From Chromera velia (taxonomy: Eukaryota): 57,050 nt of DNA. Positions 1-57,050 of this stretch are shown here, piece after piece. The notes below the pieces were generated by a model. It searched no databases, was not told where the DNA came from, and saw only the letters and a program-made list of their open reading frames with translations. The stretch is taken from contig JAHBMJ010000125.1 of assembly GCA_018398765.1 (NCBI GenBank), positions 1-57,050 of the forward strand, given 5' to 3'. Numbering within the stretch: position 1 is the stretch's first letter; every line of letters starts with the position of its first letter. Position numbers and translations under genes: made by a program.

Positions 1-13
1 ATGTGCGTGCGTA

Positions 14-90
14 GCCCCGGAAAGCGAAGCGGGGGGCACTTAGAAAACAGAAATACCCCAGCCCACGTACATACATGCATGCACGCTGTG
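14..90 (+). repeat. Copy of the GCCCCGGAAAG-containing subrepeat also found at 2495-3195
   Basis: gccccggaaagcgaagcggggggcacttagaaaacagaaataccccagcccacgt matches ~2495-2550, ~2933-2990 and ~3071-3126. Confidence 0.85.
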
Positions 91-809
91 TTCTAAAAAG
101 AATTGTTTAAAACCAGTCTAGATTATTATCTGTTTAAAAAAAAAAGACATATATCTAGTTCTAGTTTGTCTCCAAACTACACAATTAAATCATTTGTATC
201 TTCATTGTACTGTTCATTTCTAGTATTGGGGACATTCGGTAAGATTAGATTAAACTGCATGGGTTAAACCATATTTAAGCAAATATCAGGCTAGGTATAA
301 GAATGTTACTAGCAAATATTGATCTCTCTCTTTATCTATGATGGGCCATTGATGACATTGATAGCTAGTACTAGTAATATGATAGGTATTGAAGCCATAA
401 TGACATCAACTTATATTTAACTAGAATTCGAACCCCAGATCTAAAAACTGTTAAGCAATTTATTCACATATTCTCTATTAATTCATTTTTAGTGGATAAT
501 ACTTGACTGGACTAGATTGTTTTATACATCGTGCTCTTATGAGTCTATAAGAGAGAGAGACCGTCTCTAACTCGGAGCAAGAGCATGCAAGCAAGAGACA
601 CAGAGCACAGCATATCAATCAGGGACAACTAGCCATAGTAGCTAAATTAACAGCCAATGCCAGCCATCAAGCAAACCAGAGCAATCCCAGGGTCGACTGA
701 TAAACTTTTGCTTTGTCTCTTTTTCATTCACAGACAGACTACATGTTTTTTCTTCTGCCTGTTTTTCGTTACCGACAAAGCCGACAGACAGACAAAGAGA
801 CAGACAGGC

Positions 810-873
810 ACATACACACATACACACACACACACAGTGTGTGTATCACACACAGACAGACATACATACACAC

Positions 874-927
<54 letters not shown>

Positions 928-945
928 TGACACACACACACACAC
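810..945. repeat. (CA)n microsatellite
   Basis: Direct reading. Confidence 0.95.
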
Positions 946-1274
946 TTTTCAAGACGGTCAGATACCAGATGACAAGAGAAACACGACTATCTTCCTTTTG
1001 CAGCAGCTTGTCACTAGAGAGACAGGCGGGCATAGAGAGATTGGTCTTTTTCCTGCTGCCCCAAAAATGCACACTTATTGCTCTTGTTTAGCCTTCGAAG
1101 CACTTCATTGCTCATGATGCTGCACCCTTGAATTATGTGAAGGGCCAAGTACTAGACAGACCAACCCTTCCCCCCCCCGCTCCCCTTATGTTCTCCCTGT
1201 CTCAATTCGATGAGAAGATTCCAAACTAAGTCTTCCTCTGACACTCACTCCCCTTCCGCCCTCTGGCTTGCCTC

Positions 1275-2106
1275 CTACTGCTGCTTCCTGGCCTTCTCGG
1301 AGAAGAAGCAGCCTACAGCAATCATGCTCTTTCGGTCTGGGACGACGAAAAGAAAGAGAACCAAAAACAAAACAAGGGCGGCAGCCAGGGCTAAATTGCG
1401 ATGGATGTAATTCGTATCTTCCACACCTTTTAAAAGCTGAATCTGCAGCGCAAACGTTTTGGCGACCTCCTGTGCCTTCTTGAGTGTATTAATATTGCTG
1501 TCATCAACTTCAAAGACTACCCCCCCAGACTGCTTTGACACTTGAAAAAAGTTTGTAGAAGGCATTCTTTGCCTCCTGCGACATGTTGGAGCCATAAATG
1601 ATTCCGTTAATTACCAACTTCTTTACTTTTGGTTTCAAAAGATTCTAGAGGGTTCTAATAGAACCCTCTAGAATACCGTTCTAACCCCATTGGGTCTATG
1701 TAAGGCACCATCGCTGTTGTTGTCTGCTCTATCGGTGTAAACAAATACAGAGAGGGAGTCTATGAGCCCTCTTTCTACCAATGCCATGACGGTCTCAGCT
1801 GTCTTAAGAATACTCGACCAAGCCCTTAATTGTGAATCCCAGGTTGTTGGCCAAATAGTTAATAAAAAGTGTCTCAGAGTCTCTCTGGCCATATACTCTG
1901 GTGTCCAAGTTAGTGCCAAATTGACGAAACTCGTTCTTCTGGTGAGGGGGGAGATGCTGGAGGATTTCTTGTATGAGAGCCACCATCCTCTGTTTAATAG
2001 AGGAGCTCATACTGCCTGACGCATCAAAGTTGTGTACATTAAGATGACGCGCGCAGCAAAGTTCGAATGTCCAGGATACAAGAAGCAGCGCATAGAAGAC
2101 TCTCAT
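1275..2106 (-). pseudogene. Signal peptide + von Willebrand A domain + TM helix protein, frameshifted and degraded
   Basis: MRVFYALLLVSWTFELCCA is signal-like; NFDASGSMS is a MIDAS DxSxS motif; after a frameshift near 1810, VFVYTD resembles the VWA beta4 motif; then QVSKQSGGVVFEVD and hydrophobic LALAAALVLFLVLFLFVV in ORF 1275-1595. Confidence 0.6.
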
Positions 2107-2580
2107 CTTTAACTGATCTTTCACGTCCGGTTAGTAGTCCGTCTTCAAGTATATATCTCAAGCTTTGTCTCGCAGAGTGTCAGTAAAGTTTCGCTGCATG
2201 GGTAGAACTTTACAGGATCATTTCTGCTGAAAACGACGAACCACGTAGCGTAAGATTTGTCCCTGTCTGATGGTCGTTTCTCTCCCAACAACTATGTGAA
2301 AACCATCGATCATCGAGATGTAATTTGATCGCCTGTCAGCTGTAGAACATTCATCTGATGGCATGAATCTATATGCATGTAGAGACGCGCTTGCAGATTC
2401 CAAGCTATCGATCAACTAGCGTGGCCCCGGAAAGTCGCGCAGCTATATCATTATATATGCAAAGAGATTTGATACACGCAGAAAAAGCAAATATAGCCCT
2501 GGAAAGCGAAGCGGGGGGCACTTAAAAAATAGAAATACCCCAACCCACGTGCATGCACGCACGCTGTCTTTCAGCAAAAA

Positions 2581-3518
2581 TCTGATGCAAGCAAGCTTGC
2601 GAACGGCCCCGGAAAGCAAGAAAAATGAGAACTTCACGATTGACGCATGCCGGCCAGCCGATCAGGCAGTCGCGCCAACCCCCCCCCCCNNCCCCCCCCT
2701 TGGGAAAAGCCGTAGAACCCCCCCTCCCCCAGGAAAAAAGCTTGGGGATGCAGCCTGTCGCTTTCCAGGGCCACTGACGCACGCATGCATGACGACGCGG
2801 GTTTATGCACGCTTTTCTAGACCATTTGGGGCGGGATCTTTCCGGGGCCTTTTTTTGGTGAAAGACACCGTGCATGCATAGACCACCTGACACACGTACA
2901 TTTGGCGCACATTCAGCCTTTCGGGGCCGGGTGGCCCCAGAAAGTGAAGCGGGGGGCACTTAGAAAACAGAAATACCCCAGCCCACGTACATACATGCAT
3001 GCACGCTGTTTTTCGGCAAAAACCTGGGCCCGAAAGGTTGAATGTGCGCCAAATATGCATATGTCAGGTAGCCCCGGAAAGCGAAGCGGGGGGCACTTAG
3101 AAAAAAGAAATACCCTAGCCCACGTGCACGCTGTCTTTCGGAGAAAACAGAAATACCCCAGCCCACGTGCACGCTGTCTTTCGGCAAAAACCCAGCCCCG
3201 AAAAGCTGTATGTGCGCCAAATGTGTGTGCGTCAGGTGTCTTTCGCCAAAAAAAGGCCCCGGAAAGATCCCGCCCCAAATGGTCCAGAAAAGCATGCATG
3301 AACCCGCGTTGTCATGCATGCGTGCGTCAGTGGCCCCGGAAAGTGACAGGCTACATCCCCGGGCTTTTTTCCTGGGGGAGGGGGGGTTCTGCGGCTTTTT
3401 CCGCGGGCCCGGGGGGGGGGTCGGCGCGACTGCCCGATCGGCTGGCCGGTGTGCGTCAATCGTGAAGTTCTCATTTTTTTTGCTTTCCGGGGCCGTTCGC
3501 AAGCTTGCTTACATCAGA
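2581..3518. repeat. Large inverted repeat (arms ~2581-2932 and ~3190-3518) around tandem subrepeats; foldback/MITE-like or a TE terminus
   Basis: tctgatgcaagcaagcttgcgaacggccccggaaag at 2581 is the reverse complement of ctttccggggccgttcgcaagcttgcttacatcaga ending 3518; homology continues ~330 bp. Confidence 0.9.
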
Positions 3519-3764
3519 TCTATGCATGCATGCATGACCGCTGCCATGAAGAGGCACTTAATTGAGAGCTATAGAGGCAACTTGCAAAAACAAGTTTATT
3601 TCATTTTCTGGGCCATTCGCACGGTCCAATCAAGTTGAGACTCCAACTTTTATTAACAATTAACTTCCAAAGCTCGCCTCGCTGTCTATACCAAGCCCGA
3701 TAGTCGATCTTTCCGCGCATAACTTTTGGTGTGTCAGACTTAGAAGCGTCCAGTAAGAGAACGA

Positions 3765-5740
3765 ATGAAAGCCGCAATGCAGTTGGAAAGCATCCTAATC
3801 CACCCAGGAGACGGCGTCTCCAATCTGCACTCCGAGCCCCTTTCCCTTGACTCGACAGAGTTTGCCTTAAGCAGCATTCTCGAGTATATAAAACCTGGTC
3901 TTGCTCTAGTATCTGAGCTTGCAGCTCACAGGGACTCGTTTGGCATCGCTTGGTTTGTTCTGTTCTTTATTAAGAGAATGCATGTATGACTGTCTATTGA
4001 CATTTTGAACCTTTCACACTGTAAAGTTTTAATTAGAAAGATGCTCCTCCTACTGGAATGGTTGCCAAACTCTACAGGAGAGCTGACGCTTGGCCGGTCG
4101 GCCGTGAAGCGCTCAGCGCGGCCTGCGTTTTGCCGCTGGCTGGAGCGAGTAGAAGGGCATTCCAACAAGGGCATAGTTTGTCCGAAAACTTAAGGCTGCC
4201 AGTGATTAAAAATCACAGTACGAAGGGATGATGCCTTGCCAGCCCTCACCCACTCTGCCAGGGCTGTCCCCCCCTCTGGCATACGCTCATTCTCTGTCAG
4301 AACAAGCGACGCAAGGGTGCTGAGCAGGAATGGGAACAACTGAGGCGCTGCCTTGCAAGAGAGGGCGTTATGTGCAAAAACCAGCCTGACAAGTCGTGAG
4401 TAGGTGGTTTGGAGTCTTTGTGGTCTGCCATGAAGGCCATGAAACCTCTTGCCATTGAAACGCTTGGCCTTTCGGGTCATAGGATTCTCAGTTCTGGATT
4501 AGGGTTTGGTGATAATTTTTCAGGCGCCCCGTTTTTTGATATGCTCTGCAACGACGCGCTGCCGTCTCTTCGAGACCTTTGGCTGGCAGACATTGATAAC
4601 TTCACCTCAGGGATCAGGGAGCTTGTGAGGGTGATCAACCTCGGCAAGCTTTCATCCCTCGAGAGCCTTGACCTTAGCGAAACGGGATTCTATGATGACT
4701 AGATGGTCGCCTTTGCAGGCGTCTGCCAAGTCTCTGTGCTCCCCCGTCTAGAGTCTCTGAACCTCACAGAAGGGCGCATAGACATGGAGGGGGCAGAGGC
4801 CCTTTTGAGCGCTTTAACATCAGATTCTCCACAGCGACCGCCCTTGCAAACATTGAAAATCTGCCTGAAAGACCTCCTGGAAGGTCAGGCGAAGGACATC
4901 TGCACCGGTAGGTTTCCTTTCTTGAAGAGATTCGATTCATCAATATTTACATTGAAGCCGTTGTTAGATGCCGTTGTCATTGCTGGCAGTCCCGTTCCTG
5001 CCTCTCTAGAAGTGGACACACGGATTTCGATTTAAGATCCGGCTTTGTTGTCTCTGCTCACTCGGGTGCTTGAAAAAAATTTGATACCGGGCATTTTGAT
5101 GGTTTTTCAGTGTCACACGTTCGGTTTGGATCGTTCGGCCATTGGTGAAGCAGCGAGAGAAGAGTTTTTCAGTATATTCCAGCACGCACGGCTGCCCAAG
5201 CTGCTGATGCTAGATGTCCAGCGGATGGAAGCAAGCGATCATGATCTCGTAGCTCTGTCAGAGGGCTTGAGGTCCAAAAATTTCCCATCCCTCCGAGTGC
5301 TGAATTTGATGGGGAACAGTGTGGGAAGGGAGGGGGTGGGGGCATTGATGCGGAGTGCCTCAGAGGAGCACCTTGCTCTTCTAGAACAGCTGGACCTGTC
5401 TGGAGGGAGAGCGGGGGAAGGGATGGAGTACCTTGCGGCAATGCTGAAGAGTGGAAGGCTGTGAAGTTTGCGCATATTGGCGCTTAGCGGCTCACTCGTA
5501 AATGACGCTGGCATGCGCGCATTGGGAGGTGGGGTCGGCAGAGTCAGTCTTCCCTCTCTGCAGGAGCTTCAAGTTGACTTAACGTACAACCCAATCACAG
5601 ATGAAGGCGTAATCGCCTTCTGCCATTCACTCAAACCCGCGTCGCTTCCAGGTTTGATTTCCATGCATCACCAAATCTGCGTACACGCCTCTATCTACAC
5701 AACTACCGCTTTGACGATGATCAGATGCCAAGGGTCATAG
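3765..5740 (+). pseudogene. Leucine-rich-repeat (RNI-like) protein pseudogene
   Basis: LRR units LESLDLSETG, LESLNLTEG, LRVLNLMGNSVG, LEQLDLSGG and LRILALSGSLVND lie in one frame broken by TAG 4700, TAA 5033 and TGA 5462; the upstream part (3765-4193) is in another frame with TGA 3987. Confidence 0.8.
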
Positions 5741-6967
5741 CAGAGGGGGGAAGGGCGGTGGGACAAGCTGTGCGTGCAGGAATGCTGCCGTCTGTAGCCG
5801 TCTATGGAGCAAAGGCTGATGTTCGATTTCAGGTCCGATGGGCTGAGATCTCTTGAGGAAGAAGTCGGGCCAGAAAGCGCTCATAACGTGCTTCGTCCTC
5901 CGTGCGATTCTGACAGAGACTCCAACAGTCCTCTTCCAGATTTCAGTAGTATGTGTGACTGTGATGACTTTGGATACAACGGGTGGTACGTAGCACTGGT
6001 AGGGAATTTTGCATAATGTTTTCGGTGGGATTTTGACATGCCTAGTGATATGCGTTTAGCAAAATGAGGGATAAAATTGAAACATATATAGCTAGCAACA
6101 TCATTTTAACTGTATATCTCTAGGTACATCTGTATACGTATGCTGATTCTAATTAAGTCGTCATGCAGTACGCTTCCGCCAGGCTAGCCGTGCAGGGGCT
6201 GGGCCATCAAAGCTCACATCCTATTAAAACTACTGGCATAGTTACTGTTAGTTACATGTTTGACATTGTTAGTTTAATACTGCATAAAAATTACTAGAAA
6301 AATTGATTGTTGACATCAATAATGATCAATTGATAAAACTGTTGAATCTTTATTTCAATCAGAATCAATTCGTAGATCAATCCTAAAAAATCAGGCGCTG
6401 AAATCTAGGCTGGAATTAAAAAAAACTTTAAAAAGTTAAAGTTATATAGTTCAGAACCCTAGTCAGAATCTTCAGATTTTTTATATCAATGAGATGTGTA
6501 ACATATGATCTATAACATTTCTAAATATTTCTAACATATTTCTTAACTTTTTTGTATACAATGTATAGGGCAGCCTGGGCAGTTTTGCAGGTAGAATATT
6601 ACTTATGATTATCTGTGATCTAGCTTGTGATATGACTTTCCATGCATTTTGAATGTTTTTTCTAGTGTTTTCTATCAGAATATTGATCCTAGTATAGATC
6701 TATATTCAACCTAGTATAATTTTAACAGAGCAAGGCACACAGTAGATAACAGCTGCACTAAAAATTCATACAGCATTAAATTACCAATGTGACATTCTTC
6801 CTCTCCCAGTAACAGTGGTCACTCTGTTTCTGATTAAAAGCAGAATTCAATTAACACAAATTAATACATCAGTCGTTTAGCATTTGCTTTGCGCTCTGGC
6901 ATATCGTTCGATCCTCTCAATCCTGTCGTACTGTACTTTTTTGTCTTCCCGTCCGGCACTGGTCACG

Positions 6968-7655
6968 TCATCCCAATCGGTGTCCGGTCCCCGTGAACGG
7001 CATGAACTGCGATGATCCCTGCACGCACGAGGCACATACACGAACATAGATGAACCGACTGGACGGGCAGGGCCTTACTCGACTTCTGGAAAGACGAGTA
7101 TACAGTGCTGCATACTCCATCGGAACATCCAAGCGCCTCATGCCCTCACAGAAAATTGTGTTGCCTCCGTCTAACTGGTGCTCTTCTCCCACCCTTCCCC
7201 GTGTTGTGCCCCACTTTCTGACTTTTGAAAGAATCGTGAGTGGATTTGTACCGGATCAGGCAGCTGAAACAAAGCAAATTTGATGCGTGCACTGAGAATG
7301 AAGAGCCCCCCGCGTGCTTTCATGCTCCTCGGATGCACAAAAAGGCCCTGTCTCTACATACGAACGTAGGGAATCAATCATACCAAGAGACAAATCGTGC
7401 ACTTGCTCCTCTTGAGACTTGACAGAACGACCGACCGACCCTTTGACTTCCGCTCCTACCTCCCGGACTCGACCCGCCGTTGTCTCCATTCCCCCCCCCT
7501 CTCCCGTCCTCAAGAGTCGCACCCCCGTACCCGTTGAAGCCCTCGTCTCCTGCTCCGGCGCCCGCCATCAACGGAGCGCCCCCGTCTCCCTGCATTTCCC
7601 CTGCAGGCACAAACGCATACAGCCATCCATAGACGTTTACCAAGAAACACATACG

Positions 7656-7690
<35 letters not shown>

Positions 7691-7755
7691 TGCCTCTCTC
7701 ACTTTCACACCACACACACACACACACACACGCGCGCGCGCAGAGAGAGAGAGAG

Positions 7756-7790
<35 letters not shown>

Positions 7791-8313
7791 ACGAGAGGAA
7801 CGTGAAAAGAAAAGAGATGGGACAGGACAAGCAACGAGGAAGGATGACAAAGGAGCCCTCTTTTAGTTTCCTCATTCGTAGCCACAGAAAGCTGGCGAAA
7901 GAGGACTTGAGGGGAAGGAAACAATCGAGAAAAGGGACGGGAAGCAAATTCATATTCACGAGAAACAACACATGTTTTCGCCTTCCCAACCGCTCCCCCC
8001 TGACTGACTTCGTACTACTTTGAACATCACCCAGGAGACGATGCACGCTTGCAACTGCAGACACAAAAGGGACACAGACCATAGAACCAGATTCATACAT
8101 AAAAACACGCTTACAGACGCACAGAGGGCCGAGGAAGAAACTTGAGGCAGTAAGGCAAGGGAGGGAGGGAGGAAGGGAGGGAGGGAGGGATAGAGAGAGA
8201 GGGATGGGTTGGGGTGGGGACAGAGAGAAAATAGACAGAATGCATGTTTCTTTTCCATTTGCTCTTTTCACATACACGACAGAGGAGAGAAGAACGAACG
8301 AACGAACGAACGA

Positions 8314-8349
<36 letters not shown>

Positions 8350-8354
8350 AAAAG

Positions 8355-8389
<35 letters not shown>

Positions 8390-8394
8390 AAAAG

Positions 8395-8429
<35 letters not shown>

Positions 8430-8625
8430 AGAAAAAAAAAGAAAGGAAGGAAGGAAGGAAGGAAGAAAGAAGAAAAAAAAAGAAAGAAAGAAGAAAAAAA
8501 AGAAGGAAGGAAGGAAGGAAGGAAGGAAGAAAGGAAGGAAGGAAAGAAAGAAAGGAAGGAAGGAAGGAAGGAAGGAAAGAAAGAAAGAAAGGAAGGAAGG
8601 AAGGAAGGAAGGAAGGAAAGAAGGA

Positions 8626-8661
<36 letters not shown>

Positions 8662-8812
8662 AACAAGAAGAAAAAAAAAAAGAAAGAAGAAAAAAAAAGA
8701 AGGAAGGAAGGAAGGAAGGAAGGAAGGAAGAAGGAAAGAAGGAAAGAAAGAAAGAAAGAAAGAAAGAAAAAAAGAAAGAAAAGAAAGAAAGAAAGAAAGA
8801 AAGAAAGAAAAA

Positions 8813-8843
<31 letters not shown>

Positions 8844-8950
8844 GAAGGAAGGAAGAAAGAAGAAAAAAAAAGAAAGAAAGAAGAAAAAAAAGAAGGAAGG
8901 AAGGAAGGAAGGAAAGAAAGAAAGAAAGAAAGGAAGGAAGGAAAGAAGGA

Positions 8951-8986
<36 letters not shown>

Positions 8987-9334
8987 AAAAAAAAAAAAAG
9001 AAAGAAGAAAAAAAAAAAGGAAGGAAGGAAGGAAGGAAGGAAGAAGGAAAGAAGGAAAGAAGGAAAGAAGGAAAGAAGGAAAGAAGGAAAGAAAGAAAGA
9101 AAGAAAGAAAGAAAGAAAAGAAAGAAAGAAAGAAAAAGAAAGAAGAAAAAAAGGAAGGAAGGAAGGAAGGAAGGAAAGAAAGAAAGAAGGAAAAAAGAAA
9201 GAAAGAAGAAAAAAAAAGGAAGGAAGGAAGGAAAGAAAGAAAGAAAAAAAGAAAGAAAGAAAGAAAGAAAAAAGGAAGAAAGAAGAAAAAAAGAAAGAAA
9301 GAAGAAAAAAAAAAAGGAAGGAAGGAAAGAAGGA

Positions 9335-9382
<48 letters not shown>

Positions 9383-9503
9383 CAGAAAGCAAGAAAGAAA
9401 GAAAGAAAGAAAGAAAGGAAGGAAGGAAGGAAAGAAGGAAAAAAGAAAGAAAGAAAGAAGAAAAAAAAAAAAGGAAGGAAGGAAAGAAAGAAAGAAAGAA
9501 AGC

Positions 9504-9534
<31 letters not shown>

Positions 9535-11072
9535 GAGACAATGAAAGAGGGAAAGAAAGGACAGAGAAAGAAAGACAGACAAAAAGAACTAAACACATAC
9601 ACATAGTTACTGAGAAAATTACTCACTCACTCTCTGGCGCAAGCATTCATTCATGTCACGCCTTTTCACTCATTCACTCACCCCCTTTTCCTGGGAATTT
9701 CAAATTGGCGACATCTTGATTCTTTGTTTCCCTCTTGCAAATAAGGCCCCGACAAAACTGTTCAACTTTGAATTGCTCATAAGAATCTCGTGTGGGCTTT
9801 CAAGGCAGATCAACTCCATTAAGGCAGACCAATGCGAGACGGAGATCCCTTTGTGGAACTTCTAACTCCAGAAGATGCCTCAAGAAAATTTCAGGAAGGA
9901 GCCACATTGGATTTTTGATGAAAGTGACTGCCACGAGGGCCGCCCTTCTTTCGTCCCTCATCGAATTGAGCCAGCCGACCGACCGATAATATTGGGTTTG
10001 CGATCAGCACTCCGTTGAAAATCATCTCCTCAAGCTTCAGCCCGCTCCCAAACAAAACACCTGCAGCAAACACAAGGTGAGATTGCTTACGGCATAGACG
10101 GAGATATCACGCGAGAGATCACGTGATGCACACAAAACAGCTGCTGAAAGCACGAAGGGGTCAATCTCATGATCATGCGCTGTTGAGCCACAAACGTCCA
10201 TATTATCATTGCCAACACACTTGAGGTACCGTACGCAAGTGCGAGTTTCAAATTTAACGACAGTTTTTGCGAATGTTTTTGGAAGACTTGCGGGCGGGAA
10301 AAACTCGCGTACGCAAGTCTTTCATCCGACAGTTTGCGCGCGCCGACCAGACAGTTTCTCAACAACATTCGCAAAACTTGGGTTTCGAACTTGCTAACCG
10401 CGAATCTCATACGCAAGTTGTGCGAAACTCATCCGCAAGAACTCGCGCATCAAACTGTCGTTTTCAAACTGACGCTTGCATACGCTGGCTCAATTGTGTT
10501 GGCAATGATAATGTAGTGCATTAAAACCTGAGCACGAGGAAGCCCTGTGTGCGAACTTGCCACGTGCTTGGGAAATTAGGACACGCTCATTTGAGAGCCG
10601 CGGAAACACCAGGGCAAAAAGCACAAAACAGACCGAGGTCAATGGAAGGTTACTTCCTTTCAAAGAGTTTTTTTCTCTTCGAAGACAAAAGCGCATATGA
10701 ACATGCAAAACAGCGGATCTCGAGGATATCTACTCTCTTGCAGAACCAGACCAGACCAGACGAAAGAGGGTCGACAGACAGACCTTTCACTTGCACGCAC
10801 CGCACGACCAATGTCAACGTCTCGATGGCGCACGAGAAGGTGGCAAAGAAGCAGATGAACAGAAGATTGGCGAGGTTCGCCTCCCGAATTGCGAACATTC
10901 CCACCACAGAGAAGAGAATGTCATTGAGAAATCCAAAGAAATCCATCAGATACAAACGCACCACCGCAACCACTGCCTTCCCCATGATCGCCATGACCAA
11001 GAACGGCCGCAGTTTCATCACCGAGTCCGAATAGCTCGGAAGAATTATGACCGGATTGGCTGGGACCAGCAT
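6968..11072 (-). CDS. 207-aa four-TM protein with C-terminal SHP box (p97/Cdc48-binding motif); 5 exons: 11072-10784, 10060-9984, 8054-8009, 7600-7440, 7018-6968
   Basis: All introns are GT..AG with consistent phases. Spliced product: MLVPANPVII...RCVQVK/GVLFGSG...ANPILS/LQACIVSWVMFKVVR/REMQGDG...GSQR/GSSQFMPFTGTGHRLG*. Confidence 0.8.
7657..7790. repeat. Compound (CT)n/(CA)n/(GA)n microsatellite, intronic
   Basis: Direct reading. Confidence 0.95.
8290..9560. repeat. ~1.3-kb polypurine (GAAA)n/(GGAA)n tract inside intron 2 of the SHP-box gene
   Basis: Almost purely A/G on the + strand. Confidence 0.97.
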
Positions 11073-11776
11073 CTTGCTCTTCACTTAGGGGCTGTTTGGG
11101 GTCTTTCCTGTCGCTTCTGCTACCCAGCTGCCCAGACTGAGCGGACGCAGCCAAAGATCTGACCTGCCGCTCTGAAGTCTCTTTGAGATCCGCACCACGT
11201 GATAGCTGCTTGGGATGTTCCAGCAAGATGATTGGGTAAAACAGAGCGATGAATCTTCGTTGCTTTGATATGGTTTGATGCCTGGGTGCTTCAATGAACC
11301 TTGTATCAATACAATATCAATACACACCATCAGTGCTAGGACTTTGTACATCTGACATCGGTGCGGCGGCGCCCTCCGCGGGCCCATATTAATTTTGCAT
11401 ATATATGTGTTATGGACCGGGCGGCGCCATGGCGGCGCCGCACGGGCCCCTCCACTCGTAGATACTCGCAGCGCCACGCAGCCGTCTCCAGAACGATCGA
11501 CAGACATCTTCACAGTTCTCACCATGGAACACCAGGGAACACTCATGGAACACGTTTCTCACCCATGTTTTTGACGTACCCTATTGCCCTGGCATGACAT
11601 CTGTAACTTGTCGGTCATCTGGTGAGGGCCTGACGTGTTGTGTGTGTAGCTCGGCAACGCTCCCCACAATGACTGCCACTGCCAAAGAATCTTCCGAGTA
11701 TCCGTCTTGTGATCCCTGTGCATCGTAAGCGCCCCCCTCCTTGATTCCCAGTGTTTCCAGAGACGCTCAATTAAAA

Positions 11777-14074
11777 ATGTTGCCGATGTCGGTCCCAAGT
11801 AACTGGGACGGGGTGAAAGGTCGCGTGCGTCAACTCGAGAATTTGATGGAGTCCCGGATCCATGAGTTGAACAAAGTGAACAATTCGTTCAATGCCAACT
11901 CTGCAAACGGTGCTGCAAAAAGCAGTAGCAGCAGCGCGGTACCGCCGTCAAAAATGGGCAGCAGCTCTGCGCTTCTTGAGAGCAATCTGGCACTTTTTTC
12001 GGAAATTACAGACGAGGCCGATAAATTGGAAAGAGAGGTAGGTAGGTGGGTGGGCGTTTCACAAAGTGCCAACGTGTTGCCCTGGTTCGCCTGTTTGCGT
12101 CTTACACACTTGGTCCCCCTCTGCATGAACACCGCACGTGTCTCCTCAGTCTCGTAAACCATATGGACTAGCGAAAGCCGCATTAAGTCTGCGTCTCATC
12201 TGAAGAAGAAGCGCGTCAGTGTAGGATAGGATAGGAAGCTCGACTGCCTAGCTCTCTCTCCGACTTAGTGTCTCTTTCCACCCACCCAGCTGCCTTCATT
12301 CAGCTCAGGTATTGCTGAGTCATTAACTTGGCCTGCCTGTCTGCCCACCTGGACTTACCGCCTAATTTGAGCTCACTGAACTGCACCGAAGAAGAGTCTT
12401 CACCCCCCTTTCACTCCTCCCTCCCCGCCCCCGCAGATTGTGGCGGCACTGGACCAGCTAGAAGGACTCGCTCGCGGCCCCGCACAGCAGGCGCAGGTCC
12501 AACGGTTTTCGGACATCTTCACGGACTTGAAACGGGAGTACAGGAGACTGCGGGTGGGTGAGCACATAGAGAGGCATAGATGTGCATGCACATAGAGAGA
12601 CAGAGGAGAGTGTTGGTGGGAGAGAAGCAAGAATCTTATTTTCGTCAAGAGGCATCTCACAGAGGTGTTCTTATCATTTTCTGCCCTTCTGCCATGGGGT
12701 TGTGGTTGCTGTGTTCTGTCGGTGTCCGTTTCCGGGGGGAAAGGGGCACACCGATGGAGAGAGAAAGAGCCCAGCATGCAGCTCTGTGGACTCGGGGGTG
12801 AAAAAAGAAACACTAAGCACGAAAGAGAACAGAAAGATTGACAGGCAAAGGAGTGGGGAGACAAAAAGAAAGCGGGCAAGACAGACAGACAGACAGACAG
12901 ACAGACACACAGGCAGATAGGCAGGCAACGACAAAGAAGAAGAGCGGCCTCGGTGGGCGGGCCAGAATTTCAAGTGGGGGGGGGGTCATAGGGGAGAGTT
13001 ACCTCCTTCGATTTCACTCAATGTGGTGTGCAATGACTTCACTGTTGTGGACTTAACTTGGCTTTGTCCCATTCCTTCCCTTCCTCCCTCCTTCTTCCCA
13101 TGCACGTGTGTGTCCACACTCAGAGCGATACGGAGAGGAAAAGGGAACGGCACCTTCTGCTGGGCAATGCGTCAGTCCATCCCCGTCTCTCTCGAAATTT
13201 AGTTTCCATATCCACACACGTCTGCATGCACGTTTGGTATGCATTCGCATACAGAATGGATCGTGAAGGAAAATTTCTGGTCCGCAGTTGTGGGGTGTGC
13301 TGCGAAGAGGCCTCCCCCCCTCCTCTCTGCCTGCCCCTGGAGGAAGTGACTCTTCTGGAGGGTCCTTTCATGGCCTTCTCTCTGTCAGTGCATTTCTGTT
13401 GTCTTTCTTCTGAGATCCTTTTTGTTGCGCTTTTCTCATTTCGAAGGCTTCTGCTGTCCTCCCGCCTCCTCCGGCTGCACCCTATCAGATCGGTGTCCTT
13501 TTTTCGTTTCACCTTGTGTTTGCTCAAATCGAAAATCTCAGGACAATCAACGTCTATCGAGTCTGTCGCTGCCCTTCCTTCACGTGTATGTTCCCCTTCA
13601 TTTCTGCAGGAGCGAAAAGGGCCGAGGGGATGTGGACGATGGGACGCGACACCTGTTGAAGGAGAGGGGCCACCTCGAAGGGTCACTGCAGATGCTGGAT
13701 CAAGTCATAGGGTCAGCAGGGGGGGTAGGGGGATGGATGTAGATTTCCAGGTTGCCTGCCACACTTGCATGCAGAAATACCGTCAGGCAAGCTCTGAGAG
13801 GATGAATCATGGCGTTTGCGCCAGAGGATTTTGTTTGATTCATTCAGGCATGTCAAGTGCGAACCGTGCGTTCGTTCCGTGTGCAGGCAAGCGACGGACT
13901 CTCACGACCGTCTGAGGGCACAGCGATTTCGTGTGACTGGAATGGGAGACCGCATGAGGGGAATCTGTCAGTCAGTCAATTAGGTTGCCTCCCTTCATGG
14001 CGTTTTCTTTCTCCTCTGTGCGAAGTCTTCGCCTCTCTCTGTCTCTCTTCTCTCCCTTTGTTTCTCTCTCTCTC

Positions 14075-14124
<50 letters not shown>

Positions 14125-14305
14125 CGAGAGTGGGCGCGCATCGCGCGCCGAAGAATTTCGGACAGCGTAGTACGCGGACGAACCGAGTAGAGGAGCACAC
14201 AAACTTTGTGTTTTGTCAATTCTGGCGATACTTGTCCCAGATGCCAAGTTTTTACAAAAGTGGCGACACCGCGGTCCGGAGAAAACTGGACTATACTATA
14301 GTAGG

Positions 14306-14346
<41 letters not shown>

Positions 14347-15593
14347 CGTGTGTGTGTGTCTGTGCGGGTGTGGGCGTGGTTGGGTGGTTGGGACGGTGTG
14401 CGCACACGTTTCTCTCTTTCTGCCTCTGCTGCTTTTCTGCTTAGCCTTTATATGCGGGAAAAGAAGAAATTGAAGAGGCGAAAAGAAGAGCATTCTCTGT
14501 CTTCGTTGTCTCTATGCTGACAGACTGACTGCTGTCTGTCCGTGTTTGTGGCTCGGTCCGAAGATTCCCTTTCCCCTTTCGATTTTCTTTCTGGCCATGT
14601 CTGCTTCTTTCTTTAACATTTCACTGCCGCTCTACTGCGTAAGCCTTTCTCGACCCCCCTCTTGTTCCTTTTGTCTCGTCCCAGCTTTCGCTTCTTCGGT
14701 TTCTTTTTTCTTGGCACCGGCCCCTCCCAGTGTCCTCTTCCATTCAGGATGTCTTTTGCAATGTGGAGAAGAAAAAAGTCCCGTGGTTGTTCAGCCCCCT
14801 TTTTTTTCTTCGACGTGGCGGCGAAAGATTTGGCAGGTAGCTTCTGAGTGTCTTTTTGTCCAGTCGTTTGTTCGTTCTTCAATTGATCAACTCGTCCATT
14901 TTCCGTGTGCCTGTCGCAGTGACGAAATTTCCCGAAATGGGTCGGGTGATGGACAGAATCGGTCGGTCAGTTAGTCAGTCAGTCGGTCAGTCAGGCAGTC
15001 AGTCAGATGGCATATAGACCGTCTGCCTAAGTCAGATGGGATATAGACCCTCTGCCTGGGTGACTGTATGCGTGATTGGTGCAGTCATTGCGTACCAGGA
15101 GGGGTGGAAATCTTGCCTTTGTCTACTGGGAATGAGAAAAACTTCCAGTAGCTGCCCAGTCGCTTTCTCAGATTGCTGCGTCTGCAAAGAAACACAAAAT
15201 GCAAAGATGAGCCAGATGGGTGGATCCGAACTTTCTCTTTTCCTTGCGTTTCTCTTCCTCGATTCCTCAAAAGAGCCTCTTGACGTCGGGCCCGAAAATG
15301 GAGAACACGATCAGCACAAAGAATCTGCCCCGCACACATTTGATGCAAGTGCGTGTCCGATCCGAAGTGATGTTTCCGCACATGCAAACAGGACCCAAAA
15401 CAGACAAGTCTCTTTTTTCTTTTCTGAAGTGCATGTCAGAAGCAACGGCCTTTCCGTCCTTTTTTTCTGCGTATGAGCGCTCGCAGGTCTGGCGCAATAC
15501 AAGGAACAAATCGTTCTGGGTCTGGTGATCGGTTCCTGCTTGTGTTTTGTGCTTTGGTGGTCGATGCTTCGGGGTGGCTCGTCGGTGGATTGA
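11777..15593 (+). CDS. GOSR1: Golgi SNARE GOS1/GOS28 (Qb), 251 aa; exons 11777-12037, 12437-12553, 13124-13170, 13610-13711, 13887-13966, 14920-14961, 15487-15593
   Basis: N-terminal NWDGVKGRVRQLENLMESRI; SNARE region LLKERGHLEGSLQMLDQVIGQATDSHDRLRAQR; LTKFPEMGRVMDRI; C-terminal TM KEQIVLGLVIGSCLCFVLWW; all intron phases consistent. Confidence 0.88.
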
Positions 15594-16086
15594 CAGGCAG
15601 AACCTTCTGCGGCGGAATTAAGCACTAGTCACCTGCTAAGACTCAGGATTCAACTTCTGCGTGTATGTAATCAAATTAACCATAACTAAAACCGTGAATC
15701 CGTCCAAAAATCTACCATATATCGATCGATTCTAGCTACACAGCTAGCTATACAGCTAGTATGCAATTATTATTATAGCTCTATACTAGGCCTACTCAAA
15801 AACGAAAAAAGGCTTTATAGATTTTAATGTATTAGTAAATATTAGTAAAACTAGATATAAAATGATATTGCTTGATTGATTGATTGAGACACTGCAAATT
15901 GCTTTAAGTAAAATGATTGAATTACAATAGATTTGGTAATACATTTGTCACATCACTGGTAGTCTAAACTAAGCACTGAAATTTCAGTCTGAAAACTTAA
16001 AAAATTCTAGTAAAATTTCTAGTAAATGTCGTTGGCAACGCGAAAAAATAACTGGATATTCAACTCGAGTCACGAGTCGAGTGAAC

Positions 16087-16930
<844 letters not shown>

Positions 16931-17895
16931 TCAGATTGTCTTTATTAGATTTCAATAAATTTAAAGGGCAGTCGCAGGTTATTTGAAAGTAACTTAGTTG
17001 CGTAGTACGTACTGTTTAATTAGAAGTAATTAGAAGACATTCGACTCATGAGAATTTTTTTTTTGAATAACATGCATATATAAAACTGTTTCGAAATATA
17101 TCTGGCAGCGTTTGGCAGCATTCCAGAGTCCAGACAACATCATCCGTTTAACGCTAGGTTTAACGCCATTACCGTGGCACGCGTAAGCTGCTGCATGCAA
17201 ACCGAAGTCTCACTTTTACAATTCAAGCAGACAGAATACCTGTGCAAGCAGTAAACTGTGGGAGGCCGCACTTGAGTGAACAGAAGGGCATTGTTGGCGG
17301 CAAACGATATTCAAATGAAGGACAACATGAAGCACGGGAATCGTTGCAAGCAAGATGCAACGGGACGGATTGACATGATCAAATCAGACACATAACACAC
17401 CCGAGCACAATGAACCAACAATCACAAACCATGCAGTGTAGAACAAAAAAGAATGTCCGGCCCTTGCATGACCGCGATCGACCGGGGAGAGTCCATTGTC
17501 CAACGGTCCACACCAACACCGATGGACTGAGTCGAAACCGCTGAGCCCACTTGGATTCACAATGCAGAAAAATCCAACAGAAAAAAAGAGAGGACGTATT
17601 GCATAGACAAGCCCGCAATTAAGCCCGAGAATAAGAGATTGATCCAGCTTCGCAACGAACCAGGTTGCTTGCCAAGTGAGGAGTTGCACAAAAGACGCCA
17701 AACCCAAACTGAAGGCTTGTTTGTTTGAAGTGATCGAAGATTGACACTATCACTGTAGAACGGATGAATCAATAACGAAATTCCGGCCTTCTGCACGCAT
17801 GCTGTTGACATGACAGATATCCTACCATGCAGACATAAAGCGCAAGAAGGCGGTCTCTCTCCAGGGCCGCAGACAGACTCTTTCTCTTTCTTTCT

Positions 17896-19909
17896 TCACG
17901 CTTTCTGCACCTGCATGGACAATGACATCCCCGGCTTCAACGATAGAGACGAGATCGTCACTCCATCCGTCTCAGAGGTCCCCTCGACACCCTCTTCAAC
18001 AACGAGCTTCCCTGTCTCCACATCGCTGTCCCCCGCCTTCTTCTCAGAGACGCTTTTCTCAACGGTTTCAGAAGGGACAACGCCGTTCCCGACAAGAATC
18101 GCCATGCGGATAGAGGACCAAGTAGCAGACCCAAACACGAAGGTCGCAATGAAGGCGAACACAGAGCCCCCGAGGAGAATCGTCCGGAAGACGAGAGATT
18201 GGACTTCCATGTGAGACCCCGTACCTTGACAGACTGTGCAGACGCGACCCTCGGGACATCTGCACAGAGAGGAGGGAAGACACACAAAGGGCAAATAAAC
18301 GAGAGACCGGAACGGTTTTGGTCCTGCCTTTTAAATTATTTCCTTCTCTCTTCAATCCAGCGAACAGACTGGCAAGGACACAAACGGACACACAACAGAC
18401 AAGACAACCCGACAACAGCACGGCTGACGGCAGAAGAAATCAAATGGGAATGAGAAAGGAAAGTAAGGGAAAGGAAAAGAATGAAGACTTGGGACGGATG
18501 TTACTGAAAAAAAAACGAAGCTGCTGTAAAATGGAACTTCAAGCACAGAGACCAATGAAGCAAATTCTTTTCAGAAGAAAGGAAAGGAAAGGAAAGGGAA
18601 GGGAAGGGAAGGGAAGGAAAGGCCACATAAGAGAGCACGGACTCACTTGCAGGCCTCCACAGGTTCCTTTGCCGTCTTCTCTTCCTCCTTCACCAGCACC
18701 TCCAGGTTCAAGCTGACCACATACCCCTCGTCTCCATAATAAGAGTCCTCAAACACAAGGGTCCAGTCTCCAGTAGCAGGTCCCTCCGTGATCGCACCGT
18801 CGAACTGCGCAGTAGACCGGCGCCAGCGCATGCGTCCGGCGTACAATGTCTCACCAGAGGGGGGGATGATCTCCATCCTCAAGTCGGAAGGGTAAGTGTG
18901 CTCTACCTCCACGTCCAGAGTGTAGAAGAGAGGCTCGTCGGTGGCGCCTTTGACCGTGTCCGTGTCGAGAGTGAACGAGACGTTCCGAGTTGCCCTGTCG
19001 GGAATGAAGAGGGGGAGGGCGGTGGCGGGAAGGGTGGCGTTGACGGCGACAGTGGGGACATCAGGGGCGGCTGTGTACGAGGGCAGTCTCTCAATTTTGT
19101 TGTGGTGGAGGGCTCCGTGAGCAATCAGATCGGACATTGAGTAGAAGGGCAGATTCTGGAAGGAGCCCTGCGTCTGCTGGAGGTCGGTGAACTGGGTGAT
19201 GACGCCCTCGACGGCAAAGGCAGCCCAGAGGAGAAAGCTAAGGATTGAAAGCACAACCCAGAAGCTGCGGGGCGCAGGGATCTTTCTGCAAGCAGGCAGG
19301 CAAGGAGGGAGAGGTGCAACCACGTTGACGTACGTGCATTTATGAGGAGAAAAGCGAACAGCTTCTTCTGAGTGAAGGCAGGAAGACAGAAAAGGGTGAG
19401 TGGATGACGAGAGGGAAAACGGTCGCACGCACATGATGGGAAGAACGCGACAGGGTCGTCACTGCCTGACATACCTGCACAAAGCGACCATGCCCAGGAG
19501 AAGGAAGAGAAGAGAGAGGACGGCGACGATGAGGGGAAAGAGGAAGTGTTTGAGGAGGTTCGTCTCTGCGAAGAACCCGCTTTAGTTTCTGTAGTAGTTC
19601 CTCTCAAACAGAAAAGAGGCACTCACAGAGAGTCCCACGGCAAGGATAGCAACAATCACTGCGGTAGCCAGCACCGGGGTGGCCCGTCTCCTCTGTGCCT
19701 TGGCTTCGGGGGCCACCTGTGTCTCCTTTTCATATAGCTCCACGCGAGACGCCCGGCCGTCCATGGCCGTCCATGCACCGGCCGCAAACACAAGGGTGAA
19801 AACGGCAGACGCGCAGGCCGCAGCCAGATAGCTGATCTTGATGTAAGACACGTAGTTGTTCCAGTCGTAGTACAGCTGTTCTCTGAAATTGGCGCTGAAA
19901 TGGATGGTC
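17896..19909 (-). CDS. Multi-pass membrane protein with a proprotein-convertase P-domain; one in-frame TAA at 19582-19584; exons ~19909-19475, 19285-18647, 18259-17896; 5' start uncertain
   Basis: VEVEHTYPSDLRMEIIPPSGET...GDWTLVFEDSYYGDEGYVVSLNL matches P-domain motifs; flanked by hydrophobic helices; AG|gtatgt and AA|gtgagt junctions keep the frame. Confidence 0.65.
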
Positions 19910-20345
19910 CTGCAAAGCGGTGATCATGATCAGATCATCGCGATCGGAACACAAATTAAGAGTCACGGCGGATCTAAGGCGGATCTAAGGCGGATCACGG
20001 TGTCTGCACAATGGAGTTTGAGAGATTTTGAGAGGAGACTTTCGATCTGTCGATCTCGAGTCAATCGCAATAAGTGATTGTGCCAGGAAACCGTGGAACA
20101 GTAAGCTCATAGTGGATGTGATGCATTCACACTCGCCATTCGTATAGACCCTTGCCGGTCTCAAGCAACTTCCTCTTGACTGTCCCACTGCCTAAAGCGC
20201 AACAGCGCAAGGTTGATCGTGCATCTTTAAACCCACACCTAAATTCTGTGAAATTCTTTTGACTCCCAGTCAAAATTTGAAGAGTGGTCTAGTGCCAGCC
20301 CTGCCCTCTGGTCTGCTGTCACTTTGCCTGCTGTGACTGCCCCCG

Positions 20346-21959
20346 ATGTTATCTGGAGGAGCACAAGATCCTGCCTTGCAGTGTACGCTAAGTAATTTGT
20401 GCGAAAGCGACAAGAGGCGAGTGGGGAAGCTGATCAGTCGCTTGGCAGAAGAAATCGCTCACAGTGAAAGTCTTTGCAGTCGCGTTAGACGTTTGGAGAA
20501 AGAAAACGCAGAGCTCAGAGAGGCCCTCCGAAAGGCTACACTTGCAGCGTCGGAGGATACCCTCGAGGCCCCACCACAGCCCCCGTCAGCCACACCGAAC
20601 AGGTCCACAGCCTCTCAGAGTCCTGAAGAAAAACACCAAAAAAGAGAGCAAAAGCAATGCCCCCAAGAACCCTCACCACCCCCCAAAACGGTCTCCCCCC
20701 CCTTCAGGAGACGGCATACCCCCCCGTCTCTTGAAAACTCCGTCAAGCCGCAGAACCCAAACACCAAAGAGAAAGATTCGTGGCGCAAGCAGCCACCCAT
20801 TGAAGGAGCAATTCTTCTATCGAAGGAGCAAAACAGCCCCCGCGTCCCCCTGCTGAGCACACTGGAGGGACGCATTCTCAATCCACCTCACCCACCACCC
20901 CACCAAAAGCACAACCCCCCGTCTCCTAGAGGCCCTAGAGCCCCCCACCTCTGTGGAGAGACTGTAGAATCTCTAGAGTTTGAGTCGCCCTGTACAGTCC
21001 TAAGAACGGCACCCCCCTTTTCCTTTTCCCCCCCAAGAAGACTAACCGCATCCCTCCAACCGCGTGTGCGAGCCGACATTCAAGTCTCTCCCCCCGTCTC
21101 CCTGCCGAGGCTGTCTCTTCCCCCCAGCATCAGGAGGGTGATTGCCGGAACCCCAGAGGATGCGCTGAGGGGGTGCGGGAGGGAACGGGAGATTTCGCGT
21201 CCTCATCGTTTGGGGGGGGAAGTCAGATTCCGCCATATCAGAGGAGCAGGGGGTAAGGAGATAGTAGCACCACGATTCTCTAAACCATCACAAGCAGTAT
21301 CACGTCCTTCGTGCGACTGCAGGGGTGATGAAGAAAGCAAGAATAATATCGCTTTACCACATTCTATTGAGACTCGACTTACACAGACCCATCCGGTCAG
21401 TACTGCACCGTGTCAACTTCAACAGCCCTCCTTCACGTCTCCTTCCTTGATGCACCCCTCGGGTTCCTCCACAGAGCCGAAACCTTTAGAGAAGGTCGCA
21501 GGAAGCCACAACGAGGCTTTTCAGGAGGGACCACGAATTTATTCTTCTGAGACAACAAGGGGGGGTTCCGATTTTAGAGCAGGTTTGTCAAAGCCTCAAG
21601 AGGGAAATGAAGCAGGTGATGGGCCTGGATCCGGAGGAAACGGCATTGCCTTGCCTGTGCCTGTCTGTGTCAGTTCTGCTCGACGCAGAGAGACCCGAGG
21701 AAATCTGGCCCTTCCCCCACCCCACTCTCTCACAGCGCCGTCTCCTGCAGATCGGCTACCTTTGATGAAACCCTCACAGAAGGCTCTGAAGAAGAGAAAC
21801 ACAGAGGCAGAGTCCGAAAGCCTCGCTCTCTCTGTCAGCCAGCCTTCTTCTCTTTTGGCAAATGCCCCTCGAGACGAGCCCTCCTCCAGTTATCCAGTAG
21901 CACTGGCACTGAACGGCCGGTGTGTCACAGTAGAGAGGCACAAAGGCTGGGAAACATGA
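20346..21959 (+). CDS. 537-aa protein with N-terminal hinderin/KIAA1328-like motif and coiled coil, then a disordered Pro/Ser-rich tail
   Basis: Long ATG ORF; TLSNLCESDKRRVGKLISRLAEE resembles the KIAA1328 motif LKDLCxEDKRRIANLIKEL (from memory). Confidence 0.6.
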   Translation: MLSGGAQDPALQCTLSNLCESDKRRVGKLISRLAEEIAHSESLCSRVRRLEKENAELREALRKATLAASEDTLEAPPQPPSATPNRSTASQSPEEKHQKREQKQCPQEPSPPPKTVSPPFRRRHTPPSLENSVKPQNPNTKEKDSWRKQPPIEGAILLSKEQNSPRVPLLSTLEGRILNPPHPPPHQKHNPPSPRGPRAPHLCGETVESLEFESPCTVLRTAPPFSFSPPRRLTASLQPRVRADIQVSPPVSLPRLSLPPSIRRVIAGTPEDALRGCGREREISRPHRLGGEVRFRHIRGAGGKEIVAPRFSKPSQAVSRPSCDCRGDEESKNNIALPHSIETRLTQTHPVSTAPCQLQQPSFTSPSLMHPSGSSTEPKPLEKVAGSHNEAFQEGPRIYSSETTRGGSDFRAGLSKPQEGNEAGDGPGSGGNGIALPVPVCVSSARRRETRGNLALPPPHSLTAPSPADRLPLMKPSQKALKKRNTEAESESLALSVSQPSSLLANAPRDEPSSSYPVALALNGRCVTVERHKGWET

Positions 21960-23966
21960 CTCCATCAATGTGCTACAGGAAATGCTCCACACACTTCTAA
22001 GTTCTCACATGCTGGCTCCGAGTTCTGATCGCACCGTGCCGATCGATGTTGGTTGCGTGTGTGAGTAGTAGCTGACAAACTGTGAAGATCGAATGAGAAA
22101 GAGCCTCAGTAATTAAGCCTCGGATGCCGGTTTAAGGCTCGATGAATTTTTACCTAGAATTGGAATTAAACTGACGTCTAGACTGATGTTTAATTTTTTT
22201 TTCAATTATGTCATGAAACAGAATTAAAAACCTAGAGATTCAACAACGCTAGCAAGAAGTTGTGCCAAGAATCTAGGCGAGGACGCTCTGAAATTAATTG
22301 ACAAAAATTTAGAGAAAACTAATAAAGTATATAGAACCACTATAAATTGAACTCAGTCAAATTTTAATTACATTTAAGTCCATTATATACTGAAATCTAG
22401 TCTTAGACACTCAACTAGGCTGCAGTGGTATAACGCTGGAGAGAGAAGTCCAAACTCAGGAAGCGGTCTGAAAAAGTAATGACTTTGAATAACAGCAAGC
22501 GTGTCAGCCGTCTCCACCAACTCAAGTTGCGTAGAGCTATATCAACGATGCGTTCTCTTGCCACAGATCGACTTAGGCTCACTCAGCTTTGCATTGACTC
22601 CCGTCGATCCCTGAGGAGACGGCCTGAGAGCAACTACGAAAGACAGTTTGCCTCCTTGCTAGCTCGTGGAACAACCAGTTTAGCTCGATAATTGGTATCT
22701 GTCGTTCGATGGGGAAGCAAGTCTCACTTCTACACGATGCCGTTCTGAAACCTTTTGACCAGAAGGAAGAGAGCGCTTGCATTTGAGAAGGAAGATGAAG
22801 AAAGATGGAGAGAGAGACGGAAAGCAGTTTTTGGCAGTTCCACAAACTTGCCCGGGGAACAAAGGCCAATTCTTAAGGGTTCCTCACCAACCTGCAGTTG
22901 GACAGCATAAGCAGTTGGCATGCATGCGTACTGAGTGCGAAACACTGGCAACGGGGTCAGATGGATGAGGTTTTCTCCCTTTTGGGAAAGTAGTTCGCGG
23001 AATGGGGACAAAACCAAGCCAGGCTACCGTTTTTGCCCATCTCTTCAGCCGTCTCTGTCATTCTACCACCGTCTGCCTCAAAACAGGCAGGCTAGAAGGA
23101 GCTTTGGGGCGAAATATAAAGGTGAAAGGGCGCAACCTAACCTAGCCTATTAGAATGAAGTTTTTTTGATGTTTTCTGGCTCTTCTTTCTTCTGATTGAG
23201 CTGGATTTCGACAGAAAAAGGATAAGGCTACACGTTCTATGTGAGGATGTAAGACCACTCTGCCTTACCGTGGGAATTCAGTGAGTGGCTGTCACGGGAA
23301 AGCCGCTCTTGCCTGTGTTATCTTCCTTCGTGGGAGAGGACTACCCTAGCAGTATGTCCAGCTGCATATCGAACCAGCCGAACGTTAGACGCTCATTTAT
23401 GGACCGATAGTGATGGTGAATGATGATGATGATGAGACACTCAACTTTGAATGTTTCCTACATATGTTTCCTTGTATATCTTGTATGTGTCATATTCCAT
23501 TAACAGTTCTAATAATATATATTTTTCTATACTGATTATCACTGATTATATCTTTAGTGCAAATAGAGATTATGGAAACCTTCGTCTCCAAGTTGTTTGC
23601 TATCTCTAGTAAAAGCAAAGAAAATGAAAATCTAATTCTGAGTATAGTATTTCAAGTTAATTGTTGTTCAGATTCAGTTTTTATATACGTATTAAGATGA
23701 TATCATTACAGATGTTAGGCATTGTTGGCGGGCCGCAGTGGATGGTAGTGGATGGAGTTCAACTGAAAACATCGCAGCACACTATCACAGTGTCAGACAT
23801 ACCACATCGATCATATAAATACATATAAACATACATTATCAAATGCACAATATCATTGCCTGGCCGCAAGAGGGAGGTTACAAACAACAGAGCGATGCAA
23901 CAAAATCACAGACAGTAAAAAGTCTTGCATATATACATCATACAGGTCGATCGACAAGAAAACGGA

Positions 23967-24005
<39 letters not shown>

Positions 24006-24132
24006 AGCTCTCTGTGTGTATATGTATGTCTGTGTGTGTGTGTGAGAGAGAGAGAGAGAGCGTGCGCGCAAGAGAGAGCGAGAGAGCGAGAGAGAGAGCG
24101 AGCAAGAGAGAGAGAGAGAGACACACACACAC

Positions 24133-24175
<43 letters not shown>

Positions 24176-24180
24176 GACAG
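23967..24180. repeat. Compound (CT)n/(TG)n/(GA)n microsatellite
   Basis: Direct reading. Confidence 0.95.
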
Positions 24181-25014
24181 AGAGGCGAGATAGTGCAAGT
24201 CGGAGAGTAACACCAAGACAAAAGGTCCGAAGGAAGAACCCCGACAGGACGAACGGGTGCTTTGAGTACAAGAAGGAAGTGATCCTTGAGAATCCTTCTC
24301 TTATACGTTTTTTCTCCCTCCTCATCTTTCTCGCTCTCTAGTAATGTCTGTCTGACAATGTCTAGTGAAAGGAACAGAGAAGGAGACAGAAGGACGCGGG
24401 AAAAAGTGTGGGGGGAACCTTCTGCATGTTCCTCAAACGCTTGTCTGTCTGACAGAAAAACGTAATTTACAAACGAACGTAACAGGAGACACCCAATTGA
24501 TGCATGTGCATACAACGATCAGAGGAACAAATAATAAGGAGAGAAGGGTGGGAGGAACGCGCAATTTGATCAGAGACAAGTTCGATTCGTGCTTATCATA
24601 TACCCACACACTGAGACGCATGCACACGTGCAGCTGCATGGAGGCATTCAGACTCCCATGCAGATAACTAAGACGTCCACAGCAGAGCGTCTCTTTCTGC
24701 ATCCCCCTCCCCTCCCGTCCTCTCTGCATGCACATGCACCTCGCCTAGATCCCTTCAGAGGACCCAGAGTTGGAGGGGCGGGGCGGCATTGATTGATTCA
24801 TTGCTTTTGAGAGAGAAAGAGAGTGTCGACAAGCAGAGTGTGGGGAAGGGATGGAGGGGAGAAGAGCCTGGGGGGAAAGTCCCAATCCCCTGATGGTTCA
24901 TCCGATCTGCAAGTGAAGGACAGAGATCACTGGCAGAGGAGAGGGCTCGGCAGACGTATGCAGGAAAGAGATCTCACGAGTGGATGGAGGCAAAGGACTG
25001 CAGGGGCAAAAGAG

Positions 25015-26681
25015 TCAAACAGGAAGAGAGGGGAGAAGCTTGCACTTCTGGTCGTTGTTATCAACACAGATGCCTCCACCTCCGCACTCCTTACAGCTGG
25101 AGCGCTGCCGGCCATGCTCACAGATGCTACTCCCTCCGCACTCCTTGCACTGGAAGCGAATACGACCGTGCTGATAGATGCTCTTGCCTCCGCATTCCTT
25201 GCACTCACATCGTCTCCTACCGTGTTCACAGATGCTCTTTCCTCTGCACTCCTTGCATGAAGAGCGGATTCTTCCATGCTCATAGATGCTCTTCCCTCCA
25301 CACTCCTTGCAACGGTAGCGCTCTCTGCCGTGCTCACAGATGCTCTTCCCTCCGCACTCCTTGCACAGAGAGTGCTGGCAGCCGTGCTGACAAAAACTAC
25401 TTCCTCCGCACTCCTTGCACCTGTGACGCTGACGGCCGTGCTCACAGATACACTTCCCTCCACAATCCTTGCACTGAGAGCGGATTCTTCCGTGCTCACA
25501 GATGCTCTTCCCCCACACTCTTTGCATCTGTGACGCTGACGGCCGTGCTCACAGATACACTTCCCTCCACAATCCTTGCACTGAGAGCGGATTCTTCCGT
25601 GCTCACAGATGCTCTTCCCTCCACACTCCTTGCACCTGTAACGCTGACGGCCATGCTCACAGATGCCCTTCCCTCCACACTCCTTGCACTGAGAGCGCTG
25701 ACGGCCGTACTCACAAATACTCTTCCCTCCGCACTCCTTGCACCTACAGCGAACCCGCCCATGTAAGCAGAGAATCTGCCCGTGGCGGTTCCTCTTCACT
25801 TCTCCTCCCCCCTCCCCCCCCCAGCGAATCACTACAAGACACAACCACTTTCCCTCCCCCGATCGGACCCCCCCTCCTTACACAGAACTCAGAAGAGAGA
25901 CGGGCGCAGTCCGAAACAGACACAGTCAACTGACGCTGCTTCTCTTCACGCATCTGTATCCCCTGCTTCCCCTGCAACACAGCCCCCTCTCCGGCAACAG
26001 AAAAGCCAGACAAGGCATCACACTCGTCCGCCTCAGCTTCAGAGCCAACGATATCTGACCGATGGCGTTTCACTAGAACTTCAACGCCGTGTGTCCTCTG
26101 CCCCTCTTTTTGCTGGCATTCAAGGAGAGGCAGGTGAGAGGAGGACAGAGGGAGGAAGCGAGGGATCCTATTATCAACTTCGGTATCAGCGGGACGTTTA
26201 CAGTCACCCACTAAAGTGGCACAGTCAGAATGCACAACCTCGACATACTCGGTACCTCTTATCAGACTTCTCTCTCCGGACACGCCACCCACTCTGTCAA
26301 AATGAACAGTGTTGTGTATGTCGTGTATGTGCACAGGGTGAGGAACAGTGTCTGATGAGAGACAGCTGTTCTGAAAGGGGGACTGCTGCTGAGGTAAAGA
26401 AAAAGAAGGAGCGACACAGGACACTCTCTCTAAGACGAACTCCTGTCCGCCCTCTCTTCTGTCTAATCGAGGTGCAGAGATCGAATCAGAAAGGGAAGAG
26501 AGACGGCGGCGCTTCGGACCCTCACACACTATACTCACCCCGTCCCCCTCTGTGGGCGTCTCTTGGAAGACGCACTGACTCTCTCTAACCCTTTGACTCG
26601 GATTAGAGACAGGATCACCCTTTCCCATTCCCCCACTCACAGTCTCTTCAATCTCCCCCCCGAAAACATCTGCCCCCCTCA
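25015..26681 (-). pseudogene. 3' half of CBM20/zinc-finger-array gene, type B (~13 CxHGRxRxxCKECGG repeats), frameshifted
   Basis: ADVFGGEIEETVSGG... is collinear with 51277 onward; frameshifts at G-runs near 25810 and 25512. Confidence 0.85.
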
Positions 26682-28329
26682 AACTGACTGTACTGACAAT
26701 TGAAACTTTTGTACTAGAAAGTGACTTTTAATTTTCTATATATCACACTAAATTTTATATAAAAAACTAAGTCTTTAAAGCACTTAGAATGATTCTATTT
26801 ATTGTTTTTTACCTGCATGAAAGTATGAACAACTTTTAAAGATAAGGTTTAATGGGTTTATGGTGTGTATGTTAGAAATTGTTGGACGTGAGTGAGGTAA
26901 AAGAGTTACAGTATATTGATATATCGGGGAGTGATTGCAGACTCCACAGAATCTCTCTGATATGTGACCATGTGTAGTGTAATGCATAAACAAGCTAACT
27001 TTTACTTCTAATGGAATACACCGAATCTGCATACTGATGTAAGGAGGGAGCACACAGTGGACAACCCCCATGAAAGGTAAGAATGAATGTGCGTAAACAG
27101 ATCTGCCGATTTGACACCCACAGAAAGTAGTTCAACCAAACAAATGTTGAGCACTATGACCGTATAAGAGGTAAATGCTTAGCTTCTGAAAGCCTGATCG
27201 ATCCATGGCCTCTAGCTAGAGGGCCTTGCCCACGACCGGCCATCATAGCGTTCTTGTTTTTTCTGGGTGAAGCCCGGCACTGGCCACTGGGTCTTAGTCT
27301 ACCCAGGAGCCCTACCTCCAAATTTTCGTGCAAACAAGAGCTGCGCCTCACTCCCATAACTTCAGATCACCCGAGATTACCAGCTGTAATGCTTTCTCAT
27401 GAAACCTAAGCACCGACAAACGGTCCTCCGAGAAAGGCTCAGTCTGACCTGCAGCACAGATATGCAAAAATTCATAAAGTGGCTCACCTTCTGGCCACCC
27501 AGAGCTGGCCTCCTTATCCAAAAAGCCTTTCCAGCTCATCATCTAGAGCTTGTAAGAGCGCATGCACAGAAGGGATTCAATGGAAGCTTTACTGGGGCAA
27601 CTTCGTAGGCCCCTTTGCGTGGAGACGGGCCGTGCCCTTCGTGATGGAAGATCGAAATTGCCCTCTCAGGGTAACCAGTAGAGTAAATGTCATAAACCCA
27701 ACAAAAAGCAAAGAAGCCAATCCTCTGGGCTTTCGATAAAGCCTACTTTCATTGCTGGAGAGCAAGTCTGTGTGATAGGAGAGAGGCGGCACTAGGTCTT
27801 GCTCTGATTGACTTGAAACATTCGATGGAAAGCCGATTTTGGGAGCCGATTTTAGATTGGCCAACCATGTGATGGCCCCAAAAGGCAAGCTACGCGTTGC
27901 AGGCCAGGGCCCGGCCGGCCACCAAGGCCAAAAAGCACTTCCCGGCTGCGCGCTGACCCATCAAAATGCCGATCTGAAAAATTTTCAGTCAGGTCTTCAG
28001 AAAGTTCTCCTCCACTCAGAAAGTCGGGTCAACAGAATGGGCCTCTATCCACAAAATCTCGTTGTCAAGCGTTCCATTGGATTGTATTGGAAGGCTTGAC
28101 AACGACGAAATCGTGTTCAACTTGTTATTCGAGAACCTCATTTTTGGAGGGGTTACAGATTCCGGAGTTTTGTACCCCTCCGGTATCTGTGTTGGCTAGA
28201 CACCTCTGGTTGCTCGTGGGAGTGGTTGCCTCGGTGCAAAGGAGTTGTCTGACAACTAGAAGGGTTGCCGGACTGGTTTGGGTCGCTCAATCAGGTCAGT
28301 TCGTTTTATGTCGTTCCACCAGCAACAAA

Positions 28330-28399
28330 GGGGGGTAGACCCTCTCGCAGGGGTACGAAACGACCCAATTTCGTACCCCTGCGAGAGGGTCCACCCCCC
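28330..28399. repeat. 31-bp-stem hairpin with 8-nt loop CGACCCAA
   Basis: ggggggtagaccctctcgcaggggtacgaaa / tttcgtacccctgcgagagggtccacccccc, one mismatch. Confidence 0.95.
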
Positions 28400-28769
28400 C
28401 CTCCCAGTGAAGGAATTAAAAAAATCTTGTTTGCAGAGATGAGCTTTCTTGGTGCATGCAGAAGGCTTTGTATGATGTCTGTAAGTGTTCCTGTGTGGTT
28501 GCAACCTGGCCATTGTGGTTGCTGAGCGACTGACCGGTCTGCCCTCGGCAAGGCAAAAAACTGCCGTCTTCCTTTACCTGTGTTGCTCACCTCTGCCCCC
28601 CTCCTCTGCTCTTTGCAGGTCGTGGGTATCCTCCAGGAGATGCTTGTTTTATGTCCTAGTCCTTCTTCAACTCCTCCAGAGGTAGGTCTTTGCATTTTTA
28701 TTAAGGCCGCAGTCTTCAGACTGCGAAAGGGAATAGCGCCCCTACGTGCCGAGCCTATGTTTTTTTCTA

Positions 28770-30700
28770 CCTGCCTGACTGCCTTCGAAATTTCGCCATT
28801 CTTGCCTGCTTGACTGCCCTCTAGCTTTCAGCCTTTCTGTCTGGCTAAATGTCTTCCCAATTTCGGCCTTTCCGCCCGCCCTATTGCCTTCCTAATTTCG
28901 GCCTTTGCCGCGCTCCCAATTTCGGTCTTCCTGCCTGCCCGATTGCCTTCCCAATTTCGGCCTTCTTGCCTACCTGACTGCCTTCCAGAGTTTTGTATTC
29001 CTGCCATGCTGACTGCTTTCCCATTTCGGCCTTCTTGCCTGCCTGACTGCCCTTTAAATTTCGGTCTTTCTGTCTGCTTCAATGCTTTCTAAATTTCAGC
29101 CTTTCTGTCTGCCTGACTGACTTCGCAATTTCGGCCTTCCTGCCTATCCGGTTGCCTTCCCAATTTCGGCTTTCCTGCCTGCCTGTTTGTCTTCCCTATT
29201 TTGGCCTTCCTTCCTGCCCAAGTTTCCTCCTAACGCTTCCTAATTTCGGTCATTCTGCTTGCCCAATGGCCTTCCCAATTTTGTTCTTCCTGCTGGCCCG
29301 ACTGTCTTCCCAAGTTCGGCCTTCTTGTATGTCTAACTGCCTCCCAGAGTTCGTTCTTTCTGCCTACATGCCTGCNNNNNNNNNNNNNNNNNNNNNNNNN
29401 NNNNNNNNNNNNNNNNNNNNNNNNNNNNNNNNNNNNNNNNNNNNNNNNNNNNNNNNNNNNNNNNNNNNNNNNNNNNNNNNNNNNNNNNNNNNNNNNNNNN
29501 NNNNNNNNNNNNNNNNNNNNNNNNNNNNNNNNNNNNNNNNTCCACCAGGGGTACGAAATTGGGTCGTTTCGTACCCCTGCGAGAGGGTCCACCCCCCCCT
29601 CCCAGTGAAGGAATTAAAAAAATCTTGTTTGCAGAGATGAGCTTTCTTGGTGCATGCAGAAGGCTTTGTATGATGTTTGTAAGTGTTCCTGTGTGGTTGC
29701 AACCTGGCCATTGTGGTTGCTGAGCGACTGACCGGTCTGCCCTCGGCAAGGCAAAAAACTGCCGTCTTCCTTTACCTGTGTTGCTCACCTCTGCCCCCCT
29801 CCTCTGCTCTTTGCAGGTCGTGGGTATCCTCCAGGAGATGCTTGTTTTATGTCCTAGTCCTTCTTCAACTCCTCCAGAGGTAGGTCTTTGCATTTTTATT
29901 AAGGCCGCAGTCTTCAGACTGCGAAAGGGAATAGCGCCCCTACGTGCCGAGCCTATGTTTTTTTCTACCTGCCTGACTGCCTTCGAAATTTCGCCATTCT
30001 TGCCTGCTTGACTGCCCTCTAGCTTTCAGCCTTTCTGTCTGGCTAAATGTCTTCCCAATTTCGGCCTTTCCGCCCGCCCTATTGCCTTCCTAATTTCGGC
30101 CTTTGCCGCGCTCCCAATTTCGGTCTTCCTGCCTGCCCGATTGCCTTCCCAATTTCGGCCTTCTTGCCTACCTGACTGCCTTCCAGAGTTTTGTATTCCT
30201 GCCATGCTGACTGCTTTCCCATTTCGGCCTTCTTGCCTGCCTGACTGCCCTTTAAATTTCGGTCTTTCTGTCTGCTTCAATGCTTTCTAAATTTCAGCCT
30301 TTCTGTCTGCCTGACTGACTTCGCAATTTCGGCCTTCCTGCCTATCCGGTTGCCTTCCCAATTTCGGCTTTCCTGCCTGCCTGTTTGTCTTCCCTATTTT
30401 GGCCTTCCTTCCTGCCCAAGTTTCCTCCTAACGCTTCCTAATTTCGGTCATTCTGCTTGCCCAATGGCCTTCCCAATTTTGTTCTTCCTGCTGGCCCGAC
30501 TGTCTTCCCAAGTTCGGCCTTCTTGTATGTCTAACTGCCTCCCAGAGTTCGTTCTTTCTGCCTACATGCCTGCCTTCCAATTTTAGTGTTCTTAGCGGCC
30601 TGACTGCCTTCCAATTTCAGCTTTCTTGCCCGCCTGATTGCCTTCCCAATTTTGGCTTTCCTGCCCGTCCGATTGCTTTCCCAATTTCGGTCTTCCTGCT
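28770..30700 (+). repeat. Degenerate ~35-bp minisatellite (TGCCTTCCCAATTTCGGCCTTCCTGCCTGCCTGAC-like) within a ~1-kb near-identical duplication flanking an N gap
   Basis: Recurrent ccaatttcggc core at 28770-29375 and 29968-30700; 28369-29375 is repeated at 29567-30573. Confidence 0.85.
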
Positions 30701-31249
30701 TTCATGTATTATTCTGATACAAATTAAAGATACAAGTTGTGTTTGCATGCATGCTTTTATGTGTATTCTAGCGATTCGACTGACTTTCTGTTTGTGTGCA
30801 CGTATTTCTGCAGGTAGCGTTCACGGGTGTGTTTGATATATACTGAGATGCCCCCTCCCCCCCCCCCCCCCCCNNNNNNNTACCCCTGACACGCCCGCCG
30901 TTGAGCAGTGCCTCATATGAATTGAAAACAAAACAGTTATGATCATGAAAAGAAATGCTTCAATCAGATCGATTCAGAGCCATTCAGATGCATTTCTTAT
31001 GATGTTTTCATCTTAGCGTTAATTTACGATGATAGGTACCAGACAATTTATGGTTTTAAAAAAATATATACTCTATATATACATTTTTTTATTTCATTTT
31101 TTAAACATCTTACTAAGCTTAAATAGTCTTAAATAAATCATGAAAATCAATTAGTTTAAAGGTTAAACTATCTATTTTAATGTTTTAAAAACTAAATTTT
31201 TCAAAGTCACTTTCCAGTACAAAAGTTTCAATTGTTAGTACAGTCAGTT

Positions 31250-32330
31250 CTCACCCCACCCCCTTCATTAAAGCTACAGGTGCAAATCGAAAAGACTGAT
31301 CAGACCCCCCATCTCTTCTTCTCTCCCCCCTCACCTCACTTTGTCCCTTCTGGAGAAACACAGCTACAGACATACAGGTCTGAGGATGACAACTGGAAAC
31401 AGCAACAGAGTTAGGAGATGCCACCAGAATGCCACCACCACCACCACCACCCTGCTGGCAGTGTTCCGATATGGTCACCCTGTCTGTGGGGCGGGACAAA
31501 TCAGCTTCAGACTGTACACGCTGAGTCATGTCACGAGAGGCAAAAGTCGGAGACGAAGACGAGAGCCTCAGGCCAGGGGGCAGTGCGGAAACGGAAAGCG
31601 GGGCACTCTCAATCGCCGCAGGCAGACCTTTCAAAGTTCCCCACTCCTTCGTCTCCCCCTCCTCCTCCTGTTCCTTCTCACTATCCAATTCTGAGGGGAC
31701 ATAGGGGAGACTGTGCTGTTCGACTTCCTGCTGTGCTGACACCATGTCCTCCCATGTCAACGGAGTCACCTGTGTCCCCCCCTCTCCCCAACGTCCGCCA
31801 AACAACACAAACATACCATCGACAACCTCCACCTCCCGCAGCCCACACCCCAAAGGCTCCCCCCACACGCACCCACGACAGCCCTGACTTTGACCGTCTG
31901 TGGAAGATGCTGCTGAGAGGACTGAGGTGACGGCGGAAGAGTTTTGACAACCATGAAAACCATCTATTTGAGAATCAATGAGGGCAAACTGAAACTGAAG
32001 CTGAGAGCACGCCTTATGACTGAGCGGAAAGGACATCCACACGCCTGGGAAGGCAGGGTTCTTCACTCGATGGAGGGTGATGCCGCGACTCGCGTCCCAC
32101 TCTCCGAGCTCAGAACTGCTCCCAACAACCACCAACATCTACCCCTCCTGAGGCTCCACACCCGTACAAGCAAAAAGCACAACACCCGTCTCCGCCTCCA
32201 CCATCGCGACGAAAAGTGCAGGGAAAGACAAAAACCAACCCTCGACTGATCTCTGCACGCACACGGACAGATCTACAGAGGTCACAGAGCATGCCGGCGT
32301 CAATTGCCGGCCGAAAGCATGAGCTTCCAT
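31250..32330 (-). pseudogene. 5' half of CBM20/zinc-finger-array gene, type B
   Basis: MEAHAF...MVEAETGVVLFACTGVEPQEG*MLVVVGSSSELGEWDASRGITLHRVKNPAFPGVW; TAG at 32139 aligns with CAG in the 50-kb copy. Confidence 0.85.
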
Positions 32331-35300
32331 TAATGTAGAGTTGATATAAAAAAAAGAAACAGACAAGTCTTCCTAGCTCGCTTGAGATGGAATTCTACCT
32401 GTATGGATGCTCACGTGATTGATTCTCTTCCCGTCTACACGTGGAAAGGGACACACACTAGAGAGGCCAGCTCGGTGAGAAGGTGCAACGACACTGTAGC
32501 GTTTCTTGCACCGCGCGGTTGCTTTCGCCAACTTCCTCCCTCTAGCTGAGCACAACCGTCGAACGAATGCTTGAGTTGCAGAGAGTGACAAGAGAAAGAG
32601 TGGGAACGTCTCAGAGTCCAATCCTCTTCCGGTAGCTTTCAAACAGTCGCTACTGACAACCAAAGGCAAAAATAGTGAAAACCCGCTTCTTCTAAGCCTT
32701 TTGATTGGCTGCTCCTCGATCGAGAGAAACAGAGCACGTCACTCCCTTTCCTTTCCTCCCTCTCTCCCTCCCTTTCCTTTCTTTTTCCTTCCTTCCTTCC
32801 TCCCTTCCTTCCTTCCTTCTTTCCTTCCACTTAGAAGTGCCCTCCTTTGTCCGGTCATTCGTTCTTTATATTGTCTGTTTGCTCTTTCTCCCCCTTCTCT
32901 CTCTGTCTGACAAGGGGGGGGCCTTCTCGATCGCCCACTTTTCTCTTTGTCGTGCCTCGATCTTCATTAGATGAGCTTCCTCAATAAATGCACAGGGCAA
33001 GTCTCTTTGTTTGAGTAACCTGAGTCGGATTGCGTTGTTGTGGATGGGAGGTAGGAGACAAGGCGAAACCGTGCTGCGATTGCGTGTCTCAAAACCAAAA
33101 AAGGAAAACGAGGTCAACAATCGTGAGATCTAATCGTTTGTCCCCTTTGCATTGACTTAGATGGAAACTTGTCTTCTTTCTTTGTTTCTTTCTTTTCAGT
33201 TTTGATAGGCGGTGAGGAGGTCGAGAGAGAAGGCGCCTCATACAGAGAGCTTATGAGAGTCTCTCTCAATCAGTAAGAGAGAGCCCTTGTCAGTGAGGAA
33301 GGATGAGGAGGGCTCTCTCTTGGTAATTCTGTAGCACAGCTCTGTCACAGGTGTTTTGCGCCAGCCTCTCTCCTATCAGCCATGCAGATATTTCAGGTGG
33401 ACAATGTCAATGGGAAGGAGGTGGTGAATGAATGTGGGCTGCAGGTAAATCCTTTATCTTTGGTAGCCCGTCTGTTTGAGATGGCTGCCGGCTTCTGTGC
33501 ATGCAGTCTGAGATGGCGAAGTGAAGGAGGCATCGGGAAAGGAAGAGGGCCAGGAGAGCTCAATGTGAAAAGATCGGGGAGACAGAGAGAGAAAACACAG
33601 AGGGAAGAGAGGAAGCTGCATCATGTCAGGTGGAAGACAGAGCAGCAGAGCTGCATGAGAATGAATTTTGTGTTTTTATGGAGTCTTTCATGCATTCTGG
33701 GTCTCTTCTTTTCCTTTTTTGTTCCCTTGGTCCATCCCGTCCCATGCAAGAGGCTCCGTCAGTCCAGTGACACTCAGATTACAACTGGCTTTCGAAGCAC
33801 GAAGACGGTTTTAGTTCTCTTTTTGGATGGTTTTTTGACCACTTAGATAGAATCACTTGCGACCCTTCAATTTTCTCTTCAATACTCTGACCAACCTCGA
33901 TTTCATCAGACTCCTATCCTTCAAATATCTTTAAATTCTAAATTTCTGATGCATCCATCATCGTTTATTGAATTAATGATGAGAATGAATTAATTTATTC
34001 AGAATGTGCTCCAGGGGTTTGTTTGCCTCTCATGGCTGTGCATGGATGTCGGATTCAAAATGAATGCATTGGGTCTGCTTCTGCCAGGGGTGAGAATTTG
34101 AATGTGGGCCACTGTGTGAGAGGGGGGGTGACAAATTAACTTTTAATTTGACTTAACATTTTTGACTATACCAAACATTTTTTCTAGTTATAAAAAAAAA
34201 TGTTAGAAGCCTTTAGCATCTGGCTAGGATAGGGTTATTAGGATAGGATAGGATAGGATTAATGTTCTGGGTTGCTCCACGGTCCACTGCCGGGCCTCGA
34301 CTTGCACTGTCGAGAAGTTGCTCAGACATTTGCATCCAGATAGAGCGTTTTACACTAGGTTTTAGAATAACTTTTAGACTGAAGACGTGTACGGCGGTAG
34401 TGGTGTATTTTCCGCGCATGAAGATGACTGTGACCCCAGATTTGCAAGCGTAATAGGGGGATGCGGGGGGTACTTTCAAAACAGCCCAACATGTATGCGA
34501 GAAGGTGTTTGCTTCTAGGCGCTTTAAGCCCGTACGTTTTATACCTAGTTTTTTACATTATTTTAATTTCAACTTTACACTCCCTAATACCTCTCTATAT
34601 TTCTCGAAATTTATGAATCAGAGTCACCAGACTTTTTCCAAATGGTAAGTTCACTTAAGTTCATTTTTTGAAACGGTAAGTCAAAATGCTCGGTAACCAG
34701 ACTTTTTCACCAAAGATATTCCACTCAGCATTATTTAGGTATAGTCACTACTACTGTAGTAATGTCTAATATGTGTTTGATTAGCAGCAGTGGCTGTTGC
34801 AATAGATCTAGCAACAGATATATAATCATAAATTGTATAAAAAACTTAATTTTAAATCAAAATTTTTGATTTTATTGTCATTTTAAGGACTCAGTGGTTT
34901 ATACGGATACTCAGAGGACAACGAGAACGCCACAAATGAAAGCAACTGCTTAACAACGCATTTAATAGTTCTAAATAGTTCAAATTGTATTCAAAATACA
35001 TTCATGCAAATTCTTAGTGACACTTCCATGAATGGTATAAAAATAGCGAGAATCGCATGCACGCATCCCGCCAGGCATCCCGTTCACTTTCTGAATCATA
35101 TGTGCAAAAAAATTTGCATGCGTAGTGTCACTTTGTTGAATGATATTTCTGCGGTGATAATCCTGCACGCTTCCCCCCTTTGTCCCTTTCCCATTCCCTT
35201 TCTGTATAGGTAATAATTCCATTTCACGTACAGCATCTCTCCCCACTTCCCTTTTCCCTTTCCCTTCACCCAGAGGAACGACTCGCCGTTAAACAGCTGA

Positions 35301-35977
35301 TCAGCGCAGGAAGACCCTTTGTGACCTTGTGAAATGGACTCAAATTTATTTGTGCACTGCAAGGCACAAGGTCGATACGGAACCAAACGGAGCGAAGAGG
35401 TTCGAAAAGTTGCACCGTTTGCATCTCCCCGTATATGCTGTAAAGGAAGGGCATTCAGGTGCATCCCTGCAGGCATACTTCTGGGATTGCGTCTCCGATT
35501 CCTGCGCACTCGATCAGGTGAGCTGCCAGTGCAGGCTGCTCTTTCTTCCCTTCATTCTCCAGCCTTTCAAAGTTACTCTTGGAAAGAAATGCTGCATGCA
35601 GATCAAAACCGTTCTCCTTTACTCCTGCTACTGTACCATGCAGACTGCCTTGTACTGTACTCTGCTGTACGCCAACGCACTTCAGATTGGCCCTCTTAGT
35701 TCCCCCAACCCCCTCACCCCTAATCCCGCCGGGGCCCAGCCAAGAATGTACCCAGACCTACCCTTTCATTCCCTTTACCCTTTCCCATCCCTTCATTCTG
35801 TTCTTTTCAGAAGTCCCTCCAATCCAACCCCGTCTCTTTTCTGCACCGCCGTTCCTTTTCCTCTTCCAGTCATCAAACAATCAGATGAAACAACCCTTTC
35901 GCCTTTGCATACACGCTTGTGCCTCACATGCCATTTCCTTTTGAGCGTAAGGCAGAAACATACACAGGCGGCATCGG

Positions 35978-38900
35978 TCAACAGTTACTGCTCAGAAGAG
36001 AAGGGGCGGGGACGGGCGGATTGGGAACGACAGTGACGCGAGTGGGGCCATTCAGTTTTTTGGGGGGAGAGAAGTCCCTGGAAAGCTCACTTTGCTCCCG
36101 TCCCCCACCCACCCCATCAGTCTCCTTTTCCTTCTCCTGTTCCTTCTCGCGCTCCCTCTGCCTCTCCCGTGCCTTCCCCGGACTGCAGCTCGGTCCATCA
36201 GACGACAGAGACGTCACGGCAATCTCGGGATCTAAAGCCGGGGCGTTGAGGCAAGAGAAGACCATAGGCTCGGTTGTGGAGGTATTGGGAGTCTGCAGTT
36301 TGATCGGGGCAGCAGGAGCAGCAGGCTGCACCTGTGTCTGTTGTTGCATGGGTTTCTGCATGGGCATTTGGAGAGGGGCGGGAGGCCAGACAGGCTCCAT
36401 TTGTTCTCTCTCTTCAAAGAGAGTCTCCAGAGGTGGGTTTAGGGTGTGAGACGCGAGCCTGCGTTGACGTGAACGGAGGGACGAGGAGGAAGGTGAACCC
36501 CCCCCGGCAGAATATTTCTGCAGAGGAAGAAGGAGATCCGGTTGTTGGGGGGCAAGGGGAAGTGCATTGGAAGGAGTGTGTGCTGAGGAAACCCCGGGTT
36601 GATTTGCCCTCCGAGGCTCTCCGAAGAATTGGAACTCTTCAGGCGCCGCACGCGCCGCCGCAAAAGGCAATTCTCCTTCAGGGACTCTTGGGATACAGGA
36701 GGGGGGTTGCGGTAAGTGTTGTGGAGCCGCTCCTACAGGCATGTGCATCTGTTGCATTTGCATTGACTGTTGCGGTGTTCCGCCTGTCCAGAGTGCATTT
36801 GCATCTAGGTTCAACGTCATACCACTCATTCCTCTCCACGCAGGCTCATGAGGTATCATCTGTTGATCTGCATAAACCCCCCCCCAAGGCATACCTCCCC
36901 CTAGATTCCCAGGACCCCCCGTTGTGTGTGCCTCAGAGTAGTGTGTGGAAGGAACGGACGGGACGGAACTCCGAGGAGTGCCTTCCCACAAACCCCTTGC
37001 CGCCCCTCCGTAGAGAGGGGGGCTGGAGTGATGCAGAGGGGAGTGGGAGGATGCCGTGGATCCCGGACTGGCCCCTGGTCGGACCCGGGGGATAAAGGCA
37101 TCAGGGGAGGGGGGGGCCAGCCATGAGGGGATAAAATCCTCCCCCCCTCTTCCTGCACTTCCGTTTACGCCTCCTTGAAGAGGGTCTGCTTGCATCACCT
37201 CCCTTGCTTCAGAGGAGGATGCAGCTGCGGTTGTGAAAATTCGTTCCAACCGATCGAGTTTGGACCGAAGGGTGTGGTTTTCTCGTACTGCGGAGGCGAG
37301 CTGATGTGAAGGCACTGACCAGGGGCTCCGGGAGGGGAACTCACGAGAGAGGGCGAGGGGGGGAGAGACGGCACTGTGGGCGTCAGTGCCTTGGTCAATG
37401 ACATTGAGTGCGGGGTGATGTTGAAGGGACGCTTTCCCTCTACGGAGAGCATACAGATTGTCTGTTTGCGGTCTTTGTATGTCTGTTCCACGGGATGGGA
37501 AGAGAGAAGGATCAGCACGAGATCGGACAGCAGCTGTCCCTGCAGCAGCTGCAGTCTGTGCCTCCCGTCTTCTCCTGGCTTCTGCCGCTTTTCTCTCGGC
37601 CTCCGAGGGAATGGAGACAGGAACCGCCGCTTCAGAAAGAGAGTCACCAGAAGGTCGGGCTGGAGGGACAGAGACAGCTGAGTGTCGTGACTTTGCGTGT
37701 GTTGAGTGAGAGCTCATTTGATACTCTCCTGCAAGTCTCAGACTTCTTCTTTCTCTTTCCCTCCCTTGATACCCCCCCTGTCTTCCAGTCTTGTCTGTTC
37801 CCTTTATCATCTGTTTCCGTCCTCCTTCAGAATTTCCTGCTGATGATGATGAAGTTGCTTTGTCATTGTTGACAGAGTGCAGAGAGGAGGCTTCAGAAGA
37901 GACGGCTGTAGCAGCGTCCTCTGCAGAAGTGGGAGGAGCCAGGGCGGCAAAGGTGAAATTCATTCTGTCCGCCCTCTCCCTCTCCGTCTCCCTCTCTGCC
38001 CTTGATCGCTTTTCTTCTTCTGTCAGCTGAGGTCTCTGTCGCCTCCCCTTCAATGCGGGGTCTCCCTCCACGGGACCCTCAGGGTTGAGGGCCGAGGAAA
38101 GGAGAGAGTCGATGCAGGCAGCGTGAGCCCCCTCATCCCCTTCCTCCTCTTCCAAAATCAGACTGTCCCTCTCCCTCTGCAAAGGAAGCTGCCGCCCTTC
38201 AGCAAAGGCCTCAGCAGGGGGACCGAAAGATCCTCTGCACGCAGAGAGAAATCAAGAGAGAACGATGCACACTCTCACACGTTTTTCTCTCTATCGCGCG
38301 CACCCACAGCCTGTGGATGAAAGCCTTTTCCTTGCTGCGGAATTTCTTGGGTCTCTTCGAATGTCTGACTAGCTGCCCTTTATTTCCCTTTCTTTCTCTT
38401 GCAGCCCCCTGATGCTAACAATCTGACAATGGGGCAGGCAGCACGAAGCAGAAACACAAAAGGGAAAGCATCAGCACTTTGAATGAGAATGAACAAGCGC
38501 ACAGGAGATTCATCATCGAGGAAGCGCAAGTTGCGTAGAGGGCTGTTCAATTCTGACCTGTACAATTTGTTCTCTGCCTGAAGGTTTTGGATTTGCCTGC
38601 AATGAGATGGGAACAGATGAATGCATTTACTTTCATACATACATACATAAATACATAGAATTCTGTATGAAAGAAAATGGCTGGAGGTTTTGCATTTGCC
38701 TGCAATGAGATGGGAACAAACGAAAGGGTCACAATTGTAACGGCTCGTCTTCAGTGTCGCATACATGACGGATTCATTCTTGCAGTCTCGAACTTTTTCA
38801 GTCAAAGCAAATTGTGTGCCAAGCACACGCTGCCGAAATTTGAAGGGAAGTCAATGAGCGAAAGAGACTACCACTGGAAAAGTCGGGAACACTTTCGGTC

Positions 38901-39081
38901 ATATTACAGTCTAAAGTACGCACATATAGTTATGCCCACCCTCCCTTACGAAGGCTGACTGACTGCTTCAGTGCAAAGATGGTCTGCTGCACCGGGTCCA
39001 CGAAGGGCACCGGACGATTTCGGATTCTCATACACCGAGAGGCATAAAAGAGAGTGTTGAGACTCTGCACACACACACACA

Positions 39082-39147
<66 letters not shown>

Positions 39148-39171
39148 CATACACACACACACATACACACA

Positions 39172-39214
<43 letters not shown>

Positions 39215-39227
39215 ATACACACACACA

Positions 39228-39271
<44 letters not shown>

Positions 39272-39482
39272 NNNNNNNNNNNNNNNNNNNNNNNNNNNNN
39301 NNNNNNNNNNNNNNNNNNNNNNNNNNNNNNNNNNNNNNNNNNNNNNNNNNNNNNNNNNNNNNNNNNNNNNNNNNNNNNNNNNNNNNNNNNNNNNNNNNNN
39401 NNNNNNNNNNNNNNNNNNNNNNNNNNNNNNNNNNNNCACACACACACACACACACACACATACACACACGCATACACACACA

Positions 39483-39513
<31 letters not shown>

Positions 39514-42194
39514 GCATGTACATCTTCCGATAGAGAAAGAGCGAAGGAGAGAGGATGGGAGGAAAGGAGGTCGGAGAAAAAAAAACACGGAGGAAAGAAA
39601 GGAATGAAGAAGGAATCAATAACAGTCAGCACTCCCGGAAAGCAAGTCAATCCACTGACTCACCTCCTCAACGAAGGCCGAGGACGGAGAGGCACATGCA
39701 ATCATCAGACAGAGAGACTTCCCGCCAAACGAATCCATCAACAGCTGCAGACAGACAGACAGAAAGAAAGAAAAAACGTGATCCAGGAAAGTACAAGGAA
39801 TCTGGCAATCAGCGAGCAATAGTGGAAAGATACGCACAAACAAGGAGGTAGATCGTCTTTTTCATTCTCAATGCTCTCTTTCCTGCAAAGGGCCTTCGAT
39901 TCGTGAGAAGTCGATTGCTTCGATCGATCCTTCTCCACCCTTCCATCTCCCTGTACCCCGCCCTGTTCCCCCCTCTCTGTCTCAAAGCACAGATTGACGG
40001 GACTAATTCAGCACTGTTCTTCACAAACATTTAACATTTCTGGAAAAAAAAAAAATCTGCTGAGATGTTCGCGTACCTGAGTCAGCTTTGAATTCCTGAA
40101 GGGGACGTGTGTGTGTCTCTCCTTGACACCCCCGCCCGTCTCCCCTCCCCCAGCACCTGAGGAGAGACACGAGATGACCTGACCCAGTGTGAAGAGAGAC
40201 TTGTTGATCGCCTGGGTCTCCCTCAATGCCGCTGCCCGCCTTGCCTGTGCCTCCTGAGCAGTCTTCAGAGCCCCTTTGTGACTCTCCCAGAGCCCTGTGC
40301 CAGAGGACAGAGACCCCATTCTCTCCCTCGTATCCAGAGACTGGGAGGGAGAAGGAGAGTCTGTGCCTGCCTGGGGGGAGACGGCAGAGACGGCTGCGGC
40401 CTCCTTGAGCCTCTCGGACCCTGCGAGGTCCACGAAGGTCAACTTGCCTGCAGAGGCAGGGGAGGGGGGGGGGAAAGATATAGGAGGACTCTCAGAAGCG
40501 AAAAAGAAAAATGACCGGAAGAAGGCAGGAAAATGTCCCAGCTCCTGAAGTAGACCCAGTCCCCTCCTATGCAGACACAGAACGGTGTGCATCGAAAGAC
40601 GGCACGGCACAACAAGATTGACAAAGAAAACCGTAGACCAAGGAGTAGAGCTTTTGTTTGGAGAGTTCAATGTATGCCAGAAATTGTCGCGTTTTTCGCA
40701 TCAAAAATCAGAGAGGGTACAAGAGCAGCACGAGGGACCAGACGAAGTTTGCAAAGGGGAATAAAGAGGCTGAAGCAGTGAAAGACGGAAAAGACTCGCA
40801 GCGATTCCTCACGAAGTTATGCGACTTTTTTTTTTGACATAATATAGAGAAGAGACAGACAGACAGACCGTGGCGTGGTGGCAAAGGCTGTTGTTTCTCC
40901 TGCTGTTGCTGGTGATTCTTCTTCCCATCTCCGTCTGTCTCCCCAGCAGCAGACCACCTAGGGACCTCTGGGGCCGGTGGCATGGGAAGTATTTCAATCT
41001 CGACAGTCAGGATACAGTGGCTTCGCGAGGAGTCGGAATTTAAATTCGACGCTGCTTGTCTTCTGTTTCTCATTCCTTCTTCAAGAACACCCAAAAGCTC
41101 GGCAGCATTCTCGCATTGTCTACTCTGCAGTCCCTCAACGTAGAATCCATTATGATGGTCCGCGTTGAATCGGACAGGAAGGGACTGCGACTCGTGTCCC
41201 ACCGGTCTCTGAGAAGACGGGTGTGTGAGGAGGTCTGAGACTCTCTCTAAATAAATCTCACACATCGACGCCTTCACACCGTACCGCAACCTTCCTGAAG
41301 CCCCCAACTGTAAAGCGTCTCGAAGCCGATACGCAGCGTCACTTGCTGAAGACGAGGACGAAGAGTGACTTCCGTGCCCCCCCCTCAGACTCTGACCCCC
41401 CCCAGAGGCCGCCTCCAGAGCCGCAAAGAGATAGAATGCAGACCTTGGAATGACCCCGAAAGTAGTCGGAGAGGGCCCAGCACTCCCCGACTCGAGAAGT
41501 GGGGGACCGTCGCCTAGCAACGCACCAGGAAAACACCCCCCCACAGGTGAGCCCTCGTCAAACCCCCTCCCGGCCAGCGTGTACGTCTTTCCGGATCCTG
41601 TCTGGCCGTATGCGATCAGAGTGGCTGCACAAATATGTACACACGTCGTCTGAGAGTCTTGCCTGACCCTGTGGGCCAATTCGACATCACTGTTGCTACA
41701 CGAAGGAAAGACGGACACACAAAAGAAAAGAGAAAGAGGAACCCTGAAACCTCCCCTACTGACCAGAGTACCCTCTCAAGGCTGCATCGATGAGTGGAGT
41801 CTGCAGGCAGGCACACGATGGAACCATGTAGACGGTTTATGATTCACATGAAGGAACATGCAGGGAAAGACTTCATGCGAGGACATGGTTTGAGAAACGC
41901 CTGACTGACCACTCCAGCTTGATGAAAGAACCGTTCTTGTCCGACTTCGGGACCCAGACTCGCATTGAATGCAAAGCGTCTTGAGTAGGGAGGAGTGGCT
42001 GTCAGCACCTCGACAGAGCTTGACGAAACGACTCGCAGGGCCTCATGGTCCCCCCTTGTTGCTTCGGAGTCACTGAAGGGACGCACTCGCAGAACGGCTT
42101 TGATGCGCACACCTCCAGAGTCATTCGGAGTCTTTCCGTCCTTGTTTTGCCTCTTTCCTCCTGAGGGGTCTGAAACACGCCCAACTGAAGACAT
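35978..42194 (-). CDS. Kinesin motor protein, KIF12/kinesin-16-like; exons 42194-41910, 41800-41764, 41624-40869, 40447-40077, 39744-39664, 39064-38964, 38596-~38558, ~38234-35978 (last junctions uncertain)
   Basis: VLRVRP; P-loop [12 protein letters not shown]; switch [14 protein letters not shown]; switch [38 protein letters not shown] and [22 protein letters not shown] resembles KIF12. Confidence 0.9.
39068..39515. repeat. (CA)n microsatellite with assembly gap, in a kinesin intron
   Basis: Direct reading. Confidence 0.95.
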
Positions 42195-42950
42195 GGTGCT
42201 GATTTTTGGAACACAGTTGACGTAGTCCAAAGAGCGAAGCTGTTCAGATTTGCGTCACGGTCAGGCAGGCAACAGATCGAGGTCAGAAACTTGGCCAAGC
42301 AACACTGAGAGAAAACGCGGTACAGGAGTTCCTTTCGAAAACCTTGCACCACCCTGATCCGTTCTAGTGCCTTGAACGAGCTCACCAGAAAGTCGTCTAC
42401 GGTGGAAAGGGAAGTAGACGGGCAGAGTGCACCTCGTCGTTCAAAAGGCTGTGCCCGGCGCTGCAGTGATGCATGCACGGGTAAAAATTAAAAAAAGAAA
42501 AATTTTTTTTTTTTTTTGCAGCGCGCGCGCTCCGCATGCGCGCGAAGAATGACATTGTATGCATGCGCAAAACGACACGCATGCATGCAGTTTTGTCTGA
42601 CCTTAATTTGCATGCACTGTCAGAGACAGACTCAGAGAGTCAGACATGCAGCCTGTGCAGTCAATTGAATCTCCAATTAGAGTGTTTTCATCGTTTCAAG
42701 TCCTCCACAGCCATTTTCATGCATACATACACGTATTCAGAGGCAGGCTGACCTCGCAGCTGGGGCTATGTGACCGGCTGCAAGAGTGATCCTCAAACAT
42801 GCAGCCTGTCAGGGGTCGATCCCATGAATGAATGACATGCATGTGATGGCACGAATGGATTGAATCAAAACAGGCGGCCATCCGTCCCTTTGTGTTCCCA
42901 TCCGTTGAAGCGACTACTTACTCTATCACAAGAGGGTGCTTTTCGTGACT

Positions 42951-43742
42951 ATGTCCTCTTCTCAGGAGGTGTGCAAACACTTCGCGCAAGGGAACTGTAG
43001 ATACGGAGACAAGTGCAGACAGGCCCACCATACTGTTGCCACCAAAGTCGTTCGATCCAGCCCAGACGGGAACAAGTCACAAGCGGCGGCGCATCCAGGG
43101 TCCGGGTCCGCTCCGAAAGGAGCACCACAGTCCAAAGGCCAGAGACCTGTGTGTAAAGTCTGGATGGTTCATGGAGAGTGTGACCGGGACACGGAGGGCA
43201 AGTGCAAATTCACTCACAGTCTCCCCCCCGAACGACAGGCTGCGTACATCTTCTTAACTGCCAAGGACGGGGGGATCACCCAGGTGACGCGGGAGGAGCT
43301 CGAATGGAAAAAAGCGAACCGAGGAAAAGACTGGTGGAAGACTGAAGAGAAGGAAACGTGGGCGCCGTCTGTGGTCAGTCCGAACGGGCGGTTTGTGATT
43401 CTGGATGGGGGGAAGCAGGAGGTGAGTGACTCGGAGCGTATGATGCGACACTACAGTGGGTACCGTCTCTATCGCGTTCTCAGAGGGTCCAATGGTACCC
43501 CTGTGCGTCTGGAGAAGGTGAAGGAGTACCCCAGCATATACGTTCAGGAGATCATGAAGCCCTCCTCTGGACGTACAACGGGGTACACGCAAGCCGAGTG
43601 GGTGGAGGATGCGGCGTCAGGTAGTCGGTTGAGTCTGACAAGGGTGGGCAAGAGATGGAAGGATGGAGAGGAAGCGGGACAGAAGGTGGTGGAAGCTGAG
43701 AGTGTTCCGTTGGAGGTAGAGGATGGAGAAGAAGTGACATGA
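42951..43742 (+). CDS. CCCH zinc-finger protein, 263 aa, apparently single exon
   Basis: CKHFAQGNCRYGDKCRQAH and CKVWMVHGECDRDTEGKCKFTH. Confidence 0.85.
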   Translation: MSSSQEVCKHFAQGNCRYGDKCRQAHHTVATKVVRSSPDGNKSQAAAHPGSGSAPKGAPQSKGQRPVCKVWMVHGECDRDTEGKCKFTHSLPPERQAAYIFLTAKDGGITQVTREELEWKKANRGKDWWKTEEKETWAPSVVSPNGRFVILDGGKQEVSDSERMMRHYSGYRLYRVLRGSNGTPVRLEKVKEYPSIYVQEIMKPSSGRTTGYTQAEWVEDAASGSRLSLTRVGKRWKDGEEAGQKVVEAESVPLEVEDGEEVT

Positions 43743-45088
43743 TCGTTGAGGTGTAGGGGAAATGGGGAAGACTTGTGAGGCATCATTGGATCAACGCTCG
43801 GCTCACCGTTCTGGGTAACTCTATCAATGAAGACCAACCTCTATTTTAAATGTTAAAATAATTTAGAATACACTGCAGAAATCAATTTCAACTGCGGCCT
43901 AGAATGCGATATGAAGAAAAGGTTGAATTTATTAGAATTTATACAATTAACTTTAACTAAAACTTCAGTTTTTGAGAGCATTAACTTAAGGTACTTTCCT
44001 AGCTTGTAACCTAGCTGCTATTCTTCCTTATGATAGTCAATCAGATGCTCAATACATACATTTTTTTGCATTCTAAAGTTTTCTACTATGCTGTCACTTT
44101 TCCGAGTCTAGTCACTTTTGTTAAATTAATCGATCGAGTATGTGTTTTTTTAAATTAATATAAATATTTTAGAAAAATACTACACATACGTTGTAAAGAA
44201 TTAATAAAACTTGGATCAATGATTAAATGGAGTAAATTTTAGTGATACTCATTTTTTGCCAAATTTTATGGTTTTATGAATTTTAACTTCTGTCTAGAGA
44301 AAGTTGTTCTAAATATGTTCTTTAATAGCAAAACCAGTCTTATTCTATACTGTTTCCTATAGAATGTTTCTGTTATTTATTTTTCAATCAAAATTGTGGG
44401 CAAACTATCAAGTAAACTCTGTACGCAACCCTAGAGCTAACCAATGTATATAGCCAGCCACTAGGCCGAGGATGAATCCAGCCCCTGTGCGGTGCGGCTG
44501 GATCAAAATGGATCGAAAGCCGGGAGAGACCTGGGCCGTGGCGCTCTTCAAGTTGCTTGGGCCGCGTGTGGAGACGGGCCTGGCAGCTGAATTTCACAGT
44601 GAATTTTTTGATAAAGCCTGGAATTCAATCGATCGATGAGAAGGCTTTGAGACTGAAACGGCTTTGCTTTCTGGTCTAAGGAAATATTGACTGATAACCG
44701 GACAGACAGCTTTTTTGCTCTTGATCTTGCTTCTTCTGCTGGGCTCTCTTGAGTCCTATATACTCCTGCTAGCTTGACTTGCCAAGGTCTAGCTTTCTCA
44801 GTATGTATCATAGGCAGCATACGTTGTGCAATGAAAGCATGTATGTCTAAACTCATGTACGTATAATTGTTACTAGAATTATTTTTTCTGTCTTCAGTCT
44901 TTCCATGTCTTTCCCAAAACGAAACTTTCCCACAGTGCCTCCAAAGTACTGGCCTAGCAAAGCTTGCACATTCAATGCTAATCAATGAATCGACAATAAG
45001 CATTTATTTGCAAACAAGATTCATCCATCTACTCATTGAATTCCCCCCCCTCGTTTTGGAGCCCGAACCGCTCCCTGCCGAAGCTTCT

Positions 45089-46450
45089 GGCTTCTTCTAA
45101 CTCAAAGTTACCGAGCGCATCCATAGACCCACAATTGTGAAAGCATGAAGTTTCACAGAAAAGAAAACAAACGATTCAGAATTCCAGGAATGCACAAAAT
45201 GAAACACACTCAAACGCAAACATCGAATGGAATGGGATGGAAGAGAAAAGAGGCGAAAAAAAGAAAGCAAAAGAAAAACAAAAGGGCGGAGACAAATGTC
45301 GGTTGTGACAGGCGCTACCGGAAGCGCTTATCCAAAAAGGAAGACTGCCGACACAGTCCGTCTGCTGAGTGCGCACAGAAGACTTAGTGAAGCATTTCAG
45401 GAAACACAAAACGAAGAAAAATGGAAAGAGGAAAGGAAAGCAAGAGAATGGATTGCATGGGTGAACACATTTCTCCCATGCAATCTGTTCATTGATGTAT
45501 CCAGAGATTCGTCTACATGCTTCGATCGATGACCTCCCTCCCTTCCTTCCCTTCCCTTCCATTATACCCCCTGCCCTCTCTTTCTGCCTTCAAAATCGGT
45601 ACTGCTCATCTCTCCTTGCTGTCTGCTCTTCTTACTGTATGTCGGATGGGGTTTCCCTGCGGATGATGCAGCTCCATTGCTTACTGCCCTTTGGTGCTGA
45701 GACCCTGCATGCATGCATGACCTATCTCTGTCGGTGTTCAAATTCCCCTTAGGCTGCTGCCTTGAGCCGAGACATGAATATGCCCAGAGATGAGTTAATG
45801 AGCACTGCATGACGTCACTAGCTACTCACTGTTACTTTCACAAAAGAAAAGAGAAAGAAAAGGACGGCGCGGTGCACTTCAAACAAATTCATACAGACAT
45901 AAAATAGAATAGGCACCGTCGAGTGGACTTTACCAAACGATATTGAAAAAAAAGGGAAAAGGAGGCAATGGGCCATGAAAGAAAAAGAGTGGCAGCGACC
46001 GAGAGAGAAGGGAACGCCCAAAAGAGAGAAATGGCCTGCCCAACAAGAGAGACAAAACAAGTTGCATGACATTGTCCGGAAGAGGCGATCGAATGAAGAA
46101 AACAAAATTCAATTCTTGAGCGAAATGGGCACACGCGCTCAAACCGGAAGAGCAAAATTCCTCAACACGATTCATGAATGCATCAGGAGTGCACACACAC
46201 ACACGCTCCACCCCTCTCATATGCACTGCCTCATGCATGCAGACTGCATGTGCCCATCGAAACTTCATTCCCTCCTTCTTTGCACTCAGAGAAAAAGACC
46301 GAAGCCCATCCCAAAAGAGAACCTCCCATCCTTCAGGCAAAGCGCACGAAGGAACAAAATGACTGGATTCTCGGAACACAGTCACAGAGAGAGAAAAGGG
46401 GGATGGGAACAGAGACGGAGGGTGTTGAAAGCCACAAGCGGTTAATCGAT
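45089..46450. repeat. Duplicated 3' flank of type-A zinc-finger genes; second copy ~54420-55875
   Basis: ggcttcttc-aactcaaag...gaaagccacaagcg is collinear in both places over ~1.4 kb. Confidence 0.92.
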
Positions 46451-48729
46451 CAAAAGGGAGAAGGAAGAGAGGAGACCAGCTTGCACTCCTTACACTGGGA
46501 GCGCTCTCGGCCGTGCTGACAGAGGCCACTCCCTCCACACTCCTTGCATCTATAGCGAATGCGACCGTGCTCACAAACACTTTTCCCTCCGCACTCCTTG
46601 CACTCACATCGCCTCCTGCTGTGCTCACAAATGCTCCTGCCTCCGCATTCCTTGCACTGAGAGCGCAGACGGCCGTGCTCACAGATGCTTTTCCCTCCGC
46701 ACTCCTTGCACTTATAGCGCTCACGGCCGTGCTCACAGATGCCCTGCCCTCCGCATTCCTTGCACTCATTTCGCCTCCGGCCGTGCTCACAGATTCCCTT
46801 CCCGCCGCACTCCTTGCACCTGTGACGGGCACGGCCGTGCTCACAGATCCCCTTTCCTCCGCACTCCTTGCAGCCGTGACGCTGACGGCCGTGCTCACAA
46901 ATGCCACTTCCCGCGCACTCCTTGCACTGAGAGCGCTGACGGCCGTGCTCACAAATGCTACTTCCCCCGCACTCCTTGCATCTATGACGCTGACGGCCGT
47001 GCTCACAAATCCCACTTCCCCCGCACTCCTTGCATCTGTGACGCTGACGGTCGTGCTCACAAATGCTCTTGCCTCCGCACTGCTTACATGAAGAGCGGAT
47101 TCTGCCGTGCTCACAAATGCTCTTTCCTCCGCACTCCTTGCACTTGCTTCGCTCCCTTCCGTGCTCACAAATGCCCTTCCCTCCGCACTCCTTGCAAAGA
47201 GACCGCTGCCGACCATGCTCACAGATGCCCTTTCCTCCACACTACTTGCACAGAGAGCGCTGACGGCCATGCTCACAGATGCCCTTGCCTCCGCACTCCT
47301 TGCACCTGTGACGCTCTCTACCGTGCTCACAAATGCTCCCCCCTCCACATTCCTTGCACCTATAGCGAACCCGCCCATGAGAGCAGAGAATCTGCCCATG
47401 GCGGTTCCTCTTCACTCCTCCTCCCCCCTTCCCCCCCCGCGAATCACTGCGCGACACTCCCACTTTCGCTTCACCGATCGGACCCCCCTTCCCTACACAG
47501 AACTCAGAAGAGAGACGGGCGGAGTCCCAAACAGACACAGTCAACCGACGCTGCTTCTCTTCCCGCATCACACCCCCCTCCTTCCCCTGCAACACAGCCC
47601 CCTCTCCGGCAACAGGAAAGCCAGACAAGGCATGGCACTCGTCGGCCTCAGCCTCAGCGTCAGAGAAGGAAGCCTCTGACCTGAGACGCTTCAGTGAATC
47701 CGCAACACCCTGCGTCCTCGGCCACTCTTCCCTCTGTCCATCCAGTGTGCGATCATGTGAAAGGTGGCGGGTGGGAGGCAAAGGACGGGAGCGAGGCCGC
47801 ATGCTGTCAGACTCGGTGTCAGCGGGAGCTTTGCTGCCTCCCACTGAATCGGCACCTTCGGCACACACGTCCTCTTCCCCCCCCTCTACTCTCGTTGTCT
47901 TCTGTCTCTCTGGCTCACTTTGACTGTTGTTGCCCCCATCCCCTTCCATTTCAACTCGACTGTCAGGATGTTGTCCTTCGAACTCGGCGGCCGATTGAGG
48001 GGGATGCATAGACAGAGATGACGCGTGTTGACCCTCATCGGTTCTTGCCAACATTTCTTCGGAGTCTCTTTGGGTCCTCTCTTCTGAGGAAACCGGATAC
48101 GCACTCTCTGACTGAGGGCAAGACAGACCACCACGTTCAGCGACCGTCTCACTCTGCGGGTGGTCGGTCTGTCCGTTCGGGTGCAGAGGGATCAGTCCGA
48201 GCTGCACACTCTCAGGAACCCCCCATTCCACCAAAATGCCGACCATCTCTCTCTTCTGCTGTTCTTCTCCCCCCTCTTCTGCACCGATATGTATTGTGTT
48301 GTGCCCCCTTTCTCCGACCGAACAGCGGTCAACAGGAGGAAGCCCATCAACGAGACAAACCGCGCGGAAGTCACCACCGTTCAGCGGCTCTAGACACACG
48401 GGGTTGTCGGGGTCTGACACCTCAACCTCGTTGCTGCTGTTCGGAACTGCAACCAGTCGGAAGTTCAATTTCGACACTCCCACCCTTCCAACCTTTCTGT
48501 CTGTCTCCACTTCACTCTCGAAATCTCCAGAGACACCCATCGTGCACTCTGACAGATTGACTTCCACCTCACTCGACACCCACCACGGATGCACACACGG
48601 TGCAGGTGTCAGAGACAACGCACCACCCAAATCCCACCCACCCAGCTCAGCACATTCTCCCACCACCACAACGCGCTGATTCTCTCGCACCTCCGGGCAA
48701 TGCGCAACAAAGGCGATCAACCCCTTCAT
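46450..48729 (-). pseudogene. CBM20/zinc-finger-array gene, type A (~17 repeats); 760 codons with a single internal TAG at 47242-47244
   Basis: MKGLIAFVAHCPEVRENQRVVVVGECAELGGWDLGGALSLTPAPCVHPWW is CBM20-like; the array continues in frame beyond the TAG, which replaces the GAG of CKEC, to ...LVSSLPSPF*. Confidence 0.85.
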
Positions 48730-48966
48730 TGTGCCAACGCAGATATATATGTGTCGGTAGACGGCTTCAACTTCAACCGAGGAGAGAAGGAGGGGTCGAT
48801 CTCGAAGGACACACGTCCCGCTGGTTGTCAATGAATGCCTTTGATCGCGATGTCTATCTCGATCGATCGATTGACACCTGCAAAGAAGGAGGAGGAGGAG
48901 AAGAAGAAGAAGAAGAAGAACAAGAAAAAGAAGCAAGCAAGCAAGCAAAAATTTAGGCTGACAAAG

Positions 48967-49117
48967 CCACAAAGGGTAAAGGCTTACAAAGCAGCAAACC
49001 GTTTGTTCCAGCGAGCATAATCACACGCCAACAACAACAACAAGAACTTCAAGAAGCACGCAAAAATTAACGCTGACAGACCCACAAAGGGTAAGGCTTA
49101 CAAAGCAGGAAACCGTT
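48967..49117 (+). repeat. Local direct duplication of ~37 bp
   Basis: ccacaaagggtaa(a)ggcttacaaagcag-aaaccgtt at ~48967 and ~49082. Confidence 0.85.
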
Positions 49118-50314
49118 AGGACCAAAGAGCACAATCACTCATACGCCAAAGCCAGGAAGGAAAAGACCCACTCAGGCGATTCACCAGCAAGCACTGCCTC
49201 TACTTCACTTCGAGTTGTCAGCCGATTCAACCGCGATGACCGCCTCTCGACCACAAGTCGCAGATCAATGGACTAGCTCACACAATGAAGGAGACCGATG
49301 CTCTCAGGCGAGTCTGCCCTCTGCGATCGAGAAGTGATCCCCACACGGCTGGTCACCCCAACAAAGCTGTCAGCTGTGCAGGATCGAAAAGACAGCTGTA
49401 TCAATCATCGAGCCTGGCAGTAAGAAAGCAGTTCGATCTGCTTGAGACAGAACTCATGCGCGAACAGTATTTGAACGTTGAGCTTTCATGGTATGAGCCA
49501 TCCTCAGACTTGATCTGACAGCATCATCGAATGCATGAGGTTCCGAAGTGACAGTTCAGAAGATTTCAGGAGTTCAATTTCTCGTGTCCCTTAATTTCTG
49601 CAATGCATGCCAGGATATGCCAGGTCCCGCGCGGGCAAAAAAAATGCCATTGCATCGCGCAATCATGCATCGCGCGTTTCGATCGGAGAAAGTTTCTGCA
49701 TGACGTGCACTGCAGAGACAACGCGATTCTGACATGATTCTGACAAACAGAATCAAACTCAATGTGTGGCTGTGCAATGATCGGCCTCAGAAAGATTGCT
49801 TTCTGGTCGTCGTGCATGTGGAGCTCTCAGCTGATTCGGCCAAAGTCAGATCTGCAGTATACGCAAGATTCGCGGCAAGAACTCATGAAGACATTGAAGA
49901 GCACAACATGAGACCAGCAACGACTTCTTCGCCTTCGTGCTCCTTCTCTCTTTGATCAGTGCAAGTGCTAATCAAGAGGCCCAGATCGAGCGGGCGTTCT
50001 CCGCTTTCTGCTCTGACTGTCGGTAGTCACTGTGTGAAAGTTACCGGAAAAGGTTTGGACCTCGAGACATTCCCACTCTTTCTCTTGTGTCAGACAGTCA
50101 GCAGTTTCGACTTTTGTTCGAGAAGTCAGAGGGGGCCGGGAAGCCGTTGAAAGCATCCACGTGCGCTCACCTTTGTTCTGGCGTGCTCACTTCTGAAGCT
50201 TTGGCGTTTGTCCCCCGGACAGAATCAAGTCAGTGCATGGGTGGAGTTGAAATGCACGAGTTGAATCTCGAGCGAGGAAGACGTGGGAGTTGGTTGTGTC
50301 AACTGCTCTACATT

Positions 50315-53000
50315 GATAGAAGCTCGTGCTTTGGGCCGGCAACTGTGACGTTGTGCTTTTTGCTTGTACGGGTGTGGAGCCTCGGGAGGGGCAGACGCTG
50401 GTGGTTGTTGGTTGCAGCTCTGAGCTCGGACGGTGGGACGCGAGTCGCGGCATCGCCCTTCATCGAGTGAAGAACCCTGCCTTCTCAGACGTGTGGATGT
50501 CCTTTCCGCTCAGTCATAAGGCGTGCTCTCAGCTTCAGTTTCAGTTTGCCCTCGTTGATTCTCAAATAGATGGTTGTCATGGTTGTCAGAACTCTTCCGC
50601 CGTCACCTCAGCCCTCTCAGCAGCATCTCCCACAGACGGTCGAAGTCAGGACTGTCGTGGGTGCGTGTGGGGGGAGCCTTTGGGGTGTGGACTGCGGGAG
50701 GTGGAGGTTGTCGGTGGTGGGTTTGTGTTGTTTGGTGGACGTTGGGGAGAGGGGGGGACACAGGTGACTCCGTTGACATGGGAGGACATGGTGTCAGCAC
50801 AGCAGGAACTCGAACAGCACAGTCTCCCCTATGTCCCCTCAGAGTTGGATAGTGAGAAGGAACAGGAGGGGGAGGGGGGGGAGACGAAAGACTGGGGAAC
50901 CTTGGAAGGTGCGCCTGCGGAGATCGAGAGTGCCCCGCTTTCCGTTTCCGCACTGCCCCCTGGCCTGTCGTCTTCTTCTCCGACTTTTGCCTCTCATGAC
51001 ATGACTCAGCGTGTACAGTCTGAAGCTGATTTGTCCCGCCCCACAGACAGGGTGACCGTAACGGGAAAGCAGACTGGTGGTGGTGGTGGCATTCTGGTGG
51101 TCTCTCCTGCCTCTGCTGCTGGTTCCAGTTGTCATCCTCCGGCCTCTGTGTCTGCAGCTGTGTTTCTCCAGAAGGGACAAAGTGAGGTGAGGGGGGAGAG
51201 AAGAGGAGATGGGGGGTCTGATCAGTCTTTTCGATTTGCACCTGCAGCTCTGATGAAGGGGAGTGGGGGGAAGAGGGCAGATGTATTCGGGGGGGAGATT
51301 GAAGAGACTGTGAGTGGGGGAATGGGAGAGGGTGATCCTGTCTCTAATCCGAGTCAAAGGGTTAGAGAGAGTCAGTGCGTCTTGCAAGAGACGCCCACAG
51401 AGGGGGACGGGGTGAGTGCAGTGTGTGAGGGTCTGAAGCGCCGCCGTCTCTCTTCCCTTTCTGTTTCGATCTCTGCACCTCGATTAGACAGAAGAGTGGG
51501 CGGACAGGCCTTCGTCTCAGAGAGAGTGTCCTCTGTCTCTCCCTTTCTGTCTTTATCTCCGCAGCAGTCCTCCCTTCAGAAGAGCTGTCTCTCGTCACAC
51601 ACCGTTCCTCACCCCTTTCGCATACACGACACACACATCACACTTGATCTTGACAGAGTGGGTGGCGTGTCCGGAGAGAGAAGTCTGAAAAGAGGTACCG
51701 AGTATGACGAGGATGTGTATTCTGACCGTGCCACTTTAGTGGGAGACAGACAAGATTTGGTTGGCGCCAAGCTTTGCAGTAGAAGCCCTCGCTCCCCCCC
51801 CCAGAGTCTGTCCTCCACCCACCTGCTTGAATGCCAGCGAGGAGAGGGGCACAGGACACAAGGCGTTGCCGTCCCTCTGAAGCGTCGCAGGTCAGAGGCT
51901 GCCCTCTCTGAGGCTGAGGCTGACGAGTGCGATGTCTTGTCTGGCTTTCCTGTTGCCGGAGAGGGGGTTACTGTGCGGGGGGAGAAGGGATGTGTGGTGC
52001 GGGAAAAGAAGCAGCGTCGGTTGACTGTGTCTGTTTCGGACTAAGCCCGTCTCTCTTCTGAGTCCTGTGTAGGGAGGGGGGGTCTGATCGGTGGAGAGGA
52101 AGTGGGAGTGTCGCGCAATGATTCGCTTGGTGAGGTCGGGGGAGGAGAAGTGAAGAGGAACCGCCATGGGCAGATTCTGTGCTTGCATGGGCGGGTTCGA
52201 TACAGGTGCAAGGAGTGTGGAGGGGGGGGTATTTGTGAGCACGGCCGTCAGCGTCACAGATGCAAGGAGTGCGGTGGAAATGGCATTTGTGAGCACGGCC
52301 GTCAGCGTCACAGCTGCAAGAATTGCGGAGGGAAGGGCATTTGTGAGCACGGAAGGGAGCGAAGCAAGTGCAAAGAGTGCGGAGGGAAGGGCATATGTGA
52401 GCACGGAAGAATCCGCTCTCAGTGCAAGGAGTGCGGAGGGAAGGGCATCTGTGAGCACGGCAGAAGACGATCTGAGTGCAGGGAATGCGGAGGCAAGAGC
52501 ATGTGTGAGCACGGCAGAAGACGACGTCAGTGCAAGGAGTGCGGGGCAAGAGCATCTGTGAGCACGGGCGGCAGCGCTCTGTTTGCAAGGAGTGCGGAGG
52601 AAAGAGCATTTGTGAGCACGGCAGAAGACGACGTGAGTGCAAGGAGTGCGGAGGGAAGGGCATTTGTGAGCACGGCCATCAGCGTCACAGGTGCAAGGAG
52701 TGTGGAGGCGGAAGCATCTGCGTCCACGGCAGAGAGCGCTACTACTGCAAGGACTGTGGAGGCAGCAGCATTTGTGAGCATCGCCGTCAGCGTCACAGGT
52801 GCAAGGAGTGCGGAGGAAGGCAGATCTGTGAGCACGGCAGAGAGCGCTACCTTTGCAAGGAGTGCGGGGGTGCAGGTATATGTGAGCACGGCCGACAGCG
52901 CTACTACTGCAAGGACTGTAGAGGCAGGGGCAGCTGTGTTAACCGAAATGACCGCCGACACTGTCATGAGTGCAAGCTTATCTCTTCGTTTCCTCATTGA
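50315..53000 (+). pseudogene. CBM20/zinc-finger-array gene, type B (~14 repeats plus a degenerate one); lost start, TAA at 52042, frameshift near 52545
   Basis: VVLFACTGVEPREGQTLVVVGCSSELGRWDASRG..VW; ORFs 50326-52044 and 52102- are in the same frame; the array finishes in ORF 52530-53000. Confidence 0.88.
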
Positions 53001-53059
53001 TTCCTTTGGTCTTTTTTCCTCCGTCTGCATGTCCAGACCTTCCTTCCTTTTGATCTCTT

Positions 53060-53098
<39 letters not shown>

Positions 53099-55874
53099 AT
53101 TTGCAGATCGGATCGATGAATCATTCATTTCATGCATATGGGGGTCGATCGGGGCTTCCCTTCGTCCCCGCGCTCTTTCTGCTTGTCGACACTCTCTTTC
53201 TCTCTCAAAAGCAATGAATCAATCGATGCCGCCCCGCCCCTCCAACTCTGGGTCCTCTGAGGGGATCCAGGCGAGGTGCATGTGCATGCAGAGAGGACGG
53301 GAGGGGAGGGGGGTGCAGAAAGAGACGCTCTGCTCCGGACGTCTTGGTTGTCTGCATGGGAGTCTGAATGCCTCCATGCAGCTGCACGTGTCTTTCATTC
53401 TGTTCATACATACATATATCTGTAGACCATGCAGGCACGTCCTTGTTTTCTCTCCTGATTGATTGTATGCACGCATTTTCATATGAACGAAACGCTCTGT
53501 ATGATGGCAACGTACGGTGCGACAGCGGGTGGTTCTGCCAGATAGACATCGATTGATGGACGAAAAGCCCGAGGCAGCATGCATTGCTCTTTTTTCACGT
53601 GGGGCTTCCTACATCGAAACGCCCTCCCCCGGTGGTGCATACGTGGATAGATGATGGTTGGACGAGGTCTGTTTGAGGAACGAGTCGACCGATGTAGGCT
53701 TGTCTTTCCATGTTCCTTTCCATCTGTGGGTACTATATTGACACGTAGTGTGCGGGTCCGCCTGTTAGTCGATCAATGTTTGAACGAATCCGATAGCAAG
53801 TTTACCGGTTGATTGAGATCGGGGTTGACGCATGATCTTCTATGCACTTCTTATGTTACTAGTAGTATCTAGAGTATGCTAGGTAGCATGCTAGCTATTA
53901 CTGTGGCATGTTCCTTTTACTTAAAATTATTGAGAGACTTTCTAGCATTAGTTGTTCTACTTTTAACGGCCTCTTGTATACGTATATATTCTTATCATCT
54001 AGCTTATCATCAAGTGAGTCTAAGATGACATAACCTAATTTTAAATTTATAGTCCATCCTATATCAAATTGATGGTTTCATTATTGTGGTATAAGATTAT
54101 TGACATGAGCAGATTCTAGACGAAAAGAGGTATAGTGCTACGTATAGTGCTGCTAAAATTTAAGTGCATTGACTTGAAGTTAGTTTAGTATATCCAGTAA
54201 TTCATTCAACAATTTTTTTTTTATGCTTTTGAATTGAATTTGAATTGAAACTTTCACTACTATCACTAGTAAATGATTATTACTCCACTCCAATTTTGTA
54301 GTGTATTCTTTTCTAGGTTTTTATTTTTCTTTTACTTCAAAGTTTTTATCTAGATTTTTATTTCGAGGAAATTGAATCAGAAAATAGCTGACGTGAGAGC
54401 TAGCGTTAGACTCTAGCTTTGGCTTCTTCCAACTCAAAGAGACCGAGCGCATCTCATGCGCATCTATAAAGTTGTAGTATAAACCCACAATTCTAGCAAC
54501 AATTGTGAAAGCATGCAGCTATAGGCATGCAGTAACACTCCAGTTTCACAGAAAAGAAAACAGACAATTCAGAGTTTCAAGAATGCACAAAATGAAACAC
54601 ACTCAAACGCAAACATCGAATGGAATGGGATGGAAGAGAAAAGAGGCGAAAAAAAGAAAGAAAAAGCAAAACAAAAGGGCGGAGACAAATGTCGGTTGTG
54701 ACAGGCGCTACCGGAAGCGCTTATCCAAAAAGGAAGACTGCCGACACAGTCCGTATGCTGAGTGCGCATAGAAGACTTAGTGAAGCATTTCAGGAAACAC
54801 AAAACGAAGAAAAATGGAAAGAGGAAAGGAAAGCAACAGAATGGATTGCATGGGTGAACACTTTTCTCCCATGCAATCTGTTCATTGATGTCTCCAGAGA
54901 TTCGTCTACATGCTTCGATCGATCACCTCCCTTCCTCCCCTTCCATTATACCCCCTCCCCTTTCTTTCTGCCTTCAAAATCGGTACTGCTCATCTCTCCT
55001 TGCTGTCTGCTCTTCTTGCTGTATCTCGGGAGGGATTTCCCTGCAGATGATGCACCTCCACTGCTTTCTGCCCTTTGGTGCTAAGGCCCTGCATGCATGC
55101 ATGACCTAGCTCTGTCGCTGTTCAAATTCCCCTTAGGCTGCTGCCTTGAGCCGAGACATGAATAGGCCCATGCAGAGATGAGTGCATGAGCACTGACGTC
55201 ACACGGTACTCACTGTTGCTTCCACAAAAGAGAAGAGAAAGAAAAAGACGGTGCAGTGCATTTCAAACAAACTCATACAGACATAAAATGGAATACGAAC
55301 CGTCTGGTGGACTTTACCAAACGATTTAAGAAAAAGGAAAAGGAGGCAATGGACCATGAAAGAAAAAGAGTGGCAGCGACCGAGAGCGAAAGGAACGCCC
55401 AAAAGAGAGAAACGGCCTGCCCAACAAGAGAGAAAAAACAAGTTGAGTGACATTGTCCGAAAGAGGCGATCGAATGAAGAAAACAAAATTCAATTCTTGA
55501 GCGAAATGGGCACACGCGCTCAAACCGGAAGAGCAAAATTCCTCAANNNNNNNNNNNNNNNNNNNNNNNNNNNNNNACGATTCATGAATGCATCAGGAGT
55601 GCACACACACACGTTCCACCCCTCTCATGTGCACTGCCTCATGCATGCAGACTGCATGTGCCCATCGAAACTTCATTCCCTCCTTCTTTGCACTCAGAGA
55701 AAAAGACCGAAGCCCATCATCTCAAGTACATCGACCAAAAAAGAACCTCCCATCCTTTGGGCAAAGTGTATGAAAGAACAAAATGACGGAGTTCTCGGCA
55801 CACAGTCACAGAGAGAGAGAATGGGAGATGGGAAGAGAGACGGAGGGTGTTGAAAGCCACAAGCGATTGATCGA

Positions 55875-57050
55875 TCAAAAGGGAGAAGGAAGAGAGGAGA
55901 CCTGCTTGCACTCCTTACACTGGGAGTGCTGACTGTCGTGCCGACAAATGCCCTGCCCTCCGCAGTCTTTGCATTTTGAGCGCTCACGGCCGTGCTGACA
56001 GAGGCTACTCCCACACTCCTTGCATCTATAGCGAATGCGACCGTGCTGACAGATGCTCTTGCCTCCACAATCCTTGCACTCACATCGCCTCCTGCCGTGC
56101 TCACAAATGCTGTTGCCTCCGCACTCCTTACACTGAGAGCGCTGGCGGCCGTGCTGACAGATGCTCTTGCCTCCACACTCCTTGCACTGAGAGCGAATGC
56201 GGCCATGCTCGCAGATGCTTTTCCCTCCGCACTCCTTGCACCTGTGACGCTCACGGCCGTGCTCACAAATGCCCTTCCCTCCGCACGCTTTACACTGAAA
56301 GCGCTGACGGCCGTGCTCGCAAATGCTCTTGCCTCCGCACTCCTTGCATCTATAGCGAATGCGACCGTGCTGACAGATGTTCTTCCCTCCACACTCCTTG
56401 CACAGACATCGCCTCCTGCCGTGCTCACAAATGCTCCCACCTCCACACTCCTTGCACTTAGAGCGCTGACGGCCGTGCTCACAAATGCTCTTGCCTCCGC
56501 ACTCCTTGCACTGAGAGCGGATTCTTCCGTGCTCACATATGCCCTTCCCTCCGCACTCCTTGCACTGAGAGCGCTGGCGGCCGTGCTGACAGACACCCTT
56601 TCCTCCGCACTCTTTGCACCTGTGACGCTGACGGCCGTGCTCACAAATGCCACTTTCCCCGCACTCCTTGCATCCGTGACGCTGACGGCCGTGCTCACAA
56701 ACGCTCCCACCTCCACACTCCTTGCACCTGTATCGAACGCGCCCATGCACGCACAGAATCTGCCCATGGCGGTTCCTCTTCACTTCCCCCCCCCCATCCC
56801 CCCCCTGCGAATTACTGCCACCGATCGGACCCCCCCTCCCCACACAGGACTCAGAAAAGAGACGGGCGGAGTCCGAAACAGACACAGTCAACCGACGCTG
56901 CTTCTCTTCCCGCATCACACCCCCCTCCTTCCCCTGCAAAGCAACCCCCTCTCCGGCAACAGGAAAGCCAGACAAGGCATCGCACTCGTCAGCCTCAGCC
57001 TCAGCGTCAGAGAAGGAAGCCTCTGACCTGCGACGCTTCAGAGGAAGGGT
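55875..57050 (-). CDS. 3' part of a type-A zinc-finger-array gene (16 repeats), open to the window edge
   Basis: Uninterrupted frame TLPLKRRRSEASF...KRNRHGQILCVHGRVRYRCKECGG...; 5' part lies outside the window. Confidence 0.88.
   Translation of the reverse strand, partial: TLPLKRRRSEASFSDAEAEADECDALSGFPVAGEGVALQGKEGGVMREEKQRRLTVSVSDSARLFSESCVGRGGPIGGSNSQGGDGGGEVKRNRHGQILCVHGRVRYRCKECGGGSVCEHGRQRHGCKECGESGICEHGRQRHRCKECGGKGVCQHGRQRSQCKECGGKGICEHGRIRSQCKECGGKSICEHGRQRSKCKECGGGSICEHGRRRCLCKECGGKNICQHGRIRYRCKECGGKSICEHGRQRFQCKACGGKGICEHGRERHRCKECGGKSICEHGRIRSQCKECGGKSICQHGRQRSQCKECGGNSICEHGRRRCECKDCGGKSICQHGRIRYRCKECGSSLCQHGRERSKCKDCGGQGICRHDSQHSQCKECKQVSSLPSPF

What the first reader, a model, noticed from the sequence alone, without database searches (positions are those of the whole stretch)
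46450..57050. CBM20-NLS-tandem zinc-repeat family with a hypervariable code: candidate modular nucleic-acid-recognition system
Seen: four paralogues (25015-32330, 46450-48729, 50315-53000, 55875-edge). The three whose 5' ends are visible have an N-terminal CBM20-like domain. All have a disordered linker with basic NLS-like motifs (e.g. PLKRRRS, PKRRRLSS), a fixed leader KRNRHGQILC, then 13-17 repeats of C-E-H-G-R-x-R-x-x-C-K-E-C-G-G-x-x-I. The scaffold is nearly invariant, while the x-R-x-x segment draws on a small vocabulary (QRHR, QRSQ, IRSQ, IRYR, ERSK, RRCE, ERYY) in a different order in each copy. Known: KRAB-ZNF, PRDM9, TALE and PPR proteins use this effector-plus-shuffled-array logic, and CBM20 normally binds starch. 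Inference: a rapidly turning-over, possibly programmable DNA/RNA-binding family, perhaps targeting TEs, with a repurposed CBM20.
Basis: partly seen in the sequence, partly recalled or inferred. Interest (0 to 1): 0.85.

Follow-up and report, generated by a model that had tools for sequence, protein, structure and literature searches.

The report
Alga's nuclease-free viral zinc-repeat arrays
A Chromera-type alga carries dozens of fast-turning-over genes (three of the four here are broken) that join a starch-binding-like domain to a chain of 18-residue predicted zinc-binding repeats shared with likely selfish nucleases of giant viruses, where each repeat may read two DNA letters, so these are likely a small, rewritable class of DNA-binding proteins, with binding and targets still untested.

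Summary
The architecture is real. Four paralogues have a CBM20-like head, a long linker with basic motifs, a fixed leader and 13-17 repeats of C-x-H-x6-C-x-x-C, and positions 6, 8 and 9 vary on a purified scaffold. The family has at least 46 further Chromera velia members, many frameshifted. The repeat has no Pfam or PDB match but occurs in thousands of proteins, mostly giant-virus genes fused to a restriction-fold nuclease and often next to the capsid gene. With a simple chemical code (R=G, Q=A, I/L/V=T, D/E=C; two bases per repeat, read C-to-N), 6 of 19 capsid-adjacent array clusters point to the nearer capsid-gene end (1.1 expected; 4 of 17 without the two that suggested the code). Several other tests were blank, and only R=G is well supported. 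No Chromera target was found. Starch site 1 looks degenerate. Positive selection and transposon targeting are not shown. The scan noted the viral family before on other DNA, and one note reached the same two-base reading.

The parts
25015..32204 (-). Copy 1 (head subfamily A), broken. Start by homology at 32204; an upstream in-frame ATG lies at 32330.
   Evidence: start matches intact Chromera paralogues
31926..32135 (-). Copy 1 CBM20-like match, preceded by an in-frame TAG at 32139-32141
   Evidence: (E 3.8e-6)
26682..31249 (.). 4,568-bp DNA-transposon-like insertion in the copy 1 linker; 50-bp terminal inverted repeats 94% alike, 4-bp target duplication
25069..25796 (-). Copy 1 leader and 13 repeats; 1-nt frameshift in the unit at 25553; exact duplication of a repeat pair
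46450..48729 (-). Copy 2 (head subfamily B), broken by a premature stop
   Evidence: the database protein of this gene is 495 aa and ends at that stop
48205..48729 (-). Copy 2 CBM20-like head (Pfam match 48568-48696)
46468..47412 (-). Copy 2 leader and 17 repeats; TAG at 47242-47244 in repeat 3
50320..53000 (+). Copy 3 (subfamily A), broken: start codon lost by a deletion near 50350, TAA at 52042-52044, frameshift in unit 52504-52556
50353..50565 (+). Copy 3 CBM20-like match
   Evidence: E 6e-8; 1ac0, E 0.005
52153..52934 (+). Copy 3 leader and 14 repeats, followed by a degenerate end unit
55875..57050 (-). Copy 4: open frame up to the window edge; head not visible
55893..56780 (-). Copy 4 leader and 16 repeats (one in-frame 3-nt deletion); AlphaFold mean pLDDT 84
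45149..46449 (.). Downstream flank shared with copy 4 (from 54542 to the copy 4 gene end): duplication took about 1.3 kb of flank along

Best explanation
These genes belong to an expanded Chromera family, many of whose copies are broken, that joins a CBM20-like head to an array of 18-residue predicted zinc-binding repeats which is also found, fused to a predicted nuclease, in giant viruses; intact members likely act as non-cutting, sequence-specific DNA-binding proteins whose target would be rewritten as the arrays change. Steps. (1) Shown: the head, a near-neutral linker, the leader and a purified repeat scaffold with variable positions 6, 8 and 9. (2) Shown: arrays change much faster than their flanks and copies die often. 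(3) Shown by sequence, with the fold predicted: the same repeat aims a restriction-fold nuclease in giant viruses. (4) Inferred, moderate support: in those viruses each repeat reads two bases, antiparallel, position 9 then position 6, and R=G is the firm part. (5) Inferred: the Chromera arrays keep this chemistry (92% of position-6 and 67% of position-9 residues fall in the four coded classes), giving 16-34-bp sites. (6) Speculative: the CBM20 sandwich serves as a protein-interaction or effector module, and the turnover reflects changing targets such as transposons or integrated viral DNA.
For: Scaffold ligand and Gly/Arg/Lys positions have pN/pS 0-0.12 (0.2-0.47 at positions 2, 5, 12), against about 1 at 6/8/9. 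Four dissimilar residues (Q, I, E, R) cover 95% of position 6 in 49 window units, and Q, I, R, E are also the top four in 820 viral units. Copies 2 and 4 share flanks up to 97% alike, yet their arrays align only at the ends. 28 of 28 Chromera arrays are distinct. 86 of the top 120 homologues carry a C-terminal PD..E.DE motif; its predicted fold best matches Holliday-junction resolvase, Bax1 and BspD6I (E 5e-3 to 2e-2). 63 of 171 viral loci hold the major capsid gene within 3 kb. Code tests: near-end hits 6 of 19 against 1.08 expected (p 4e-4), and 4 of 17 (p 0.013) without the discovery families; ranked first of 216 code/layout pairs. Allele-level near-end versus far-end match: p 4e-4 versus 0.42 for 7 direct neighbours, 0.0095 versus 0.19 without discovery families. 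Positions 6/8/9 are kept slightly better between related viral arrays (0.32 vs 0.25, CI of difference 0.02-0.14, 23 pairs). In other long proteins the array is fused to Chromo, SET, Myb and SWIM domains.
Against: No binding data and no Chromera target: 0 of 13 arrays beat shuffles in the window, and the genome was not available. Blank or weak viral tests: own flanks, 84 arrays, no signal in 12 layouts; first allele test Fisher p 0.48; trained likelihood beaten by 1 of 12 shuffles; non-capsid neighbours 3 of 34 at p<0.05; own alleles no worse than random (65 of 110 mismatches vs 64 expected). Three other code/layout pairs also gave 6 hits, and p rises to 0.058 when one related family is also dropped. 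At invariant columns R=G held in 27 of 28, but aliphatic=T in only 4 of 7 and Q=A in 3 of 6 (sites were anchored by the code). Positions 16/17 are retained as well as 6/8/9. 3 of 4 copies here are broken, and 25 of 34 models lack a complete in-frame array.
Confidence: 0.55

Rival explanations
1. The family is largely a non-adaptive expansion. A few ancestral genes had a function, most copies are decaying duplicates, and positions 6/8/9 vary because they are exposed and the arrays recombine, not because they encode targets.
For: 3 of 4 copies here are broken; 25 of 34 models lack a complete array; pN/pS between paralogues is 0.69-0.96 in head and linker; all-pair pN/pS at 6/8/9 is about 1.
Against: The scaffold is strongly purified. 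Position 6 uses four chemically unlike residues shared with distant AT-rich viruses. Viral arrays point to the near end of the adjacent capsid gene.
Confidence: 0.25
2. The arrays bind RNA or proteins rather than double-stranded DNA in Chromera, for instance as cytoplasmic adaptors.
For: No nuclease or known chromatin domain is present in these genes; basic Cys/His repeats can bind RNA (general knowledge, recalled); localisation is untested.
Against: The homologous arrays sit on DNA-nuclease folds, GIY-type T5orf172, Chromo, SET and Myb domains; the linkers hold basic NLS-like motifs.
Confidence: 0.1
3. The CBM20 head still binds starch or glucans, and the proteins couple carbon storage to gene control or sit on starch granules.
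For: Pfam and Atlas support the CBM20 fold; the tryptophan of the LGxW motif is invariant in 15 aligned heads.
Against: PMC9069913 names W543, K578 and W590 as the key residues of site 1. Subfamily A has Gln at the K578 place. Profile matches end at position 66-84 of 97 in intact subfamily A heads (87 in broken copy 1) and 52-60 in subfamily B, and no WE..NR-type motif (recalled) is visible. Site 2 was not assessed.
Confidence: 0.1

Closest known systems
KRAB zinc-finger genes (recalled, no call)
   Same: N-terminal module plus a long tandem zinc array, clustered paralogues, birth-and-death with many pseudogenes, variation at fixed contact positions
   Different: No KRAB or C2H2 match. The unit is an 18-aa C-x-H-x6-C-x-x-C with a predicted hairpin plus helical turn, not the 28-aa beta-beta-alpha finger. 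The head is CBM20-like. No repression or transposon target is shown.
TALE and PRDM9 arrays (recalled, no call)
   Same: Near-identical repeats with a few variable residues and array rewriting by duplication and loss
   Different: Unrelated repeat; three variable positions, predicted two bases per repeat; units differ by 3-11 of 54 nt from their nearest neighbour except one exact duplicate pair; no SET domain in these genes
I-Bth0305I / EDxHD (Vsr-like) homing endonucleases (PMC3239194, passages read)
   Same: Applies to the viral relatives: an N-terminal repeated DNA-binding part plus a C-terminal restriction-fold nuclease with an E.DE..H motif, beside a conserved gene
   Different: I-Bth0305I uses NUMOD repeats, not zinc repeats. 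The Chromera genes have no nuclease. The fold search listed other restriction-fold enzymes first.
CBM20 starch-binding domains (glucoamylase 1ac0, laforin 4rkk)
   Same: LGxW motif and fold-level similarity
   Different: Site-1 Lys replaced in subfamily A and the second Trp not found; fused to a zinc array rather than to an enzyme
MIGE elements of giant viruses (10.1101/299784, passages read)
   Same: Multi-copy viral zinc-finger ORFs
   Different: Described as a single ORF with a zinc-finger motif behind a short non-coding piece; no sequence link was tested here

Membership tests
CBM20 (PF00686) | Profile match above the curated cut-off | tested here: met
   Copies 1 and 3 above 23.3 bits, copy 2 below (21.5); 8 subfamily-A paralogues above and 6 subfamily-B ones just below; Atlas supports subfamily B
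CBM20 (PF00686) | Starch site 1 residues W543, K578, W590 | tested here: not met
   W543 place kept; K578 place is Gln in subfamily A; W590 region unmatched. Residues from PMC9069913. Subfamily B C-terminal register judged by eye only.
CBM20 (PF00686) | Binds starch | not testable with these tools
   needs an assay
KRAB-ZNF | KRAB domain and C2H2 fingers | tested here: not met
   No such Pfam match in 9 frames; the array model has no PDB match
KRAB-ZNF (works like) | Birth-and-death expansion with array divergence | tested here: met
KRAB-ZNF (works like) | Binds and represses transposons | not testable with these tools
   No genome held; window scan blank
TALE/PRDM9-type coded arrays | Residue-to-base code at fixed positions | tested here: inconclusive
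   Supportive in viral relatives; blank; no Chromera target
PRDM9-type arrays | Positive selection at contact residues | tested here: inconclusive
   pN/pS 0.96-1.09 with saturated synonymous sites
Homing endonuclease (window genes) | Nuclease domain | tested here: not met
   All four arrays end within about 10-25 residues of a stop
EDxHD homing endonucleases (viral relatives) | Vsr-like fold with the composite EDxHD motif | tested here: inconclusive
   Motif-like E.DE..H seen; restriction-type fold at E 5e-3 or weaker, with Vsr and 3r3p not among the rows shown

The most novel reading that the evidence does not exclude
An alga related to apicomplexans has independently built a KRAB-zinc-finger-like defence repertoire from the targeting arm of giant-virus homing nucleases. 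Each 18-residue repeat reads two base pairs by a near four-letter code at positions 9 and 6, the nuclease has been replaced by a repurposed CBM20 effector, and dozens of arrays are rewritten to track transposons or viral DNA. At 9 residues per base this would be about as compact as C2H2 fingers and far more compact than TALEs.
Probability: 0.25. Interest if true: 0.92.

Novelty: new variant of a known kind. Interest (0 to 1): 0.7.

Why it matters
The repeat has no Pfam family and no solved relative, yet it occurs in thousands of proteins, and the viral members give explicit predicted targets that one SELEX or cleavage experiment can test. If the two-base reading holds, it is a new compact modular DNA-binding scaffold. 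Its nuclease-free expansion in Chromera would be an independent origin of the effector-plus-shuffled-array logic outside animals, with a carbohydrate-binding fold as the unexpected head.

Tried and rejected
Whole-genome copy count: no genome held. Summed contig depth over the heads is 600-670 against 21-49 on unique pieces in one DNA run; this fits many copies but is not a copy number. Expression: no RNA holder is on record. Runs guessed to be RNA cover the genes at 90% likeness but little of copies 2 and 3 at 98%, which is not evidence either way. An intron removing the copy-3 TAA: the candidate acceptor is not conserved in copies 1 and 4, so it was rejected by eye. Pfam, PHROGs and PDB for the repeat: no naming match; the viral structure library gave only viral proteins; the Atlas gave unnamed clusters. 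Code tests that were blank. One- and three-base layouts and other reading orders gave 0-2 hits. Association of repeat words with scaffold haplotypes: p 0.18. Complex prediction was not used, since it cannot take DNA as the partner. Literature searches that found no description of this repeat or family: (listings only; the library lacks most subscription papers, and bioRxiv supplements were closed and not tried).
Full report
Observation. Copies 1 and 3 share one head type and copies 2 and 4 share flanks; copies 2 and 3 are head to head. The arrays are strict 54-nt repeats of 13, 17, 14 and 16 units (two copy-1 units with Tyr for the first Cys were added by hand). For entropy I dropped the first and last unit of each array and three units with indels, leaving 49. 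Positions 6, 8 and 9 carry 2.07, 2.15 and 2.72 bits, the three invariant cysteines 0, and positions 16/17 carry 1.7/1.45. The heads match Pfam CBM_20 above the cut-off in copies 1 and 3 and below it in copy 2; the Atlas places the copy-2 head with CBM20 by features and by structure.

Three copies are broken. Copy 1 has a stop in the head, a 4,568-bp insertion with 50-bp inverted ends and a 4-bp target duplication, and a frameshift in the array. Copy 2 has a stop in repeat 3. Copy 3 has lost its start and has a stop before the array and a frameshift in repeat 7. A 179-nt contig of a DNA run spans the copy-3 frameshift with no gap. At 90% likeness contigs with an extra base there also appear, so a paralogue or allele with an open frame exists. 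No bridging contig was listed for the two stops, and no other letter was listed there either. Head and linker pN/pS between paralogues is 0.69-0.96, as expected of pseudogenes and disordered linkers. The repeat scaffold is purified, while positions 6/8/9 give about 1 with saturated synonymous sites, which does not show positive selection.

The family. The copy-2 head and linker find 34 proteins: the window's own and 33 named Chromera velia, so the window is most likely from that species. Of the 34, 9 have an in-frame array closed by the end cap, and 6 of these also have the full head; the rest are truncated or frameshifted gene models, some perhaps from assembly or annotation errors. A search among longer proteins adds 19 Chromera array proteins, 13 with the same leader. 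All 28 arrays compared are distinct. Copies 2 and 4 share 2.6 kb at 83% overall and up to 97% in the flank, but their arrays align only at the first unit and near the end. This is birth-and-death with fast array rewriting.

The head. PMC9069913 (passages read) names W543, K578 and W590 as the key residues of starch site 1. The first Trp is invariant in 15 aligned heads. Subfamily A has Gln where glucoamylase has the Lys. The profile match stops before the last Trp in both subfamilies. Site 1 is therefore probably degenerate; what the domain does instead is unknown.

The repeat. It has no Pfam name and no solved relative by Foldseek or the wide aligner, though AlphaFold models it confidently (mean pLDDT 84; a hairpin and a short helical turn per unit, with positions 6-9 adjacent). 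Zinc binding is inferred from the four ligands. It is widespread: 4,535 hits among 7,994 scored candidates and 5,428 representatives at 50% clustering (repeats inflate weak hits). 86 of the top 120 end in a domain with a PD..E.DE motif, whose predicted fold best matches restriction-type nucleases at E 5e-3 to 2e-2. These genes occur in giant-virus contigs, and 63 of the first 171 loci hold the major capsid gene within 3 kb, as free-standing homing endonucleases would. The motif recalls the EDxHD family (PMC3239194, passages read). Among longer proteins only 13 of 113 carry the nuclease motif, and single cases carry Chromo, SET, Myb or SWIM domains.

Is there a code? By eye, two capsid-adjacent array families read C-to-N at two bases per repeat (position 9, then 6), with R=G, Q=A, I/L/V=T and D/E=C, spelled the capsid start. 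I then tested this. Against own flanks there was no signal (84 arrays, 12 layouts), and the first allele test was blank (p 0.48). Against a profile of 43 capsid alleles, 5 of 18 groups had their best site at the start (0.54 expected; the other 11 layouts gave 0-2; the window was chosen after the fact). With leave-one-family-out training, five groups lying 5' of the gene pointed to its start and two lying 3' pointed to a site near its end (Fisher p 0.015), but the total likelihood was beaten by 1 of 12 shuffles. With the untrained code, 154 arrays of six or more repeats fell into 116 clusters. Of the 19 capsid-adjacent clusters, 6 hit the nearer end (1.08 expected, p 4e-4; one side label corrected by hand). 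Without the discovery families it was 4 of 17 (p 0.013), and 3 of 16 (p 0.058) without a further related one. Of 97 non-adjacent clusters, 9 hit either end. The chemical code ranked first of 216 code/layout pairs, though three others also reached 6 hits. With real alleles, near-end versus far-end order tests gave p 4e-4 versus 0.42 (7 direct neighbours), 0.0095 versus 0.19 without discovery families, and 0.0012 versus 0.79 for all 14. One array fetched after the code was fixed matches an existing allele at 10 of 11 specified bases (L272). Against: non-capsid neighbours gave 3 of 34 at p<0.05; own alleles were not worse than random (65 of 110 vs 64); and only R=G is firm (27 of 28; aliphatic=T 4 of 7; Q=A 3 of 6). 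Positions 6/8/9 are retained a little better than other variable positions between related arrays (23 pairs; six hand-picked pairs), but positions 16/17 are retained as well. I put the two-base reading in the viruses at about 60%.

Back to Chromera. In 144 repeats from 13 arrays, 92% of position-6 and 67% of position-9 residues belong to the four coded classes, and every base is represented. No array found a site in the window better than shuffles (lowest p 0.14), and the genome could not be scanned. DNA binding is therefore inferred from homology, basic scaffold residues and NLS-like motifs, and transposon targeting remains a guess. The direction of transfer between viruses and algae was not tested.

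Novelty and verdict. Eight searches found no paper on this repeat or family (listings only); the MIGE review (10.1101/299784, passages read) describes a different element. KRAB-ZNF, TALE and PRDM9 comparisons are recalled. The logic is known, while the repeat, its probable code and the CBM20 head are not described in what I could search: a new variant of a known kind, interest 0.7, held down by the broken state of these copies and the lack of any binding data.

Noticed in passing
window 26682-31249: AT-rich-ended element with 50-bp terminal inverted repeats and a 4-bp target duplication inside copy 1; superfamily not identified
   Followed up: partly
window 28348-30700: Inside that element: short inverted repeats near 28350-28375 and 29545-29570, a degenerate 35-nt tandem array, and a 1,028-nt 99% duplication across an N gap (possible nested element or assembly overlap)
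   Followed up: no
window 40708-41775 (-): Exon of a kinesin motor gene (Pfam E 5e-32)
   Followed up: partly
window 11-3525: Four to five copies of an 82-nt motif and a 359-nt inverted repeat (2574-2932 / 3190-3525), perhaps a small non-autonomous element
   Followed up: no
window 8290-9588: 1.3-kb AAGA microsatellite that creates long spurious ORFs
   Followed up: no
L016, L018, L020, L026, L027, L028, L047 (flanks): Different repeat-nuclease arrays occupy the same slot in a viral element between a DDE_3 (IS630-like) transposase and an unnamed 620-aa ORF that recalls Fanzor/TnpB (recalled; no Pfam match)
   Followed up: partly
L082, L102, L043 (capsid gene start): The capsid N-terminus is interrupted next to the repeat nuclease, suggesting the nuclease gene sits in an intron or insertion at the gene start
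   Followed up: no
L050-L055, L078, L129, L298: Viruses carrying one nuclease family have an extra Thr codon after the capsid start Met
   Followed up: partly
P0172, P0261, P0179, P0242, P0029, P0093: The same repeat array is fused to Chromo, SET, Myb, SWIM, T5orf172 and IBR domains in other organisms
   Followed up: no
P0164, P0176, P0186, P0195, P0231, P0239: Chromera also has array proteins without the CBM20 head or the standard leader
   Followed up: no
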